Positions 1 through 64,000 of a DNA stretch of 64,000 nt are shown piece by piece. The stretch covers positions 1 to 64,000 of the forward strand of contig JAEUKC010000023.1 of NCBI GenBank assembly GCA_016794445.1. Direction: 5' to 3'. The position numbers and the translations under genes were made by a program. The notes under the pieces are model-generated. The model did no database searches. It saw only the letters and a list, made by a program, of their open reading frames with translations, and was not told where the DNA came from. Within the stretch, counting starts at the first letter, position 1, and each line of letters opens with the position of its first letter. The DNA comes from Myxococcales bacterium. GTDB taxonomy: Bacteria; Myxococcota_A; Polyangia; Polyangiales; JADJMO01.

Positions 1-80
1 CCGTCGTCCCCGAAGCCGTTCTCCGCGAAGTACCGCGCCCGCGCCGACCGCATCGTCTCTTGCTCCATCGCCACCTCCAT
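1..80 (-). CDS. hypothetical protein, 5' fragment (gene continues beyond the left edge)
   Basis: A reverse-strand ATG at 80 (alternative ATG at 68) is followed by high-GC3 codons to position 1, giving MEVAMEQETMRSARARYFAENGFGDD... It is divergent from the TetR gene. It is absent from the ORF track because it has no stop in the window. Confidence 0.45.
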   Translation of the reverse strand, partial: MEVAMEQETMRSARARYFAENGFGDD

Positions 81-92
81 TATGACCGTAGT

Positions 93-118
93 CAGCATTG
101 AGTCCACTCAGTCTGCTG
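93..118. promoter_or_regulatory. imperfect palindrome, candidate TetR operator
   Basis: CAGCAtTGAGT-cc-ACTCAgtcTGCTG lies in the 88-bp, locally GC-poorer gap between divergent starts at 80 and 169. Confidence 0.25.
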
Positions 119-168
119 TCAAGGGGCTGGACAGCCGTGAAATCCGGAGGAATGTTCTGACCACGGTC

Positions 169-765
169 ATGTCTCTGCGGCTCCAGCACAAGCTCGACAA
201 GCGGGAGCGCCTCCGCCGGGCGGCCTTCGAGCTCTTCACGGAGCGAGGCTTCGACGCGACCACCACGAAGGCCGTGGCCGAGCGCGCCGGCGTGGCCACG
301 GGCACCGTGTTCCTCTACGCGAAGGACAAGGCCGACCTCCTGTTCCTCGTGATGCACGACCGGCTCGCGTCGACCGTCGACGATCGCTTCGCGACGCTCC
401 CGAAGGGCCCGCTGCTCGACCGCCTCATGCACGTGTTCGCGGGCATCTTCGCCATGTACGGCGAGCACCCCGCGATCGCGATCGCGTTCGTGCGCGAGCT
501 CCCGGGCGCGAAGGGCACCAACGCCGACCAGGTGAACGCGCTGACCTTCGCGTTCCTGCACCGCATCGCAGGGCTCGTGCGCGAAGCGCAAGATCAGGGC
601 GAGCTAGCGCCCAGCATCGAGCCGCTCCGCGCGGCGACCAACGTGTTCACCCTCTACTTCGGCGCGCTGCTCGGGTGGATCAGCGGCTTCACCACCCTCG
701 AGGCGGCGCTGGAGCCAGGGCTGCGCTCCTCGCTCGCGCTGCAGATCCGCGGGCTACTGCCCTAG
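169..765 (+). CDS. TetR family transcriptional regulator
   Basis: Part of ORF 82..765. It has the classic TetR_N helix-turn-helix RERLRRAAFELFTERGFDATTTKAVAERAGVATGTVFLYAKDKADLL. I moved the start to ATG 169 because codons 82-168 have poor GC3 and would abut the divergent gene. Start 82 is still possible. Confidence 0.85.
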   Translation: MSLRLQHKLDKRERLRRAAFELFTERGFDATTTKAVAERAGVATGTVFLYAKDKADLLFLVMHDRLASTVDDRFATLPKGPLLDRLMHVFAGIFAMYGEHPAIAIAFVRELPGAKGTNADQVNALTFAFLHRIAGLVREAQDQGELAPSIEPLRAATNVFTLYFGALLGWISGFTTLEAALEPGLRSSLALQIRGLLP

Positions 766-779
766 AGTTCACTCGGAGC

Positions 780-1097
780 TCAGCGCCGCTCAAGAGGCTC
801 GCGAAGCCGCGCGCGCAGGGCCTCCCAGACCACGTCGAGCGAAGCGACGTCGGGGAACACCCACTCGCCGGGGAAGCCGGCGTTCGCCTTCCCGCCGAGC
901 TCCGCGATCAACGCGCGGACGAACACCTCTTGCTCCGGCTCCACGACCTCGCCGAGGTCTTCGCACGACACCCGATGGACCACCGGGATGACCAGGTGCG
1001 CGTCGCCTGCGGAGCCGACGACCCGGCGGAACGAGTAGCGGCGCGTCGCATCGAGCGGTGCGCCCGCCGTGCCGGACAACGATTCGGGTTTGGCCAT
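780..1097 (-). CDS. hypothetical small protein (105 aa)
   Basis: This is the 3' end of ORF 780..2381(-). ATG 1097 has GAGGA 5 nt upstream, and GC3 collapses upstream of it. The rest of the 533-aa ORF is antisense to gene 1425..2375. I recognise no family. Confidence 0.6.
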   Translation of the reverse strand: MAKPESLSGTAGAPLDATRRYSFRRVVGSAGDAHLVIPVVHRVSCEDLGEVVEPEQEVFVRALIAELGGKANAGFPGEWVFPDVASLDVVWEALRARLREPLERR

Positions 1098-1424
1098 GGG
1101 GTCCTCGGCTGCGCGCGAAAGAACACGAAGAGCCAGCGCATCCGGTCTGCCAGCGTAGGTCAGGGGCCGACGCGCAGACATGACTTCTCTGAAGCCCGAG
1201 ACGATCGACACCGCCGAGGTGGCGAACCTCGGCTCTCGACCGAAGGGCGGAGCCCCGCGCGGCACCTCCAGTCGCGCGAGCAGACCGCACGCGGGCGGGG
1301 CCACCGCGCGGATCTTGCTGACTCGGCAAGCCTCCGAGCTCGGTTCAAGCTCACTCCCGTCGGACCGTCCACCACAGCGGCTGTGGTCGACGTTTCGGGC
1401 AGCCCGTCGGAAGGGAAGTGACTC

Positions 1425-2375
1425 ATGAAAGCAACGTCTCCGCTGACCGTGTCGCTCGTCGCGTCGCTCGCGCTGTCCGCCGGATCGGGGCTCGCACAGC
1501 CGACCGGGGACGCTCCGCCGAAGGCCGAACTCGTCGCTCCGGTGACGCCGGCGCCCGCCGCTGCCCCCGTGCTCCTGCCGTTCGGCCTGCGGGGTGTCGG
1601 CGTCGGCAACGCGGTCCGTCTCGATCAGACGTTCGCGAGCTACACCGCTTCGGACAAGGCGTACCAGGAGAGCGTCCACTTCCTGTCGGCCGCGGTGAAG
1701 GTCGGGGACTCGTTCGCCGTCTCGCTCCGCACCGGCTTCGATCGCTACGGGCAGCCGGACAGGCCGACCACGACGGGGTTCCTCAACACCGTGGTTGCCG
1801 GCCAGTATTCGGTGAAGCTCGCGCCCACCTGGCGGTTCGCGGCGGTGCTCGGCGCGGGGCTGCCCACGGCGTCCGGGGCTGGGAACAACCCCGATCCCGA
1901 CGTCGCGGCCGCCCACAAGGCCGGGAACCTGGCGCGCGGGCTCATGAACGGCGTCATGTTCACCCCCAACGAGATCTACGCGCTGTTCGGGGCCGATCTC
2001 GCGTTCGTGGCGCGCGGGTTCACCGCGCAGATCGAGGTGACCGTGGCCCCCGGCGCGCGCGTGCGCGGCGAGGTCGCCACGCCCGACGCCACCAAGGTCA
2101 ACTCGGTGAACGGCCTCGCCCTCGGCTACTACGTGATCCCGCAGCTCTCCGTCGGCGCGGAGCTCTGGTACCAGCGGTGGCTCTCCACGCCCGCGTCGGT
2201 CGAGAAGGACTCCTCGCTTCGCGACGCGCTCTCGCTCGTGGGCGGCGTGCGTGGTCACATCGACGCTGGCGGGTTCAAGGTGCGGCCGGGGGTGAGCTAC
2301 GGCGTCGGCGTCCGCGGGACGCTCGCCGACAAGCACGTGCACATGCTCCAGCTCGACGTCCCCGTGAGCTTCTGA
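1425..2375 (+). CDS. outer-membrane beta-barrel-like secreted protein
   Basis: It has a Sec signal peptide (MKATSPLTVSLVASLALSAGSGLA/QP), an alternating hydrophobic beta-strand pattern, and a C-terminus ...LQLDVPVSF ending in Phe. Confidence 0.75.
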   Translation: MKATSPLTVSLVASLALSAGSGLAQPTGDAPPKAELVAPVTPAPAAAPVLLPFGLRGVGVGNAVRLDQTFASYTASDKAYQESVHFLSAAVKVGDSFAVSLRTGFDRYGQPDRPTTTGFLNTVVAGQYSVKLAPTWRFAAVLGAGLPTASGAGNNPDPDVAAAHKAGNLARGLMNGVMFTPNEIYALFGADLAFVARGFTAQIEVTVAPGARVRGEVATPDATKVNSVNGLALGYYVIPQLSVGAELWYQRWLSTPASVEKDSSLRDALSLVGGVRGHIDAGGFKVRPGVSYGVGVRGTLADKHVHMLQLDVPVSF

Positions 2376-2381
2376 ACGCAA

Positions 2382-2421
2382 CCCTCGCGGGGAGACGGGG
2401 ACGCTCGGCGACGCGCGAGGG
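2382..2421. terminator. weak bidirectional hairpin between convergent genes
   Basis: CCCTCGCG (2382-2389) pairs with CGCGAGGG (2414-2421) in the 84-bp gap. The loop is long (24 nt) and there is no U-tract. Confidence 0.2.
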
Positions 2422-2459
2422 CGGCGGTGAGCGCGCCGTGGGTCCGCGGGCTCTCGGCC

Positions 2460-3870
2460 CTAGGAGCTCGCGAGGAAGGCGTCGATGCGGGTCGCCGCGC
2501 GGCGCCCCTCGGCGATGGCCCAGACGACGAGCGACTGACCGCGACGCATGTCGCCCGCGACGAACACGCCGCGCACCGGCGTCGCGTGATCCTCGGCGAC
2601 CACGTTGCCCCGCGGGTCGAGCTCGACGCCGAGCTGCTCGAGGACGCCGGCCTTGACGCTCCCGACGAAGCCCATCGCGAGGAGCAGCAGATCGCACGGG
2701 AGCTCGAGCGTCTCGCCGGTCGGGACCAGCTGTCCGTCGACGAACGCGACGGCCTCGGCCCGGAGCGCGCGGATGCGCTCCTCCCCGACGAGCTCGGTCG
2801 TGCGCACGCCGAAACGGCGCTCGCCGCCTTCTTCGTGCGACCCCGAGGTGCGGAAGATCAGGGGCCACTCGGGCCAGGGATTCGCGGCCCGCCGCTCGTC
2901 GGGCGGGCGCGGCAGGAGCTCGAGCGAGGTGACGCTCGCGGCCTCCTGCCGGAGCGCCGTCCCGACGCAGTCGCTGCCGGTGTCGCCACCGCCGAGCACG
3001 ACGACGTGTTTGCCGGTCGCGAGGATCGGCTCGCCGGTCACGGGCAGGCTCGCGACGCGGCGGTTCTCCTGGGTGAGGAACTCCATCGCGAAGTGCACGC
3101 CCGGGAGCGCGCGACCCGGCGCCGCGAGGTCGCGCGGCACGAGGGCACCGCCGGCCAGCAGCACGGCGTCGTACTGCGCGCGCAGCTGGTCGCCGCGCAC
3201 GTCCACCCCCACGTGCACGCGCGTACGGAAGGTCACGCCCTCCTTCTCGAGCTGGCCGAGGCGCAGGTCGAGCACGCGCTTGTCGAGCTTGAAATCCGGG
3301 ATCCCGTAGCGCAGGAGGCCCCCCACGCGGTCGTCGCGCTCGAACACCGTCACGTCGTGGCCACGCCGGGCGAGCTGCTGCGCGGCCGCGAGGCCCGCGG
3401 GCCCGGAGCCGACGATGGCCACCCTACGGCCGCTGCGGACCAGCGCGCGCTGCGGCGCGAGGTGCAGGTTGCGGTCGGCGATCTGGTGCTCGATCTGCTT
3501 GATCGCCACCGCGCCCGGTGGGCGACGGCCCTCACCCTCGGGCACCGTCTCGAGCGACAGCACGCAGCTCGCCTCGCACGGCGCCGGACACACCCGCCCC
3601 GTCACCTCGGGGAAGTTGTTGGTCGCGTGCAGCGAGGCGCTGGCCTCGTCGAAGCGACCGGCGAGGACCAGATCGTTCCACTCGGGGATGAGGTTGCCGA
3701 GCGGGCAGCCCTGGTGACAGAACGGGATGCCGCAGTCCATGCAACGCGCCGCCTGGTCGCGCAGCTCGGGGTCGGGCAACGGAAGGTCGTACTCGGCGTG
3801 ATCGTGGACGCGCTCCGCGATGGGGCGTGCCTCGCCCTTGCTGCGACGGAGCTCGATGAAACCGCGCGGC

Positions 3871-3878
<8 letters not shown>
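2460..3878 (-). CDS. gltD: glutamate synthase small subunit (NADPH)
   Basis: 472 aa. It has the N-terminal Fe-S Cys region (CMDCGIPFCHQGCPLGN) and dinucleotide motifs VAIVGSGPAGLAAA and VVVLGGGDTGSDC. It lies directly downstream of gltB with an 8-nt overlap. Confidence 0.95.
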
Positions 3879-8445
<4,567 letters not shown>

Positions 8446-8509
8446 GGGAGCCGCGCATTGTTCCCCGTCTGACGCGACGCGGCAAGGCGCCGTTGGGTAT
8501 CCTGCCCGG

Positions 8510-9928
<1,419 letters not shown>

Positions 9929-9931
9929 CCG

Positions 9932-10918
9932 ATGCGCGCCCTCCCCTTCTCGCTCCTCCTGGCCTCGATGGTGGCGACGTCTCCCGCGATCGGCGACGAG
10001 GCGGCCACCGAGCAGGCGCGCGCGGAGTACGTGGCCGGCACCAACCACGTGAAGGCCGCCAAGTGGGGGGAGGCCATCGCCGCCTTCGAGCGCTCGCGGG
10101 CCCTGCGACGCCATGCCCTCACCACCTTCAACATCGCGGCGTGCGAGCGCGCGCTCGGTCGCTACACACGCGCGCGTCGAGCCTTCCGCGACGCCGTGGC
10201 AGAGGACAAGGCCTCGGGCGGGAAGGAGCTCGGCGAGACCTTCGTCGCCGACGCCAAGACGTATCTCGGAGAGATCGACGGTCTGCTCGCCAAGATCGAC
10301 CTCACCGTCTCGCCGGGCGACGCAGCCATCTCGTTCGACGGGCGACCGCTCCTGCTGGACGTGGAGGACAAGGGGCTCTACGTGACGGGCCTCGCGGCGC
10401 CCGGGCCGGGCAGCGCCCTCGGCGCGACGGTGCGGGTGCTGACCGATCCCGGGGCGCACGTTCTCGTTCTCGCCCGCAAGGGCTACTCGGACGTGCTGGT
10501 CAACCGGACCTTCCCGCCAGGCAGCAAGACCACGCTGGCGCTCGAGCTCGAGAAGCTGCCGGGGATCATCAAGGTCCGCGCCGATCGCGACGGCGCCGTG
10601 GTCACGCTGGACGGCCTCGACGTCGGCACGGCGCCGGTACAGGTCAGCCGGAGCGCGGGGGCGCACACCGTCATCGTCCGGAAGACCGGCTACGCGACGT
10701 ACAGTGCGCAGATCGACGTCCGTGCCGGGGAGGAGCTGGACCTCCGCGCGACGCTCGCTCCGGAGACCATCCCGATCACCAAGAAGTGGTGGTTCTGGAC
10801 GATCGCGGGCGGGGTGGTGGCGGGCGCCGCGGTGGGCACGTACTTCCTTGTGCGACCCGCGCCGACGCGTCCCCCCATCGACGGAGGAGGGCTCGGATGG
10901 GCCGCGACGGTGCAGTAG
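9932..10918 (+). CDS. PEGA-domain protein (signal peptide, C-terminal TM anchor)
   Basis: It has signal peptide MRALPFSLLLASMVATSPAIG and PEGA-like modules (HVLVLARKGYSDV; HTVIVRKTGYATYS). A TM helix WWFWTIAGGVVAGAAVGTYFLV follows. It starts 4 nt after the kinase stop. Confidence 0.75.
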   Translation: MRALPFSLLLASMVATSPAIGDEAATEQARAEYVAGTNHVKAAKWGEAIAAFERSRALRRHALTTFNIAACERALGRYTRARRAFRDAVAEDKASGGKELGETFVADAKTYLGEIDGLLAKIDLTVSPGDAAISFDGRPLLLDVEDKGLYVTGLAAPGPGSALGATVRVLTDPGAHVLVLARKGYSDVLVNRTFPPGSKTTLALELEKLPGIIKVRADRDGAVVTLDGLDVGTAPVQVSRSAGAHTVIVRKTGYATYSAQIDVRAGEELDLRATLAPETIPITKKWWFWTIAGGVVAGAAVGTYFLVRPAPTRPPIDGGGLGWAATVQ

Positions 10919-12687
10919 CGGCGCTGGCGGTCGCCTGCGCGAGCGCGCCGGGTTGCCTGTCGACGCCTCCACCGCTCGGCGAGGTCGTGATCGCGGTCGA
11001 CACCGACGCCGACGTGCCGGCGATGGTGTCGCGCCTGCGCGTGGATCTCTTCACGGAGACCGGACGCTGGTACGAGTCCCGCGAGTTCCCGGCCGACGAT
11101 CCCGGGGCGTTTCCCCTGGGATTCGGCGTCGTGACGGACCGCGAGGATCGCCCACGCACGGTGCGCGTCCGCCTGCGTGGCTACCTCGGAGGCCGCTCCC
11201 GGGACGAGCGGGGGCTGCGCCCCACCACCGTCCTCACGCCGCCGCGGCCCGCGCCCTCCGAACCCGCAGCCGCCTGCGCGAGCGTCCCCGTCCTCGAGCC
11301 GTTCCCGGCGAAGCCGCTCCGCCTGCGCACGTCGCGGAGCCTCGTACTGCCGACGAGCTGTGGGGGTCTCGCCGCCGGCGCCGCTCCCTTCACGCTCCGC
11401 GTCGCGACGGCAGGGCGCTACCTCGTCCAGGCACTCGACGCGACGGCGCACCTCGAAGCGCGTCCTTCGTGCGGGGCGGCGCCCGTCTCTGACTGTCGCC
11501 TGCAGGAGCTCGAGCGCGACCTCTCCGCCGGCGAGCACAGCCTCCTCGTCGCGACCGACACGCCGTTCGCCGACGTCCAGCTCGTCGCCAGCCTCGTCTC
11601 CGATCGCGACGCCGCCCTCGCGGCGGCGGCCAGCCCGGCGCCGACGGGGGAGCCGCGACTGTTCCGCGTGCTCGGCGGACCCGACGAGACACCAGAGACC
11701 GAACCCGAGCCCGGCACGACCATCGACCAGGTGTTCGATCTCGTCGTACAGCCCGCCACGGTGGCTCACGTCCGGGTGCTCCTCTCGACGCGCTGCTTCG
11801 GCGTCGAGGCCGACGTCCAGGGCGGGCGCTCGTGCGTGGACGGGGCGCTCGCGCCCGTCGCCCTCCGGACCGGCACGGCGAGGAGTCCTGCGCCGTCCTC
11901 GGTGGGGTCGTTCGCCCGCGGGGTCGCGGCCGATCCGTGCCCAGGAGGGGCGGACGAGGAGCACGTGTGCGTCGCCGGGGGCGTCCACCGCCTCGGCGAT
12001 CGCGCGCTGGTCCCGAGCGACGTCGCCCAGCCCTCGTCGCCCGAGCGCTTCGTGGTCGTACGCCCGCGTCTGGTCGACCGACACGAGTACACGGTGGGCC
12101 GCTACCGCGCGGCGCTCGCCAAGGGCTTCGTGGCCACCGACGCGGTGGGCGGCGCCGCGGTCGACCCCACGTGCACGGTGGACGGTGCACCGGACCTGCC
12201 GTTGAACTGCGTCCCCTGGACGACCGCGCGTGCCCTCTGCCGCTTCGAAGGCGGCGACCTCCCGACGGAGACTGCGTGGGAGTGGGCGGCGAGCGGAGCG
12301 GGCACGGTACAGAAGCAGCTCTTCCCCTGGGGCAACGCGCGGAGCGGATGCTCGTCGATCAACATCGGCTGCACACCGACCGACCCGAGTGGGCTGTTCG
12401 GCGTCGACGATCCTCGCTTCGTCGCCGATCGCTCGCCGCTCGGACTGGTCGGCATGACCGGGAACGTGATGGAGTGGACGCTCGACACGGCCGAGCCCTA
12501 CGACGGGCCGCGCTTTCGGTCGATCGATCCGCTCGAGGCGGCTACGCTCGACGAGCTCGCGAGCCACCACGCGGCGCGCGGGCTGTCGTTCCGCGAGGGC
12601 GCGCTGCTGCTCGGCACGGTCACGCGGCGGCGCATCTCCACGTTCTCCAGGGACGCGCGTGTGGGGTTTCGATGCGCGCGAGGCTGA
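10897..12687 (+). CDS. FGE/SUMF1-fold domain protein with unknown N-terminal module (paralog 1)
   Basis: This is the 3' part of ORF 9145..12687, and ATG 10897 is in frame. The N-terminus MGRDGAVAALAVACASAPGC is hydrophobic and lipobox-like. The C-terminus carries FGE-fold motifs (LVDRHEYT, LPTETAWEWAASG, GNVMEWTLD, VGFRCARG). It overlaps the upstream gene by 22 nt. Confidence 0.75.
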   Translation: MGRDGAVAALAVACASAPGCLSTPPPLGEVVIAVDTDADVPAMVSRLRVDLFTETGRWYESREFPADDPGAFPLGFGVVTDREDRPRTVRVRLRGYLGGRSRDERGLRPTTVLTPPRPAPSEPAAACASVPVLEPFPAKPLRLRTSRSLVLPTSCGGLAAGAAPFTLRVATAGRYLVQALDATAHLEARPSCGAAPVSDCRLQELERDLSAGEHSLLVATDTPFADVQLVASLVSDRDAALAAAASPAPTGEPRLFRVLGGPDETPETEPEPGTTIDQVFDLVVQPATVAHVRVLLSTRCFGVEADVQGGRSCVDGALAPVALRTGTARSPAPSSVGSFARGVAADPCPGGADEEHVCVAGGVHRLGDRALVPSDVAQPSSPERFVVVRPRLVDRHEYTVGRYRAALAKGFVATDAVGGAAVDPTCTVDGAPDLPLNCVPWTTARALCRFEGGDLPTETAWEWAASGAGTVQKQLFPWGNARSGCSSINIGCTPTDPSGLFGVDDPRFVADRSPLGLVGMTGNVMEWTLDTAEPYDGPRFRSIDPLEAATLDELASHHAARGLSFREGALLLGTVTRRRISTFSRDARVGFRCARG

Positions 12688-13943
12688 GGGTTCGGTCGTG
12701 GGTCGCGGTCGGCGCGCAGGTCGCGCTCCTCGGGTGCGGGCCTCGCACGGCGCCCCCCTCTGCCCAGCTCGTGATCCACCTCGATACCGACGCGACGTTG
12801 CCCGCCCCGCCCGGACAACCGGACCAGGCCTACCTGTTCGACCGCGTCCGCATCGACGTCCTCGAGGACGGGATCCCGACCGGGGTGGGGCGGGACTTCG
12901 CCGTCGACGAGGCGAGCTTCCGGGAGCGGAGGGCCAGCTTCGGCCTGGTGGCGCCGGCGGGTCGTGTCTTCGCCGTGCGCGTGCGCCTCTACCGGCTCGA
13001 CCGGGTGTACGAGGGGGAGCCTGCACCGACGTCCACGCTGGAGTCACGGGCGGCGCTGCCGGCGCTCGTCGAGGGCAAGGTGCAGCACCTCGGGCTGCTC
13101 CTGCATCTGGCCGATGTCGGGACGATCGTGGGGTATCCCGATCCCGTCGAGGCCGCGCCCTGGGTCGACACACCCTCTCTCGTGGGGAGCGCCGTCGTGC
13201 GCCGAAACTGTGGAGAGGCGCGGTACGAAGGCGAAGCCTGCGTGCCCGGGGGAGCGTTCCTGCTCGGTCTCCCGACGCCGCTCGCGGTGGCCGATCCGCG
13301 GGCCACGCGGCTGCCGACCGAGCGCGTGGTGCTGATGTCACCGTTCTTCGTGGACACCCACGAGGTGACGGGCGCGATGCTCGCGGCGAAGCTCCCCGAG
13401 CTCGGCGCGGTACGACCGCCTCTCGACGACGCGACCATCGGGTGCAACGTCTCACCGAGTCTGCCCGTGAACTGCGTGCACCCGGAGACGGCGCGCGCCT
13501 ACTGCCGCTCCCTGGGCAAGACGCTGCCGACCGAGGCCCAGTACGAGTACCTCGCCAGCGGGCGCGGGCGCGAGTGGCTGTACCCGTGGGGCTACGACAC
13601 CCCGCGGTGCGCCGACGTGGTGGCCGCGGACACCTTCGGGGTGACGCTGGTCCCGTGCGGGCCCGGGATCCGCCCCGCCGGCAGCGGACGCCTCGACCGA
13701 GTGGCGCTCGATCGCCCGGTGCTCGACCTCGCCGGCAACGTCGCCGAGTTCGCCGCCGACGACCTCGGGGTGCTCCCCGGTGGGCGCCTGCTGCGCGATC
13801 CCATCGGCACGGGCTCGTTCACGGTGGCGCGAGGGGGCTCCTTCCTCACCCCGCTGGCCGACGTGCGGGCCACGCTGCGCGCCTCCGACTTCGGCGAAGG
13901 GGCCGCGCAGGTCGGCTTTCGCTGCGTGCGCAAGGTTCCTTGA
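12672..13943 (+). CDS. FGE/SUMF1-fold domain protein with unknown N-terminal module (paralog 2)
   Basis: This is the 3' part of ORF 11832..13943, and ATG 12672 is in frame. The N-terminus MRARLRVRSWVAVGAQVALLGCG is lipobox-like. Motifs FVDTHEVT, LPTEAQYEYLASG, GNVAEFAAD, RGGSF and VGFRCV are present. It overlaps paralog 1 by 16 nt. Confidence 0.75.
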   Translation: MRARLRVRSWVAVGAQVALLGCGPRTAPPSAQLVIHLDTDATLPAPPGQPDQAYLFDRVRIDVLEDGIPTGVGRDFAVDEASFRERRASFGLVAPAGRVFAVRVRLYRLDRVYEGEPAPTSTLESRAALPALVEGKVQHLGLLLHLADVGTIVGYPDPVEAAPWVDTPSLVGSAVVRRNCGEARYEGEACVPGGAFLLGLPTPLAVADPRATRLPTERVVLMSPFFVDTHEVTGAMLAAKLPELGAVRPPLDDATIGCNVSPSLPVNCVHPETARAYCRSLGKTLPTEAQYEYLASGRGREWLYPWGYDTPRCADVVAADTFGVTLVPCGPGIRPAGSGRLDRVALDRPVLDLAGNVAEFAADDLGVLPGGRLLRDPIGTGSFTVARGGSFLTPLADVRATLRASDFGEGAAQVGFRCVRKVP

Positions 13944-14891
13944 TCAGTTGCAGACGGTCGGGTCGGGGATGCGGCAGATCCCGGCGATGCAGCGGGCCGC
14001 CGCCGCGCAGAGGTTCCCCGTGGCAGCGCACGGCTCGCCAGGCCCCGGGGCCGCCTCGCACACCCCGGTCGGGCTGCCCTTGCAGTTGCCCGACGCCTTG
14101 CACAACGTGACGGTGGTGGGCCCCGACTGGCCGCACGCCTTCCCGACGTCGGCCAACCCGACCTTGCTGCAGCTCCCGGTCGGCGGAATGCCCAGGCAGA
14201 CCAGCCCGTCCTTCAGCGAGCAGCTGTTGCCGGCCTTGCCGGTGGGGTCGCACGGCGCGCCCTCGGCGAGCGAGGCCACGCAGACCCCGCCGACGCACGA
14301 GTAGGCCAGGGGACACTGGCGAGACTCCACACACGGCTTGCCCGGCTGGGCGCGCTCGAGGCACTTGCCCGACACGCAGGTGAGTGCGGGGCTACACGAG
14401 CCGTCGGCGCAAGGCTCGCCGACCGCAGGGGCCTTCACGCAGACACCGCACTCCTCGCCCGCCGGCTGCCGACACACACCGCTGCTGCACTGCGCCGCGT
14501 CGAAGCACCGCTTCCCGTCACCCAGCGTGCCCGCGGGGAGACTGCACAGATCGAACACCGCGCCACCGAACAGCGACTCGCAGGTGCTGGTGGGGACGTT
14601 CTTGGTGCACGTCCCGATCTCGGCGGCGCCGTACACGACGCCCGGCAGGCCGATCACCCCCTTGCACCGCTGCTCGACGCTCGCACGACACCCCGCTTCG
14701 TCGCCGAACGAGGCGCCGATCACGAAGTCGGAGCACGCCGCGAAACGCGCGCAGAGCGCGGCCGCGAAGGGAACGCAGGCGGCGCGGGCGTCACTGGCGC
14801 CGGTGTCCTTTCCTGCATCCGTCGGTGCGGCGCTCGACGATTCCGACGAGCACCCGAGCAGGAAGAGGGCGGCGAGAGCCAGGTGACGCAT
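13944..14891 (-). CDS. cysteine-rich repeat lipoprotein
   Basis: It has the lipoprotein signal MRHLALAALFLLGC/SS. More than 40 Cys occur in repeated G-x-x-C...C...C..G.C modules, as in myxobacterial Cys-rich or Dickkopf-like repeats. Confidence 0.8.
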   Translation of the reverse strand: MRHLALAALFLLGCSSESSSAAPTDAGKDTGASDARAACVPFAAALCARFAACSDFVIGASFGDEAGCRASVEQRCKGVIGLPGVVYGAAEIGTCTKNVPTSTCESLFGGAVFDLCSLPAGTLGDGKRCFDAAQCSSGVCRQPAGEECGVCVKAPAVGEPCADGSCSPALTCVSGKCLERAQPGKPCVESRQCPLAYSCVGGVCVASLAEGAPCDPTGKAGNSCSLKDGLVCLGIPPTGSCSKVGLADVGKACGQSGPTTVTLCKASGNCKGSPTGVCEAAPGPGEPCAATGNLCAAAARCIAGICRIPDPTVCN

Positions 14892-14939
14892 GCAGCGAGC
14901 CTACCACCGGCGCGCAGCTCGGCGTCGACGCCGTGCGCG

Positions 14940-15164
14940 TCAGCCCGGCGGTGGACGCGACGTGCGACGACGCGGCTCGCCGGTGCCGTCGGTCTCCTCT
15001 TCGATGCAGAAGACGACGTCCGACAGCAACGACACCACCGAGATGCGTCGCGACGAGATCGGCATCACGCCGCTGTCGCGGATCTCCGCGGGCGCCGGCG
15101 GCAGCGACGAGATGGCCGCCGGGGGTGGACGGGATGGGAGGCGCGGCCTTCGTAGTGCGCTCAT
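14940..15164 (-). CDS. possible small Pro/Arg-rich protein (74 aa)
   Basis: ATG 15164 has GGAGAGGAAG about 6 nt upstream, and GC3 is high over most of the ORF. It lies downstream of the phosphoesterase gene. I recognise no family, and it could be spurious. Confidence 0.3.
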   Translation of the reverse strand: MSALRRPRLPSRPPPAAISSLPPAPAEIRDSGVMPISSRRISVVSLLSDVVFCIEEETDGTGEPRRRTSRPPPG

Positions 15165-15206
15165 GCTGCTTCCTCTCCCCCTCGAACGGACCGCAGCGAG
15201 CGACCT

Positions 15207-16946
15207 TCAAGGCGGACGTGGGCGAAACGTCCAGTGATCGACGAGCGCAGGCTTGGACCCGGGCGCGAGCGGATCGAGGAGACCGATGACCCAGCCGTCG
15301 ACCGCGCTGCCGTCGCGCCGTACGCGGATGCGCACGAAGTGGCGGTAGCCCGGCACGCCGAGCGAGGTGAACGCCTGGCTGCCCTCGAGGCCGAGCCAGG
15401 TGAGCGCGGCGAGGAAGCCGCCGAACACGAACGAGCCCGAGAAGGCGGCGACGAGCAGGGTGAGCGCCGCCTCCAGCGGCGGGGTGGCGTGCAGGCGCGG
15501 GAACGCCCGGAGCGCGAGGCTCGCGGCGAGCGGCGGCAACACGGCCATCGAGACCCCCGCGAGGAGCGCGAGCCATAGGACCGCGCGTCGCTGCGGAGGC
15601 GCGGCCTGGCGGACGCCGCCGATCAACGCACACACGATGGCGCCCACGACGCCGGCGGCGATCGAGCCACCGTAGATGCCACGCGAGGTACCGAAGACGC
15701 CGAGGCCCACGCCGAGAGCGGGGCCGAAGAGCAGCACGAAGACGAGGTGGGGCAGGAAACCCGCCTTGCCGATCGCCACGTGCAGCGGCACGCCGAGCAG
15801 CATCTTCTGGGTGGCGGGCACGCCCGGCCACTGCTTGTCGGGCTGTGGGGCGCCCTCGGGCGCCGACAGCGAAGCGTGCATGAACGCGCCGCCGCCTCCG
15901 GCCACCACGTGCAGGCTCGCGCCGACGGTGCGGCGCTCGTAGTGGTGGATGTCCCCCGCGAGGACGAGGTGCGGCGTGGTCTCGAGGTCGAGATCGAGCG
16001 ACTCGGCCATGTCGACGCCGGTGGGGCTCGGGCGCAGGAACGAGTAGACGGGATCGGGCAACATCACGAAGCGACGCGCGTCGGGGGCGGCGTGCCGCCG
16101 GTCGGCGAAGAAGCTCTGCTGGCGGTAGTCGATGGTGCGCAGCTGGCGGTCGACGGCGAACAGATCGAGGCCGGGCGCGAGGGGCAGCGCGAAGTAGCTC
16201 GCCCGCTGCACGGGCTCGTAGCCGTCGATCACGAGCACCCGTTGCTTCTTGACCTGCCGACCGCGCACGAACTTCTGCACCCACTCGACGACGTGCAGGA
16301 GCTGGGTCTCGCGCCCGGGGGTGACCTGCGGCGTGAGCTGCTCGGGGGCGAGCTCGCCGAGGCGCCGGCGGAACAGGCGGCCGAAGCCGTCGAGCCCGTC
16401 GTACCAGTCGTGGTTGCCGGGGATGCCGAGCAGCACCCGGCGCTTGCGGTCGGCGACGTCGCCGAGCACGCGGTTGAACGGCGCCACCACACGGTCGGTG
16501 ATCTCGCGCGCGGTGGCCACGGGGTACGCGGTGTCGCCGCCGAAGACGAGGAGATCTCCGCGCGGCGTGACGAGCGTGCCCTCGCCCTCTCGGACCTCGT
16601 GCTCGGCGAAGACGATCCTCGCCATCGCCGTGCTGACCTCGGGGTCGTCGCCGGTGTCCGCGAGGAAGTCGATCCACAGGTCGCGGTCGAGGGCCTCGGT
16701 GAGCGTCGGCGCGTCCTTCGACCTGGCGCGGAGGATCTCGCCGACCGCCGCCAGCAGCTCCTCCGGATCGTTGGGGCGCATCCAGTCGCGCGAGTCGATG
16801 TCCTCGGTCGCGATGGCGCTCGCGAGGAAATGCTGCATGTGACCCCAGAACGAGTTGATCCCGAACCAGACCACGCCCCGCGGCTTGGATTTTCCGCGGT
16901 GGAAGCGCCGGGGCGGCTCGGAGCTCGCCTGCGGGAGCGGGGGCAC
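15207..16946 (-). CDS. metallophosphoesterase with multi-TM C-terminal domain
   Basis: Calcineurin-like motifs are present: GDTAYP, GNHDWYDG, GDIHHYER. The C-terminal ~200 aa contains about 5 hydrophobic helices. Confidence 0.85.
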   Translation of the reverse strand: MPPLPQASSEPPRRFHRGKSKPRGVVWFGINSFWGHMQHFLASAIATEDIDSRDWMRPNDPEELLAAVGEILRARSKDAPTLTEALDRDLWIDFLADTGDDPEVSTAMARIVFAEHEVREGEGTLVTPRGDLLVFGGDTAYPVATAREITDRVVAPFNRVLGDVADRKRRVLLGIPGNHDWYDGLDGFGRLFRRRLGELAPEQLTPQVTPGRETQLLHVVEWVQKFVRGRQVKKQRVLVIDGYEPVQRASYFALPLAPGLDLFAVDRQLRTIDYRQQSFFADRRHAAPDARRFVMLPDPVYSFLRPSPTGVDMAESLDLDLETTPHLVLAGDIHHYERRTVGASLHVVAGGGGAFMHASLSAPEGAPQPDKQWPGVPATQKMLLGVPLHVAIGKAGFLPHLVFVLLFGPALGVGLGVFGTSRGIYGGSIAAGVVGAIVCALIGGVRQAAPPQRRAVLWLALLAGVSMAVLPPLAASLALRAFPRLHATPPLEAALTLLVAAFSGSFVFGGFLAALTWLGLEGSQAFTSLGVPGYRHFVRIRVRRDGSAVDGWVIGLLDPLAPGSKPALVDHWTFRPRPP

Positions 16947-17119
16947 GACCGCATCCTAGCAGGGGATGAACTATCGGTAGCCCGTGGCGGCGGCCCCGAG
17001 GGCGCGAGAGCGGGCGGAATCGGCGGAAGAACGGCGGAGATCCGGCGGTGCCTGGCGGGCGCATGGCCTTTTCGGTCGGCGGAGCTCCGTCGCACCCTCC
17101 GGCCAGGAGGGAACCACCC

Positions 17120-17918
17120 ATGATTCGTTTCCGTCGTCTCGCCTTCGTCGGTCTCGTCGCTGCGACCGGTCCGTTCGCCATGGTCGCCTGCAGCAGCAGC
17201 GACAGCCCGAGCACCCCCCCCCACCGACGCGGGCAAGACGGACTCGGGGAGCAAGACGCCCTCGACCAAGACCTCGAGCGCCCCGACCGGCAAGGCGACG
17301 ACGAAGCCGCCGGCCAAGCCCACCGCGTCGGCCACCGCGCCCAAGTCCGAGCCGCCGGCCACGCCGCCGAAGTCGCCGGACCTCGCCAGCGGTGACCTGC
17401 TCACCGAGAGCGGCTTCGAGATCGACGCGTCGTGCGCCAAGGCGGGCCTCACGGACAACAAGGGCTACTGCCTCGACGGCGGCGACTACCTCATCGGTTG
17501 CGTGGGCGGCAAGCTGCTCGGCATCGACTGCGGTGCGCTCAACAGCGGGTCGCAGGCCGTCTCGTGCGAGGACGATCCGAAGGCCGGCTGCTACGCGATC
17601 GACCTCTCCCCCGTCGTCTCGGACGTCACCGACGACGCCGCCGGATACGGCGCCGCGATCGACCAGGCGTGCCTCTCGTCGCAGGAGGGCAAGGGATTCT
17701 GCCTCGATACCTACGCGGTCGTCTGCAGCCCGTCGCCCCGCCCCCGTCGCGCGTGGCGACGAGGTTCGACGAGACGACCTTCGCCGAGGCGGTCCGCGAG
17801 GCCCTGCGTGCGATGCGCGATCGGCGACGCCTCAAGCAGAGCCCCCTGCTGCAGGCCCGGTTCGTCGCCGACGGGGAATCGGAGTCGGGCCGCATCGACC
17901 GGCTCCACGCCTTGCTGA
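17120..17918 (+). pseudogene. Cys-rich lipoprotein gene interrupted by a +1 frame change at a C9 tract
   Basis: The lipoprotein signal MIRFRRLAFVGLVAATGPFAMVAC/SSSDSPSTPP is in frame 2 (inside ORF 17048..17395). After C9 (17214-17222), high-GC3 coding continues only in frame 0. That frame reads PTDAGKTDSGSKTPS...CAKAGLTDNKGYCLDGGDYLIGCVGGKLLGIDCG...GFCLDTYAVVCSPS and is listed from its first start codon as ORF 17502..17918. Frame 0 has no ATG, GTG or TTG between its upstream stop (17121) and 17502. Removing one C restores a single ORF. Confidence 0.5.
17214..17222. repeat. C9 homopolymer at the frame-change point
   Basis: Counted directly: ...agcaCCCCCCCCCaccgac... Confidence 0.95.
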
Positions 17919-18121
17919 CCGGCGAGATCGCCGCGCTGCGTGGCGTCTCCCGCGGCGACCGCACGTTCCTCGCGGCACAGGCGGTCTTCCTCGATGGGAC
18001 GCTGTCACAGGAGGGCGCGGCCGCGCGCCTCGGCATGGCCGACAGCACGCTGCGTCGCCACTTGAACGAGGCGGCACAGCGCATCCACAGCGTCCTGTGG
18101 GAGCGAGAGCGCCTGTCGTGA
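17753..18121 (+). CDS. small sigma-70 region-4/LuxR-like HTH protein
   Basis: This is the 3' part of ORF 17432..18121. FDETTFAEAVREALRAMRDRRRLKQSPLL...LSQEGAAARLGMADSTLRRHLNEAAQRIHSVLWERE resembles the HTH module common in actinobacterial and myxobacterial regulators. GC3 in this frame is good only from about 17725. The GTG 17753 start is a guess (alternative ATG 17811). Confidence 0.6.
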   Translation: MATRFDETTFAEAVREALRAMRDRRRLKQSPLLQARFVADGESESGRIDRLHALLTGEIAALRGVSRGDRTFLAAQAVFLDGTLSQEGAAARLGMADSTLRRHLNEAAQRIHSVLWERERLS

Positions 18122-18222
18122 CCCGGCGCGGTGAGGTGGCCCGCAGCTCGCCCGCGGGGCGGGGGCAGCGGCGCACCCTGCCTGGGGTTTGCGCAGCCCC
18201 GCGGTCGTGAAACGCTGACCGC

Positions 18223-19122
18223 ATGGGCAAGGACCTCGAGCCGCGGCGACGCACCCACGACCCGGGCGAGGTGATCGTGGTGGCGGGCGAGCTCATGGAG
18301 GCCGACCGGACGCGGGCCGAGCAGGCCGACCTCCACGCCATCGGCCACGAGCTCGGCGTCCCGGCTCCGTACGTCGACCGCGCCGTCGTGGAGCTCGATC
18401 GCCGGCGAAAGCGGCGGAGCGTCGCCGTCGTCATCGCGACGCTCGTCGCCCTCGGCACCGTCTTCGTCCTCACCCGACGCCTCTTGCGCCCCCCACCCCC
18501 TGTCGCCGCGGTCTCGCCCGAGAAGTCCCCGCGAGGGCTCCGCGTCGGGCTCGATCTCCGCCACGGGGTCGGCGCCGCGACGAGCTGGAACGAGCTCGCG
18601 GCGCGAGGAGCCGCGGTCACGCTCGTCGAGCAGTCCATCGGTGACGGCGCCCTCGCAGACCTGGATGTCCTCGTCGTGCTGGAGGCCCGCAAGAACTGGG
18701 ACCCGAGCGAGCTCGACGCCGTCGTGCGCTTCGTGCGTTCTGGGCACGGCCTCGTCATCGCGGATCTCGGCTGGTCCTGGGTCACCTACGACAAACGACC
18801 GCTCCAAGAACTCCCGGCGAACGTACTCGGGAGCCAGCTGGGCTTCGGCTTCACGAACGACGTCCTCGGGGTGCCCACGGCGATCGACCCGAACGTGCTC
18901 GGCGGTCTCCGCGCCCTCACCCGCGCAACCCCTTGGGTGCCGTGCGGCGTCACCGTCGCGCCCGAGCGAGGCCGCCTGCTCGTGCGCGACGCGCACCTCC
19001 GACCGATGATCGGCGTCGTCGACGCGGCCAAGGGACGCACCGTCGCGATCGGGCACGCGGGCCTCGTCGTGGACAACCCAGCGCTGCTCTCGTTCGCGGT
19101 CGCGCTCGCCGCCGGTCGCTGA
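18223..19122 (+). CDS. membrane-anchored hypothetical protein
   Basis: It has a cytoplasmic N-terminus, one TM helix (VAVVIATLVALGTVFVL), and a ~200-aa C-terminal domain (LDVLVVLEARKNWDPSELDAVVRFVRSGHGLVIADLGW). That domain is reminiscent of class-I glutamine-amidotransferase-like/DUF4350-type folds. The assignment is tentative. Confidence 0.6.
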   Translation: MGKDLEPRRRTHDPGEVIVVAGELMEADRTRAEQADLHAIGHELGVPAPYVDRAVVELDRRRKRRSVAVVIATLVALGTVFVLTRRLLRPPPPVAAVSPEKSPRGLRVGLDLRHGVGAATSWNELAARGAAVTLVEQSIGDGALADLDVLVVLEARKNWDPSELDAVVRFVRSGHGLVIADLGWSWVTYDKRPLQELPANVLGSQLGFGFTNDVLGVPTAIDPNVLGGLRALTRATPWVPCGVTVAPERGRLLVRDAHLRPMIGVVDAAKGRTVAIGHAGLVVDNPALLSFAVALAAGR

Positions 19123-19127
19123 CGGAA

Positions 19128-19916
19128 CTACATCGCGTACGACGTGCAGGTCACGCCGCTGCAGCGCACGCCGAACTTGCCGCTCTTCGAGGTCGCCCCT
19201 CCGTCGTCCTTGGTCGGGGCCGCGACGCAATCGCACTCGGGGCAGGTGGGCCGCCACGCCTTCTCTGCGCCGTCGGCGCGGGATTTCTCGGTCGCGGCGA
19301 TGCCCAGCACCTGGCGGGTGCCGCAGCAGTCGACCTGGTGCTCGACCGTCGCGCAGTCCGCGTCGACCTTGCACGTGCGGGAGAAGTCGGGCCAGGTCCG
19401 CGCGTCCGAGCAGCTCAGGGTCGCGCCCGGACACTTGACGACGGACCGACACGTCTCGTCGCTCTGCCTGCGGCACGAGATCTCGATGGCGCCGCCACCG
19501 GGACACGTCGGCTCGGGGGGCGGCGCCCCACACTCGCCCTCGGCGCACTTGCGCGGGCAGTTGCGGAACTCCCAGCTGCAGGTGCCGCTCGTGGCGTCAC
19601 GGAGGCAGCGGCCGGTGTTGCCGCCGAGCGTGCCGTCCTCGCACGTCCACGCCGGCGTCCGGGTGGGGGGCCCGCACTCGGTGGGTGTGCAGTCCCCGAC
19701 CGGCTTGTCGGGACACCCCTTGTAGATGGCGCCGCACGCGCCGGACACGAGGCCGCAGCGGTAGGGCGAGCTGCCGTCCCAGCACGCGATCTCGGGCATC
19801 GCGCAGGTGGTGCAAGGGTCGCCCTCGCCGCTGGTGACCGAGCCCCCACACCCGGCGAAGGGCGTGACGAGGAGGGCGAGGTAGAGACCGGCCGTGACCA
19901 GGCGGGGGACGCGCAT
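19128..19916 (-). CDS. cysteine-rich lipoprotein
   Basis: Part of ORF 19128..19985. Start set at ATG 19916, which gives MRVPRLVTAGLYLALLVTPFAGC/GG. The mature part contains about 40 Cys. Confidence 0.8.
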   Translation of the reverse strand: MRVPRLVTAGLYLALLVTPFAGCGGSVTSGEGDPCTTCAMPEIACWDGSSPYRCGLVSGACGAIYKGCPDKPVGDCTPTECGPPTRTPAWTCEDGTLGGNTGRCLRDATSGTCSWEFRNCPRKCAEGECGAPPPEPTCPGGGAIEISCRRQSDETCRSVVKCPGATLSCSDARTWPDFSRTCKVDADCATVEHQVDCCGTRQVLGIAATEKSRADGAEKAWRPTCPECDCVAAPTKDDGGATSKSGKFGVRCSGVTCTSYAM

Positions 19917-19928
19917 GCCCAGGATCGA

Positions 19929-19944
19929 AGCAAACCGCTGACCA
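19929..19944 (-). promoter_or_regulatory. sigma54-type -24/-12 motif (TGGTCAGCGGTTTGCT)
   Basis: The reverse strand reads TGGTCAG-CGGT-TTGCT, with correct GG-N10-GC spacing and a perfect TTGCT -12 element. The predicted TSS (~19918) is only ~2 nt before ATG 19916, so the transcript would be leaderless. Confidence 0.3.
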
Positions 19945-20022
19945 CCTGAAAAGCCTGGAATTCCTGCCCCCATGGTGTGGCGCACGACACACCCTGGCGC
20001 AGATCCCGCTAGAGTCGCCCGG

Positions 20023-21273
20023 GTGATCGCGGTCGACGACCTCCTCTCGAAGCTGCCGGCTCCTTCGCTCCCGAAGCCTCTGGGCCGGGCCCCGCTGCAC
20101 GTCGTCTACGGCGGGGCGCACCTGTTCCGGAAGGACCTCGCGCAGCGGCTCGGCGCCCGGGCCCGCGAGGTGCTCGACACCTACGTGGAGGACGGTCGCG
20201 CCCTCGCCGCGCTCGGCGTCGACGCAGCCTCGGCGGACGACGTGCGAGCCCGCGTCGCCGACAAGCTCGCGAAGGAGCCGGTCGAGGATCTGCGCATCGA
20301 CTTCGAGGACGGGTTCGGGGTCCGCGCCGACGACGAAGAGGACCACCACGCGCGGGGCGCTGGCGCCGCGCTCCGCGCTTCGTTCGCCGAGGGGCTCGCG
20401 CCGCCGTTCGTCGGGCTGCGGGTCAAGGCCATGGACCGCCTGCCCCGCGCCGCGCGCACGCTGTCGCTGTTCCTCGAGGCGCTCGGCCCTCTGCCGCCGG
20501 GTCGCTCGCTGCTGGTCACGCTGCCGAAGGTCGGGGACGCGGCGAGCGTCGCGGTGTTCGCCGAGCTCCTGTCCCGCGCCGAGCGTGCGTTCGGTCTCCC
20601 GGACCGCTCGCTCGCGGCGGAGATCATGGTCGAGCACCCGGGCGCGCTGATCAACGAGGGCCGACTCGTGCTCGCCGATCTCGTGCGGGCGCTCGAGGGC
20701 CGCTGCGTCGCCGCCCACTTCGGCAGCTACGACTGGTCGTCGAGCCTCGGGATCGCCGCGCTCGACCAGCACGTGCACCACCCCGCGTGCGACGTCGGCA
20801 AGCTGCTCGCGCTCGTGTCGCTGTCAGGCAGCGGCGTGCGGCTCGCGGACGGCGCGACCACCACGCTGCCGATCGCGCCCCACAAGGCCCCGACCGGCGA
20901 GGCCGAGCGCGCGGAGAACCGCCGCGTGGTGCGGGGCGCGCTGGCGCGTCACTGCGCCGACGTCCGGCGCTCGCTCTCCCTCGGCCTCTACCAGGGCTGG
21001 GACCTGCACCCGGCGCAGCTGGTGTCGCGCTACGCGGCGGTGTTCGCGTTCTACCGGGAGGCCTTGCCCACGGCGAGCGCGCGGCTCGCGGCGTTCGTCA
21101 TGGGGGCTGCGCAGGCCTCGCGGGTCGGCACCGCGTTCGACGACGCAGCGACGGCGCGCGGCCTCGTCGGGTTCTTCGCGCGGGGCCTCGCGAGCGGCGC
21201 GCTCGACGCGGGCGACGTCGCGGCGACGGGACTCGCCGTCGAGCAGATCGAGCAGCCCACGCTCTTCGGTTGA
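20023..21273 (+). CDS. HpcH/HpaI aldolase / citrate-lyase-beta-like family protein (DUF6986-like)
   Basis: Part of ORF 19972..21273. Motifs VVYGGAHLF and DLRIDFEDGFG are typical of the CitE/malate-synthase-like fold. GTG 20023 is preferred because the first 17 codons have poor GC3. Confidence 0.65.
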   Translation: MIAVDDLLSKLPAPSLPKPLGRAPLHVVYGGAHLFRKDLAQRLGARAREVLDTYVEDGRALAALGVDAASADDVRARVADKLAKEPVEDLRIDFEDGFGVRADDEEDHHARGAGAALRASFAEGLAPPFVGLRVKAMDRLPRAARTLSLFLEALGPLPPGRSLLVTLPKVGDAASVAVFAELLSRAERAFGLPDRSLAAEIMVEHPGALINEGRLVLADLVRALEGRCVAAHFGSYDWSSSLGIAALDQHVHHPACDVGKLLALVSLSGSGVRLADGATTTLPIAPHKAPTGEAERAENRRVVRGALARHCADVRRSLSLGLYQGWDLHPAQLVSRYAAVFAFYREALPTASARLAAFVMGAAQASRVGTAFDDAATARGLVGFFARGLASGALDAGDVAATGLAVEQIEQPTLFG

Positions 21274-21315
21274 TCCCCACGCTCTTCGGTTGATCCCCAC
21301 GTTGTTCGGGTGGTC
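21256..21315. repeat. 20-bp tandem repeat x3 (third copy degenerate) at a convergent gene junction
   Basis: CCCACGCTCTTCGGTTGATC occurs at 21256-21275 and 21276-21295. CCCACGTTGTTCGGGTGGTC (16/20 identical) is at 21296-21315. Copy 1 encodes the last codons and stop (PTLFG*) of the plus-strand gene. Copy 3 contains the stop of the minus-strand GGDEF gene. Confidence 0.9.
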
Positions 21316-22303
21316 AGGGCCCGACGACGCGGTTCCGGCCGCTGCCCTTGGCGGCGTAGAGGCGCTTGTCGGCGAGCGCGAGCAGCGCGTCGCCCTCGGG
21401 CTTCGGCAGCTCGTCGAGCGCCGCGACGCCGAAGCTCGAGGTGACCGGGATCCGCCCGTTCTCCCAGGGGATCACGAGCTGCTCGATGCCGGCGCGCACC
21501 CGCTCGGCGAAGGCCACCGCGCCGTGCACGTCGATCGCCCGCGCGAGCACGACGAACTCCTCGCCGCCGATGCGCGCGAAGACGTCCTCGGCGCGGATGG
21601 TGGCGAGCATGCCCGCCGAGACCGCGCGCAGCACCGCGTCGCCACCCGCGTGGCCGTAGGTGTCGTTGACCTTCTTGAAGAAGTCGATGTCGAAGATGAC
21701 GAGCGAGAGCGGCGCCCCGTGGCGCGCGGCGAAGCCGATCTCCTGCTCGAGGCGCTCCTGGAAGTGCTTGCGGTTGTAGGCCTTGGTGAGCGGGTCCTTG
21801 ACGGCGCTCTCGTAGAGCTGCTGCTGCATGCCCGCCTCGAGGTCGTCCCAGAGGTTGAAGCGCAGGAGCACGCTCGGACCGAGCTGGATCCGGTCGCCGT
21901 CGCTCAGCGGCGCGCTCGTGATGCGCTTGTCGTTGACGCCGGTGCCGTTGGTGCTCTTCAGGTCCTCGATCGCGTAGATCGAGCCGAGCCGGAGGATGCG
22001 CGCGTGACGCCACGAGACGCCCTCGCTGTCGACGCGGCAGGTCGACTCGGGCGCGCGGCCGAGGACGATCTCGTCGCCCGAGAGCTTGACCACCACGCCG
22101 AGCTGCGGGCCCGCGATCATGGTCAGGTAGGGCGCCTTGACCGCCTCACCGGCCTGACCGAACGTGCTCGACGCCGCGACCGTCGCGCGGAACTTGTCGC
22201 GGGAGCTCGGCGGCACCTCGACCGGGCGCAGCTGGTCGGGCGAGACGCGAATGGTGGGAGGGGGCGCGTCGTCCGACGAGGGCGGTCGCGGCGTGTCGGG
22301 CAT
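21314..22303 (-). CDS. FHA domain-containing diguanylate cyclase (GGDEF)
   Basis: The FHA core is LGRAPESTCRVDSEGVSWRHARI...STNGTGVN. The GGDEF domain carries YNRKHF, DIDFFKKVNDTYGHAGGD and the active site RIGGEEF. Confidence 0.9.
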   Translation of the reverse strand: MPDTPRPPSSDDAPPPTIRVSPDQLRPVEVPPSSRDKFRATVAASSTFGQAGEAVKAPYLTMIAGPQLGVVVKLSGDEIVLGRAPESTCRVDSEGVSWRHARILRLGSIYAIEDLKSTNGTGVNDKRITSAPLSDGDRIQLGPSVLLRFNLWDDLEAGMQQQLYESAVKDPLTKAYNRKHFQERLEQEIGFAARHGAPLSLVIFDIDFFKKVNDTYGHAGGDAVLRAVSAGMLATIRAEDVFARIGGEEFVVLARAIDVHGAVAFAERVRAGIEQLVIPWENGRIPVTSSFGVAALDELPKPEGDALLALADKRLYAAKGSGRNRVVGP

Positions 22304-22345
22304 GTGGCCGAAGAATCGCCGATCTGCGCGGGCGTTTCCAGCCCG

Positions 22346-23512
22346 TCAGAACATGTCTCCCATGCAAGGGTTGCCCGGCGGGAACAGGCGATCGGCGGCG
22401 TCGAGCGTGTTCGCCGTGCCGTCCACCCGATCGAGCTGGGCGAGCGCGTGTACGGAGAGGTAGCCAGAATAGAGCGCCGCGAGCGCGCGGACGTCGAGCC
22501 GGAGCGCGCCGCTCCCACCCCTGGCCACCTTGGCGCGCCCGCCCTCCACGACCACGCGCCAGCGCCCCGCGTTGTCGGGCAAGACCTCGTCCTCGACGTC
22601 GAGCTCGAGCACGCCGTCCGGCACGCGAGGGAAGCCACGCTCCCCGAGCGCGGTGGGGAGGTCCACGATGCGGAGCATCCAGTGGTCGACCGCGACGAGC
22701 TCGTGCCTCCGGTCGGGGAGCGCCATCGTGAACACGTCGGGACTCGCTCCGTGCCAGGTGACGCGGTTGGCGAGCGAGCGGTGGTCGGAGAGCAGCTGCA
22801 GGAGGCGACGCACGGCGCGCCCGGTGGCCGCGACGAGGTCGAGCACCTGGATCTCCGTGTCGTGTCCGTGCTCCTGCTTGTTGGTGTAGACCACGTAGCC
22901 CTCGAGGCTGTGGGGGCCGCGGACGCCGAACGCGTGGTGCTGCCCCTTGCGCGGGCGGAAGATGCGGTCCCACAGGTAGGGGCCGCGGTCGAGGTAGCCA
23001 TCGCGACGCGCGGCGAACGTGGCGTGCAGGGCGAGCACCTCCGGGTCCTCCTGCAAGAGAGGCGTGACCGACAGGCCGCGCTCACCGGTGACGAGTCGCT
23101 CGGCCAGCACCGAGACGCGGTGGCGCGCGCCGGCGCGCTCGTAGCCGGCCCGCTGGTAGAGCGGGACCGTGGCTGGATACAAGGTGGAGAGCGGCACGCC
23201 CCGCGCGCGGGTCTCGCGGAGGAACGAGCGCATCATCTCGCCCGCCACGCCGGCGCCGCGCTCCTCGGCGGCGACGGCCACGCCGGCGACGCCGTTGGTG
23301 GCCACGCTGCGGCCGCCGAACCACTGCGCCATCGGCACGCGCAGCAAGCCGCCGAGCACGCGATCGCCATCGGAGAGCACGCGCAGGTTGGGGAACCCGG
23401 CGCGCTCGAACCAGGGCGCGATGTCCTCGAGGGCCGTACCGAACGCGAGCGCCACGATGGGCGCGAACGCGGCGCGCTCGCCGTCGTCGGGGACGACGAG
23501 CTCGCGCGTCAT
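22346..23512 (-). CDS. GNAT N-acetyltransferase, Eis-like (GNAT + SCP2-like C-terminus)
   Basis: This is the 3' part of ORF 22346..24223, starting MTRELVV at ATG 23512. It has the acetyl-CoA site [11 protein letters not shown]. The three-domain layout and length (388 aa) match Eis-type enzymes. Its start overlaps the ppa stop by 4 nt. Confidence 0.8.
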
Positions 23513-24072
23513 CCCAGCGCCTTCGCCGCCTTCAGCGGCCGCATCGAGGGGTGGCCCTCGTAGCCCTTGAGCGCCTCGCGGATGGCCTTGTTGGCCTCGA
23601 ACGGCCCCGAGAACTCCTCGACGACCACGCTCTTGCGCTCGAGGGTCTTGTAGTCCTCGAAGAAGCGCTTGAGCTCGTGCAGCGTGTGCTGGGGGAGCTC
23701 GCGGATGTGCGTGTAGTGCGCGTACGCCGGGTCGAGCAGGCTGATGGCGATGACCTTGTCGTCGAGGCCCTTCTCGTCGCGCATGCTCATCACGCCGACG
23801 GCGCGGGCGCGCATGATGCAGAGCGGGACCACCGGCTCCTGGCCGAGGACGAGCACGTCGAGCGGGTCGCCGTCGTCGCAGTAGCTGCGCGGGATGAAGC
23901 CGTAGTTGGCGGGGTAGTGCACCGCCGAGAAGAGGACGCGGTCGAGCATCAGGAGCCCGGTCTTCTTGTCGAGCTCGTACTTGTTCTTGCTCCCCTTCGG
24001 GATCTCGATCACCGCCGGGAAGCCCTCTTCGATGGGCTCGGCGACCTCGATGTCGTGCCACGGGTGGGTCAT
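23509..24072 (-). CDS. ppa: inorganic pyrophosphatase (family I)
   Basis: 187 aa, with [20 protein letters not shown] and [10 protein letters not shown] motifs. ATG is at 24072. Confidence 0.95.
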
Positions 24073-24083
24073 GGGGGAGCGTG

Positions 24084-24983
24084 TTACGGGGCCCGGCCGG
24101 GGGCGCAAGCGCGCGCGCCCCTGCGGCGAGCGAGGCCGAGCAAGAGGGCGAAGACGGACAGAACGGCACCCGCGCGCGAAGCGTCTCCCCCGGGCACCGA
24201 GCAGCCGCAGCCCTTGTCGCCACCGCACTCGCTCACGAGCCCGCCGCGGGGGGCCGAATCGCACGCGGCAGCGCGGTTCGGCGGGTAGACGTCGCAGATG
24301 CCGCAGATGTCGTCCTTGGCCAGGTCGCGCATGAAGGACTGGCCCGCGCGGTAACTCGCGAACATGGTCGCCGTCGGGTCGGTCGAGTGGGCGAGCCCGT
24401 AGAAGTGACCGGCCTCGTGGGTCAGGATCGAACGCAGATCGTACTCGCCGGGGTTCACGGTGTCGCCGACCGCCAGCTTGATCTCGGTCGGGTTGCTCTG
24501 CACCTCGATGTCGCCGTCGTAGATCTCGCCGGTGTCGACGCGATACGTGATCGTGGTGAGCGCGAGCGCGACCCCCGAGTGGGGCCACGCGCCGTCGCGG
24601 AAGATGACCACGTTGGCGTTGCCGCGGTCCTTGCCCTGGTTGAACTCGACCTGATCGCACGCGACCGGGCCCACGTCCTGCGAGGCGAGCGAGGGCTTGC
24701 CCGTGGCGCCGGCCCCGCACTCGCCGCAGTCGTGCGCGTGCCACTCGGCGAAGGCGCCCTCGGCGAGCTTCTGGGCGCTCGCGAGGTCGAGCTGCTTGCT
24801 CGCGTTGGTCTGCACCGAGAAGCCCATGCAGCGGGTGGCCCAGGACACCTTGAGCTTGTCGTCGCACGGCTTGGCCGCGCTCTGGACGAACTTGTCGTCG
24901 ATGCTGGTGCGGCAGTAGGCGCTCGCCGGGAGGGCGGCGGCGGTGAGCACGCCGAGGATCGCGACGGACGCGAGGAGCTTCAC
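24084..24983 (-). CDS. secreted metzincin zinc metalloprotease with MYXO-CTERM-like C-terminal sorting tail
   Basis: This is the 3' part of ORF 24084..26399, starting at GTG 24983 ([22 protein letters not shown]). It has the [12 protein letters not shown] zinc site and a Met-turn (ATMFASY). The C-terminus is [31 protein letters not shown]. Confidence 0.85.
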
Positions 24984-25070
24984 CTCGCGGAGCCTAGCAG
25001 ATGGGCCCGCGGCGCGACGCCACCTCCTCGAGAGGCCGGCGCGGCCCCCCGACGGTGGTACATTGCCCAG

Positions 25071-26408
25071 GTGTCGGACGAGACGCGGACGATCCTCCGT
25101 TCGGTCGCGCCCCAGGGCGGCCCACGGCTCGCCGTGTTCGACCTCCTCGTCGTGGACGGGCCCGACCTCGGCCAGCGCGCGCGGCTCGACGGCCCGGGGC
25201 GCCTGCTCGTCGGGCAGAGCCCCGCGTGCGGGCTGCGGCTCCGCGACCCGCACGTCTCGCGTCGGCACCTCGCCTTCACGCTCGAACACGGGCGGCTCCG
25301 CATGACCGATCTGGGTTCCACCAACGGCACCCGGGTCAACGACGTCGAGGTCATCGAGGCCTTCCTGGCTGGCAACGAGCGCGTCCGCATCGGCGACACG
25401 AGCCTGATCGTCGAGCGCGCCCAGGCCGAGTCCACGCCGCTGACCGCGTCGCTGCGGTTCGGGCGCGTCGTCGGCGCGAGCCCCGAGATGCGCCGCCTCT
25501 ATCCCCTCTGCGAGCGCATCGCGCAGAGCCACGTCCCCGTCGTCATCGAGGGCGAGACCGGCACCGGCAAGGAGCTGCTCGCCGAGGCGCTCCACGACGC
25601 CGGCCCCCGGGCGAGCGGCCCGTTCGTGGTGTTCGACTGCACGACGGTCCCGCCCAACCTCGCCGAGTCGATGCTGTTCGGCCACGAGCGCGGCGCCTTC
25701 ACCGGCGCGATCAACGCGCGCAAGGGCGTGTTCGAGCTCGCCCACCAGGGCACGCTGTTCATCGACGAGATCGGCGACCTCGACCTCACCCTCCAGCCCA
25801 AGCTCCTGCGCGCCATCGAGCGCGCCGAGGTGCAACGCGTGGGCAGCGAGCGGTGGACCAAGGTCGACGTGCGCGTCGTCGCCGCGACCCGGCGCGATCT
25901 CGACCACGAGATCCAGGTCGGTCGGTTCCGCGACGACCTGTTCTTCCGGCTCGCGGTCGCGCGCATCGAGCTGCCGCCGCTCCGCAAGCGGGACGGCGAC
26001 ATCGGCGCCCTCGCGCGGCACTTCTACCGCCAGCTCGGCGGCGAGGGCGCGATCCCCGAGGAGCTGCTCGCGCGCTTCGAGGCCCACGAGTGGCCGGGCA
26101 ACGTGCGCGAGCTCTCCAACGCCGTCGCGCGCTACCTCGCTGTCGGCGAGACCACGCTCGCGGGCCTCGCGCCCTCGAGCCGTCGCCCCGCGGAGAGCGC
26201 ACCGGCCAGCGGCCAGGACCCGATCGAGGCCGTGCTCGCGCGCGACCTGCCCCTGCCCCGGGCCCGCGAGGAGGTCGTCGCCGAGCTCGAGCGTCGCTAC
26301 ATCGAGCGCGTGCTCGAGCGCTACGGCGGCAACGTCGGGCGCGCCGCGGCCGCCTCGGGCATCGCGCGCCGCTACTTCCAGATGATCCGAGCCCGACACC
26401 AGAAGTGA
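25071..26408 (+). CDS. FHA domain-containing sigma54-dependent transcriptional activator (bEBP)
   Basis: This is the 3' part of ORF 24081..26408, starting at GTG 25071. The N-terminal FHA is LLVGQSPACGLRLRDPHVSRRH...STNGTRVN. The AAA+ domain has GETGTGKE, GAFTGA and ELPPLR. The C-terminal Fis-type HTH is GNVGRAAAASGIARRYFQ. Confidence 0.9.
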   Translation: MSDETRTILRSVAPQGGPRLAVFDLLVVDGPDLGQRARLDGPGRLLVGQSPACGLRLRDPHVSRRHLAFTLEHGRLRMTDLGSTNGTRVNDVEVIEAFLAGNERVRIGDTSLIVERAQAESTPLTASLRFGRVVGASPEMRRLYPLCERIAQSHVPVVIEGETGTGKELLAEALHDAGPRASGPFVVFDCTTVPPNLAESMLFGHERGAFTGAINARKGVFELAHQGTLFIDEIGDLDLTLQPKLLRAIERAEVQRVGSERWTKVDVRVVAATRRDLDHEIQVGRFRDDLFFRLAVARIELPPLRKRDGDIGALARHFYRQLGGEGAIPEELLARFEAHEWPGNVRELSNAVARYLAVGETTLAGLAPSSRRPAESAPASGQDPIEAVLARDLPLPRAREEVVAELERRYIERVLERYGGNVGRAAAASGIARRYFQMIRARHQK

Positions 26409-27820
26409 TGGAGAAGCAGGTCGGTCGCTACCTCCTGTCCGCGGAGATCGCCTCCGGCGGCATGGGCACCGTGCACCTCGGCCACCTGCGCGGCGAGGCC
26501 GGGTTCGCGCGCGCCGTCGCCATCAAGCGCCTGCACCCGCACTACGCGCGGGAGGACGACTTCCGGCGGATGTTCATCGACGAGGCGCGGCTCGCGAGCC
26601 GGGTGCGCCACCCCAACGTCGTGCCGACGCTCGACGTCGTCGTCGAGGGCGACGAGCTGTTCGTGGTGATGGAGTACGTCCACGGGGCGCCGCTCTCCTA
26701 CCTCCTCCAGGCGACGCGCCAGGCAGGCCGGCCGATCCCCGTGCGCATCGCCTCGGCGATCGCGAGCGGCCTCCTCCAGGGTCTGCACGCGGCGCACGAG
26801 GCCGTCGACGAGAAGGGCCAGCCGCTCGGGCTCGTGCACCGCGACGTCTCGCCGCAGAACGTCATCGTCGGCGCCGATGGCGCGACGCGGGTGCTCGACT
26901 TCGGCGTGGCCAAGGCGGCCGGTCGGCTCCAGTCGACGACGGCGCCGAGCACCATGAAGGGCAAGCTGGCCTACGCCGCGCCCGAGCAGATCCGCGGCGA
27001 GGACGTCACCCGGCTCACTGATCTCTACGCGGCCGGGGTCGTGACCTGGGAGCTGTTCACGGGCAAGCGCCTCTTCACGGGCGACCACGACGGCGCGCTG
27101 GTCGAGCAGATCCTGGTGGGCTGGGTCGATCCGCCGAGCCGGTGGGACCCAGCCATCCCCGAGGCGCTCGACGAGGCGATCCTGCGTGCACTGTCCACCG
27201 AGCCGAGCCGGAGGTTCCGCACGACGCGCGAGATGGCGATGGCCATCGAGCGCTGCGTGCCCGCCGCGCCCGCGATGGAGGTCGCCGAGTGGGTGGAGCG
27301 CCTCGCCTGGGACCTGCTCGAGACCCGGAGGACCGCCCTCGCGATCGTGGAAGGGCACCCGTCGAGTGGCGAAGCGCCTCCCCCCATCTCGTCTCGACGC
27401 GAAGACCCGTCGAGCATCTCGGTGTCCCAGCCCGTGCCGAAGCGCGGACGGCGGCGGGTGGTCGGGCTCGTGCTCCTCGCCTTCGTCACGGCGAGCCTCG
27501 CGTTCGTGCTCGCGCGCCCCGCGGCGAAGAAGCCCGTGAGCGCCGTGGCCGCGGCGTCGCCTCCGACCTCGACGGCGTCACCCGAGGCTTCCACCGCGCC
27601 TTCCGTGAGCGCTGCCCCGACGGCCACGGAGCCATCGACCGTGGTGCTGCCGGTCGTCAGCGTGCCCTCGCTGATCGCGCCGACGCACAAGATCGCCCCG
27701 TCGAAACCCCCGCCCAGCGTGGCGCCGAAGCCGGTCGATCCGCCGTCCGACTGCACCCCACCCTACACCTACGACGAGCTGGGCCGACGGATCTACAAGC
27801 GGCACTGCCTCGGCAAGTAG
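26408..27820 (+). CDS. Ser/Thr protein kinase with TM helix and Cys-containing C-terminal motif
   Basis: ATG 26408 shares one nucleotide with the bEBP TGA (TGATG). Motifs are GGMGTVH, AIKRL, HRDVSPQN, DFGVAK and APEQ. The TM helix is VVGLVLLAFVTASLAFVLA. The C-terminus is CTPPYTYDELGRRIYKRHCL. Confidence 0.9.
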   Translation: MEKQVGRYLLSAEIASGGMGTVHLGHLRGEAGFARAVAIKRLHPHYAREDDFRRMFIDEARLASRVRHPNVVPTLDVVVEGDELFVVMEYVHGAPLSYLLQATRQAGRPIPVRIASAIASGLLQGLHAAHEAVDEKGQPLGLVHRDVSPQNVIVGADGATRVLDFGVAKAAGRLQSTTAPSTMKGKLAYAAPEQIRGEDVTRLTDLYAAGVVTWELFTGKRLFTGDHDGALVEQILVGWVDPPSRWDPAIPEALDEAILRALSTEPSRRFRTTREMAMAIERCVPAAPAMEVAEWVERLAWDLLETRRTALAIVEGHPSSGEAPPPISSRREDPSSISVSQPVPKRGRRRVVGLVLLAFVTASLAFVLARPAAKKPVSAVAAASPPTSTASPEASTAPSVSAAPTATEPSTVVLPVVSVPSLIAPTHKIAPSKPPPSVAPKPVDPPSDCTPPYTYDELGRRIYKRHCLGK

Positions 27821-27857
27821 GCCGGAACAACCCGCGTTCGGCGCGGGTTCTCGCGCC

Positions 27858-29000
27858 GTGGCTCGTGGCCTCGCCGTGCGCGCGTTCCTGCTCGTCCTCG
27901 GCCACGCCTTCGTGCGGGGCCCAGGGCCGGCGCTGCTCGTGTGGGGCCTGCTCTGCGTCGTCGCGTTCGGACCGAACGGCCTCGATCCGCGGGACGTGGC
28001 GCGCATGCTGCCGGCCTGGTCGTGGGCCCGCCTCGCCTTCGTCGCGGCCTCGACCCTCGTCCTCCGCGCCGGGGTGCGGGCCCTCTTGTTGCCCGCCGGG
28101 GCGACGTACCTGCGCGCCTCGACGATCCCCCGCCACGGGCAGCTCTGGCTCGTCTCGTCCGCCGTATTCCTCGCCACCGCGCCGCTGCCGGTCGTCCTCG
28201 CCATCGGACGTGCGCCCGGCGCCGCCGTGGTCGTGTGGCTCGCCACCGCGATCGCCTGCGTGGCGGGTCCGCCGTGGCAAGTCGCCGTGGCGATCGGTGC
28301 GTCCTTGCTCCCAGCCGCGTCGGTCCCTCTCGCCGTCGTCCTCTACAGCCTGACGATCCGCACCGCGTACCGCGACGCGCCGGTGATGCTCCGGAGGACA
28401 CGACGGCGGGGTCTCTCGCGCCGACCCCTGCCCTGGCCCCTCGCGCTCGTGGTGGCCGCGACGACGACGATCGTGCGCGCGAGCCCGCGGGTCCTGTTCG
28501 CGCTCGCGGCGCCGCTCCTCGGGCTGTCGCTGGTACGCGCCGCCGACGGCGACGCGCGCGCGGAGCGGGTCGTGTCGCTCGCGGCGCTGGTGGCCGCGCT
28601 GGGCGCCACGCCGCTCGTTTCGTCGATCGGGCGACTCCTGCGCTCGGTGCAACCCCTCACCCGTGGGGGCGGCCGCTCCCAGCGCCTCGCGATCCTGACG
28701 GCGACGCTCGTGCTGTCCACGCCCTCGGTCGCGTTCGCCGCGGGCGGCCACGCGCTCGCCGGCACCCACCACGAGCCTCTCTTCGTCGGTGTCGCGCTGG
28801 TCGTGGCCCTGCTCCTCCTGGAGGGCTGGCTGGTCGCGCGGCGCAAGGACGCGCCGCTCGCGCTCGTCCTCTCGGTCCTGCCGCTCGTCGTCGGGTGCAC
28901 GATCCTCGCGCGCGCAGGCCTCGCGTGGCTCTCCTTCGCGCTCGCCGCGCTCGGTCTCGCGCTACCCCTGCCGGAGGTCCGCCGTGCTGAACATCGCTGA
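27858..29000 (+). CDS. polytopic membrane protein (putative permease partner of the downstream ABC ATPase)
   Basis: 380 aa with about 10 hydrophobic helices and high GC3. It starts at GTG, 38 nt after the kinase stop, and overlaps the ATPase gene by 17 nt. I recognise no family. Confidence 0.7.
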   Translation: MARGLAVRAFLLVLGHAFVRGPGPALLVWGLLCVVAFGPNGLDPRDVARMLPAWSWARLAFVAASTLVLRAGVRALLLPAGATYLRASTIPRHGQLWLVSSAVFLATAPLPVVLAIGRAPGAAVVVWLATAIACVAGPPWQVAVAIGASLLPAASVPLAVVLYSLTIRTAYRDAPVMLRRTRRRGLSRRPLPWPLALVVAATTTIVRASPRVLFALAAPLLGLSLVRAADGDARAERVVSLAALVAALGATPLVSSIGRLLRSVQPLTRGGGRSQRLAILTATLVLSTPSVAFAAGGHALAGTHHEPLFVGVALVVALLLLEGWLVARRKDAPLALVLSVLPLVVGCTILARAGLAWLSFALAALGLALPLPEVRRAEHR

Positions 29001-29610
29001 CGTCCACCGCCGCTTCGGCGCCGACGTCGTCCTCGCCGGAGTGTGCCTCGACGTGGGCGCGGGGGAGGTCGCCGTGGTGCGCGGCGCGAACGGCGCAGGC
29101 AAGAGCACGCTCTTCGAGATCGTGGCCGGGGTGCTCGACGCGGACGCAGGCTCCGTGCGCGTGGACGGTCGACCCAACACCGATCCGCGCGCGCGGCGGT
29201 CGATCGGCTACGCGCCGGCCGCGGCCACGCTCCCCGAGTCGCTGTTCGTCCACGAGTGGGTCGATCTCGCGTGCGCCCTCCGCGGCGTCGACGGCGCGGA
29301 GGACGTCGACGCGACGATGACGAGGTTCGGGCTGGAGGCCACCGTCGACGCCCGCCTCTCGTCGCTGTCCCTCGGACAGCGACGCCGCTTGCTGCTCGCG
29401 CTGGCCAGCCTCGGACACCCCTCGCTCCTCTTGCTCGACGAGCCGACGGTCGGACTCGACGCCGCGGGTGTCGCCGACGTCATCGCCTGGCTCGATCGGC
29501 ACCGTCGCGCGGGTGGGGCCATTCTCCTCGCCAGCCACGACGACGACTTCGCGTCCGCCCTCGGGGCGATCCGTTGCACCCTCGCGGCTGGACGCATCGT
29601 CGAGTCGTGA
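28984..29610 (+). CDS. ABC transporter ATP-binding protein (single short NBD, 208 aa)
   Basis: GTG 28984 is in frame with ORF 28789..29610. It has Walker A GANGAGKST, signature LSLGQRRR, Walker B LLLLDEP and H-loop ASHD. Confidence 0.9.
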   Translation: MLNIADVHRRFGADVVLAGVCLDVGAGEVAVVRGANGAGKSTLFEIVAGVLDADAGSVRVDGRPNTDPRARRSIGYAPAAATLPESLFVHEWVDLACALRGVDGAEDVDATMTRFGLEATVDARLSSLSLGQRRRLLLALASLGHPSLLLLDEPTVGLDAAGVADVIAWLDRHRRAGGAILLASHDDDFASALGAIRCTLAAGRIVES

Positions 29611-29711
29611 AGCGATGACTCAGAGTGAGCCACGGCGAACGTCTGGAATCGCGCGCTGAATTTCACTTTCATGCCTGCGGTCGAGTGGTTGGGGGTACGA
29701 GCCTGCATCCC

Positions 29712-30854
29712 GTGTTTCCTCGTCTCCTCGCGCTGGCTGCCGCCGCGCTCGTCTCTTGCTCGCTGACCACGGCCGACGCCGAGTGGACGTCGCGTGTCCG
29801 GCTCGAGACCGCCGGGTACTCCGACAGCGACCACGTCGCGGTCCTCACGCCCTCGATCGCGGGCGCCGTCGAGAACCCGATCAAGGGCTTCCGTCTCGGC
29901 GGCAGCTACCTGGTCGACGCCGTCAGCGCGGCCTCGGTCGACATCGTCTCGACCGCGAGCAAGCGCTGGAGCGAGGTCCGCCACGCCGGCGCGCTCGACT
30001 TGAAGTACAAGCCGCACGGCTTCGGCTTCGCTGGCAACGGCTACGTGTCGATCGAGCCCGACCACCGCTCGCTCGGCGTCGGCGGCAGCGTCGTCCTCGA
30101 CTTCGGCGAAGCGCACGCGCACACCGCCACCCTCGGCTACTCGTTCGCAGAGGACACCGACGGCCGCTCGGGCACCCCGTTCAACGTGTTCTCGCGCGTC
30201 GTCGACAAGCACACGCTCTCGCCCGGCGTCACCTTCACCGTCGACGCCTCGACCGTGCTCTCGTTCATGGCCGACGTGATGATCGAGCGTGGCAACACGT
30301 CGAAGCCGTATCGGTACATCCCGTTCTTCGCCTCGTCGAACGACGCTCCGGTCGGGGCCTCGGTCGACCGGGTCAACGCCGTCCGACTCCCCGAGCGGGC
30401 GCTCGAGCGCCTTCCCGAGAGCCGCAACCGCCTCGCGCTCTCGGCGCGCATCCTCCACCGCTGGGAGTCGACCACCCTCCGCCTCCTGCAGCGCCTCTAC
30501 GTCGACAGCTGGGGCCTCGTGTCGACCACCACCGACCTGCGGTTGCCGGTCGACCTCGATCGTCGTTGGCGGGTGTTCCCCCACCTGCGCCTCAACATCC
30601 AGAGAGGGGTCAGCTTCTGGCAGCGCGCGTACACGCTCGGCGCGGACGGCAGCTTCCCGAAGTACTACGCGGGCGACCGCGAGCTCGGACCGCTCCGCAC
30701 CGTGGTCCTCGGTGGAGGAGCGCAGGTCGACCTCGCCGGCTTCACGGTCTCCGCGCAGGTGGACGGCATGTACACGCAGTTCCTCGACGCCCTCTTCATC
30801 CAGGGGCGGTCGGCCATCCTCTGCACGCTCGGCGTCGAGAGGGTGCTCGAATGA
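29712..30854 (+). CDS. DUF3570-like outer-membrane barrel protein
   Basis: Part of ORF 29625..30854. GTG 29712 gives the signal VFPRLLALAAAALVSC/SLTTADA, and the preceding codons have poor GC3. The overall beta-rich pattern and the YLVDAVSAAS motif match my memory of DUF3570. This needs HMM confirmation. Confidence 0.65.
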   Translation: MFPRLLALAAAALVSCSLTTADAEWTSRVRLETAGYSDSDHVAVLTPSIAGAVENPIKGFRLGGSYLVDAVSAASVDIVSTASKRWSEVRHAGALDLKYKPHGFGFAGNGYVSIEPDHRSLGVGGSVVLDFGEAHAHTATLGYSFAEDTDGRSGTPFNVFSRVVDKHTLSPGVTFTVDASTVLSFMADVMIERGNTSKPYRYIPFFASSNDAPVGASVDRVNAVRLPERALERLPESRNRLALSARILHRWESTTLRLLQRLYVDSWGLVSTTTDLRLPVDLDRRWRVFPHLRLNIQRGVSFWQRAYTLGADGSFPKYYAGDRELGPLRTVVLGGGAQVDLAGFTVSAQVDGMYTQFLDALFIQGRSAILCTLGVERVLE

Positions 30855-31486
30855 CCCCCGAGCTCGCCTTGGCCCTGGAGCAGGATCTCGCCCTGGTCGG
30901 CGCTGACAGCCCCTGTTCGAAGGCCGGTCAGCTCGACCAGGGGTGGTCGTGCTTCCGGGCCCGCGGCGACCAGTATCACGGCACACCGACGGGCTCTCGC
31001 CTCCCGAGTCAGGTGGCCCTCGGCACGACCCGGCTCGTCGCCACGACGGACTTCTGGCTCGGTGGCTTCGCCCTCGGCGCGCGGCTCGGGTGGGCGTTCC
31101 GCGGCGTCGGCCCGGTCTCCGACGGGGCGGAGCACGTGATCCCCGTCGACGCCGCGTTGCGCGCCCGCGTCGCGCTCTCCCGGAGCTCGACGCTGCGGAT
31201 CGAGCTGCTGGGCGTCTTCGGCCTGCGTCAGCTCGACGCCCGCGCGACGGTGAAGGTCAACGAGGACCGCAGCGTGCCTCCCTCGGTGTACCAGCTCGAC
31301 AACCCGGACAAGCAGAGCCTCGATGCGTACAAGCGCCTGGGCCTCGGCTACGTCGCCGTAGGGCTCGGCGTCACCTTCCGGCTCGGCGAGGCCACGGCGC
31401 TCCGCTTCGAGCTACCACTCTCGGTCTCGTTCCCGACCAGCGGAGTGGCCGTGAGCCCCTCCGCCGCCTTCGTGGTGAAGCTGTGA
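30851..31486 (+). CDS. hypothetical protein, translationally coupled to the DUF3570-like gene
   Basis: ATG 30851 overlaps the upstream TGA (ATGA) and is in frame with ORF 29756..31486. The C-terminal half is beta-rich (LGLGYVAVGLGVTFRLGEATALRFELPLSVSF). There is no obvious signal peptide. Confidence 0.55.
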   Translation: MTPELALALEQDLALVGADSPCSKAGQLDQGWSCFRARGDQYHGTPTGSRLPSQVALGTTRLVATTDFWLGGFALGARLGWAFRGVGPVSDGAEHVIPVDAALRARVALSRSSTLRIELLGVFGLRQLDARATVKVNEDRSVPPSVYQLDNPDKQSLDAYKRLGLGYVAVGLGVTFRLGEATALRFELPLSVSFPTSGVAVSPSAAFVVKL

Positions 31487-31491
31487 CTCGC

Positions 31492-31716
31492 TCAGTTGCA
31501 GCCGCAGCCGCCGCCGACGCCGCCGGCGCCGCCGGTCGCGCCCTCGTGCACGCCGTACACGTGCGCCTCGGCCACGCCGGTCGGCTCGTCGAGCGCCATG
31601 GTGGGGTGCGCGAGCTTGCCGCGCTGGTAGGCCTTGACCGACGTGCAGCCGGCGGACAGCGCTCCGAGCACGGCGCACGCGAGGAGGGCGATCGATGAGA
31701 GGGAGCGCTGCTTCAT
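31492..31716 (-). CDS. DUF4266-like small lipoprotein (74 aa)
   Basis: It has the signal MKQRSLSSIALLACAVLGALSAGC/TS and a Gly-rich tail ending GGVGGGCGCN, the hallmark I remember for DUF4266. ATG 31716 overlaps the stop of the upstream gene (ATGA). Confidence 0.7.
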   Translation of the reverse strand: MKQRSLSSIALLACAVLGALSAGCTSVKAYQRGKLAHPTMALDEPTGVAEAHVYGVHEGATGGAGGVGGGCGCN

Positions 31717-32375
31717 GGCGTGATCACGACCTTGGTGGAGACGTAGTTGGCGGCATCGGGAGCGGTGAACGTGCCGGCCGCGCCTACCTTGAACGGGACG
31801 GCGAGCTGGGGACCCGCGGCGCTGACGCTCTTGGCGTTGCTCTCGGCGAACTCGACGTGCAACACGTAGTCGCCGTTCGGCACGCGGCCACCCGAGAGGT
31901 TCGCGCAGTTCCAGTCGACGCTGACCGGACCGTGCGACTTGAGCGTGGCACCGGTGACGGCATCGACCGTGCTGGCCTTGGACACCGAGCGCCACACGGC
32001 GAGGTTGGAGCTGCGGCTCTTGCCCCACTCGCCCACCGTCTTGACGAAGGCTCCCCTCGCGTCGGTCACCCACACGGCGAGCACGTGGCTCGGCGCGTAA
32101 CGCCCGAAATAGGTCTTGGTCGTGAAGTCGGCGTGTAGGCACTTGCCGGGAGCCACCGTCCCGCCGTCGCTCGGCTTCACGCCGGTGTCGATCGGCGTGC
32201 CGGAGTCGTCGAGCACCGGATCGCCCGCGTCGTCGCTCGCGATGGTGGGGTCACCTGCGGATGGATTCCAGAACTCTGCGTCGTTGTCGTTCGCAGGACC
32301 GCATGCCACGGTGGAGAAGAGACTGATGGAGCAGATGGCAATGGCGAGCAGGCGCATCGGGATCGTGTGCACCAT
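31713..32375 (-). CDS. DUF2271-like periplasmic lipoprotein
   Basis: Part of ORF 31713..32498. The start is ATG 32375 (MVHTIP...) or ATG 32357 (MRLLAIAICSISLFSTVAC/G). The core VWVTDARGAFVKTV...W...VDAVTGATLKSHG...DW...VPNGDYVLHVE resembles DUF2271. Confidence 0.7.
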   Translation of the reverse strand: MVHTIPMRLLAIAICSISLFSTVACGPANDNDAEFWNPSAGDPTIASDDAGDPVLDDSGTPIDTGVKPSDGGTVAPGKCLHADFTTKTYFGRYAPSHVLAVWVTDARGAFVKTVGEWGKSRSSNLAVWRSVSKASTVDAVTGATLKSHGPVSVDWNCANLSGGRVPNGDYVLHVEFAESNAKSVSAAGPQLAVPFKVGAAGTFTAPDAANYVSTKVVITP

Positions 32376-32868
32376 AGCACTTTCAATGGTCCTTGTTGCC
32401 TGTAGTGATCCCGTCGCGTCGGATCGCCGCGAGGCCCTCGGACCAGAGGTCAAGGGGACCCGGTCCGGGCCCACCCACCGACCCGGGCAGCCCTGCACGT
32501 ATTGCCACGATGGCTCGGAGGAGCAGGAGTTCGCGGTGGCTGGAACGGTCTACGCGACCCGCGAGGGCAAGGTGCCCGTCCAGGGGGCGCGCGTCGCCAT
32601 GAAAGACGCGACGGGAGCCACGTTCGTGGCAGAGACCAACTGCGCTGGAAATTTCTTCGTCCGACCCCAGACCTGGCGCCCAGTATTTCCATTGACCACG
32701 ACGGTCACCTACAAAGAACAGACACAGATCATGGAGAGCAAGATCCACCGAGAGGCGAGCTGTGGAGCCTGCCACGGCAAGGTCCCTTCGCCCACCTCGG
32801 CCGGTCCGATCTTCCTCTTCGACGACGTCACGCCGGTCCCGTCCGATCTGCCGGGGGGCTGCAAGTGA
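32341..32868 (+). CDS. lipoprotein with two CXXCH haem-binding motifs
   Basis: Part of ORF 32116..32868. ATG 32341 gives MASRRIGIVCTIALSMVLVAC/SD (alternatives ATG 32326 and 32335). CTYCH is at 32494-32508 and CGACH at 32761-32775. A beta-sandwich-like insert (AVAGTVYATREGKVPVQGARVAMKDATGATF) lies between them. Confidence 0.7.
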   Translation: MASRRIGIVCTIALSMVLVACSDPVASDRREALGPEVKGTRSGPTHRPGQPCTYCHDGSEEQEFAVAGTVYATREGKVPVQGARVAMKDATGATFVAETNCAGNFFVRPQTWRPVFPLTTTVTYKEQTQIMESKIHREASCGACHGKVPSPTSAGPIFLFDDVTPVPSDLPGGCK

Positions 32869-33356
32869 ACCCGGTCGCGCGACTCCTCCTCAGCGCAGGG
32901 ATGAGCGCCCTCGGCTGCAGCAGCGTGGATCAGGGCAGCGTCACCATCGCCACGCCGGACCGTGCCCAGTTCCCGCTGGTCGCGGACGCGATCGCCCCTT
33001 CGTGCGCCACGCTGGACTGCCACGGCCAGATCGGTCGCAACTTCCGGATGTACTGGCAGCGCGGCCTGCGCCTGGATCCAGCGGCACGACCGGGCGAGGG
33101 TGAGACGACCGTCGACGAATACGACATGACGTTTCGCTCCCTCGTCGCGCTCGAGCCGCTCAAGATGGACGCGGTGGTGAAGGGCACCCAGAAGGCGGAC
33201 TCCCTCACCCTCGTGCGCAAGGCCCGGGGCACCGAGGCCCACAAGGGTGGGGCCATGAATCCCGTCGGGAGCAACGCCGATCGTTGCCTCGTGAGCTGGC
33301 TGTCGGGCGCGATCGACACGGCGGCGTGCAAGGACGCCGTCACCTCACCGCCCTGA
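32865..33356 (+). CDS. lipoprotein with planctomycete-cytochrome-like module (CX4CH)
   Basis: GTG 32865 overlaps the upstream TGA (GTGA). The signal is VNPVARLLLSAGMSALGC/SS. CATLDCH lies at 33003-33023 and is followed by ...GLRLD. The later segment ...CLVSWLSGA resembles PSCyt-type domains. Confidence 0.6.
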   Translation: MNPVARLLLSAGMSALGCSSVDQGSVTIATPDRAQFPLVADAIAPSCATLDCHGQIGRNFRMYWQRGLRLDPAARPGEGETTVDEYDMTFRSLVALEPLKMDAVVKGTQKADSLTLVRKARGTEAHKGGAMNPVGSNADRCLVSWLSGAIDTAACKDAVTSPP

Positions 33357-33359
33357 CCG

Positions 33360-34463
33360 CTACGGCGCGGGGGACGGCGCGACACGCGGCGCGCGGTTCG
33401 GCAGCGCGAAGCGGAAGATCTTCGCGATCACGCTCCCCATCTGCCGGAAGAAGCCGCCGGTGTTGTACCGGTAGCCGTACTTGTCGGCGAGCGCGCGCAC
33501 CTCGGGGGCCAGCTCCGGGTACCGCGAGGCGGGCAGATCCGGGAACAGGTGGTGCTCGATCTGGTGGCTCAGGTGGCCGCTCATCACGTGGAACCAGCGG
33601 CCTCCCTCCAGGTTGGCCGAGCCCTCGAGCTGTCGCACGTACCACTGCCCGCGCGTCTCCTCGCGCGCGTCCTCCTCGCGGACCATCCGGGTCCCCTCGG
33701 GGAAGTGACCGCAGAAGATGATGGCGAACGTCCAGAGGTTGCGGATGCCGTTGGCGAGGAGGTTCCCGAGCGCGACGCGCGGCGCGTTCCACAGGGAAAG
33801 CGCCGGGAAGAACACGTAGTCCTTGAACAGCTGCTGCGCGGCCTTGCGGAGGAACGGCCGCGACCGCGCGCGGAGCTCGGCGAACGACTGCTTGCCGGCG
33901 ACGGTCTCGTCGATGCGCAGATCGTGGAGGGCGACGCCCCACTCGAAGCCGAGCGCGAGACCGAGCGCCGCGATCGGCTGCAGGAGGTGAGCCGGGTGCC
34001 AGGGCTGCTCCTCGGTCACGCGGAGGAGCCCGTAGCCGACGTCGCGGTCCTTGCCGACGATGTTGGTGAACGTGTGGTGCTCGTAGTTGTGGGAGTGCCG
34101 CCAGTGCTCTGCGGCGCACGAGGTGTCCCAGTCGTAGGCCTTGCCGTCGAGCTTCGGGTCGCGCGTCCAGTCGTACTGGCCGTGCATCACGTTGTGACCG
34201 ATCTCCATGTTCTCGAGGATCTTGGCCACGCCGAGCGAGGCGCTCCCGACCACGAAGGTCACCGGATCGACCCCGAAGTGGAGCAGTCCGCGCCCGATGG
34301 CCTCGAACGAGCGCATCGCGCGGATCACGCCGCGGATGTGGGCGACGTCGCGCGCGCCGAGGCCTTCGAGCGTCCGGGCGCGCAGGGCATCGAGCTCGCG
34401 ACCGAGGGCCTCGGCGCGATCTTCGGCGGTGGTGGGCGGAGTGTCGAGGGTGAGGGTCATCAT
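33360..34463 (-). CDS. membrane fatty-acyl desaturase (DesA3-like)
   Basis: This is the 3' part of ORF 33360..35318, starting MMTLTLD at 34463. It has three His boxes: HNVMH, HSHNYEHH, HQIEHH. Confidence 0.9.
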   Translation of the reverse strand: MMTLTLDTPPTTAEDRAEALGRELDALRARTLEGLGARDVAHIRGVIRAMRSFEAIGRGLLHFGVDPVTFVVGSASLGVAKILENMEIGHNVMHGQYDWTRDPKLDGKAYDWDTSCAAEHWRHSHNYEHHTFTNIVGKDRDVGYGLLRVTEEQPWHPAHLLQPIAALGLALGFEWGVALHDLRIDETVAGKQSFAELRARSRPFLRKAAQQLFKDYVFFPALSLWNAPRVALGNLLANGIRNLWTFAIIFCGHFPEGTRMVREEDAREETRGQWYVRQLEGSANLEGGRWFHVMSGHLSHQIEHHLFPDLPASRYPELAPEVRALADKYGYRYNTGGFFRQMGSVIAKIFRFALPNRAPRVAPSPAP

Positions 34464-34471
34464 GGGGCCTC

Positions 34472-35548
34472 CTAGAGGGCGAGGTCGAGGTCGGAGCGGG
34501 CGAGGGACGTGCAGAGGCGGATCTCCTCGTCGGGCGCGTCGGAGATCGCGCCAGTCACGAGGTCCTGGACGACCCCGCTCCGCTTGCGGCAACGGCAGGT
34601 GTGGCAGATGCCGATGCGGCAGCCGTGATCGGGTCGCTCGCCCGCCCGCTCGAGCCCCTCGAGCAGGGACTCGGCGCCCGTGACGGCGACGGTGCGGCGG
34701 GCGCGAGACAGCGTGATGCGGGCGGTCTTGCCGCTGTCTACGCGAGCGTAGGTCGGAGCGACGAAGCGCTCCTCGTGCAGGCGGTCGATGGCCCCGGCCT
34801 CGGCCCAGCGGCGCCGCAGCAGGTCCATGAGGCCGGTGGGCCCGCACAGGAAGGCCTCGCGATCGGCGAAGTCGGGGACGAGCTCGGTGAGGTCGCGCGG
34901 CGGGCCGTCGTCGAGCTGGAGCACCACCTGCAGCGACGGGTACACGGCGGCAAGCCCCTGGAGCTCCTTGGCGAAGGGGACGTCCGCGAGGGTGCGCGCG
35001 TAGTGGAGGTAGACGACGTCGGCGACGGCGCCGCGGGCGACGAGGTCGCGCAGGATGGACATGTTCGGCGTCGCCCCGCTGCCGCCGCTGACGAGGAGCA
35101 GCCGGGCCGGCACGCGCGCGGGCAGCACGTACTCGCCCTGGGCCTCGCCGAGGCGGAGGATCGCGCCGACGCCGGCGTTCTCGTGCAAGAAGCCCGAGAC
35201 GCGACCGCGCGGCACGCGCTTGACCGTGATGGAGAGGCGCGCGCCGCCGGGCGCCGAGGAGATCGAGTAGCAGCGCCGGGCGCGCACGCCGTCGATCTCC
35301 ACGTCGACCGGCACCCACTGGCCGGCGCGGTGGCCGCGGAAGCGCCCGTTGGGGGCGAGGACGAGGGTGCGGATGTCGGGGGTCTCGTCGACCACGGCCA
35401 CCACCTCGGCGAGGGTCTCGGAGAGCGAGAAGGTCGGGGCGACCTCGTGGAGCCAGAACTCGAGGGGCTCGGCCACCACCCTCTGTGCGAGGTCACGAGC
35501 GAACGCGACGAGGCCTCCGCCCGCGAGGGGCGGCGAGACGACGGACAT
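34472..35548 (-). CDS. ferredoxin-NADP-type oxidoreductase with C-terminal 2Fe-2S domain (desaturase electron donor)
   Basis: Part of ORF 34472..35572. ATG 35548 has GGAGG 5 nt upstream. It has the FAD motif RCYSIS, the NAD motif VSGGSGATP, and the 2Fe-2S Cys cluster CRIGICHTCRC...LC. Confidence 0.9.
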   Translation of the reverse strand: MSVVSPPLAGGGLVAFARDLAQRVVAEPLEFWLHEVAPTFSLSETLAEVVAVVDETPDIRTLVLAPNGRFRGHRAGQWVPVDVEIDGVRARRCYSISSAPGGARLSITVKRVPRGRVSGFLHENAGVGAILRLGEAQGEYVLPARVPARLLLVSGGSGATPNMSILRDLVARGAVADVVYLHYARTLADVPFAKELQGLAAVYPSLQVVLQLDDGPPRDLTELVPDFADREAFLCGPTGLMDLLRRRWAEAGAIDRLHEERFVAPTYARVDSGKTARITLSRARRTVAVTGAESLLEGLERAGERPDHGCRIGICHTCRCRKRSGVVQDLVTGAISDAPDEEIRLCTSLARSDLDLAL

Positions 35549-35583
35549 GGGTCCTCCTTCGGGGCCGACCACCGAGTCAGCAA

Positions 35584-35604
35584 CCTACGATGCCGTAACT
35601 TACG
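35584..35604. promoter_or_regulatory. operator-like site 1 (contains palindrome CGTAAcTTACG)
   Basis: CCTACGATGCCGTAACTTACG lies 36-56 nt upstream of the reductase ATG. Its reverse complement matches site 2 at 15 of 20 positions. Confidence 0.4.
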
Positions 35605-35689
35605 ACGCGGCGGGTCATTGTCAAGGCCCGGCCCGACACAGGCTAGTTGTGGCCTCAATCTGGTGGACTCGAACCGTGACGCAACGACA

Positions 35690-35710
35690 CCGTAACCTAC
35701 GGCTGCGTAC
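35690..35710. promoter_or_regulatory. operator-like site 2 (contains palindrome CCGTAaccTACGG)
   Basis: CCGTAACCTACGGCTGCGTAC ends 5 nt before the TetR ATG 35715. It has the same TACG/CGTA half-site architecture as site 1, in inverted orientation. Confidence 0.4.
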
Positions 35711-35714
35711 TAGA

Positions 35715-36335
35715 ATGTCTCCCATGCTCGGTCGCAGCCGCCTCTCTGCCTCTGCCCGTCGCGCGCAGCTCATCGACGTCGGCCGCGCCGTGTTCGCCCG
35801 GAAGGGATACGAGGCCGCGTCGGTGGAGGAGATCGCCGACCGCGCCAAGGTCAGCAAGCCGGTGATCTACGAGCACTTCGGCGGCAAGGAGGGGCTCTAC
35901 GCCGTCGTGGTCGACCGCGAGATGGACTACGTGGTGCGGCGGATCTCGGAGTCGATCGCGACCGGCACGCCGCGCGAACGCCTCGAGCGCGCCGCGCACG
36001 CATTCCTCTCGTACGTGAAGGACCAGCCGGACGGGTTCGCCGTGCTCAGCCACGACGCCCCCTCCTCGCGTCGCGCCGGGATGACCTCGCTGCTCAACGA
36101 GATCGCCGAGCGGGTGGGCGAGCTGTTCGCGAGCTCGTTCAAGTCGGCGGGGTACGACCCGCGCGCCGCGCCCATCTACGCGCACGCCCTGATCGGGATG
36201 GTCACCTTCGTAGGGCAGTGGTGGACGAACGAGCGCAAGCCGTCGGTCGAGGACGTGGCCGGCCACATCTCGGCGCTCGCGTGGATGGGCCTGCGCCACC
36301 TGCCGAAGAGGCCGGCGCGGGTCGGCGGGCGGTAG
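35715..36335 (+). CDS. TetR family transcriptional regulator (divergent from the desaturase operon)
   Basis: Part of ORF 35349..36335. ATG is at 35715 (alternative 35724). The TetR_N HTH is RRAQLIDVGRAVFARKGYEAASVEEIADRAKVSKPVIYEHFGGKEGLY. Confidence 0.9.
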   Translation: MSPMLGRSRLSASARRAQLIDVGRAVFARKGYEAASVEEIADRAKVSKPVIYEHFGGKEGLYAVVVDREMDYVVRRISESIATGTPRERLERAAHAFLSYVKDQPDGFAVLSHDAPSSRRAGMTSLLNEIAERVGELFASSFKSAGYDPRAAPIYAHALIGMVTFVGQWWTNERKPSVEDVAGHISALAWMGLRHLPKRPARVGGR

Positions 36336-36415
36336 CTCGCTGCGGCGAGAGGCGAGGAGCGCATCCTTTTGCGAGGCTGGGTCGTCTTCCTCGAAACCCT
36401 CCTGAGGATCCACCC

Positions 36416-37036
36416 ATGCGTCTCGTCGCTCCGCTCACCCTCGCCGCGCTGCTCGCCCTCCCGTCCGTCGCTCACGCCGACGACCCGCCGGGGGTACACG
36501 AGCACGACGGCTTCTACCTGCGATTCGGCGTCGGCCCCGGCTTCGCCTTCGGTTCCAACAAGGCCGACGCGCTCAGCGCGGACGTGAGCGGCGTCGAGGT
36601 CGCGACCGAGCTCGCGGTCGGCACCACGGTGACCCGTGGGCTCGTGGTCGGGCTCGGCCAGTTCTCGATGATCGTGCCCTCGCCCCGGTACGCGGTGAAC
36701 GGGCTCGACTCGACCGCGGGCGCGCACCACATCTCGGCCGTCGGGCCCTTCGCGGACTACTACCTCGACGCACGCCGCGGGCTGCACGTCCAGGCGGGAC
36801 TCCTCTTCTCGGGGGGCTACCTCACGGGCAAGGACGGGCGCGAGTCGGGGATCGGCCTCGGCTTCGCGGGCATGCTCGGGGTCGGCTACGAGGTGTTCAT
36901 CGGCGAGCAGTGGAGCCTCGGGCCGCTGCTCCGGCTCACCTACTACCGGCAGTCGGTCGAGGGCTCGGACTCGAAGGCGACGTCGACCCTGTCGCTCCTG
37001 GCCCCGACGTTGTTGCTCGGCGTGACCTACCACTGA
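36416..37036 (+). CDS. outer-membrane beta-barrel-like protein
   Basis: ATG 36416 is in frame with ORF 36218..37036. The signal peptide is MRLVAPLTLAALLALPSVAHA/DD. It has Gly/aromatic-rich beta strands and ends LLLGVTYH. Confidence 0.75.
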   Translation: MRLVAPLTLAALLALPSVAHADDPPGVHEHDGFYLRFGVGPGFAFGSNKADALSADVSGVEVATELAVGTTVTRGLVVGLGQFSMIVPSPRYAVNGLDSTAGAHHISAVGPFADYYLDARRGLHVQAGLLFSGGYLTGKDGRESGIGLGFAGMLGVGYEVFIGEQWSLGPLLRLTYYRQSVEGSDSKATSTLSLLAPTLLLGVTYH

Positions 37037-37043
37037 AGGGGGG

Positions 37044-38231
<1,188 letters not shown>

Positions 38232-38332
38232 GGGGCGGGAGCCTAGCCCCGCGCGCGGCGGGCTTGCCATGGCTCGCCGCGTCAAGCGCGAGGGGTGTGC
38301 ATCGCGGCGCGGACTCTAGTAACCGGGGGGCC

Positions 38333-39361
38333 ATGTCGAAGCCCGTGGTCCTGATCACCGGTGCAAATGGCGAAATCGGCAGGTCGCTCCTCGAGCGCCT
38401 CCACGCGGACGGGCGTTACGACGCCGTCACCGTGGACCTCACCCCGCTGCCCGAGCGCTACCGCGCGCTCTGCCGCGAGACCTACGCCGGCAACATCATG
38501 GACCGCTACCTGCTCGACCAGGTGGCGGCGCACCACGAGATCGAGGTCGTGTTCCACCTCGCGGCGCTGCTCTCCACGCGTGGTGAGCGCGACCCGGAGC
38601 TCGCCCACCAGGTGAACGTCGAGGGCACCCTCCACCTCTTGCGCGTGGCCAACAACCAGTCGCAGCGGCTCGGCCGCGCGGTGCGGTTCGTGTTCCCGAG
38701 CTCGATCGCGATCTACGGGCTGCCCGACGTGGCCGCCAAGGCGAAGGCCGGGCGCGTGGGCGAGGAGGAGTGGAACGTCCCCATCACGATGTACGGGTGC
38801 AACAAGCTCTACTGCGAGCACCTCGGCCGGTACTTCACCCGCCACTTCCGGCAGATGGGCGCGCTCGCGAGCGCGAGCCGGCTCGACTTCCGCGCCATCC
38901 GGTTCCCCGGCCTCATCTCGGCCGAGACGGTACCGACGGGCGGCACGAGCGACTTCGGCCCCGAGATGCTGCACGCCGCCGCGCAGGGCAAGCCCTACAA
39001 GTGCTTCGTGGGGCCCGAGGCCAAGATCCCGTTCATGGCGATGCCCGACGCGGTCGAGTCGATGCTCCTCTTGCTCGAGGCCGACCGCGAGCGCCTCACC
39101 GACACGGTCTACAACGTCGGCGCGTTCAGCGTCTCGGCCGGTGACATCGCCGCGCGGGTCAAGAAGCTCTTCCCCGCGGCGGACATCACCTACGAGCCCG
39201 ACCCCGTGCGCGCACGCATCGTCGACAGCTGGCCCGAGGACGTGGACGACACGCGCGCCCGCAAGGACTGGGACTGGAAGCCGGCCTACGACTTCGATCG
39301 CGCGATGGACGAGTACCTGATGCCGGGCATCCGGCGCAGGTATGCTCCCGACAGTCCGTGA
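38333..39361 (+). CDS. tdh: L-threonine 3-dehydrogenase, SDR/epimerase-type
   Basis: ATG 38333 is in frame with ORF 38264..39361. It has the Rossmann motif ITGANGEIG and catalytic YGCNK (YxxxK). It is divergently paired with kbl, the classic threonine-to-glycine pathway pair. Confidence 0.85.
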   Translation: MSKPVVLITGANGEIGRSLLERLHADGRYDAVTVDLTPLPERYRALCRETYAGNIMDRYLLDQVAAHHEIEVVFHLAALLSTRGERDPELAHQVNVEGTLHLLRVANNQSQRLGRAVRFVFPSSIAIYGLPDVAAKAKAGRVGEEEWNVPITMYGCNKLYCEHLGRYFTRHFRQMGALASASRLDFRAIRFPGLISAETVPTGGTSDFGPEMLHAAAQGKPYKCFVGPEAKIPFMAMPDAVESMLLLLEADRERLTDTVYNVGAFSVSAGDIAARVKKLFPAADITYEPDPVRARIVDSWPEDVDDTRARKDWDWKPAYDFDRAMDEYLMPGIRRRYAPDSP

Positions 39362-40137
39362 AACGCCTCGCCGCTGCGCTGTTCGTGCTCGCCCTGTCCA
39401 GCCCCGCGCGGGCGGGCGACGCGGAGGCGTGCGCGCAGGCCAGCGAGAAGGGGCAGCTGTTGAAGCTGCAGGGCAAGCTCGCCGAGGCCCGCAAGGAGTT
39501 CCTCGCGTGTTTCGTCGACGCGTGCCCGGGCGTCGTGCGGAAGGACTGCGCGCAGTTCCTCGAGGCGCTCGAGGCCACGCAGCCCACGATCGTGCTCGCT
39601 GCGCGCGAGCCGGGTGGGAACGATCTGGTCGACGTGCAGGTCACGCTCGACGGCGCTCCGTTCGCCGGCAAGCTGGACGGCAAGGCCGTGCGCGTCGACC
39701 CGGGGCCGCACGTGCTGGTGTTCCGCAGCAAGGGGCGCGTCGAGGCGCGGCTCGAGGTGCTGGTGAAGGAGGGCGAGAAGAGCCGCGTGGTGGAGGCCAC
39801 GCTGCCGCTGGTCCCGAGCGAAGCGCCGCGCATCACGCCGGTGCGCACGACGCCGGTGCTCGGGTGGATCGCCGGCGGGGTCGCGGTGCTGGCGCTCGGC
39901 GGGTTCGTCGGGTTCGGGCTCTCGGCGAGGAGCGACGTGCACGCCATGCAGGACACGTGCGGCACCCGGTGCCCACCGGACGACGTGGACCGCGCGCGGC
40001 GCAAGGCGCTGATCGCGGACGTGTCGCTCGGCCTCGCGCTCGTGGCGACCGGGGTGTCGATCTTCGGGTTCGTGCGGCGTGGGGGGAGTGAGCCGACCGT
40101 CGCGGTGGGGCCCGGGTCGCTGAGCGTGCGTTTCTGA
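39358..40137 (+). CDS. secreted Cys-containing protein with C-terminal TM segments
   Basis: GTG 39358 overlaps the tdh TGA (GTGA). The signal is MKRLAAALFVLALSSPARA/GD. The N-terminal region is similar in style to the PEGA protein at 9932. It has two hydrophobic helices near the C-terminus. Confidence 0.7.
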   Translation: MKRLAAALFVLALSSPARAGDAEACAQASEKGQLLKLQGKLAEARKEFLACFVDACPGVVRKDCAQFLEALEATQPTIVLAAREPGGNDLVDVQVTLDGAPFAGKLDGKAVRVDPGPHVLVFRSKGRVEARLEVLVKEGEKSRVVEATLPLVPSEAPRITPVRTTPVLGWIAGGVAVLALGGFVGFGLSARSDVHAMQDTCGTRCPPDDVDRARRKALIADVSLGLALVATGVSIFGFVRRGGSEPTVAVGPGSLSVRF

Positions 40138-40150
40138 GTAGACTCCCCCC

Positions 40151-41365
40151 ATGCCCCCTGCGTCGGTCGCGAGCGCTGCCGTCTCGATCACGAGCCACCT
40201 GCTGGACGCCGCGACGCGCAGCCGCGGGCTCGGTGAGACGCTGACGAGCCTCGCGGCGCGACTGCAGGAGGTGGGCGTCCCGGTCCGACGCATGCGCACG
40301 AGCGTGACGACCAAGCACCCCGAGCTGTTCGTGCTGGCGGTCATGTGGCACGCCGAGCGCGGGACCGAGGTGCGCGACGGCAAGCGCGAGCTGCTCTCGA
40401 CGCCCACGTTCCTCGAGAGCCCAGTCGCCGAGGTGCGCGCGGGAGCACCCCGGATCCGCTGTCGGCTGACGGGCCCCGACGCCGACCTCTCGTACGCCAT
40501 CGCGCGCGAGCTCGCGGCGGACGGGTTGACCGACTACGTGGTGCACCCGCTGATCTTCGGCACCGGCGAGCGCACGTACTTCTCGTTCGCGACCGACGCG
40601 CCCGAGGGGTTCTCGGACGATCACCTCGCGCTCTTCGAGGCGCTCCTACCGGTGCTGAGCGTGCGCGTGGAGCTGGAGTCGACGGGCTACGCGCTCTCGA
40701 GCCTCCTGCAGGTCTACCTGGGCCACAACGCGGCTTCGCGGGTGCTCGAGGGCGCCTTCCTGCGCGGCACCGGACAGCCGATCCACGCCGCGGTGTGGTT
40801 CTGCGACATGCGGGGGTTCACCACGCTCGCCGACCGGCTGCCGGCCGCGGAGGTGGTCACGATCCTCGACCGGTTCTTCGAGAGCGTGGCGGGGCCGATC
40901 GCGCCGCACGGGGGCGAGGTGCTCAAGTTCATCGGCGACGCCGTGCTGGCGATCTTCCCGGTGCAGGCCGATGGCGCCGGCGCGGCGTGCGAGCGCGCGC
41001 TCGCCGCGGCCCACGCGGCCGTGGCCGGGGTCGCGGCCCAGAACGCCGCGGGCACGACGCCGACCGTGGACCTCGGGATCGGGCTGCACGTGGGCGAGGT
41101 GATGTACGGCAACATCGGCGCGCCGAACCGGCTCGATTTCACGGTGATCGGGGCGGTGGTCAACGAGGTGTGTCGCGTCGAGTCGCTGTGTCGCGCGCTC
41201 GCGAGCCCGATCCTGATGACGTCCGCGTTCGCGGCGCTCTGCGACCGCGGCCGCGTGGAGAGCCGGGGGGTCCACGCGCTCAAGGGTGTGTCGGCGCCGC
41301 AGGAGATCTTCGCGCCAGCGGCGCGAGCGTCGTCAGCCGCAGGCGCGCAGCCAGGGGTTGGCTGA
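40151..41365 (+). CDS. class III adenylate/guanylate cyclase with N-terminal sensor domain
   Basis: The cyclase core is VWFCDMRGFTTLADRL...GGEVLKFIGDAVLAIFP...GLHVGEVMYGNIGAPNRLDFTVIGAVVNEVCR. Confidence 0.9.
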   Translation: MPPASVASAAVSITSHLLDAATRSRGLGETLTSLAARLQEVGVPVRRMRTSVTTKHPELFVLAVMWHAERGTEVRDGKRELLSTPTFLESPVAEVRAGAPRIRCRLTGPDADLSYAIARELAADGLTDYVVHPLIFGTGERTYFSFATDAPEGFSDDHLALFEALLPVLSVRVELESTGYALSSLLQVYLGHNAASRVLEGAFLRGTGQPIHAAVWFCDMRGFTTLADRLPAAEVVTILDRFFESVAGPIAPHGGEVLKFIGDAVLAIFPVQADGAGAACERALAAAHAAVAGVAAQNAAGTTPTVDLGIGLHVGEVMYGNIGAPNRLDFTVIGAVVNEVCRVESLCRALASPILMTSAFAALCDRGRVESRGVHALKGVSAPQEIFAPAARASSAAGAQPGVG

Positions 41366-42112
41366 AGGCAGAGCGGTCTCGAGCTTGAATCCGCCCCCGG
41401 TCGGGTTGCGCGTCCACCACTGCAGGCCCTGCGGTGGTGTGCCGGTCGGCGTCGGGTTGCCGGTGAGCTCGAGCTGGTAGCGCGCCGAGTCGTGCGTGAT
41501 CTGGAAGGCGAGCCGGGTCCCTGCCGGCAGCACCGGCAGCGCGTTGCCGTCGCCGTCGCGGAAGTAGAACGAGTACATGTCGCCAGCCTCGTTGACCGGG
41601 AGCTTGCTCACGCGACCGAGCGGCACCAACACTCCGGGGCACGGCATGAGGAAGGCCTCGACGGAGATGGTCCCGACGGCGCCGCCGGCATCCACCGTCA
41701 CGCGCCGGAGCTGGGCGATGAGCTTCTCGTGCCGCCCGGCCTTCGACGTCACGTAGCTGATGAGGTGCGCCTGCTCGCGGCCGAGGCGGGGTGTGAGGCC
41801 CGTGTAGGACGCGAACGCGAACTGCTGTTCGTACGCGCCAGGGGGCGGCGCGGCGCAGGCAGCGGCCGGGATCGTGGTCACGCAGCCGGCGTCGACGGGG
41901 GCTGCGTCGATGGGGCTCGTGCTCGTCTCGTCCCGGCTCGCGTCGCTGTTCCCTCCGTCGATCGGCGGCGTCGCCGCGTCGGTGCTCCCATCGGCGGTCA
42001 CGCCGCCGTCGCTCGTCGCCGAACCCGTGTCCGAGGTCCCCTGGGCGACCTGGAACTCCGAGCTCGAACATCCGACAGAGAGCACCCACACCCACAAGAA
42101 AGCGCTTCGCAT
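41333..42112 (-). CDS. lipoprotein, hypothetical
   Basis: It has the signal MRSAFLWVWVLSVGC/SSS, an Asp/Ser/Thr/Gly-rich linker, then a globular domain. Its 3' end overlaps the cyclase 3' end by 33 nt. Confidence 0.75.
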   Translation of the reverse strand: MRSAFLWVWVLSVGCSSSEFQVAQGTSDTGSATSDGGVTADGSTDAATPPIDGGNSDASRDETSTSPIDAAPVDAGCVTTIPAAACAAPPPGAYEQQFAFASYTGLTPRLGREQAHLISYVTSKAGRHEKLIAQLRRVTVDAGGAVGTISVEAFLMPCPGVLVPLGRVSKLPVNEAGDMYSFYFRDGDGNALPVLPAGTRLAFQITHDSARYQLELTGNPTPTGTPPQGLQWWTRNPTGGGFKLETALPSANPWLRACG

Positions 42113-42140
42113 GGCGCTCCTGGTGCTGGATCCGGGCCAT

Positions 42141-42185
42141 CCCGCTTTTCCCGGGAGGGCCGCGAAAGAGGGCCCTTTCGGGCTG
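42141..42185 (-). terminator. GC-rich hairpin cluster downstream of the repeat-peptide gene
   Basis: The reverse strand reads GCCC-GAAA-GGGC (42183-42172) followed by CCUCUUUCG. Alternative stems are CGAAAG/CUUUCG and GGGCC/GGCCC. There is no clear U-tract. Confidence 0.25.
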
Positions 42186-42226
42186 CCAACCTCGTTGCGG
42201 TATCCCTTACTTCTTGCGTAGCGCGG

Positions 42227-42493
42227 TCACGGGATGACGTGGCCCGCGTCGGTCGACTCCACGTGGCCCGCGTCGTTCGAGAGCGCGTGCCCGGCGTCCG
42301 TCGAGAGCGCGTGCCCGGCGTCGTTCGAGAGCGCGTGCCCGGCGTCCGTCGAGAGCGCGTGGCCCGCGTCGGTCGAGAGCGCGTGCCCCGCGTCGTTCGC
42401 GGCGGAGTGGGGGTCGCCGCTCGCGGCCGAGACGCGGAGAGCGACGAAGACGGCAGCGGCAGCGAAGACACCAACGGTTGCGCGGTCGATCAT
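42227..42493 (-). CDS. small secreted protein made of His-containing octapeptide repeats
   Basis: AAGGAGG lies 7 nt upstream of ATG 42493. The signal peptide is MIDRATVGVFAAAAVFVALRVSA/AS. The mature part is DPHSAAN followed by DAGHALST x2, DAGHALSN, DAGHALST, DAGHALSN, DAGHVEST and DAGHVIP. Confidence 0.75.
   Translation of the reverse strand: MIDRATVGVFAAAAVFVALRVSAASGDPHSAANDAGHALSTDAGHALSTDAGHALSNDAGHALSTDAGHALSNDAGHVESTDAGHVIP
42230..42394. repeat. 24-bp tandem repeat array (about 7 units)
   Basis: The plus-strand units are GAGAGCGCGTGCCCGGCGTC(C/G)(G/T)TC and close variants. They encode the octapeptide repeats on the minus strand. Confidence 0.95.
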
Positions 42494-42556
42494 GGGCGAG
42501 CCTCCTTGGGGTTGCAGGACCCCGAACGGACCGGCCGCGGGGAGCTGAAGCCGGAT

Positions 42557-43156
42557 TCACTCCAGCGTCGTGCGGGCGACGAGGCCCTCGAAGCGCTCGC
42601 GGTCGGCGGCGGCCTTCTTGCGCTTGCGGCGCAGCCAGACGAACAGCACCGCGTGGACCGTCGCGGCGACGCCGAGACCGACCGCGGCCCGCAGCGGCGC
42701 TCGCTGGTACTGCTGCGCGTGGCTCAACACGAGCCACGCGATGCCCACGACCACCACTCCGAAGAGCGCGAGGTGGGCGCTCCACGCGAAGCGAGCGAGC
42801 GTGTCCTCTGCGCGAAGCCGCCGCCGCGTGAGCTCGACGTACCGATCGACCGACGCCCCTTCGACCGCGAGCAGCCCCCAGCGCTCGCCGTAGAAGCGCG
42901 CGAGCCAGACGCCGTTGAAGATCGAGATGGCTACGGCGATCGCGGCCACGGCCGGCGTGCCGCGCGTTCGGACCACGAGCGCCGTGAGCACCACGGTGGA
43001 GAAGGCCGCGCCGAGGGTCTCGTAGACCAGGCCGCGGCGCAGCTTGTTGCCGTCGCGCGTGCAGCGCTCGGCGAGCGCGTCGAGCGCGGCCGGGTCGCCG
43101 AAGGTCTGCCATTCGGCGCGCCAGCCGGCGAGCTCGGGATCGGGATCGTGGGTCAT
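42557..43156 (-). CDS. 4-TM membrane protein, putative anti-sigma factor / ECF partner
   Basis: Its ATG overlaps the sigma-gene stop (ATGA at 43153-43156). The cytoplasmic N-terminus is (ELAGWRAEWQ...). It has four hydrophobic helices. There is no zinc HxxxCxxC anti-sigma motif. Confidence 0.55.
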   Translation of the reverse strand: MTHDPDPELAGWRAEWQTFGDPAALDALAERCTRDGNKLRRGLVYETLGAAFSTVVLTALVVRTRGTPAVAAIAVAISIFNGVWLARFYGERWGLLAVEGASVDRYVELTRRRLRAEDTLARFAWSAHLALFGVVVVGIAWLVLSHAQQYQRAPLRAAVGLGVAATVHAVLFVWLRRKRKKAAADRERFEGLVARTTLE

Positions 43157-43716
43157 GGGGTTCCTTCGTGCTCCTCGAGGAGCACGCGCAGGGCCGCGCG
43201 CGCGCGGTGGGCGCGCACGGCGACGTGGTTGACGGTGAGGCCGAGGACGTCGGCGATCTCCTGGTGATCGAGGCCCTCGAGCAGCAGGGTCACGACCTGC
43301 CGGTGAGAGAGCGGCAGCGCGCGCACCGCGGCGAGCAGGCGCGCCTCGCGGTGGCGGCGCTCGTAGGCGAGCGCGGGGTTCTTGCCCGAGGTCGCGACCA
43401 CCCGGTCCTCGTGGTCGTCCACGTCCTCGGTCGGTCGACCCCGCTTGGCGAGGAAGGCGAGCGCGCGGTTGTGAGCGACGCGGAAGACGAACGTGCGCTC
43501 GGAGCAGTCGCCGCGGAACCGCGGGAGCGCGGTGAAGAGCGCGAGGGCCACGTCCTGGGCGAGGTCCTGGCGGTCGGCCGGGCTGCGTGCGTAGCTCGCG
43601 AAGAGCCGGGACAGCGGCGCCGCGTGTGCGTCGAGGAGGCGGGCGAGGCGCGCCTCCAGTGACTCGCCGCTCTTCTCGTCGGGCGTGGTGCCGGGGTGGG
43701 TCATCTCGAGGGTCAC
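43153..43716 (-). CDS. ECF-type RNA polymerase sigma factor
   Basis: Region 2 is DRQDLAQDVALALFTALPRFRGDCSERTFVFRVAHNRALAFL. Region 4 is LPLSHRQVVTLLLEGLDHQEIADVLGLTVNHVAVRAHRARAAL. Confidence 0.9.
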   Translation of the reverse strand: MTLEMTHPGTTPDEKSGESLEARLARLLDAHAAPLSRLFASYARSPADRQDLAQDVALALFTALPRFRGDCSERTFVFRVAHNRALAFLAKRGRPTEDVDDHEDRVVATSGKNPALAYERRHREARLLAAVRALPLSHRQVVTLLLEGLDHQEIADVLGLTVNHVAVRAHRARAALRVLLEEHEGTP

Positions 43717-43759
43717 AGAGGGGTAGTCCGCGCTCCCGCGGAAACCTTACGAGCTCCGT

Positions 43760-44305
43760 TCATTTCAGGCGACGAAGCACCGCCTTGAGGCGACCCACGA
43801 CGGTCGGCCCCTTGCAGCCCTGGATCTCGTCTCCGGCCGAGAACAGCGTCGTCGTCTGGACGTGCGCGAAGTCGACCTCGAGGGCGTCGCTGTCGAGCAG
43901 GCGGGCGCGAAGCGGCTTGCCCTCGTGATCGGCGGTGAACTCGCTGGTGCAGGCCACTCGCGCGCCGTCGTCCGCGTAGGGCTTCGACTGCGAGAACGGG
44001 CGGTAGCGGTCGGTCACCTGGTATCCGCCGGCCTCCGCGTGGAGCGCGAAGCGCACCTCCTCGGGCTGGTAGGCGCCGCCCCACTCCTTCGCCGACACGA
44101 CGTGGAACGTGTAGGCGTCCCCCTTGGCGCGCACGTCGAACAGACGGCCCGTCGTCTCGGCGCGCCACCGGCCGAGGAGCGAGACCGAAGGCTCGGCCGC
44201 GTCGGTCCTGGGCGCCGGCGCGACCGGGCCAGCGTCGTCCCCGCGGATGCCGTCCCGGCGACAGCCGACGAGGACCACGAGCAACGCGAGGGCCCAGCGG
44301 GACAC
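43760..44305 (-). CDS. lipoprotein, hypothetical
   Basis: This is the 3' part of ORF 43760..46048. GTG 44305 gives VSRWALALLVVLVGC/RRD. It starts 2 nt after the yghU stop. Confidence 0.7.
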   Translation of the reverse strand: MSRWALALLVVLVGCRRDGIRGDDAGPVAPAPRTDAAEPSVSLLGRWRAETTGRLFDVRAKGDAYTFHVVSAKEWGGAYQPEEVRFALHAEAGGYQVTDRYRPFSQSKPYADDGARVACTSEFTADHEGKPLRARLLDSDALEVDFAHVQTTTLFSAGDEIQGCKGPTVVGRLKAVLRRLK

Positions 44306-44307
44306 GG

Positions 44308-45159
44308 TCAGCCGCGCGGCGGGTCGAAGTCGCTCGCGTCGTGACGCTCGCGGAGCTGGGTCTCCGGCGGGCCCCACGGCCGGTTCACGCGGCGCCCGCG
44401 CTGCACGGCCGGGCGCTCGGTGATCTGGCGCGACCAGCGCGCTACGTTCGCGTAGGTGCCGACGTCGAGGAACTCCTGCGCCCCGTAGATGTCTCCGGTG
44501 ACCAGCTCTCCGTACCAGGGCCAGGCCGCGATGTCGGCGATGGAGTACGCGTCGCCCGCGAGGTAGGCGTGGCCTTCGAGGCGCCGATCGAGCACGTCGA
44601 GCTGGCGCTTGGCCTCCATCGTGTAGCGGTCGATCGCGTACTCCACCTTGATCGGAGCGTACTTGAAGAAGTGACCGAAGCCGCCGCCGAGGATCGGCGC
44701 CGCGCCCATCTGCCAGAACAACCACGAGAGGCACTCGGTGCGCGCGCGTGCGTCGCCCGGAATCAAGGCGCCGAACTTCTCGGCGAGGTAGAGGAGGATC
44801 GAGCCCGACTCGAAGACGCGCGTGGGCGGGTCGGTGCTGCGGTCCATCAGCGCGGGGATCTTCGAGTTGGGGTTGACCTCGACGAACCCGCTGCCGAACT
44901 GGTCGCCCGAGAGGATGTCGACGATCCAGGCGTCGTATTCGGCGCCGGCGTGCCCGAGTGCCAGGAGCTCCTCGAGCATCACGGTCACCTTCACGCCGTT
45001 CGGCGTGGCGAGCGAGTAGAGCTGGAGCGGGTGGCGACCGACGGGGAGTTCCTTGTCGTGCGTGGGCCCGGCGATCGGCCGGTTGATGTTCGAGAAGGCC
45101 TGGCCGCTGTCCTTGTTCCAGGTCCACACGCGCGGCGGGGTGTAGGGCGTGTCGCTCAT
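44308..45159 (-). CDS. yghU: nu-class glutathione S-transferase YghU
   Basis: It is collinear with E. coli YghU as I recall it (VWTWNKDSG.AFSNINRPIAGPTH, HPLQLYSL.TPNG.KVT.MLEELLALG, GAEYDAW, GDQF.SGFVEVNPNSKIPAL, ERHDASDF). Start set at MSDTPY (45159). Confidence 0.9.
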   Translation of the reverse strand: MSDTPYTPPRVWTWNKDSGQAFSNINRPIAGPTHDKELPVGRHPLQLYSLATPNGVKVTVMLEELLALGHAGAEYDAWIVDILSGDQFGSGFVEVNPNSKIPALMDRSTDPPTRVFESGSILLYLAEKFGALIPGDARARTECLSWLFWQMGAAPILGGGFGHFFKYAPIKVEYAIDRYTMEAKRQLDVLDRRLEGHAYLAGDAYSIADIAAWPWYGELVTGDIYGAQEFLDVGTYANVARWSRQITERPAVQRGRRVNRPWGPPETQLRERHDASDFDPPRG

Positions 45160-45198
45160 GTCTCTTGTCGTTAGCACGACCCCGGACCGTGGGACCGT

Positions 45199-46086
45199 CT
45201 ACGGCTTCTTCGCCGCCGCGGTGAGGATGACCCAGTGCTGAGCCTTGGGGTGCAGCACCACGTACTTGTCGGCGTGCTGGTCCGCCTTGAACTGCGGGTA
45301 CCACGGCCAGATGTCCCAGGTCTGATCGACGTACTCGCGCACGAACAGGTGTACGGAGGCGTAGCGATCCTTGGCCGCCTTCGCGACGGGCGCCGCGAAG
45401 CTGAACTCCGCGCGCTCCTCGGGTGGCGCCGGCTCGGTGTGGAACGCGCCGCCGTAGATCACGAACAGCTGGTCCTCCTTGCGACCCTTCTGGGCGAGGC
45501 CGACGACGGCGTCGTGGGAGACGAGTGACGTGATGGTCTGCAACACGGTGAGCGGCGGCGACTTGGACTTGGCGATGGCGTCGAGCTCCTTGCACGAGGG
45601 GTGGAGCTGGCTCACCTTGATGCCGACCTTCTCGGCCGCCTTGCCGAGCACGACGTACTCGTTGGGGGCCGAGGGCGCCTGGTCCTTGCCGATCTTGCCG
45701 AGCTGCTCGTTGGTCCCCTTCTTGGCCTGCTCGCACCCCAAGGCGGGCGCCATCAGCTCGAGCAAGAGGTCGGAGGCGCGCCCCTGCAGCTTCGGCACGA
45801 CCTCCGCGGTGAACCGCTTGGCGGCCGTGTCGACCCACTCGAAGCCCTTCTTGGCGTGCGCCTCGCCCACCGCGACCACGATGGGCTTGTCGACCAGCGT
45901 CGACTCGAAGGCGGCGGCAAGCGAGTCGTAGGCCCGACACTCGAGCGCGCCGCACTCCACGTACGCGGGCGTAGGTGCCGAGGCGCTCGGGGTCGCGCTC
46001 GGCTTGGTCTCGACCGGCGGCGCCGGCTTCTCCGTCGTCTTGCTGCACGCCGCGACCAGCACCGCTCCGAACACCAGCGCGCGCAC
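45199..46086 (-). CDS. lipoprotein, hypothetical (GEAH motif; possibly ChaN/Tiki-superfamily-like)
   Basis: The signal is MRALVFGAVLVAAC/SK. VVAVGEAHAKKGFEW resembles the GExH motif of the ChaN/TraB/Tiki superfamily. The family call is tentative. Confidence 0.65.
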   Translation of the reverse strand: MRALVFGAVLVAACSKTTEKPAPPVETKPSATPSASAPTPAYVECGALECRAYDSLAAAFESTLVDKPIVVAVGEAHAKKGFEWVDTAAKRFTAEVVPKLQGRASDLLLELMAPALGCEQAKKGTNEQLGKIGKDQAPSAPNEYVVLGKAAEKVGIKVSQLHPSCKELDAIAKSKSPPLTVLQTITSLVSHDAVVGLAQKGRKEDQLFVIYGGAFHTEPAPPEERAEFSFAAPVAKAAKDRYASVHLFVREYVDQTWDIWPWYPQFKADQHADKYVVLHPKAQHWVILTAAAKKP

Positions 46087-46087
46087 G

Positions 46088-47140
46088 TCAGCGACCGATC
46101 GCGCCGGGCGTGATGGCCTCGAAGGCGTTTCCGGGGATGGCCTTGAGGGCGTTGAGCTGGTCGTCGTTCCAGCCCGGATCGAGGTCGCCCTGGAAGAAGT
46201 AGTCGCTGCCGTTGTCGGCGAGGATCATCCCGTAGGTCTTCATGGCCTGGGCGACGACCTTGGCCTGCGCGGGGAGCGCGGAGATGTCGTACGAAGCCTT
46301 GAGGCGGACCCGCAGACCCATGGGCGGGTAGTCGGCGCGGAGCGCGTCGCCGACGACGCCGGCGGGGCACCCGCTGCCGCCGCGCGGCACGGCCTGGTGC
46401 GACGCGGGCTGTACGTAGCCGTCCTGCGTGCAGTGCATGGTGAAGCGGATGGCGTGGTTGACGACGCCGGCGGCCACCTCGGAGTAGCGCACGAGCCCCG
46501 GCAGGATCGCGAGGCCCGCGGCGTCGGCCGACGTCCACTTGATCGGCCGCTGGCCGTAGCTGTTCTTGGTGAGGTCGAACTTGGCGCCGCTGCCGCACTG
46601 CCAGCTGCTGGAGCCCGCGTTGTAGTGGCAGTCCCACGCCTCGTAGAGGAGACAGCTCCCCTGCACCACGGTCAGCACGTGGCAGTCGCCCGAGCAGTCG
46701 GCCGGCGTGCCGCCCTCGATCTTGGCGCTGGCTCCGGGGAACGGGTACGGCCCCGGGTCGCTCTCGTCGGCGTAGTCGAAGCTGATCGGCAGCTTGGGCT
46801 GCGACGCGGGCACGACGTTGAAGGGGATGCCGTACGCGGTGCCGAAGTCGGGGTGCAGGCTCTTCTTGGTCGCGTTGGCGTACAGCTTGGTGGTCCAGTT
46901 CGCGTCGACCGAGGCCGAGGCCGGGATGGGCGTGTTCCACGCGTCGCTCGCGGGGAAGACCGGGCAGCCACCCACCGTGCTGGGGCCGCCTCCGCCGCCG
47001 TCGACCGGGGTTCCGGTGTCGATCACGCCTCCGGAGTCGGTGACCCCGGTCTCGTCGACGCCGCCGTCGGTGGCGGCGGCGGTGGAGTCGGAGCAACCGA
47101 CGGCGAGCACGGCGCAGGCGAAGAGCGAGGTACGCAGCAT
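46088..47140 (-). CDS. lipoprotein, hypothetical
   Basis: Part of ORF 46088..47314. ATG 47140 gives MLRTSLFACAVLAVGC/SDS. A Gly/Asp/Thr linker precedes a Cys-containing globular domain. I recognise no family. Confidence 0.75.
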   Translation of the reverse strand: MLRTSLFACAVLAVGCSDSTAAATDGGVDETGVTDSGGVIDTGTPVDGGGGGPSTVGGCPVFPASDAWNTPIPASASVDANWTTKLYANATKKSLHPDFGTAYGIPFNVVPASQPKLPISFDYADESDPGPYPFPGASAKIEGGTPADCSGDCHVLTVVQGSCLLYEAWDCHYNAGSSSWQCGSGAKFDLTKNSYGQRPIKWTSADAAGLAILPGLVRYSEVAAGVVNHAIRFTMHCTQDGYVQPASHQAVPRGGSGCPAGVVGDALRADYPPMGLRVRLKASYDISALPAQAKVVAQAMKTYGMILADNGSDYFFQGDLDPGWNDDQLNALKAIPGNAFEAITPGAIGR

Positions 47141-47195
47141 GGCGATGAGACTACGCGGAGGGACGCGCGCGAACCACTGCGCCGAGATCGAGCCG

Positions 47196-47211
47196 TGGCA
47201 CGCACCGTGCT
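47196..47211 (+). promoter_or_regulatory. sigma54 (-24/-12) promoter candidate TGGCACGCACCGTGCT
   Basis: It matches TGGCACG-N4-(T)TGCW with exact GG-N10-GC spacing. The predicted TSS at ~47222 leaves a 19-nt leader containing GAGAGG, 7 nt before ATG 47241. Confidence 0.55.
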
Positions 47212-47240
47212 CGACTTGGGGCGCCCTCGAGAGGTGTGCC

Positions 47241-47618
47241 ATGTCGAGCCTTCGCGTCCTCGCAGCGTTCTCCGGTCTGAGCGTCGCCATGTTCGGCTGT
47301 AGCACCTCCGACATGCCCCCACCGACGGGGTGCGGCGATGGCCATGCCCTGTTCTACGCGGCGGCGGGCTGTGGTTCCGCCACCCCGACGCCGCTGTGCC
47401 TGGACGACTCCCTCACGACCGACGGCTGTTACAGCGAGATCTGCGACTGCACCGGCAAGACCCGCGTCGCGATCTGCGACGACCGCGTCTCGACCACGCC
47501 GTGGTCGCGCCGCGGCGCTTGCGGGAGAGATGATGGCGGGGCGGACGCCGACGCGAGCGACGCCAGCGACGCAGCCGATGCGATCGACGCGCTCGGCGAC
47601 GGGAAGACCTCCGACTAG
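47241..47618 (+). CDS. small Cys-rich lipoprotein with acidic Asp/Ala/Ser tail
   Basis: ATG 47241 is in frame with ORF 46794..47618. The signal is MSSLRVLAAFSGLSVAMFGC/STS. The mature part has 11 Cys. The tail is DDGGADADASDASDAADAIDALGDGKTSD. Confidence 0.7.
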   Translation: MSSLRVLAAFSGLSVAMFGCSTSDMPPPTGCGDGHALFYAAAGCGSATPTPLCLDDSLTTDGCYSEICDCTGKTRVAICDDRVSTTPWSRRGACGRDDGGADADASDASDAADAIDALGDGKTSD

Positions 47619-47653
47619 CGAGACCCTTTCTCTCCGCGCGCATCGAAGGCGAC

Positions 47654-49069
47654 ATGCCCGACGAGAGCGCTCGATCCACGGTGGCGATCGCCGGGGTCAC
47701 GGGCTTCGTGGGCGAGACGCTCGCGCGCGCCCTCCGCGGGCACGCCGGGGTCGGTCGACTCGTCGGGATCGGCCGTGGGTCGGGGGCCTCCTCGCCCGTC
47801 GACGAGTGGCGCAAGTGCGACCTCTTCTCGCTGGCGGACGCCGAGCGCGCGCTCGCGGGCGTCGAGGTGGCGGTCTACCTCGTGCACTCGATGATGCCGT
47901 CGGCCGCGCTCACGCAGGGCGACTTCGCCGACTTCGACTTCCTCGCCGCCGACAACTTCGCGCGGGCCGCGGCGAAGAACGGCGTGAAGCAGATCGTGTA
48001 CCTCGGCGGGCTCGTGCCGCGGGGCGGTCGCGCGCTCTCGCGGCACCTCGAGAGCCGGCTCGAGGTGGAGCGCGTGCTCGGGGCCCACGGCACGCCGATC
48101 ACGGCGCTGCGCGCGGGGCTCGTCGTGGGGCCCGCGGGCTCGTCGTTCCTCATGCTGCGTCGGCTGGTCGAGCGCCTCCCCGTGATGCTCACGCCCGCGT
48201 GGACCGAGACGCGCACCCAGCCGATCGATCTCGCCGACGTCGTGGCCCTGCTCGCCCACTGCGTGGGGCGCCCCGAGACCTTCGGGCAGTCGTTCGACGT
48301 CGGCGGGCCCGAGGTCCTCACCTACCGCGCGATGATCGAGCGCATGGCGGCCAAGCTGGGCCGGAACCCTCGCCTCTACGCGGTCCCGTTCTTCACGCCC
48401 GGGCTCTCGCGGCTGTGGGTGTCGCTGGTGACGGGCGCGCCCAAGAGCCTCGTCGCGCCGCTCGTCGAGAGCCTGACCCACGAGATGGTCGCGGGCGATC
48501 GCCGCCTGCAGGACGCGGCGCGCATCCCCGGCCACTCGTTCGACGAGAGCCTCGACGCGGCCCTCGAGACCGAGCCTCCCGCGGACGCGCGCGAAGGGCG
48601 TTCGCGCACGCAGCGGGACGTCCGCTCCGTCCAGCGACTGCCGCTGCCCGACGGTCGTGACGCACGCTGGGTGGCGGACGAGTACCTCCGCTGGCTGCCG
48701 CGTCTCTTGCCGTTCGCGCTCCGCGTGCAGGTGGCCGACGACCAGGTCTGTCGCTTCACGCTGCTCGGCGTCACGCTGCTCGTGCTGGCGTATTCCAAAG
48801 AGCGGAGCAGCGATGACCGGGCGCTCTTCTACGTGCGCGGCGGCATCCTCGCCGGCCCGTCGGAGCGCGGCCGCCTCGAGTTTCGCAGCGTGCCGCGGGC
48901 GCCGTTCGTCATCGCCGCGATCCACGACTTCGTGCCGCGGCTGCCGTGGCCGATCTACGCGACCACCCAGGCCCCGTTCCACCTCGCGGTGATGCGGGCG
49001 TTCGGACGCCACCTCGCCCGGTCGAACGGGCGCCCCCGCTCGACCGAGCTCTCGGTGGAGCCGAACTAG
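47654..49069 (+). CDS. NAD(P)-binding NmrA/SDR-like protein with DUF2867-like C-terminal domain
   Basis: The N-terminal Rossmann motif is VAIAGVTGFVGETLARAL. The atypical-SDR body is followed by a ~170-aa C-terminal domain (WLPRLLPFALRV...). Confidence 0.75.
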   Translation: MPDESARSTVAIAGVTGFVGETLARALRGHAGVGRLVGIGRGSGASSPVDEWRKCDLFSLADAERALAGVEVAVYLVHSMMPSAALTQGDFADFDFLAADNFARAAAKNGVKQIVYLGGLVPRGGRALSRHLESRLEVERVLGAHGTPITALRAGLVVGPAGSSFLMLRRLVERLPVMLTPAWTETRTQPIDLADVVALLAHCVGRPETFGQSFDVGGPEVLTYRAMIERMAAKLGRNPRLYAVPFFTPGLSRLWVSLVTGAPKSLVAPLVESLTHEMVAGDRRLQDAARIPGHSFDESLDAALETEPPADAREGRSRTQRDVRSVQRLPLPDGRDARWVADEYLRWLPRLLPFALRVQVADDQVCRFTLLGVTLLVLAYSKERSSDDRALFYVRGGILAGPSERGRLEFRSVPRAPFVIAAIHDFVPRLPWPIYATTQAPFHLAVMRAFGRHLARSNGRPRSTELSVEPN

Positions 49070-49070
49070 C

Positions 49071-49703
49071 TCAGAACATGTCGTAGCCGAGGGCGAGGAG
49101 CGGCACGACCGTCACCTTGCTGGTGAAGATCGCGTGGAGGTCGAGGCCGATGGTGAAGGCCTTGCGCTTGTTCGGCTTGATGCTGCCGAGCGCGAGACCC
49201 GCGCGGGCCTCGATGCCGAAGAAGGTGCCGGCCTCGCCCGACGCGCTCGCGCTCGCACCATTGGCGTCGGCCTGGGTCGCCGCTTGCGCTGCGGCGCCGC
49301 GTAGGAGCTCGGGCCCCGCCGCGACGAAGAACATGTCGGAGAAGGTGAAGTCGGCGAGCGCGCCGATCCCGTAGAGCGCGACGGCGCTCACGCTCGTGCT
49401 GGCGCCGGTCGCGGAGTTGGAGACGGCAGCACCGGCGCCGAGCAGCAGGATCGGCGAGCCGTAGACGCCGATCATGTTGTCGATCTGCACACCGAAGCGC
49501 GCGTCGATGCCACCGATGCCGCCACCGGTGCCGTTGACGAAGTACTTGCCGCCGAAGCCGGAGATGCCCCAGCGGAAACGCATCTCCTCGCCGCCCGCCG
49601 GCTGCGCCGCCGGAGGGGGCGCGGGCGGTGGCATCTGCGCGGACGCAGTGCCCGTGGCGACGACGACTGCACCGAACGTCAAGATGGCGAGGGTGTTCTT
49701 CAT
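49071..49703 (-). CDS. outer-membrane beta-barrel protein
   Basis: The signal peptide is MKNTLAILTFGAVVVATGTASA/QM. It has Gly-rich beta strands and ends ...LLALGYDMF. Confidence 0.8.
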   Translation of the reverse strand: MKNTLAILTFGAVVVATGTASAQMPPPAPPPAAQPAGGEEMRFRWGISGFGGKYFVNGTGGGIGGIDARFGVQIDNMIGVYGSPILLLGAGAAVSNSATGASTSVSAVALYGIGALADFTFSDMFFVAAGPELLRGAAAQAATQADANGASASASGEAGTFFGIEARAGLALGSIKPNKRKAFTIGLDLHAIFTSKVTVVPLLALGYDMF

Positions 49704-49780
49704 TGCGCCAGCGTAAGGGGCGACGGAGCGAAAGGGGAGATGGTGCTTCGCCGCGCGGTCGACGCGGCGCGTTGCCCGCC

Positions 49781-50407
49781 TCAGGGCGCGAACGCCCGCT
49801 CCCTCTGATCACGCTCGAAGCGCACGGCGGCGCGCACGGCCGGACGCGTCAGGAGGCGCTCCTGGTAGGCCCGCAGCGTGGGGAACTCCTCGAGCGAGAT
49901 CCCGCCGTGGGGCGCGATGGTGAGCGCCCAGAACAGGTACGCGTCGGCCACCGTGAACCGATCGCCGACCAGCGCCTCCCGGCCCGCGAGGTGCCGCTCG
50001 ACCACCCCGAGAGGCTTCTGGATGACCTTGCGCGCGTGGTCCCGGACGGCGTCGGGGGAGTCTGGCGCGAACACCGGCGCGAGCCCCTTCTTGTGGATCT
50101 CGGTGCCGACGAAGCCGAGCCAGCGGGTCAGCTCGTAGCGCGCGAACTCGTCCGCTCGCGGCGCGAGCGCCAGGCCGGCGCGATCGGCGAGATAGGTCAA
50201 CACCGCGCTGTTCTCGACGAGCGTGTGCTGGTCGTCGATCACGAGTGTCGGCACCTGTCCCATGGGATTGAACGTGTGGAGATCCCCGCCGCCCTCGAGG
50301 CGCTTGGTCGGCAGATCCACGCGGTGCAGATCCACCTCGAGGCCCGCCTCCCGGCAGGCGATGTGGGCGGCGAGCGAGCAGGCGAACGGCGAGTAGAAGA
50401 GCTTCAT
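49781..50407 (-). CDS. glutathione S-transferase (beta/GstA-like)
   Basis: MKLFYSPFACSLAAHIACREAG..., NPMGQVPTL and ENSAVLTYL form the thioredoxin-fold G-site. GGAGG lies upstream of ATG 50407. Confidence 0.9.
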   Translation of the reverse strand: MKLFYSPFACSLAAHIACREAGLEVDLHRVDLPTKRLEGGGDLHTFNPMGQVPTLVIDDQHTLVENSAVLTYLADRAGLALAPRADEFARYELTRWLGFVGTEIHKKGLAPVFAPDSPDAVRDHARKVIQKPLGVVERHLAGREALVGDRFTVADAYLFWALTIAPHGGISLEEFPTLRAYQERLLTRPAVRAAVRFERDQRERAFAP

Positions 50408-50444
50408 CGCGGGACCTCCGGGTTGGTGCTAATATTGTCCGACG

Positions 50445-50509
50445 CGGTACATAAATGGCGGACCGGGCACGTTCGGTCAATTGTTTTTGTTCGTTACGGT
50501 ACATAAATG
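50445..50509. promoter_or_regulatory. duplicated 13-mer CGGTACATAAATG in the AT-rich GST/TetR divergent region
   Basis: The copies are at 50445-50457 and 50497-50509, 52 bp apart. The second ends with the TetR ATG. The surrounding 80 bp is the most AT-rich stretch I saw in the window. Confidence 0.35.
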
Positions 50510-51112
50510 ATCCAGACCCCGAAGAAACGTGGACGTCCGCGCGCGTTCGACGCCGCCGTGGTGCTCGAGCGGGCCACCGAGACGTTCCTGAAGTTCGGCT
50601 ACTCGGGGGCGTCGCTCGACGCCTTGACCACCTCCATGGGGCTGAACAAGCCGAGCCTGTACGCCGCGTTCGGGGACAAGCGGGCGCTCTTCGTCCGCGT
50701 GCTGGAGGACCGCGCCGACCAGGTGGCGAGGCGGATCCAGGCCGCGTTCGCGCGCGGCGAATCGCTCCAGGGCTCGCTGCAGGAGGCGTTCCTCGAGGCC
50801 GTCGAGATCTACACCGCCGACGACGCGCCCCCCGGGTGCCTCATCGTCAGCGGGTCGAGCACCGAGGCCGTGGTCGACGAGGGACTCGCCCAGTTCTCGC
50901 GGGAGTTCTTCGCGCGGTGCGACCACGTGGTGGCCAGGTGGTTCACCGAGAGGGTGCCCGTGGGGGGCGACGTCTCGGCGCTGAACCTGTCACGCCTGTT
51001 CAACGGGGTGATCCACGACCTCGCGCTGCGGGCGCGGGTGGGCGAGTCGCGGGCGAGGCTGCGCGACTACGCAGAGGGCGCGGCGCGGGCCCTCACCAAG
51101 GCCGCGGGGTGA
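50507..51112 (+). CDS. TetR family transcriptional regulator
   Basis: The TetR_N HTH is GRPRAFDAAVVLERATETFLKFGYSGASLDALTTSMGLNKPSLYAAFGDKRALF. Confidence 0.9.
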   Translation: MIQTPKKRGRPRAFDAAVVLERATETFLKFGYSGASLDALTTSMGLNKPSLYAAFGDKRALFVRVLEDRADQVARRIQAAFARGESLQGSLQEAFLEAVEIYTADDAPPGCLIVSGSSTEAVVDEGLAQFSREFFARCDHVVARWFTERVPVGGDVSALNLSRLFNGVIHDLALRARVGESRARLRDYAEGAARALTKAAG

Positions 51113-51127
51113 AGCGCCCGATCCGGG

Positions 51128-51168
51128 GGTGATCGGATCGATCCGATCGTCGGATCTCCCCGATCACC
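51128..51168 (+). terminator. extended GATC-rich nested hairpin (terminator, attenuator or operator)
   Basis: GGTGATCGG-atc-GATCCGA-tcg-TCGGATC-tcc-CCGATCACC forms a 9-bp outer stem and a 7-bp inner stem. It overlaps a perfect 18-bp palindrome GATCGGATCGATCCGATC (51131-51148). It begins 16 nt after the TetR stop. Confidence 0.4.
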
Positions 51169-51245
51169 GTCACGCGGAAGCGACGCAATTTTCTAGCGGA
51201 TCCGGGCCTGTGACCGCCGGCATCTCTTTCGCAGAGGCGAAGGGC

Positions 51246-53099
51246 ATGCGTCCTCTTCCCTGGCTCCTCTCCCTCTCGACGCTGGCGGTCGTCACCAGCG
51301 CCGGCGCCGCGCCGACGCTCACGGAGTACCGCCACTTCCGCGCGCTGTCCGTCGACCTGCTCGGGCGCGTGCCGACGCGCGCCGACCTCGCCGCCTTCGA
51401 GAAGCCCGGCTTCGACCTCGACAAGTGGATCGACGCCGCGCTGGTCGGCAAGGGCTACGCCGAGCGCGTCCGCCGCACGTACATGGACCTCCTGCGCCTG
51501 GACGTCGGCTCCACCTTCACGTTCCGCCCGAACGCGAGCGTGCTCCGGCGCCAGACGATCCTCGGGCCCGACGGCAAGCAGATGTACGTCTACTACCGCA
51601 ACGGTCAGCGCCGCGCGCGGGAGGAGACCGACGGCGTGTTCTGCCTCTCGCAGGCGGACATCGGCGCCGTGTTCACCGGGACCGGCGTCACCATCGGGAC
51701 CCTCACGAAGGTCGACGCGAAGGTGCTCGACGCCAACACCACGCTGGTCAAGCCGTGGTGGCTCGGCGCGACGCCGACCGACCCGTCGTGGGCGCTGATC
51801 CCCGAGCTGCAGAAGGAGCCCGACGGCACGGCGACCACCATGGTTCGCGTGTGCAAGGAGGAGGCGTCCACCGCCACGAGCGCCCCCGTGTTCGCGACTG
51901 GTCGCAAGGCTCCGGTCGCGGGGACCCCACCGCCCTACGGCCGCGTGACTGCGCTGCCCCTCGACAGCGCGTACGCCGCCACCAACAAGGGCAAGGTCAT
52001 CGCCTGCGAGGGCGGGTCGGCGTACAGCAACACGACCGGTTGTGGGTGCGGCCCCGGCCTCGAGCGCTGCCTTCCGGCCGCCGGCAACAGCGTCGAGCCC
52101 GCCGCGTTCACGCTCCCGCAGGGGGCCATGCTCGGCGTCGATCGCCCGACCAGCGTCGCGCGCGACGGCGAGGGCGGCTGGCACCGGCAGTGGTGGTCGC
52201 AGGAGGCCGTGCGCACCATCGAGTGGATCGCGGCGAGCGACCGCGACTTCCGCGAGATCCTCACCGGCAAGGGCACGGTCGTGAACGGCCCGCTCGTGCA
52301 GTTCTACAAGCACGTCGCGGGGGCCACCTGCTGCGGCAACGGGATCAACCTCGGCTACGTCAACCCGGTCGGGCTCGTCGACGAGGCGAAGCTCCCCGCC
52401 CTCGCGCCGACCGACGGCGCCACCTGGAAGGTCGTGGACGACCGCGGCCCCAACGCCTCCGGCATCCTCACCATGCCGGTGTTCCTCACCAAGTACGGCA
52501 CGCGTCGCGGCCGCGCACACGTCCTCTACAACGTCTTCCGGTGCCGGCAGTTCGTCGCCGAGAACCTCAAGCTCGAGCCCTCGACCGAGCCCGACCTCAC
52601 CAAGCGCTCCGGCTGCCAGACCTGCCACGCCACGCTCGAGCCGATGGCCGCGTACTTCACGCGCGTGCTCGAGTCGGACTGGACCTGGCTCCCCAAGGAG
52701 AGCTTCCCGATCGACCAGGCGAGCTGCCGCGCCGATCCGCTCAAGATGTCGACGACCTGCAAGGGTTACTACGACCCGGCGTTCACGAGCCCGACGGCCA
52801 CCATGCTGCGCGGCGCCTACGCGAGCGTAGCCCACGCCGACGAGGGGCCCGCCGGGCTCGCCAAGGCGACCGTCTCGTCGCCCGAGTTCGGCAAGTGCGT
52901 CGTCACCAACATGGCGAGCTCGTTCCTCGGCCGCGAGCTCGGCGTGGAGGACGAGGCGATGGTCACCCGCCTCGAGGGAACGTTCGTCGGCTCCGGCTAC
53001 AAGATGCGGTCGCTGGTCAAGGCGCTGGTCCACGAGCCCGCCTACCTCACCGCCAACAACCTCTCGTCGACCGCGCTGCGCGAAGGAGAAGGCAAGTGA
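51246..53099 (+). CDS. planctomycete-type DUF1588/DUF1592-like protein with CXXCH motif
   Basis: ATG 51246 is in frame with ORF 51129..53099. The signal peptide is MRPLPWLLSLSTLAVVTSAGAAP. ...RRGRAHVLYNVFRCRQF...SGCQTCHATLEPMAAYF resembles the DUF1588 haem-motif region. The family call is from memory. Confidence 0.6.
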   Translation: MRPLPWLLSLSTLAVVTSAGAAPTLTEYRHFRALSVDLLGRVPTRADLAAFEKPGFDLDKWIDAALVGKGYAERVRRTYMDLLRLDVGSTFTFRPNASVLRRQTILGPDGKQMYVYYRNGQRRAREETDGVFCLSQADIGAVFTGTGVTIGTLTKVDAKVLDANTTLVKPWWLGATPTDPSWALIPELQKEPDGTATTMVRVCKEEASTATSAPVFATGRKAPVAGTPPPYGRVTALPLDSAYAATNKGKVIACEGGSAYSNTTGCGCGPGLERCLPAAGNSVEPAAFTLPQGAMLGVDRPTSVARDGEGGWHRQWWSQEAVRTIEWIAASDRDFREILTGKGTVVNGPLVQFYKHVAGATCCGNGINLGYVNPVGLVDEAKLPALAPTDGATWKVVDDRGPNASGILTMPVFLTKYGTRRGRAHVLYNVFRCRQFVAENLKLEPSTEPDLTKRSGCQTCHATLEPMAAYFTRVLESDWTWLPKESFPIDQASCRADPLKMSTTCKGYYDPAFTSPTATMLRGAYASVAHADEGPAGLAKATVSSPEFGKCVVTNMASSFLGRELGVEDEAMVTRLEGTFVGSGYKMRSLVKALVHEPAYLTANNLSSTALREGEGK

Positions 53100-53794
53100 A
53101 GACCCGTTCCCTCGTCCTCGGCCTGTTCCTCCTCGCCGGCTGCGCGCGCGACCCCGCCCCCGGCGAGCGCGAGGTCCCCTCGATCCCCGCCTCCGACCTC
53201 CCCGGTCACGGCACGCTCAACCAGGACGGCACCCCCAAGGAGGGCCCGCGCCTCCTGCCGGTGGAGGTGTACATCCAGTTCTACCTCGACGTGTTCGGCG
53301 GGCTCTCGCCGCTCGGCGCCGAGACCCTCGCGCGCGGCAAGGACGGCGCCCTCTTCGACACCTGGCGCGACTACCTCGCCTCGCTCGGCATGCCCGACTA
53401 CGAGAAGGACATCGCGCGCGTCGGGCAGACCAACGCGATGATGCTCGCCTCGTTCGAGCGCGTGGGGGTCTCGCTGTGCGACCGCGCGATCGAGCGCGAT
53501 CTGCGCGGCGCGACGCTCGACAAGCGCACCGTGTTCGCGTTCGAGCCCACCAAGGCGGCGCCGACCGAGGCCGAGTTCGCGGCGCGGTTCGACGTGCTCC
53601 ACCGCACCTTCCTCGGCTACCCGGCCGCGCTCGCCGAGACGCCGCGCACCAAGCGCTTCTTCGACCTCTACAACGCGACCGTGGCGCGCCACACGGCCAA
53701 GGGCGCCGCGCCGAGCACGTTCACCCCGACGGAGGCCGGCTGGGCCGCCGTCTGTTACGGGCTGGTCCGCCACCCCGAGCTCCACACCTACTGA
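53096..53794 (+). CDS. lipoprotein, hypothetical
   Basis: GTG 53096 overlaps the upstream TGA (GTGA) and is in frame with ORF 51425..53794. The signal is VKTRSLVLGLFLLAGC/ARD. Confidence 0.65.
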   Translation: MKTRSLVLGLFLLAGCARDPAPGEREVPSIPASDLPGHGTLNQDGTPKEGPRLLPVEVYIQFYLDVFGGLSPLGAETLARGKDGALFDTWRDYLASLGMPDYEKDIARVGQTNAMMLASFERVGVSLCDRAIERDLRGATLDKRTVFAFEPTKAAPTEAEFAARFDVLHRTFLGYPAALAETPRTKRFFDLYNATVARHTAKGAAPSTFTPTEAGWAAVCYGLVRHPELHTY

Positions 53795-53811
53795 CGGGCC
53801 GAGGAAACACC

Positions 53812-55185
53812 ATGAACCAGCGAGAGACGACGGAGCGAAGGACGTTCCTCAAGGTGCTCGGCGGCCTCGGAGCGGCGGCGGTGACCGGCGCGCCGGTGCT
53901 GCGCGCGCTCGCCGAGGACAAGACGACGACCAGCGACGAGTTCTTCGTCCTGATCCACGCGCAGGGCGGCTGGGACGTGACCCTGTGGTCGGACCCACGA
54001 AACGAGGACAAGGGCCTCGTCGACCCGGCGACCGACAAGCTCGTGAACACCGAGGGCCTGCGCCGCTGGGTGGACGACGCCGAGGTCCGGCCGGGTGAGC
54101 GCACCTTCAAGAAGGTGCAGCCCGCGGGGTCGAAGCTCGTGTTCGGGCCGGGCATCGGCGACCTCGCCGACCTCTACGACCGCATCACGCTGTTCAACGG
54201 CGTCGCCGTCAACACGGTGAGCCACCCCGACGGCACCGCGTTCGCCGCCACCGGGCGGCACCTCGCGGGCGGTCGCGTCCCGGCGAGCAGCCTCGACTCG
54301 CTGCTGGCCAACGAGTTCGGCACCGGTCAGCTCCTGCCGGCCGTGAGCGTGCGGTTCCCCTCCGCGTTCCTCGGCCAGGACCTCGATCGCCGCGCGATGC
54401 CGCTGCTCGTCGACGGCATCGGCTCCATGGGGCGCTCGCTCGCGCGCTCCAACGCCAACACCACCGTCGCCGACCGCGACGCGGTGACCGCCCTGCTCAC
54501 GCAGGAGGCGAAGGACCTCGCCGCCCGCGCCCACGACCCGGGCGCGATGAACGGGTTCGCGCTCCAGCTCTCCGCGCTCACCAAGATGCTCGGCGGGCCG
54601 GTGCAGCAGATCTTCGACACGACCAAGCTCAAGGCCGCCCAGCCGACCTTCGACTACACCGGGCGGTTCATGGGCGCGTTCGCGCCGAACTTCGCGTTCG
54701 CCGTCGAGGCCATGAAGGCGAACCTCGTGCGCTGCGTGTCGTTCGCGATGGGGAGCTTCGACACCCACACGAGCAACTACACCGACCACGGCCTCAAGCT
54801 GCAGGAGACGTTCGACCAGATCACCGAGCTCGTGCGCGTGCTCGACGCGACCCCACACCCCACCCGCACGGGGCACAAGCTGTCGGAGCACACCCACGTG
54901 ATCGTGGTGAGCGAGTTCTGTCGCACGCCGCAGATCAACCTCACGGGCGGCCGCGACCACTACCCGAACGGGTCGGCGCTCGTGATCTCTCCGAAGTTCC
55001 GCGGCAACACGGTGCTCGGCTCGTCCGACCTCGAGCAGATGCTGCCGATCTCGTCGCGCACGTTCGGCGACGGGCTCCGCGCCGCGACACCAGCCGACGT
55101 GATCGCCACGGTGCTCGGCGCGTTCGGCATCGATCCCCGCAAGTACATGCGCGACGGAGAGGTCATCAAGGAGGTGCTGCGATGA
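53812..55185 (+). CDS. DUF1501-like (sulfatase-fold) protein with Tat signal
   Basis: ATG 53812 has GAGGAAAC upstream. The twin-arginine signal is ERRTFLKVLGGLGAAAVTGAPVLRA. ...SFDTHTSN... and ...VVSEFCRTP...GRDHYP resemble DUF1501. Confidence 0.7.
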   Translation: MNQRETTERRTFLKVLGGLGAAAVTGAPVLRALAEDKTTTSDEFFVLIHAQGGWDVTLWSDPRNEDKGLVDPATDKLVNTEGLRRWVDDAEVRPGERTFKKVQPAGSKLVFGPGIGDLADLYDRITLFNGVAVNTVSHPDGTAFAATGRHLAGGRVPASSLDSLLANEFGTGQLLPAVSVRFPSAFLGQDLDRRAMPLLVDGIGSMGRSLARSNANTTVADRDAVTALLTQEAKDLAARAHDPGAMNGFALQLSALTKMLGGPVQQIFDTTKLKAAQPTFDYTGRFMGAFAPNFAFAVEAMKANLVRCVSFAMGSFDTHTSNYTDHGLKLQETFDQITELVRVLDATPHPTRTGHKLSEHTHVIVVSEFCRTPQINLTGGRDHYPNGSALVISPKFRGNTVLGSSDLEQMLPISSRTFGDGLRAATPADVIATVLGAFGIDPRKYMRDGEVIKEVLR

Positions 55186-56318
55186 AGGCCTGGTGGCTCT
55201 CGCTGGTCGCCCTGACGCTGGGCTGCGGCGGTGGGGCGGAAGAGGCGCCGACGACGCAGGTCGAGGCGATGGTCGTGCGAACGGTCGACTGGAACCCGGC
55301 CAAGGCCGACCTCGGCGCGGTGCAGGCCGTCGCCGACTCGGGCGACACCTCGTACCTGTTCGGCGGCAAGGGCGTGACGCTCATGACCGGCGGCGCGGCC
55401 CGCGCGCAGATCGCGGGGCCGAAGGCGTGGGTCGGCGCGGCGGCGATCGCCGGCGCCGACGGCACCGGCACCTGGGTGATCGGCGTGACCGACGCCGGCC
55501 GCGTGGTCCGCGTGCGCGCCTCGTCGAGCCTCGAAGACGTCGGCGAGCGCTGGGGCCTCGAGAAGGACGTGGTCAAGAGCGTCGTGGCGGTGGACGCCAC
55601 CCACGTGGCGTTCGGCGTCGCGGGTGGCTTCGCGCTGTCCGACGGCAAGAAGGTGACCCGCTACGACGGCCCCAAGACGGGGCTCCTCCGAGGCGGGCAC
55701 GGCAAGCTCGGGTTCGTCGACGGCGGCAAGGTCCGGGTGATCTCCCTGCCGGCCGTCACCGCGGTGGACTGGCCGCTGCCGAGCGCGATCGACGTCGCGA
55801 TCGACGCGCGCGGGATCCTCGTGAGCTCGAGCGAGGGGCTGTTCGTCGAGCGCGACGGCAACCTCGTGCAGAAGCTCGACGGCTCGTTCGGGCCCCTGAC
55901 GGTGGCTGGTGACACCACCTGGACCACCACGGGCGGCGAGCTCGTGACGAGCGCGCCGACCGGCTTCGCGAAGAGCGCGGGTGCCGGCGTCGAGGGTGGC
56001 GCGAAGTTCTTCGGCGCGCCGAACGGCGAGCTCTGGGTGGTGGGCACGCAGGTGCGTCGCGTGTCCTACGGGACGCAGTCGGCGGCACTCGCCGACTGGC
56101 AGTCCACGGTGCAACCGATCTTCGCGAAGGTGTGCTCCGCGTGCCATTCGCCCGGCGGCTCGGCCGGCCTCGACCTGAGCTCGTACGCGGCGTGGGCGCG
56201 CCTGCGCGTGCAGATCGAGAAGCAGGTGGTGACCGACAAGAGCATGCCGCCGAAGTCGACGCCGTTCTCCGACGCCGACCGCGCCACGGTCGCGGCGTGG
56301 ATCACGCGCAACCGCTGA
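55182..56318 (+). CDS. lipoprotein with C-terminal planctomycete-cytochrome-like CXXCH domain
   Basis: Its ATG overlaps the upstream TGA (ATGA). The signal is MKAWWLSLVALTLGC/GG. The N-terminal region is beta-rich. The C-terminus is VQPIFAKVCSACHSPGGSAGLDLSSY...MPP...ATVAAWI. Confidence 0.7.
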   Translation: MKAWWLSLVALTLGCGGGAEEAPTTQVEAMVVRTVDWNPAKADLGAVQAVADSGDTSYLFGGKGVTLMTGGAARAQIAGPKAWVGAAAIAGADGTGTWVIGVTDAGRVVRVRASSSLEDVGERWGLEKDVVKSVVAVDATHVAFGVAGGFALSDGKKVTRYDGPKTGLLRGGHGKLGFVDGGKVRVISLPAVTAVDWPLPSAIDVAIDARGILVSSSEGLFVERDGNLVQKLDGSFGPLTVAGDTTWTTTGGELVTSAPTGFAKSAGAGVEGGAKFFGAPNGELWVVGTQVRRVSYGTQSAALADWQSTVQPIFAKVCSACHSPGGSAGLDLSSYAAWARLRVQIEKQVVTDKSMPPKSTPFSDADRATVAAWITRNR

Positions 56319-56344
56319 CCAGACGCCCTACGCGCGCGTGACGT

Positions 56345-57472
56345 TCACAGCAAGAGACGGTGCACGACGAACCCGGCGCCCGCGCCGAGGGCGATGAGCG
56401 TCGTCGCGCCGACCTTGAACCGGACGAGGAGCACGGCGGCCACGAGGCCGAGCGCGATCGTCCACCGATCCACGAGGGCCGCGCGCGCGAGCTGCGCCGT
56501 GACGACTGCCATCAGGGCCAGCGACGCCACGTTCACGCCGTCGAGGAACGCGCTCGCGGCGGGCGACTTGCGGAGCCGTGGCACGAGCGGCCCGCTGAGG
56601 GCGACGAACACGAACGCGGGGAGGAAGATCCCGAGCGTGGCGACGAGCGCGCCACGCCAGCCCGCGAGCAGCCACCCGACGAACGTGGCCGTGGTGAACA
56701 CCGGCCCGGGCGTGATCTGGCCGACGGCCACCGCGTCGAGCAGCTGCGCCTCGGTGAGCCAGTGGAGGCGCAGCACGAGATCGCTGCGCAGGAACGCGAG
56801 CAGGACGTAGCCGCTGCCGAACAGCACGGAGCCGATCTTGAGGAACACGAGGAAGATCGAGGACAGCGACGGCAGGAGCGCGCCCACCGCGAGGCCGGGC
56901 AGGACGGGCGCGAAGGCCGAGAGCCCCTCGCTGCGGCGCCCCGCGATCATGGTGAGCACGCCGGCCCCGAAGAGGACCGCGAGCTCGTGCACGCCGAGGG
57001 CGTAGGCGGCCACGGCCACCACGCCGAGCGCGCGCAGCCAGCCGGTCTTGGCCGCCTTGGGCGCGAGGCCCAAGATGGCCTGCACCACGATCCCGAGGAT
57101 CACCGGCTTGACCCCGTACAGGAGCCAGCGGGCGGAGGGTACGGTGCCGTAGCGGACGTACACCCAGCCGAGCGCCGCGGTGATCAGCATCGCCGGCGCG
57201 ATGAACGCCACGCCGGCCACGACGAGCCCTGCCCAGCGGCGACGCTCGAAGCCGATGTGGATGGCCATCTCGGTGGAGTTGGGCCCCGGGATCAGGTTGG
57301 TGGCGCCGAGGAGATCGAGGAAGCGCTCCTCGGTGAGCCACTTGCGGCGCACCACGACCTCCTCCTGCATGATCGCGACGTGCACGGCGGGGCCGCCGAA
57401 CGCCGTCGCGCCGAGGCGCGCGAACAGCAGCGCGAGCTCGGTCAGAGAAGTGCGCGCGAGCTCGACCGTCAC
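56345..57472 (-). CDS. chrA: chromate transporter (CHR family)
   Basis: The two-halves CHR architecture is present. The N-terminal motif is FARLGATAFGGPAVHVAIMQEEVV.RRKWLTEERFLDLLGATNLIPGPNSTE, and the second repeat carries GQITPGPVFTTATFVG. Confidence 0.9.
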   Translation of the reverse strand: MTVELARTSLTELALLFARLGATAFGGPAVHVAIMQEEVVVRRKWLTEERFLDLLGATNLIPGPNSTEMAIHIGFERRRWAGLVVAGVAFIAPAMLITAALGWVYVRYGTVPSARWLLYGVKPVILGIVVQAILGLAPKAAKTGWLRALGVVAVAAYALGVHELAVLFGAGVLTMIAGRRSEGLSAFAPVLPGLAVGALLPSLSSIFLVFLKIGSVLFGSGYVLLAFLRSDLVLRLHWLTEAQLLDAVAVGQITPGPVFTTATFVGWLLAGWRGALVATLGIFLPAFVFVALSGPLVPRLRKSPAASAFLDGVNVASLALMAVVTAQLARAALVDRWTIALGLVAAVLLVRFKVGATTLIALGAGAGFVVHRLLL

Positions 57473-57528
57473 GACGACGTCATAGACTCGCTTCGTATTC
57501 GAGAGAAGTCGCGGCTATCCTGCGCGAC

Positions 57529-58071
57529 TTGCGCGCCTCCGCCCTCGCCCTCGTCCTCGTCGCCACCGCTGGTCACGCCCACGCGGAGGAGGACCCGCCG
57601 GTCTTCGAGGGACACCCCGCGGTGACCCGCTACACGAAGGAGCTCGGCCTCGAGGTGACGCCCATGCGGCTCGACTCGGGGTGGGCGATCGGCGGTGGAG
57701 CCGCGGTCGCTGCGTTCTACTCGCGGTGGCTCTCGCCGATCGCCGGCGCCAGCCTCTCGCCGGGGTGGGCCGGCACGCGCGCGCACTGGGACACCCGCGC
57801 GGGCACGCGCCTGGTCTATCCGCGCCCGCTGTTCGGCGAGGTGTTCGGCTACGTGCTCCTCGGCACGAGCGTGCTGTTCACGGCCGTCGACGGGCAGGAC
57901 GACACCTTCACGCGCGCGTTCATGCTGATGGGCGGGATCGGGCTGTTCGGCAACGTGGCCGACCACGTCCGGCTGCGGTTCGAGCTGCGCGATCACGTGC
58001 GGATCTACGGGACGTCGGACACCAAGCACATGCCCACCGCCTCGCTCGCGTTCGTGCTGACCTACCGCTGA
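57529..58071 (+). CDS. secreted beta-barrel-like protein
   Basis: It starts at TTG. The signal peptide is MRASALALVLVATAGHAHA/EE. It ends ...ASLAFVLTYR. Confidence 0.65.
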   Translation: MRASALALVLVATAGHAHAEEDPPVFEGHPAVTRYTKELGLEVTPMRLDSGWAIGGGAAVAAFYSRWLSPIAGASLSPGWAGTRAHWDTRAGTRLVYPRPLFGEVFGYVLLGTSVLFTAVDGQDDTFTRAFMLMGGIGLFGNVADHVRLRFELRDHVRIYGTSDTKHMPTASLAFVLTYR

Positions 58072-58101
58072 CTCGAGGCGTGTCGACGAATCGAGAGGCC
58101 T

Positions 58102-59811
58102 TCACTCCCACGGGTGGCGCGCCTCTAGCTTGCGGGCGCGCTCGACGAGCTGCGGATCGAGCGCGCCGTGCTGCGCGCCCTCGAGCGCCTGGGCGAAGGC
58201 CGCGGCGGACTCGAACCGATCTTCGCGGCCCTTGGCGAGCGCGACCGCGAGCACCACGTCGAGCTCTTCGGCCAGCGAGCCCACGACGCTCGGCCGCGGC
58301 GGCATGCCGTGCAGCACCTTGTAGAAGATCTGCGGCTCGGTATCGCCGGGGAACGCGGGCCGCCCGGTGAGCGCGCGGTAGACGATGACGCCGAGCGAGA
58401 ACAGATCGGTGCGGTGGTCGACCGTGCCGCCGTCGATCTGCTCGGGCGCCATGTAGCCCGGCGTGCCGACGATGCGGTCGCGGGTGAGCGTGCCCTCGTC
58501 GTCGGTGACCTTGCTCACCCCGAAGTCGAGGATCTTCCACCGCTCGCCGCCGCTCTCGTCCTTGGCGAGGAACACGTTCCGGGGCTTGAGATCGCGGTGG
58601 ACGATGCCGGCCACGCGCGCGGCCTCGAGCCCGAGGCCGACCTGGCGCACGAGGTCGATCACCTTGCGCAGAGACATCTTCCGGTGCTCGCGCAGCCAGT
58701 CGGAGAGGTCTTGCCCGCGCAGCCGCTCCATCGCGAGGTAGGGGATGGCGGCGTCCTCGTCGGAGACGGCGAGCACCTTCACCACGTTGGGCACCGACAG
58801 CGAGGCGGCGATGCGGGCCTCGCGGTGGAAGCGCTTCACGTGCTCGGGCTGCGCGAGCACGTGGTCGAGCAGCACCTTGACCGCCGCGAGCTCCTTGGTG
58901 CCCGTGTGCACGGCCTCGTAGACCTCGCCCATGGCGCCGCGGCCGATGACGTCGCCGAGGTGGAAGTTGCCGAACGTGCGGTTGGTGTAGCGGCCCTGAC
59001 CGCCGCGGAGCGCCTCGACGAGGTCTTGCCGAGCTTCCTTCAGCAACGCCTCCCGCTGGGCCACCGAGGCGAGGGCCACGTCGTGCTGCTCGATCGCGTC
59101 GAGGATGGCGCGCCGGCTCTGGCGCATGATGACGTAGGTCGCGAGGTAGATCGCCTCGACCAGCGCGAAGGTGACCAGCTGCTCGAGCTTGCCCGAGCCG
59201 AAGGCGCGATAGAGCCCGCGGTCGGGCACGAGCCCGAAGATGATCGGGAGCGAGATCGCCGCCTGCAGCCCGGCGCAGAGGACGTAGACGGCGCGCACCC
59301 CCGCGGTGTGGCCGCCGGTGCTGAAGAAGCAGAGGCCGAACGGGATGATCGCGACCGCCGGAGACAGGGGCCCGAAGTAGAAGATCGCCGCGAACGCCGC
59401 CGACACGCAGCAGACCGCCGAGACCATCACCTTCTGGATGGTGAAGCCCTCGTCCTCGCGGATCTCCCGGGCGAGCCAGACCGAGCTCGCGACCACCAGG
59501 GCGAGCCCGCACCAGGTGACCACCTTGGCGGCGAAGTCGCCGCCCATGGGGACGAGCACGAGCCCCACCACCACGGCGAGCACGATCGCGATGCGCACGA
59601 AGGCGCGCGTGTTGCGGATCTCCTGGAAATGCAGGGTCTCCCGCGCCGTGACCACCGACGTCGAGCGCGAGCCCGCGGTGGCGCCCGTGGAGCCGGTCGA
59701 GCCCCCCGTGCGGCGGGTGTCGTCGACCGAGGCCCCCCCCGAGCCCTCCAGGGGCCGCGCCGGCCGGGCGTCGACCAGCGTGGGCGCTTCGTTGGAGGGC
59801 TCGTGCGACAC
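58102..59811 (-). CDS. Ser/Thr protein kinase with N-terminal multi-TM domain
   Basis: The N-terminal ~230 aa holds about 6 helices. The kinase domain follows, with GRGAMGEVY, AVKVL, HRDLKPRN, DFGVSK and APEQ. Confidence 0.9.
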   Translation of the reverse strand: MSHEPSNEAPTLVDARPARPLEGSGGASVDDTRRTGGSTGSTGATAGSRSTSVVTARETLHFQEIRNTRAFVRIAIVLAVVVGLVLVPMGGDFAAKVVTWCGLALVVASSVWLAREIREDEGFTIQKVMVSAVCCVSAAFAAIFYFGPLSPAVAIIPFGLCFFSTGGHTAGVRAVYVLCAGLQAAISLPIIFGLVPDRGLYRAFGSGKLEQLVTFALVEAIYLATYVIMRQSRRAILDAIEQHDVALASVAQREALLKEARQDLVEALRGGQGRYTNRTFGNFHLGDVIGRGAMGEVYEAVHTGTKELAAVKVLLDHVLAQPEHVKRFHREARIAASLSVPNVVKVLAVSDEDAAIPYLAMERLRGQDLSDWLREHRKMSLRKVIDLVRQVGLGLEAARVAGIVHRDLKPRNVFLAKDESGGERWKILDFGVSKVTDDEGTLTRDRIVGTPGYMAPEQIDGGTVDHRTDLFSLGVIVYRALTGRPAFPGDTEPQIFYKVLHGMPPRPSVVGSLAEELDVVLAVALAKGREDRFESAAAFAQALEGAQHGALDPQLVERARKLEARHPWE

Positions 59812-59836
59812 GCTGCCCCGAGCATATCATCGCGCG

Positions 59837-60748
59837 ATGACTTCCCTCGCCGACCTCGAGCGATCCGGTCGCTACCTCTCGACCCTCGACGGCCGGGTGT
59901 TCGTGAAGGAGCGCGGCGAGGGCGGGACGCCGCTGGTCGTCCTGCACGGGTTTCCGACCTCCTGCCACGACTTCGACGACGCGATCGCCGAGCTCGCCCG
60001 CGACCGGCGCGTGCTCACGTTCGACTTCCTGGGTTATGGGCTCTCGGACAAGCCTGGGCACTACTCCTATTCGCTGATGGCCCAGACCGACCTGGCCCTC
60101 GCGGTGCTGCGCGACGCGGGCATCACGCGGGCGCACGTCTGGGCGCACGACATGGGGACCAGCGTGGCGACCGAGCTCTGCGCGCGCCGCGAGCGCGGCC
60201 TGCTCGGCACGTTCGAGCTCGCGAGCCTGACGCTGATGAACGGCAGCGTGCACGTCGAGCTCGCCGACCTCACGTTCGGTCAGCACCTCCTGCGCTCGCC
60301 GCTCGGCGGCCTCTTCGCGCGGTTCACGAACGAGCGCACCTTCGGCCTGCAGATGCGCCGCATCTTCGGCAAGCCGGTGGCCGACGAGAAGGTCCACGAG
60401 ATGTGGGAGCTCCTCGCGCGGGAAGGTGGGGCGCGCGTGATGCCGAAGCTGATCGGCTACGTGGGCGAGCGCTACGCGTTCTGGGACCGCTGGATCGGCG
60501 CGCTGCGGCGCCTCGACGTGCCGACCCTCGTCGCCTGGGGCGAGCTCGATCCGGTGGCGGTCATGCCCATCGCCCGCGCCCTCGCCGCCGAGATCCCCGG
60601 CGCGCGCTTGCAGACCTGGCCCGACCTCGGCCACTACCCGCAGGTCGAAGAGCCGGCCCGCGTCGCCGCCACCGTCGCGGCGTTCCTCAGCGCCACCCGG
60701 AGCGGAGGACCGGACGGGGAGGGAGCGACAAAGCCAGCCGGGCGTTGA
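59837..60748 (+). CDS. alpha/beta hydrolase (epoxide-hydrolase/dehalogenase-like, Asp nucleophile)
   Basis: ATG 59837 is in frame with ORF 59438..60748. It has the HGFP oxyanion motif (VVLHGFPTS), the nucleophile elbow WAHDMGTS and the C-terminal His (LGHYPQVE). Confidence 0.85.
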   Translation: MTSLADLERSGRYLSTLDGRVFVKERGEGGTPLVVLHGFPTSCHDFDDAIAELARDRRVLTFDFLGYGLSDKPGHYSYSLMAQTDLALAVLRDAGITRAHVWAHDMGTSVATELCARRERGLLGTFELASLTLMNGSVHVELADLTFGQHLLRSPLGGLFARFTNERTFGLQMRRIFGKPVADEKVHEMWELLAREGGARVMPKLIGYVGERYAFWDRWIGALRRLDVPTLVAWGELDPVAVMPIARALAAEIPGARLQTWPDLGHYPQVEEPARVAATVAAFLSATRSGGPDGEGATKPAGR

Positions 60749-60790
60749 CCCCTTCCCTGCCCCCCGCGGATCGACGACAGTGGCCGCTCC

Positions 60791-61609
60791 GTGGCCGAGC
60801 CGCTCGACACCGTGGTCGTCATCGAGACGCCGGAGCACATCGTGTTCCGCCACCGCGTCGCAGGTCCGGCGCGCAGGGCGGTCGCCTACGGGATCGATCT
60901 GGTCGTCTGTTACGGCAGCCTCGTCGGGATCGCGATCGTCCTCTCGATCGTGGTGATCGGCGGCGCGTTCGGCGGCCAGGAAGCGCTCGCCAACGTCGGG
61001 ATCGGCCTGTTCTTGCTGCTCCTGTTCTGCGCGCAGTGGGTCTACTTCGTGGCCTTCGAGACCTTCACCGGCCGCACGCCGGGCAAGAAGCTCATGGGCC
61101 TGCGCGTCGTCACCACCGAGGGTCGGCCCATCGGCTTCACCCACGCGGCGCTCCGCAACCTCCTGCGCGTGGCCGACTTCCTCCCCACGGCCTACCTGCT
61201 CGGGGGCTCGTTCCTGTTCCTGTCGAAGCGCTTCCAGCGGGTGGGCGATCTCGTCGGCGGCACGCTCGTGGTGGTCCCCGACAAGCCCACGGTGGCGACG
61301 GCGAACGTGCTGTGGCCGCCGCCGCACCCGACCGAGCTCGCCGCGATCCCCCAGAACATCGTGCTGGACGCCGACGAGCGCGCCGCGATCGAGCTCTTCG
61401 TGCGGCGGCGCGGGGCGCTGGGCCCGGCGCGGGAACACGAGCTCGCGGTGATGATCGCGCCCGGGCTCGCGGCCCGTCACGGCCTGCCCCTCACCATCGA
61501 CCCCTCGCGCTTCCTCGCCATCCTCCACGACCGCGCCACGCACGCCGGCCGCAAGGAGGCCGTGGTCCGCGACAGCCTGCCGCCGCCCTCGAGCCGGGAG
61601 GCCGCGTGA
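60791..61609 (+). CDS. RDD family membrane protein
   Basis: It starts at GTG. The RDD-type topology is RRAVAYGIDLVV...GRTPGKKLMGLRVV...LRNLLRVADFLP...VGDLVGGTLVV. Confidence 0.8.
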   Translation: MAEPLDTVVVIETPEHIVFRHRVAGPARRAVAYGIDLVVCYGSLVGIAIVLSIVVIGGAFGGQEALANVGIGLFLLLLFCAQWVYFVAFETFTGRTPGKKLMGLRVVTTEGRPIGFTHAALRNLLRVADFLPTAYLLGGSFLFLSKRFQRVGDLVGGTLVVVPDKPTVATANVLWPPPHPTELAAIPQNIVLDADERAAIELFVRRRGALGPAREHELAVMIAPGLAARHGLPLTIDPSRFLAILHDRATHAGRKEAVVRDSLPPPSSREAA

Positions 61610-62640
61610 ACGCCGAGCCCCGCGCCACCGTCTCGGCGACCGCGCTCGCAGAGGCCGCGTTCACGGACAAGCGTCGCTTAGACTGGCAGGCGCTCGAGGC
61701 GCTCGTGCAGCGCGCGCAGACCCGCCGCATCCGCAAGCTCGACCCCGAGGAGGTCCGCCGCCTCGCGCCGCTCTACCGCGACACGTGCGCCGATCTCTCG
61801 CGCGCGCAGGCCTCGCACTACAGCGCGGCGCTCGTCGACTACCTGCAGGCGCTCTCGGCGAGCGCACACGGGGTGCTCTACTCGGCGCCGGCCAAGGGCC
61901 GCATCGCCCAGCGCGCCCGCGCGCACGCCCACGCGGTGTGGGTCGCGTTCCCGCGCGCGGTCCGTCGCCACTGGCGATCGATGGCGATCGCGTTCCTGCT
62001 CTTCTTCGTGCCGTTCTTCGGCGGGTTCGTGGGCGCCTGGGTCGACCCGACCTACGCGTTCAAGATCGCGCCCGAGCCGATGCTGCGGCAGCTCACCGAG
62101 AGCTACCGGCAGGGCTTCTCGACGGGCCGCGACGCGGGCCAGGACACGTTCATGGCCGGGTTCTACGTCTACAACAACGTAGGGATCGCGCTGCGCTGCT
62201 TCGCGCTCGGCGTGCTCGGGGGCCTCGGATCGGCCGTCTACCTGGTCTACAACGGCCTCGCGACCGGCGCGATCATGGGGTACGTGGCGTCGCAGGGCGC
62301 CGGCGACAACATCCTCACCTTCGTCGTGGGCCACAGCACGTTCGAGCTCGGCGCGATCGTGATCGCGGGAGGAGCCGGCCTCTCGCTCGGCTGGTCGATG
62401 GTGTCACCCGGTCGCGTCACGCGCATCGCCTCCCTGCAGGCGGTCGCCAAGGACCTCGTGGTCATCGTCTCCGGGGCCGCGTTCATGCTGCTCCTCGCGG
62501 CGATGATCGAGGGCTACTGGTCGGCGTCGGGCCTCTCGTCCACCCTCAAGCGCAGCATCGGCGGCGCGTTCTTCGTCACCATCCTCGCCTACCTGGCGCT
62601 CGTCGGGCGCGAAGCCGGAGCAGAGGAGGGGACGCGATGA
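61606..62640 (+). CDS. stage II sporulation protein M-like membrane protein (SpoIIM family)
   Basis: GTG 61606 overlaps the RDD TGA (GTGA) and is in frame with the 3' end of ORF 58168..62640. ...FYVYNNVGIALRCFALGVLGGLGSAVYLVYNG...FVVGHSTFELGAIVIAGGAG... is typical SpoIIM. Confidence 0.8.
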   Translation: MNAEPRATVSATALAEAAFTDKRRLDWQALEALVQRAQTRRIRKLDPEEVRRLAPLYRDTCADLSRAQASHYSAALVDYLQALSASAHGVLYSAPAKGRIAQRARAHAHAVWVAFPRAVRRHWRSMAIAFLLFFVPFFGGFVGAWVDPTYAFKIAPEPMLRQLTESYRQGFSTGRDAGQDTFMAGFYVYNNVGIALRCFALGVLGGLGSAVYLVYNGLATGAIMGYVASQGAGDNILTFVVGHSTFELGAIVIAGGAGLSLGWSMVSPGRVTRIASLQAVAKDLVVIVSGAAFMLLLAAMIEGYWSASGLSSTLKRSIGGAFFVTILAYLALVGREAGAEEGTR

Positions 62641-63422
62641 ACCTCGGGGCCGGGCGCGTCGTCTTCCGCCACCGCAGCACGATGGACGTGCTCGATCTGG
62701 CCGCGCGCTTCCTCGTGCAGGAGCGCCGCGCGTTCCTCCTGCTGTCGGCGGCCGTCCTCCTGCCGGCGTGGGCGCTCGTGATGCTCGTCGCCCACGGCGC
62801 GGGCAACTGGGAGGCGGCGCTGTTCCTCGCGGGCCTGTTCGCGGTCACCGCCGATCTGCCCTTCACGCTCCTCGCCTCCCGGCTCGTGTTCGACGCCGAC
62901 GTACCGGTCGGCGCGACGATGCTCGACGCGGTACGCGCCCTGCCACGCCTCCTGCTCGGTCGGATCGTGCAGGGGCTCGTGGTCGGCGTCGGCCTCTCGC
63001 TGTGTGGCCTCCCCGGCATCTGGCTCGCCGTGCTGCTGCAGTTCTTGCCCGAGGTGATCGCGCTCGAGAAGACGCCGGTCTTCAAGAGCTTCACGCGCTG
63101 CAACCGCCTCCTCTCCGGGCAGTTCGGCGACGCCCTCGTCGCGTGGATCTGGTTGACCGGCCTGCAGATCGGCGCCGTGTTGCTGTTCGACTTCGCGGGC
63201 CGCACGATCTTGCGCGACGTCCTGCAGATCAACCCTCCGCGCCCGGTGTGGAAAGACGGCCACTCCAGCCTCGCCATCACGGGGATGTTCCTGTCGCTGC
63301 CGTATCTCTCCGTCGCGCGCCTGCTCACCTACCTCAACATCCGCACCCGGACCGAGGGCTGGGACATCCAGGCCCGCTTCGTCGCGATCGCGCAGCGACT
63401 CGCCCCGGGCGGTGCGCCGTGA
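62637..63422 (+). CDS. polytopic membrane protein, hypothetical
   Basis: ATG 62637 overlaps the upstream TGA (ATGA) and is in frame with ORF 61785..63422. It has about 6 hydrophobic helices. Confidence 0.65.
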   Translation: MNLGAGRVVFRHRSTMDVLDLAARFLVQERRAFLLLSAAVLLPAWALVMLVAHGAGNWEAALFLAGLFAVTADLPFTLLASRLVFDADVPVGATMLDAVRALPRLLLGRIVQGLVVGVGLSLCGLPGIWLAVLLQFLPEVIALEKTPVFKSFTRCNRLLSGQFGDALVAWIWLTGLQIGAVLLFDFAGRTILRDVLQINPPRPVWKDGHSSLAITGMFLSLPYLSVARLLTYLNIRTRTEGWDIQARFVAIAQRLAPGGAP

Positions 63423-64000
63423 ACGCGCGCACGTGGGGCCTCGCGTTCGCGCTCGCGGCGGCGCCCGTCGGCGTCGCGCACGCGGGGCTGAACCCGGGCA
63501 CCGCCGAGGGTCAGGTCGAGGCCGCGCGCAAGGCCGACGACGGCTTCTGTCAGAACCCGACCAAGCCGCTGCGCGACGCGGTCCAGCTCTGTGGGTACGC
63601 GAAGCAGGTCCCCGACTGCGGCGGCTTCGCGACCGCCTGCGCCGAGGCCCTCGCGCCGAAGAAGCCGCCGGACCTCGGCTGGCTCGAGAAGCTCGGCCGG
63701 TTCTTCGCCCGGTTCGGGCAGCTGTTCGAGGGGCTCGGCACCGTTGCGCACATCCTCGTGTGGGCGGTCGTCATCGCGCTGGTCGTGTTGATGGCGTATC
63801 CGCTGATCAAGTCCCTCCTGCGCATGCGGCGCCGCCCCGGCGACGACGCCGAGCGCAAGAAGGAGGAGGTCGAGGTCGCCGCGGCGCCGCTCGAGGAGCT
63901 GCTCGACAAGGGCGACGAGAGGGCGCTGCTGGCCCGCGCCGAGGCCGCGCTCGCGGCGGGCGACCTGACCGCGGCCCTCCACGCCTTCCTCGCGGCGACG
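63419..64000 (+). CDS. secreted/TM protein, DUF4129-like N-terminal part (partial, runs off the right edge)
   Basis: GTG 63419 overlaps the upstream TGA (GTGA). The signal is VNARTWGLAFALAAAPVGVAHA/GL. A Cys-containing segment and the TM helix VAHILVWAVVIALVVLMAYPLI follow. The frame is open with high GC3 to position 64000. Confidence 0.6.
   Translation, partial: MNARTWGLAFALAAAPVGVAHAGLNPGTAEGQVEAARKADDGFCQNPTKPLRDAVQLCGYAKQVPDCGGFATACAEALAPKKPPDLGWLEKLGRFFARFGQLFEGLGTVAHILVWAVVIALVVLMAYPLIKSLLRMRRRPGDDAERKKEEVEVAAAPLEELLDKGDERALLARAEAALAAGDLTAALHAFLAAT

Follow-up and report, generated by a model that had tools for sequence, protein, structure and literature searches.

The interval from 27858 to 33356 of the window, the 64,000-nucleotide stretch of DNA analysed here, carries what we read as a rearranged copy of a gene module, widespread in Polyangia (Myxococcota), that may act as an outer-membrane electron relay built from haem lipoproteins and flavins, a tentative interpretation to which we assign a probability of about 0.4. 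Judged from gene neighbourhoods, the core of this module is formed by a DUF3570 barrel (P3), a DUF4266 lipoprotein (P5) and two lipoproteins with haem-type motifs (P7 and P8), and a DUF2271 protein and a c3-family protein are accessory members in some lineages, this one included. The relay is suggested by the linkage of P7 and P8 to the barrel, by the conservation of their motifs and by the retention of Asp, Ala and Ser (Thr) at the DUF3570 and DUF2271 sites. The sub-threshold score of P7, the lack of a cytochrome match for P8, the loss of Gly in DUF3570 and the absence of ApbE within 10 kb count against it, and both haem and flavin are treated here as putative.

The gene layout described in a first-pass annotation, including an FHA-sigma54 activator/kinase pair immediately upstream on the same strand, is borne out by our map, which is based on third-position GC frame analysis and on public gene calls for identical contigs. 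The genes and motifs are as follows.

25071-26408, plus strand: FHA-sigma54 activator, directly upstream of the P1 region
26405-27820, plus strand: Ser/Thr kinase, between the activator and P1
27858-29000, plus strand: P1, polytopic membrane protein, 380 aa, about 9-11 hydrophobic segments
28984-29610, plus strand: P2, short ABC ATPase, 208 aa, Walker A at nt 29083-29106
29712-30854, plus strand: P3, DUF3570-family barrel, 380 aa, N-terminal signal peptide
29916-29960, plus strand: tandem flavinylation-type sites of P3, D69-A-V-S-A-A-S75 and D77-I-V-S-T-A-S83
30851-31486, plus strand: P4, 211 aa, without signal peptide, ATGA overlap with P3
31492-31716, minus strand: P5, DUF4266 small lipoprotein
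31713-32375, minus strand: P6, DUF2271 lipoprotein, ATGA overlap with P5
31944-31964, minus strand: canonical ApbE-type motif of P6, D138-A-V-T-G-A-T144
32326/32341-32868, plus strand: P7, lipoprotein with two CXXCH motifs, candidate starts 32326, 32335 and 32341
32494-32508, plus strand: first CXXCH of P7, CTYCH
32761-32775, plus strand: second CXXCH of P7, CGACH
32865-33356, plus strand: P8, lipoprotein with a CX4CH motif, GTGA overlap with P7
33003-33023, plus strand: CX4CH motif of P8, CATLDCH

The 5' coding ends of P6 and P7 overlap each other, and all eight genes (P1-P8) are under purifying selection, with dN/dS values of 0.10-0.33 against three relatives. Pfam places the three DUF proteins above their curated cut-offs, as had been proposed from the translations: P3 in DUF3570 (PF12094, 55.4 bits against 25), P5 in DUF4266 (PF14086, 59.9 against 27) and P6 in DUF2271 (PF10029, 41.7 against 27.3). 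P1, P4 and P8 match no Pfam family.

The co-occurrence of these genes goes beyond chance, as it is kept in dozens of species. Among 78 species-representative loci, 72 of which allowed the downstream positions to be evaluated, the conserved unit reads DUF4266 > DUF3570 > P7 > P8. The genes for P7 and P8 both lie directly downstream of DUF3570 (within 1.5 kb, same strand) in 67 of the 72 evaluable loci, which upholds the earlier proposal that haem-motif lipoproteins are partners of DUF3570/DUF4266, and P8 follows P7 immediately in 64 of these 67 collinear loci. In 53/77 loci the DUF4266 gene precedes DUF3570 by no more than 700 bp and is co-oriented with it. The four-gene set is retained down to 27-30% DUF3570 identity (loci L091 and L094), often occurs in two to three copies per genome, and was also recovered from P8 homologues picked independently of DUF3570, in Minicystis rosea and L096. 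An extra gene upstream of DUF4266, encoding a CXXCH...Met-Pro domain, is present in 15 loci. The combination noted at first is thus conserved as a gene set but not in the particular arrangement seen in the window, where, by comparison with these loci, an operon that is normally collinear has been rearranged in a lineage-specific way. The surroundings of individual copies vary: a TonB-dependent receptor, a periplasmic binding protein, a ZnuA/ABC-3 transporter and a ferritin are encoded near the L091 copy, and VIT1 near that of L096.

P5 is a core member of the module; its C-terminus, G-C-G-C-N (nt 31495-31509), recurs in 64/64 DUF4266 homologues from the related loci. P6 and P4, by their distribution, are co-occurring accessory members. 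DUF2271 is present in 13/78 loci, mostly those that also carry P4; the order in L096 is DUF2271 > DUF4266 > DUF3570 > P7 > P8, and an identical gene set is found in Minicystis rosea. P4, initially described as an unknown gene, is not free-standing: it matches only the C-terminal ~210 aa of the 450-540-aa "c3" family (34-43% identity by blastp), a member of which comes after P8 in about 29 loci. It is not a decaying pseudogene, because its dN/dS is 0.20-0.32, and is best labelled a truncated c3-family protein, a putative name that implies no role; the family profile has no Pfam or PDB relative.

The earlier description of two CXXCH lipoproteins holds for P7, but P8 carries a different motif. 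P7 has an LVAC lipobox (Cys26) and homologues in 74/78 loci, 73 of these 74 with exactly two CXXCH motifs. Its invariant residues are H51, R52, G54, Q55, C57, C60, H61, M136, C146, C149 and H150, of which His51 and Met136 are candidate distal haem ligands. P7 falls under the curated cut-off of every Pfam cytochrome family, scoring 22.2 bits against 24.8 for cytochrome c7, and c-type cytochromes make up most of its PDB profile matches (best E 6e-4). These features point to a putative di-haem c-type cytochrome as a core member of the module.

P8 (lipobox ALGC, Cys18) contains C[GA][TS]LDCH in 121/121 homologues and CXXCH in none of them. CX4CH is a rare but established haem c attachment motif. 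C47, C52, H53, H126, C141, W145 and C155 are invariant, and His126 is the candidate distal ligand. Pfam gives no domain for any of 302 homologues, and their names are uninformative. P8 also fails to match the cytochrome families of Pfam and NCBIfam or, by sequence, any solved cytochrome; compared by profile with a bona fide cytochrome c domain from this window, it shows no similarity. The model is all-alpha (pLDDT 87.7), with no Foldseek match in the PDB, solved cytochromes included. The C-x4-C-H spacing resembles that of class III cytochromes c3 and of the TIGR01904 "CxxxxCH/CxxCH domain", whereas P8 differs in its single site and in its fold. Its conserved residues make P8 a putative mono-haem protein; its family is undescribed, and it is a core member of the module.

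P3 models as an outer-membrane beta-barrel, also a core member: its AlphaFold2 model (pLDDT 80.6) has about 18-20 antiparallel strands, and the top Foldseek matches are the OmpG, OccD, FadL, TodX and BcsC barrels (E 4e-9, probability 1.0). Its DUF3570 relatives number 268 in species-representative genomes and 755 clusters at 50% identity. The tandem sites are nearly invariant across 120 homologues, with the wider-family consensus D-x-[VIL]-[ST]-A-A-S-x-D-[IV]-[VI]-[SA]-x-A-[ST]. Asp, Ala and Ser/Thr are kept, and the canonical Gly is missing from both P3 sites (SAAS and STAS), as it is from both [S/T]GA[S/T] sites in nearly all of the 120 homologues and about 120 representatives. Site 1 can be anchored because two representatives and the distant L091 homologue (TGAS) carry the canonical Gly there, which fixes its positional homology; at site 2 the Gly position is taken by bulky Thr, Glu, Met, Tyr and His in DUF3570 relatives. 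The AlphaFold2 model puts the two sites where strand 3 ends and in loop 76-83, which is modelled with low confidence; the membrane side of that loop is assigned by the usual N-terminus-in-periplasm convention. The proposal that this barrel carries flavin is favoured by its family and by the retained Asp, Ala and Ser but weakened by the loss of Gly at both sites, and flavinylation of DUF3570 in the module is not secure.

The usual partners of these families are absent locally, as first proposed. ApbE, thioredoxin-like, PepSY and DsbD proteins are not encoded in the 64-kb window (Pfam on most genes; the remainder, mostly obvious, were judged from translations), and an E. coli ApbE query gave no match there by tblastn or phmmer. 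Nor was ApbE found within 10 kb of the module in any of the 78 loci (1.36 Mb), whereas the same query, as a positive control, recovers it in six phyla. The suggestion that haem lipoproteins stand in place of these partners fits their constant presence but is not absolute, since a TlpA-like thioredoxin gene persists in 7/78 loci.

The first-pass account of the flavinylation literature agrees with the published study, in which DUF3570 and DUF2271 are ApbE substrates, flavinylated experimentally (Meheust et al., eLife 2021, PMC8238504). There, DUF4266 accompanies DUF3570, ApbE, a thioredoxin-like protein (PF13899) and sometimes DsbD, and DUF2271 usually occurs with PepSY-like proteins, ApbE and DUF4198. 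The present module resembles the first type of cluster in encoding DUF3570 together with DUF4266, in the C-terminal Cys-X-Cys of DUF4266, in the extracytoplasmic location of all components, in the two tandem D-x-x-[ST]-x-A-[ST] sites at the homologous DUF3570 position and, in a minority of loci, in its TlpA-like thioredoxin. It differs in having neither ApbE nor DsbD here or in the 78 related loci, in usually lacking the thioredoxin-like protein, in its constant CXXCH/CX4CH lipoproteins and in its Gly-less sites. With the second type it shares a secreted DUF2271 bearing D-x-x-T-G-A-T, but PepSY-like, ApbE and DUF4198 genes are missing from the cluster in the window, DUF2271 is joined to DUF4266/DUF3570, a pairing absent from PMC8238504, and its Gly position in related loci is G, A or S. 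We found no description of DUF3570/DUF4266 with haem-motif lipoproteins in the literature library searched, in line with the initial impression that the combination was new.

The loss of Gly and the absence of ApbE would both be expected if the Polyangia DUF3570 subfamily had given up flavinylation, leaving the S-x-A-S loop a structural or binding role and any electrons to pass via the P7/P8 haems and the DUF4266 Cys-X-Cys; the published definition of ApbE-associated DUF3570, which demands [S/T]GA[S/T] (PMC8238504), points the same way. We consider this unlikely, given that Asp, Ala and the acceptor Ser/Thr, the residues key for ApbE, are near-invariant at site 1 and site 2 alike, more than one would expect of a simple loop, and that Gly-to-Ala in a tested ApbE substrate lowers flavinylation only to about 50% (review PMC12052999). 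DUF2271, moreover, keeps D-x-x-T-G-A-T in the window, and its homologues in the 13 loci read D-A-[VI]-[TS]-[G/A/S]-A-T with Asp, Ala and the acceptor Thr invariant; an active ApbE would therefore be implied somewhere in these genomes.

It is likewise improbable that the module serves metal trafficking, with the barrel as a channel and the CXXCH, CX4CH and CXC lipoproteins as copper, zinc or iron chaperones carrying neither haem nor flavin. The failure of P7 and P8 to reach any cytochrome threshold, the P8 fold, the metal-related genes around the L091 and L096 copies and the scores of P2 for importer ATPases of zinc and manganese, which come close to its CcmA score, would suit such a function. 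However, the strict C-x-x-C-H and C-x4-C-H spacing with conserved distal His/Met is a haem c signature and not one of metal sites, flavinylation has been shown experimentally for the DUF3570 and DUF2271 families (PMC8238504), most of the 78 loci lack metal-transport neighbours, and no Fur-box-like motif was found upstream; a role in metal reduction would also fit the relay.

Very improbable is the initial reading in full, in which all eight genes, the FHA-sigma54 activator and the kinase are regulated as a single unit with the ABC pair as its membrane part, for instance a haem or cofactor exporter: the genes from the activator to P4 do share a strand and are separated by short gaps or overlap, purifying selection acts on P1 and P2, P2 (ABC_tran, E 1e-25) has CcmA, the haem exporter ATPase, as its best NCBIfam match (121.2 bits, under the 131.6 cut-off), and FHA-sigma54 activators adjoin the module in L026 and L094 and lie 7 kb away in L096, but P1, which has no NCBIfam family either, occurs in 2/78 loci, those of the two nearest relatives, its homologues being confined to L007, L011 and L012, in which synteny spans the whole region; close P2 homologues (80-88%) are limited to L011 and L012, with generic 30-35% ABC similarity in four more loci; an activator resembling that of the window lies close to the module in just 3 of about 83 loci, a proximity expected by chance because Polyangia genomes are rich in these regulators; and sigma54 promoter matches (36 against 46 expected) include none in the relevant intergenic regions. 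Module membership of both pairs is not supported by these distributions, and we regard them as neighbours.

Porin-cytochrome conduits such as MtrCAB of Shewanella, PioAB/MtoAB and Geobacter Pcc offer a mechanistic comparison rather than a case of membership. In these, too, the gene for an outer-membrane barrel adjoins genes for haem c-motif lipoproteins or periplasmic proteins, but the P3 barrel is smaller (about 18-20 strands versus 26 in MtrB) and has an unrelated sequence, the haem motifs number one or two in its partners versus ten, and P3 itself has candidate flavin sites. No homology was detected, the Foldseek matches listed being generic barrels (OmpG, FadL).

We return to electron relay at the outer membrane as the most likely working mode of the module. 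P7 and P8, with covalently attached haem c, would take the slot of the DsbD-fed thioredoxin-like protein; flavin/cytochrome interchange is known in related systems (Meheust et al., PMC8238504). Their haems would exchange electrons with FMN ester-linked to Ser75 and Ser83 of P3, on a far-end barrel loop, and with FMN on Thr144 of DUF2271; attachment of these flavins in trans would fall to an ApbE whose gene lies elsewhere in the genome. For the DUF4266 Cys-X-Cys tail, a role as redox partner, by way of thiols or a metal, is proposed. No membrane electron donor was identified; the relay would likely serve to reduce a metal (iron) or a different oxidant located at the outer membrane or beyond it. 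What is new is the pairing of a DUF3570 barrel with two undescribed families of haem-motif lipoproteins instead of its usual partners, and the module suggests an unstudied route for electrons across the cell envelope.

Because the window has a G+C content of about 72%, third-position GC was chosen for picking reading frames, and the eight genes at 27858-33356 were recovered in the layout proposed by the first-pass annotation, with the same gene calls made for this region on identical short metagenome contigs:

P1, 27858-29000, plus strand: polytopic membrane protein
P2, 28984-29610, plus strand: ABC ATPase
P3, 29712-30854, plus strand: DUF3570 protein
P4, 30851-31486, plus strand: overlaps P3 by ATGA
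P5, 31492-31716, minus strand: DUF4266 protein
P6, 31713-32375, minus strand: DUF2271 protein, overlaps P5 by ATGA
P7, 32326/32341-32868, plus strand: lipoprotein
P8, 32865-33356, plus strand: lipoprotein, overlaps P7 by GTGA

The dN/dS values of all eight genes, P4 included, lie between 0.10 and 0.33, which indicates purifying selection. The 5' coding ends of P6 (minus strand) and P7 (plus strand) overlap at 32326-32375, by at least 17 nt under any plausible start codons, and this overlap is preserved in the related loci L011 and L012; each promoter must therefore sit within the opposite gene. Public gene calls shorten P7 to 110 or 139 aa (related loci L001, L002, L007 and L008), and the 110-aa call, starting at 32536, drops the first CXXCH together with the lipoprotein signal peptide. 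Support for the full-length form comes from 91% conservation of the N-terminus and from 170-180-aa homologues in other loci.

The family assignments hold in Pfam, where P3 matches DUF3570 (PF12094; 55.4 bits against a curated cut-off of 25, residues 88-348), P5 matches DUF4266 (PF14086; 59.9 bits, cut-off 27) and P6 matches DUF2271 (PF10029; 41.7 bits, cut-off 27.3). The published background given by the first-pass annotation also holds: DUF2271 and DUF3570 proteins are flavinylated by ApbE, and DUF4266 accompanies DUF3570 (Meheust et al. 2021, PMC8238504). According to that study, DUF3570 carries two [S/T]GA[S/T] sites and its usual cluster comprises ApbE, DUF3570, a thioredoxin-like protein and DUF4266, with or without DsbD, while the usual neighbours of DUF2271 are PepSY-like proteins, ApbE and DUF4198. 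In contrast, P3 lacks the two motifs and has no apbE in its cluster. The cluster of P6 is without a PepSY-like membrane protein, ApbE and DUF4198, and P6 shares with the DUF2271 substrates of ApbE the profile match and one [S/T]GA[S/T] motif, the canonical DAVTGAT at residues 138-144.

The local absence of ApbE, thioredoxin-like and PepSY proteins, proposed from the sequence alone, was borne out. Pfam searches covering most genes of the 64-kb window returned no domain of the ApbE, thioredoxin-like, PepSY, DsbD or DUF4198 type. With an E. coli ApbE query, tblastn (E <= 1) returned nothing from the window or from 1.36 Mb of 78 related loci; phmmer (E <= 10) found no ApbE among 8,313 six-frame ORFs from the window and related loci, and nine context loci, including L007, L009, L091 and L094-L096, likewise show none in their precomputed Pfam annotation. 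As a positive control, the same E. coli query retrieved 647 plasmid records annotated as FAD:protein FMN transferase, with matches at 22-35% identity from Proteobacteria, Firmicutes, Fusobacteria, Actinobacteria and Deinococcus, which makes the negative result in the loci meaningful. Canonical DUF3570, sought on plasmids as a comparator, gave no match. A TlpA-like thioredoxin is present in seven of the 78 loci and ties the Polyangia DUF3570 subfamily to the canonical system. The context of a distant DUF2271 relative (L090) contains Redoxin and nitroreductase genes, again without ApbE.

Relatives of P3 form 755 clusters at 50% identity. Homologues of P3 number in the hundreds, all in Polyangiales-type metagenome bins, and a scan with one genome per species gave 268 relatives. 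The best 78 of these 268 loci, all assigned to Polyangiales, Polyangiaceae or Labilithrix and including the cultured Labilithrix luteola, were searched with all eight window proteins.

Homologues of the eight window proteins in the best 78 of 268 loci
P3: 78 of 78
P7: 74 of 78
P8: 72 of 78
P5: 64 of 78
P4: 13 of 78
P6: 13 of 78, mostly those with P4
P2: 6 of 78, close in 2 only
P1: 2 of 78

This gene-neighbourhood check revealed a gene set conserved across dozens of Polyangia loci: P7 and P8 both follow DUF3570 on its strand within 1.5 kb in 67 of 72 loci (contig ends allowed for), with P7 preceding P8 in 64 of those 67, and DUF4266 lies just upstream of DUF3570 in 53 of 77. The same set occurs in L094, where DUF3570 is just 30% identical, in L091 at 27% identity and in a different genomic setting, and in Minicystis rosea, at a locus reached via a P8 homologue and not via DUF3570. 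In L096, a 275-kb metagenome contig also reached via a P8 homologue, the order is DUF2271, DUF4266, DUF3570, P7, P8. Such recurrence across the 78 loci and in distant or independent ones identifies the conserved unit as a four-gene core, DUF4266, DUF3570, P7 and P8, to which DUF2271 and the gene of a family designated c3 are an accessory pair. The split layout of the window is common only to its closest relatives (L007, L011 and L012) and derives by rearrangement from an operon that is normally collinear; the nearest species-representative locus, L011 (JADJMO010000005.1), has a P3 identity of 91%.

Several copies of the module per genome were found among the best 80 matches (loci L011-L088), with two or three in many genomes and three each in MFD00731.bin.2.198, binchicken_co50_422 and ERR1035438_bin.42. 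The module is thus multi-copy in Polyangiaceae; the window holds a single copy.

The location and coupling of P4 were as first described, and its status as a free-standing unknown gene was revised: P4 is the counterpart, lacking a signal peptide, of the C-terminal ~210 residues of the 450-540-aa c3 family, whose members come after P8 in about 29 loci. Neither Pfam nor the PDB contains a relative of P4 or this family. A dN/dS of 0.20-0.32 speaks against a decaying pseudogene.

P3 has a signal peptide and is modelled as a closed antiparallel barrel of about 18-20 strands (pLDDT 80.6), with 398 PDB matches at E <= 0.001 in Foldseek; those listed at the top are outer-membrane barrels, among them OmpG, OccD, FadL and BcsC. 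It is therefore predicted to be an outer-membrane beta-barrel. Residues 69-83, D-A-V-S-A-A-S-V-D-I-V-S-T-A-S, are almost invariant among close homologues, and the consensus in the wider family is D-x-[VIL]-[ST]-A-A-S-x-D-[IV]-[VI]-[SA]-x-A-[ST]. Both sites depart from [S/T]GA[S/T], reading SAAS and STAS, with the Gly lost and the Asp, Ala and Ser retained. The canonical Gly is found at site 1 in a few DUF3570 members (SGAS in two representatives, TGAS in L091), which marks the P3 sites as the homologous flavinylation positions. The model places these sites at the end of strand 3 and in the loop that follows, on the barrel end opposite the N-terminus; by the usual convention the motif loop would face the cell surface. 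Many DUF3570 homologues are 560-740 aa long (e.g. P0247, P0257 and P0264) and carry a 230-380-aa N-terminal extension for which Pfam gave no match.

The ApbE motif is D-x-x-[S/T]-G-A-[S/T], and a Gly-to-Ala change merely halved flavinylation in one substrate (review, PMC12052999). Among P6 homologues in related loci the Gly position is occupied by G, A or S, and Asp, Ala and Thr are invariant. That Asp, Ala and Ser/Thr are nearly invariant at three separate sites speaks for continued use of these sites; loss of the glycine together with loss of a linked ApbE calls for caution about flavin attachment. As for P5, it has a signal peptide with a lipobox-like SAGC and a C-terminal Cys-X-Cys, and the C-terminal end GCGCN is shared by P5 and all 64 of its DUF4266 homologues.

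The two lipoproteins represent distinct families. P7 has a lipoprotein signal peptide, exactly two CXXCH motifs in 73 of 74 homologues, and invariant His51 and Met136 as conserved candidate distal ligands. Its best Pfam match, Cytochrome_C7, reaches 22.2 bits (below the cut-off of 24.8), and the NCBIfam model nanowire_3heme scores 21.4 (below the cut-off of 40). P7 is a putative c-type cytochrome, and its motifs suggest haem attachment. Although CXXCH had been ascribed to both lipoproteins, P8 instead carries C-A-T-L-D-C-H, a CX4CH motif that is invariant in its homologues. The P8 family comprises about 300 unannotated proteins in which CX4CH, His126 and a Cys pair are invariant; the motif may serve haem attachment. 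The P8 model is all-alpha (pLDDT 87.7), with no match to the PDB by Foldseek or by sequence, and none in Pfam. Its layout resembles by eye that of planctomycete-type or class-I cytochromes c, a relationship unsupported by profile and structure searches: profile comparison yielded no hit to the cytochrome c domain encoded elsewhere in the window, and only E 0.05 against a CXXCH domain encoded upstream of the module in 15 loci.

In those 15 loci (L016:9254-9583, L077:9312-9641 and 13 others), the gene directly upstream of DUF4266 ends in a domain of about 100 aa with the pattern 'APTWT..F..YL..GT.GNCxxCH...Y.WL...SCLSWYGGNMPP...AW.AAGA.NN', with an invariant Cys-x-x-Cys-His and an invariant Met-Pro, an arrangement resembling that of class-I cytochromes c. 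No significant Pfam match was obtained, and the sole PDB entries matched over the whole domain, cytochromes c6, have an E of ~1, which is not significant. An alternative reading of this conserved element as a minus-strand gene was rejected for inconsistent ORF lengths. Judged by its motifs, the domain is a third putative haem-motif family tied to the module; the gene is not present in the window.

The unit originally proposed also contained the ABC pair, with the regulators noted immediately before it. Its flavin-family and haem-motif genes stand together in the related loci; the ABC pair and regulators are found near few of them. P2 has a clear ABC_tran domain (E 1e-25, Walker A GANGAGKS, signature LSLG), and the polytopic P1 matches no permease family in Pfam or NCBIfam; P1 and close P2 homologues are confined to the closest relatives. 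P1 is immediately preceded by genes for an FHA-sigma54 activator and a Ser/Thr kinase, and an activator like this one occurs near the module in only 3 of ~83 loci. Sigma54 control as a conserved feature was rejected, as the -24/-12 pattern matched 36 times where 46 matches were expected, and never in the intergenic regions of interest. Upstream Fur-box matches were at best no better than in shuffled sequence, and a search for a shared upstream motif yielded a single enriched k-mer, which belongs to the coding part of an upstream gene. The ABC and regulator genes are best regarded as neighbours of the module.

Downstream of P8 and convergent with it are genes for a fatty-acid desaturase (33360-34328), for a ferredoxin-reductase-like protein (34472-35479; FAD, NAD and 2Fe-2S domains) and for a TetR regulator (35790-36335), which look like a self-contained desaturase system; this region is syntenic in the closest relatives only. 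Elsewhere in the window, a plus-strand run of four genes with planctomycete-type domains occupies 51246-56318:

51246-53099, plus strand: PSCyt2/PSD2
53096-53794, plus strand: unannotated gene
53854-55185, plus strand: DUF1501
55182-56318, plus strand: protein with a C-terminal bona fide cytochrome c domain (CSACH; Cytochrome_CBB3, E 1e-7)

A small minus-strand ORF (42227-42493) consists mostly of a 24-bp unit repeated 6.8 times in tandem (42238-42399) and encoding the octapeptide D-A-G-H-A-L-S-T/N; it adjoins the genes of a putative membrane anti-sigma protein (42557-43156) and of an ECF sigma factor (43153-43716). At 8621-13943 (plus strand), two successive FGE-sulfatase (formylglycine-generating enzyme-like) domain proteins come after a Ser/Thr kinase and a TPR/PEGA protein.

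These results establish a real, conserved and undescribed module of flavin-family and haem-motif genes without a linked ApbE, in which the flavin label for DUF3570 is tentative. The module is read most economically as a redox relay at the outer membrane, a DUF3570/DUF4266 variant in which small haem c lipoproteins would take the place of thioredoxin/DsbD input, and flavin would be attached by an unlinked ApbE tolerating substitutions at the glycine position; we infer both haem and flavin attachment.

A distant module copy (L091/L092; JGI 3300006056 Ga0075163_10004495; ENA ERZ27257534; ~1-11640) was found amid metal-uptake genes. It comprises DUF4266, a P8 homologue with CAFAGCH, a 223-aa one-CXXCH protein, DUF3570 (TGAS/TAAT) and DUF2271, surrounded by ferritin, Peripla_BP_2, a TonB-dependent receptor, DUF6162, ZnuA, an ABC ATPase and an ABC-3 permease; the 223-aa protein ends in GCATGG, a hydrophobic helix and an RRR tail, resembling a MYXO-CTERM sorting signal. 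Metal-uptake neighbours in two distant copies fit the iron-reduction role proposed for flavinylated systems, and are also compatible with the rival explanation that the Cys/His motifs bind metal directly.

The redox-relay reading can be extended, with a probability of roughly one in five, to a Polyangia hybrid flavin/haem outer-membrane conduit, often in two or three copies per genome. An ~18-strand barrel would bear two covalent FMNs on a surface-side loop and be wired to small haem c lipoproteins of two undescribed families, with an ApbE that accepts Gly, Ala, Ser or bulkier residues in a relaxed motif; the conduit would serve redox reactions outside the cell, iron reduction for example. If true, it would be a compact flavin-containing counterpart to the porin-cytochrome complexes of metal-reducing bacteria; the Polyangia hosts are aerobic soil predators and polymer degraders.

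Neither an outer-membrane DUF3570 nor clusters with cytochromes are mentioned in PMC8238504, and no Polyangia names were found in the searched part of the Meheust 2021 supplement. Beyond that study, the literature searched contained one relevant paper on DUF3570/DUF4266, with a passing mention only, and nothing relevant on ApbE in myxobacteria; a 2024 follow-up to Meheust et al. does not treat DUF3570.

DUF3570 and DUF2271, both functionally uncharacterised, belong to the few families on which extracytoplasmic flavin attached by ApbE has been demonstrated. Our analysis defines a large, deeply conserved subfamily in which two unannotated lipoprotein families, with invariant motifs for haem attachment, stand in for the usual partners, the flavin sites obey a relaxed rule, and DUF3570 is placed, by prediction, in the outer membrane. 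The flavin/cytochrome interchange put forward in earlier work can here be given a concrete natural test, and two cultured organisms, Labilithrix luteola and Minicystis rosea, are suited to testing the system. If haem and flavin were both confirmed, the module would constitute a new type of outer-membrane electron conduit.

Follow-up and report, generated by a model that had tools for sequence, protein, structure and literature searches.

The locus analysed here raises the question of whether a small exported repeat peptide, encoded directly behind an ECF sigma factor and a membrane protein, belongs to the apparatus by which that pair senses a signal or is one of the outputs that the pair controls. 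It lies on the minus strand of a 64-kb window (the whole stretch of DNA that was analysed, 64,000 nt), and the sequence-only reading had proposed that all three genes may form a single sensing module, by analogy with a CnrYXH-type logic. Read 5' to 3' on that strand, the sigma gene (43153-43716), the gene of a protein with four transmembrane helices (4-TM protein, 42557-43156), a spacer (42494-42556) and the peptide gene (42227-42493) were all found where that reading had put them, as were the ATGA coupling of the first two genes, the 63-nt gap, the AAGGAGG Shine-Dalgarno (SD) sequence and the Sec-type N-terminus ahead of the peptide repeats. The neighbouring genes encode a GST, lipoproteins of unknown function, a class III cyclase, epimerases, an aminotransferase and a TetR protein; no metal-homeostasis gene was found in the neighbourhood of the operon, and an Rfam scan of the 64-kb window returned no match.

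The first gene specifies 187 aa from a GTG at 43716, with an alternative ATG start at 43704, and its product is, by its domain content, an ECF (group 4) sigma factor carrying sigma-2 and sigma-4 domains only. Pfam indeed recognised Sigma70_r2 (1.2e-10, residues 28-94) and Sigma70_r4_2 (1.4e-11, residues 126-176), and the NCBIfam model TIGR02937 (sigma70-ECF) reached 73.9 bits for a cut-off of 42.9. All 24 listed NCBIfam models for named ECF subfamilies (RpoE, SigH, SigW, SigX, CnrH-like and others) stayed far under their cut-offs, the RpoE model giving 60 bits where 236 are required, and the relatives found in the PDB were generic (SigH, SigE, AlgU, RpoE and CnrH, E 3e-13 to 1e-8), the resemblance to CnrH (E 1.2e-8) being a generic likeness only. 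The GC content of the gene at codon positions 1/2/3 is 0.80/0.48/0.94, and its dN/dS relative to the related locus L038 is 0.11.

The second gene, whose ATG overlaps the sigma stop codon, encodes a protein of 199 aa. Hydropathy located hydrophobic segments at residues ~43-62, 66-89, 119-149 and 154-176, an AF2 model displayed four long helices (pLDDT 76), and hydropathy combined with charge predicts a cytoplasmic N-terminus of ~41 aa, four TM helices, and a basic cytoplasmic loop and tail. The two predicted periplasmic loops, RTRGT (5 residues) and HAQQYQRAPLR (11 residues), expose ~16 residues in all; each contains two Arg and no acidic residue, and R63 and R156 are invariant in an alignment of the six closest family members. 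Conserved motifs comprise ELxxWxxEWQxxG in the N-terminus, FNGVWL in TM2, TRRRL in the loop and YxxxPWR in the second periplasmic loop. As already proposed, the protein has no recognisable zinc anti-sigma domain: zf-HC2/ASDI, RskA, FecR, NepR/CnrY-like and other anti-sigma domains were all sought in it without success, the HxxxCxxC motif is absent, and the only Cys lies in the cytoplasmic N-terminus. Neither Pfam nor NCBIfam matched the protein of the window, Pfam matched none of 61 family members, and the PDB offered no match to the window protein by sequence or by fold. A profile search retrieved 132 cluster representatives, all of ~190-210 aa. Judged by these searches, the 4-TM proteins are an undescribed family of ~130 sequence clusters with no Pfam entry.

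That the sigma factor and the 4-TM protein form a functional pair was borne out by their relatives. In each of the 12 distinct relatives examined, the gene directly ahead of the 4-TM gene encodes an ECF sigma factor, and the six junctions inspected comprise five 4-nt overlaps and one 2-nt gap. In L004, L077 and L078, the sigma factor is 68-75% identical, while the 4-TM partner is only 35-44% identical. A sigma factor more conserved than its partner is typical of sigma/anti-sigma pairs, and this asymmetry, together with the constant adjacency, supports a sigma/anti-sigma module in which the 4-TM protein would be a polytopic anti-sigma factor. Anti-sigma factors with four TM helices are indeed on record for three ECF groups (PMC7826278).

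This pair appears to regulate itself. A candidate autoregulated ECF-type promoter occupies 43721..43753 on the minus strand and ends 7 nt ahead of the GTG at 43716, with a -35-like GTAAGG at 43745-43750, a -10-like GGACTA at 43724-43729, and 16 nt between GTAAGG and GACTA. In 8 loci with flanks that cannot otherwise be aligned, the pattern TGTAAGGTTTC-N11-CGGACTAYCC was kept ahead of the sigma gene, which constitutes a phylogenetic footprint, and the same motif was found in the distant L079 and in the low-GC L083, for 10 loci in total. A PWM built from the 8 footprint sites scored 44 bits at the candidate promoter and found no other site above 12 in the 64 kb; the looser pattern TAAGG-N14-20-GACYA likewise occurs a single time in the window. 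We infer that GTAAGG-N16-GACTA acts as the operon promoter. The core of the locus can thus be described, with considerable confidence, as a two-gene, self-regulated module of an ECF sigma factor and a membrane anti-sigma factor of an undescribed family.

The third gene encodes an 88-aa pre-protein whose predicted Sec-type signal spans residues 1 to ~23-25 and combines a hydrophobic core of 15 residues with the cleavage motifs VSA/SAA/AAS. The mature chain had been described as seven octapeptides plus a degenerate DPHSAAN. The array and DPHSAAN are indeed present, but only six units, of the form DAGH(AL/VE)S(T/N), are complete, the seventh being a truncated C-terminal DAGHVIP. At the DNA level, the array (42230..42394, minus strand) consists of 24-nt units with 7 DAGH units. 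TRF reported it at 42238-42399 (period 24 nt, 6.8 copies, 86% matches, score 219) as the strongest of only three tandem arrays in 64 kb, and GAYGCNGGNCAY, expected 1.7 times in the window, occurs 9 times, 7 of them inside the array. The count of 8 His, 8 Asp and no Cys in the mature peptide was confirmed; it also contains 1 Glu and no Lys, Arg or Met, for a pI of 4.8, a mass of ~6.1 kDa and a His share of 13%.

This small frame has the marks of a maintained gene. Its GC content at codon positions 1/2/3 (0.74/0.56/0.92) resembles that of the sigma gene, a pattern lacking in the other five frames, which designates the DAGH frame as the coding one. Orthologues, located through the neighbouring 4-TM gene and a DNA pattern scan, were found as 96-aa proteins with 8 repeats in L001 and L038, and as a gene start in L076. 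Compared with L038, the peptide gene shows 36 nucleotide and 8 amino acid differences and a dN/dS of ~0.12, a ratio that is not clean in a concertedly evolving array, the 33 non-repeat codons giving ~3 non-synonymous versus 6 synonymous changes. Concerted evolution is visible in the Ala5 codon, which is GCG in all units of the window and GCC in all units of L038, and repeat number (7 versus 8) and unit types (5 AL and 1 VE versus 4 AL and 3 VE) also differ by lineage. Every full unit in either genome keeps D, A, G, H and S unchanged, variation being confined to positions 5-6 and 8, and the SD, the start, the signal peptide and the C-terminal HV(I/V)P are conserved between lineages. These substitution patterns show a peptide under purifying selection, and the sequence features as a whole make it very probable that it is a real exported protein.

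It was also correctly described as a repeat protein outside any described family: comparison with Pfam, NCBIfam, the PDB and possible paralogues yielded no match above noise. Phage_fiber_rpt (Pfam E 0.0014, below the cut-off), ALTTAQ_rpt and the best PDB match, a phage short tail fiber (E 0.17), were rejected as composition-driven. A search of 5.8 billion proteins returned no match, which does not imply absence, given that the HMMER composition correction penalises repeats, and neither the 88-aa nor the 96-aa form is present in a collection of 15 billion proteins, a gap explained by short-read contigs that break inside the array. A single-sequence AF2 model presented the peptide as one long helix (pLDDT ~80); it was distrusted because the unit holds Gly, Ser, Thr and Asp and its 8-residue period offers no stable amphipathic face.

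The distribution of the peptide among relatives bears directly on the opening question. A search for related loci with a six-sequence 4-TM alignment as query returned 3 loci. The peptide occurs only in the closest clade, where the 4-TM protein is at least 88% identical (the window, L005/6/8, L076, L001 and L038), and is absent from every more distant relative with readable downstream DNA. In a clade with 75-76% identical 4-TM proteins, the contigs (L009-L011) stop 50 nt past the 4-TM gene. In L002/L003, L078, L079/L080, L081/L082 and L083 a convergent gene directly follows the 4-TM gene, and in L004 an unrelated lipoprotein-like ORF does so. Conserved synteny of the trio thus holds within the closest clade, but beyond it only the sigma/4-TM pair is kept, accompanied by its promoter in at least six other lineages. 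On this comparative evidence, the peptide is a lineage-restricted addition in one small group of uncultured myxobacteria, and the proposal that the three genes make up one sensing module was not upheld.

The spacer ahead of the peptide gene points in the same direction. Its SD (AAGGAGG, 42501-42507, minus strand) stands 7 nt ahead of the ATG at 42493, and its 3' 27 nt, SD included, are identical in the window, L076 and L038 except for one C. Scans for sigma-70 promoters and intrinsic terminators found nothing between 41900 and 44400, this 63-nt spacer included, and the PWM located no copy of the GTAAGG-N16-GACTA motif ahead of the peptide gene. A sigma-54 promoter suspected by eye in the spacer was ruled out, its GG/GC spacing being wrong. 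The spacer is no more structured than shuffled sequences (folding z-score +0.76 in the window and +1.44 in L038). With neither a promoter motif of its own nor a significant hairpin after the 4-TM gene, the peptide would rather be a co-transcribed output than a sensor, and we consider it somewhat probable that its gene is transcribed as part of the sigma operon. A GCCC-GAAA-GGGC hairpin followed by CCTCTTTC (42161..42187, minus strand) is tentatively proposed as a weak terminator at the operon end; it was missed by the consensus terminator scan, and the 114-nt spacer that holds it is not significantly folded (z = -0.42), the equivalent spacer of L038 containing a different, strong hairpin (z = -4.25).

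Our preferred explanation, held tentatively and at somewhat less than even chances, combines the sigma/4-TM module with a captured peptide acting as effector, most likely as a metal buffer. Mechanistically, the ~41 cytoplasmic residues at the N-terminus of the 4-TM protein (ELxxWxxEWQxxG), perhaps helped by its basic loop and tail, would hold the sigma factor at the membrane. As the 4-TM protein has almost no periplasmic surface, the signal may be sensed in or at the membrane, or via the short conserved YxxxPWR loop. The freed sigma factor would then use GTAAGG-N16-GACTA to transcribe its own operon, which one genus-level lineage of uncultured Myxococcota would have extended by a small gene at the 3' end. 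Having its own strong SD but no copy of the promoter motif, the peptide would be made when the sigma factor is active, as a Sec-exported, very acidic polypeptide of ~6 kDa with one His and one Asp per DAGH(AL/VE)S(T/N) unit. As an effector rather than a sensor, it would most likely bind or buffer divalent metal cations, multivalently and with low affinity, either in the periplasm or extracellularly.

Metal binding itself remains a speculative part of this scheme, suggested by composition and by analogy with Cop octarepeats, SmbP and DAGH units in His-rich tracts elsewhere. The mature chain favours it by combining 8 His with 9 acidic residues while lacking any basic one. In-frame DAGH units were indeed found elsewhere inside obviously metal-binding His-rich tracts, for example in a Streptomyces LarC (Ni_insertion, 3.8e-128), in two Myxococcota lipoproteins (L020 and L045) and in L040, a secreted protein. 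The exported copper proteins CopA and CopB also carry octapeptide repeats with Asp and His. The DAGHx4 pattern had 64 genome matches, mostly off-frame or non-coding, and those in Pseudomonas, Cupriavidus, Ralstonia and Frateuria were discarded as CopA or CopB genes read in the wrong frame. On the other side, the neighbouring genes lend it no support, and the DAGH repeat has neither Met nor Cys and a single His in every 8 residues, hence far fewer ligands than Hpn, SmbP or the Cop repeats. Secreted proteins of this genome and phylum often contain low-complexity linkers rich in D, A and G, so the composition of the peptide could reflect a linker origin and GC-rich codons, not metal chemistry. 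Weighing these pointers, we regard metal binding by the peptide as possible but rather unlikely. The most ambitious form of the scheme is improbable: the DAGH peptide would represent a new class of secreted bacterial metal binder, made on demand under sigma control, in which each unit would coordinate a single Cu(II), Ni(II) or Zn(II) ion by means of its His together with Asp or backbone amides, in a prion-octarepeat-like manner. The 4-TM partner would then be the first known member of an undescribed family of anti-sigma factors sensing within the membrane, and the metal-loaded peptide could possibly feed back on it through the basic periplasmic loops of that protein.

Those linkers also supply the strongest alternative, to which we would give roughly one chance in four: the peptide would be a young, lineage-specific orphan, tandem-expanded from a D/A/G-rich linker of the myxobacterial type and devoid of any metal role. 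It could then serve as an acidic disordered polypeptide of the envelope or surface (a spacer, a decoy for cationic compounds or a matrix component), or be nearly functionless cargo. Confinement to one clade, the turnover of copy number and unit type between lineages, and the lack of any family, paralogue or structural match are all in keeping with this origin. So are the D/G/A/S/T-rich linkers of the adjacent lipoproteins (41333-42112 and 46088-47314) and the DAGHDAGF-type linkers of the Sandaracinus lipoproteins L026 and L029. However, the low dN/dS, the strictly invariant residues of the full units in two lineages and the conserved SD, start, signal peptide and C-terminus indicate that a function is being maintained, and a regular, single His per unit is untypical of plain linkers.

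The co-sensor model of the sequence-only reading, in which the peptide would signal to the 4-TM anti-sigma factor as a periplasmic modulator of the CnrX or RseB kind, is considerably less likely. It draws on the operon linkage of the peptide with the pair, on the electrostatic contact that is conceivable between an acidic peptide and loops with two Arg and no acidic residue each, and on known third genes that modulate anti-sigma factors, such as RseB and CnrX (PMC8103513). Yet at least six other lineages lacking the peptide retain the pair and its promoter, which implies that the module does not need it, and the conserved loop residues of the 4-TM protein are equally conserved where the peptide is absent. 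A CnrYXH-type logic is also hard to reconcile with periplasmic loops of only ~5 and ~11 residues, and with a low-complexity peptide that has no folded sensor domain.

Even less probable is a multi-core precursor, cut after export (for instance between ST and DAGH) into seven or eight near-identical octapeptides, which would serve as signals released from the cell, as metallophore-like chelators or as products of the RiPP type. Near-identical tandem units with invariant boundaries between S-T/N and D, maintained in copy number and sequence, would suit such a precursor. Against it, the adjacent genes encode neither a protease or modifying enzyme nor a transporter or immunity protein, the peptide contains no dibasic or other recognisable processing site, and its Sec signal differs from the leader peptides that bacterial RiPP precursors carry as a rule. 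Least likely of all is that the small ORF is not a gene but a 3' UTR or intergenic tandem repeat staying open by chance in a 72% GC genome. Long spurious ORFs are common in high-GC DNA, and several overlap this region; the off-frame DAGH of proteobacterial CopA/CopB genes warns that the motif alone proves nothing; and the peptide is missing from the 15-billion-protein collection. Yet the genomic coding signature is seen in the DAGH frame only, and ahead of the array lie a canonical signal peptide and a strong SD at the right distance. Despite the nucleotide differences, the lineages keep the frame, the start, the context of the stop codon and the amino acid sequence, and contig breakage accounts for the missing entries.

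Should the preferred reading of a sigma/4-TM module with a captured effector peptide be true, it would reveal an undescribed and compact family whose members, in ~130 clusters, are probably polytopic anti-sigma factors, with the cognate motif GTAAGG-N16-GACTA; its regulon would be predictable by genome scanning, and the sigma/4-TM pair would be usable as an orthogonal regulatory part. It would also show how a conserved sigma/anti-sigma operon can recruit, as an output particular to one lineage, a young gene for a secreted repeat protein, the peptide being a small and tractable case of new-gene birth under purifying selection and, if it binds metals, a minimal natural His/Asp octarepeat chelator. 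Repeat genes of the DAGH kind are probably under-counted, as they are lost from short-read assemblies and invisible to composition-corrected searches.

Among known systems, SigF-NrsF of Caulobacter combines an ECF sigma factor with a six-TM anti-sigma factor (DUF1109) that responds to chromate and cadmium and depends on conserved periplasmic Cys residues. The putative pair described here resembles it in that the partner of the ECF sigma factor crosses the membrane several times and has little mass outside it, but has four TM helices instead of six, no DUF1109 match and a lone Cys predicted to be cytoplasmic. Compared by description, group ECF209, reported only from Actinobacteria (supplementary text of the 2021 ECF re-classification), comes close: it has a short four-TM protein with no known anti-sigma domain at position +1 of the ECF sigma gene, an operon predicted to be autoregulated, and a predicted promoter CCGTGAACC-Xn-CCGACTGT whose -10 element contains GACT, CCGACTGT corresponding to CGGACTAYCC here. 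The -35 elements differ (CCGTGAACC in ECF209, TGTAAGGTT here), our host belongs to Myxococcota, and no third gene of the DAGH kind is reported for that group. The CnrYXH system is likewise made of an ECF sigma factor, a membrane anti-sigma factor (putative here) and an exported third protein (predicted here), and the very short (class II) anti-sigma domain of CnrY (PMC8103513) is similar in size to the N-terminal 41 residues of the 4-TM protein. However, CnrX, a folded periplasmic metal sensor with a membrane anchor, is conserved along with its partners, whereas the DAGH peptide is of low complexity and does not accompany the pair outside the closest clade, and the anti-sigma candidate offers hardly any periplasmic segment for a sensor to contact.

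Regarding the peptide alone, CopA and CopB/PcoB resemble it through MDH(G/S)xMQG tandem octapeptides with Asp and His in Sec-exported copper-resistance proteins. There the repeats are rich in Met and form part of a larger protein, either a multicopper oxidase or one of the outer membrane, and their DNA match is off-frame, whereas the DAGH peptide is a stand-alone protein without Met. Small periplasmic metal binders such as PcoE and SilE use Met and His, and SmbP of Nitrosomonas europaea is built of heptad repeats far richer in His than the DAGH peptide. The use of SmbP has been reported (PMC10893511). All these small binders have, like the peptide (export being predicted here), a signal peptide and a small, His-containing mature chain of short repeats, a make-up with which one chain would bind several divalent cations, without sequence similarity to it in Pfam or the PDB. 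Finally, the mammalian prion octarepeat PHGGGWGQ binds Cu(II) via imidazole and backbone amides. It belongs to an unrelated protein and organism, and the likeness is a chemical analogy only, which lies in an eight-residue period, one His per unit and a Gly ahead of that His.

The sigma gene (43153-43716, minus strand, 187 aa) and the 4-TM gene (42557-43156, minus strand, 199 aa) are tightly coupled, the ATG of the latter overlapping the TGA of the former as ATGA. The Pfam domains Sigma70_r2 and Sigma70_r4_2 identify the first product as an ECF sigma factor, in line with a score above the cut-off for NCBIfam TIGR02937; none of the named sigma subfamilies of NCBIfam reaches its cut-off. The second product contains four hydrophobic segments, with an N-in/C-in topology and two loops of about 5 and 11 residues on the periplasmic side according to charge distribution, and its AF2 model (pLDDT 76, six homologues as input) consists of four long helices. 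It matched no family in Pfam or NCBIfam and nothing in the PDB, by sequence or by fold. The earlier description of an ECF sigma gene coupled to a four-helix membrane protein devoid of a recognisable anti-sigma domain was thus borne out.

This pair is clearly conserved. Out of 1.84 billion cluster representatives, a profile search with the 4-TM protein retrieved 132, all of them about 190-210 aa long, matched end to end and free of Pfam families. Their shared motifs are ELxxWxxEWQxxG in the N-terminal cytoplasmic part, FNGVWL within TM2, TRRRL in the loop on the cytoplasmic side and YxxxPWR in the second loop on the periplasmic side. Immediately 5' of the 4-TM gene, usually with a 4-nt overlap, there is an ECF sigma gene in every readable locus (L001, L002/3, L004, L005-8, L009-11, L038, L076, L077, L078, L079/80, L081/82 and L083). 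In L004, L077 and L078, the sigma factor is still 68-75% identical to that of the window while the 4-TM protein is only 35-44% identical, the asymmetry expected of a sigma/anti-sigma pair. In L001 (GCA_964269395.1, ~5830-5845), the sigma gene carries one extra base compared with L038 and the window, probably an assembly error; this joins sigma, in the wrong frame, to the 4-TM ORF, and sigma was missed in gene calling.

Alignment of the region upstream of the sigma gene in eight loci revealed TGTAAGGTTTC-N11-CGGACTAYCC amid otherwise unalignable sequence, a motif also present in L079 and in the distant, low-GC L083. The corresponding element, GTAAGG-N16-GACTA (43702-43753 with the start, minus strand; also upstream of sigma in L002, L004, L009, L038, L076-L079 and L083), fits the two-block architecture of ECF promoters and is the obvious candidate for the autoregulated promoter. 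A weight matrix of the eight sites had a single match in the 64-kb window, upstream of sigma. A GTG or ATG follows the -10 block by 6-8 nt in 8/8 aligned loci, so that the sigma mRNA may be leaderless or nearly so; the true start could be GTG 43716 or ATG 43704. In the 63-nt spacer before the peptide gene, we found neither the promoter motif nor a terminator, and no significant folding (z = +0.76 and +1.44); 3' of the peptide gene, a strong hairpin is present in L038 (z = -4.25) and only a weak one in the window. The simplest reading would be one transcript running from sigma through 4-TM to the peptide and ending after it. Starting from the peptide gene, 114 nt downstream, lies a gene for a 259-aa lipoprotein (41333-42112, minus strand; lipobox LSVGC, D/G/S/T-rich linker, no Pfam family), kept in L001 and L038 with a dN/dS of 0.13. 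On the other side, a small lipoprotein-like gene (43760 to ~44300, minus strand; …LVVLVGCRRDG…) separates a GST-like gene from the sigma promoter in the window, L001, L005 and L038; in L076 the GST-like gene directly abuts that promoter.

The peptide gene (42227-42493, minus strand, 88 aa) has an AAGGAGG 7 nt 5' of its ATG and encodes a hydrophobic core of 15 residues, then VSAAS, DPHSAAN and six DAGH(AL/VE)S(T/N) octapeptides, with DAGHVIP at the end. The mature chain contains 8 Asp, 8 His and 1 Glu, whereas Lys, Arg, Cys and Met are absent (pI 4.8). The earlier account of this ORF was accurate as to the 63-nt gap, ribosome-binding site, signal-like N-terminus, His and Asp counts, lack of Cys and DPHSAAN; the seven octapeptides it counted are six full units plus the terminal one. 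With a 24-nt unit in 6.8 copies (TRF score 219), the array is the strongest of only three that TRF detects in the 64 kb, the others lying at 21256-21309 (20-nt, 2.7 copies) and 39873-39927 (26-nt, 2.2 copies).

Metal binding by this peptide is possible, albeit doubtful. It is favoured by what the mature chain is composed of, by its D-x-x-H spacing and by its Gly-His dipeptide, and DAGH units occur in true frame inside obviously metal-binding His-rich tracts of other proteins: a Streptomyces LarC nickel-insertion protein (Pfam Ni_insertion, 3.8e-128) with (DAGH)x7 followed by DHHHDHH, two Myxococcota lipoproteins and a secreted protein rich in EHMQG, all taken up below. The Asp/His octapeptide repeats of the copper proteins CopA and CopB point the same way. 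On the other hand, each unit has one His only, without Met or Cys, no metal-related gene was found near the three genes, and linkers rich in D, A and G are found throughout the secreted proteins of the phylum and of the window; linker origin and GC-rich codons may account for the composition.

Several DAGH-containing proteins deserve mention in their own right. In Streptomyces sp. NPDC048606 (L019, 4919-6613, plus strand), the His-rich loop of LarC is extended by (DAGH)x7 immediately before DHHHDHHDHDHDHH. Two similar-looking Myxococcota lipoproteins of no Pfam family (L020, 6743-7921, plus strand; L045, 4715-5554, minus strand) carry long C-terminal His-rich octapeptide arrays, with DAGHEHAD, and DAGHHHGE repeated at least 10 times, and L020 also bears a DDDDHDHGDHSH tract at its N-terminus; both are probably envelope proteins, of unknown type, that bind metals. 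A secreted 237-aa protein of Deltaproteobacteria bacterium IMCC39146 (L040, 2804-3517, minus strand) combines poly-Gly, (GHDA)x5 and about 25 copies of EHMQG, a His/Met pentapeptide reminiscent of copper-binding motifs. Matches to a DAGHx4 DNA pattern in Pseudomonas, Cupriavidus, Ralstonia, Zobellella and Frateuria (L021, L025, L027, L031, L033, L041, L042, L055, L061, L062 and others) were rejected as peptide relatives, being off-frame: the true frame, MDH(G/S)xMQG in the three loci checked, belongs to CopB (L055; L042 by sequence) or the multicopper oxidase CopA (L031), exported copper proteins with Asp/His octapeptide repeats (MDHGSMQG) of their own. Frame-blind repeat searches thus call for caution.

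The peptide does not share the distribution of the pair, its gene being restricted to the clade with 4-TM proteins that share 88% identity or more with that of the window. In L002/L003, L078, L079/80, L081/82 and L083, a convergent gene overlaps the 4-TM stop or starts no more than ~45 nt from it, and the next ORF in L004 is an unrelated, lipoprotein-like one rich in Ser, Gly and Thr; L009-11 were left out of this comparison, their contigs ending at a GGCCGCC...GGCGGCC palindrome 50 nt past the 4-TM stop. The conserved unit therefore comprises two genes, to which, on comparative grounds, the peptide gene is a recent addition; of the synteny envisaged in the sequence-only reading, the pair held throughout and the three-gene arrangement only within that clade. 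Its analogy with CnrYXH, in which the peptide would be a CnrX-like sensor, appears quite improbable, since other lineages have the pair but no peptide, and only ~16 residues of the membrane partner face the periplasm. Its alternative of a multi-core peptide precursor is likewise unlikely, processing or modification genes being absent.

That the small ORF is a real gene is indicated by several lines of sequence evidence. GC1/2/3 values in its frame are 0.74/0.56/0.92, against 0.80/0.48/0.94 for sigma. Orthologues of 96 aa, with eight repeats, occur in L001, a syntenic contig of a MAG reached through the 4-TM protein, and, as the same protein, in L038 ('Myxococcales bacterium EsbW_18-Q3-R4-48_BATAC.438'), found when GTDB genomes were scanned with a DNA pattern; in a third lineage, L076 (4-TM 91% identical), the gene begins but is cut off by the end of the contig. 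Window and L038 differ by 36 nucleotides but only 8 residues (dN/dS 0.12; 0.11 to 0.23 for flanking genes), counts which are not independent events because the array evolves in concert, the Ala5 codon being GCG throughout in the window and GCC throughout in L038. The 33 non-repeat codons show ~3 non-synonymous versus 6 synonymous changes. In both genomes, Asp, Ala, Gly, His and Ser are unchanged in all full units; only positions 5-6 (AL or VE) and 8 (T or N) vary. The repeat search proposed earlier succeeded at the DNA level and through synteny, and gave no match in the protein collection; this failure is not evidence of absence, as the collection contains neither the 88-aa nor the 96-aa peptide and contigs assembled from short reads of the same or related organisms (L005, L006, L008, L076) all end within the 24-nt array. 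Breaks there or at the palindrome leave the gene truncated or missing in most public assemblies, and hence absent from the protein collection. A non-coding ORF is very unlikely: open frames come easily in DNA of 72% GC such as this window, and several spurious ones overlap this region, but the local coding signature is limited to the peptide frame, which also has a strong SD at the correct distance, a signal-peptide-like N-terminus, orthologues and a low dN/dS.

From a mechanistic point of view, the 4-TM protein would act as the anti-sigma factor, binding sigma through its short cytoplasmic N-terminus and, having almost no periplasmic surface, would sense in or at the membrane. The peptide would be an output, made in response to active sigma; Sec would export it, and the released chain would be strongly acidic, of ~6 kDa, each eight residues holding one His and one Asp. 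It belongs to no described family, as the sequence-only reading had also held, and is limited, on present sequences, to a single genus-level group of uncultured Myxococcota. An ECF sigma factor with a membrane anti-sigma factor is a known kind of system; the 4-TM family and the promoter motif are undescribed as judged by Pfam, NCBIfam, the PDB and the ECF re-classification text. The 4-TM N-terminus is comparable in length to the class II anti-sigma domain of CnrY, which is short (PMC8103513). Anti-sigma factors with four TM helices are described in three ECF groups, and with six in five groups (PMC7826278). As judged by its features, the closest described analogue is the ECF209 pair, which is actinobacterial, unlike the Myxococcota sigma of the window.
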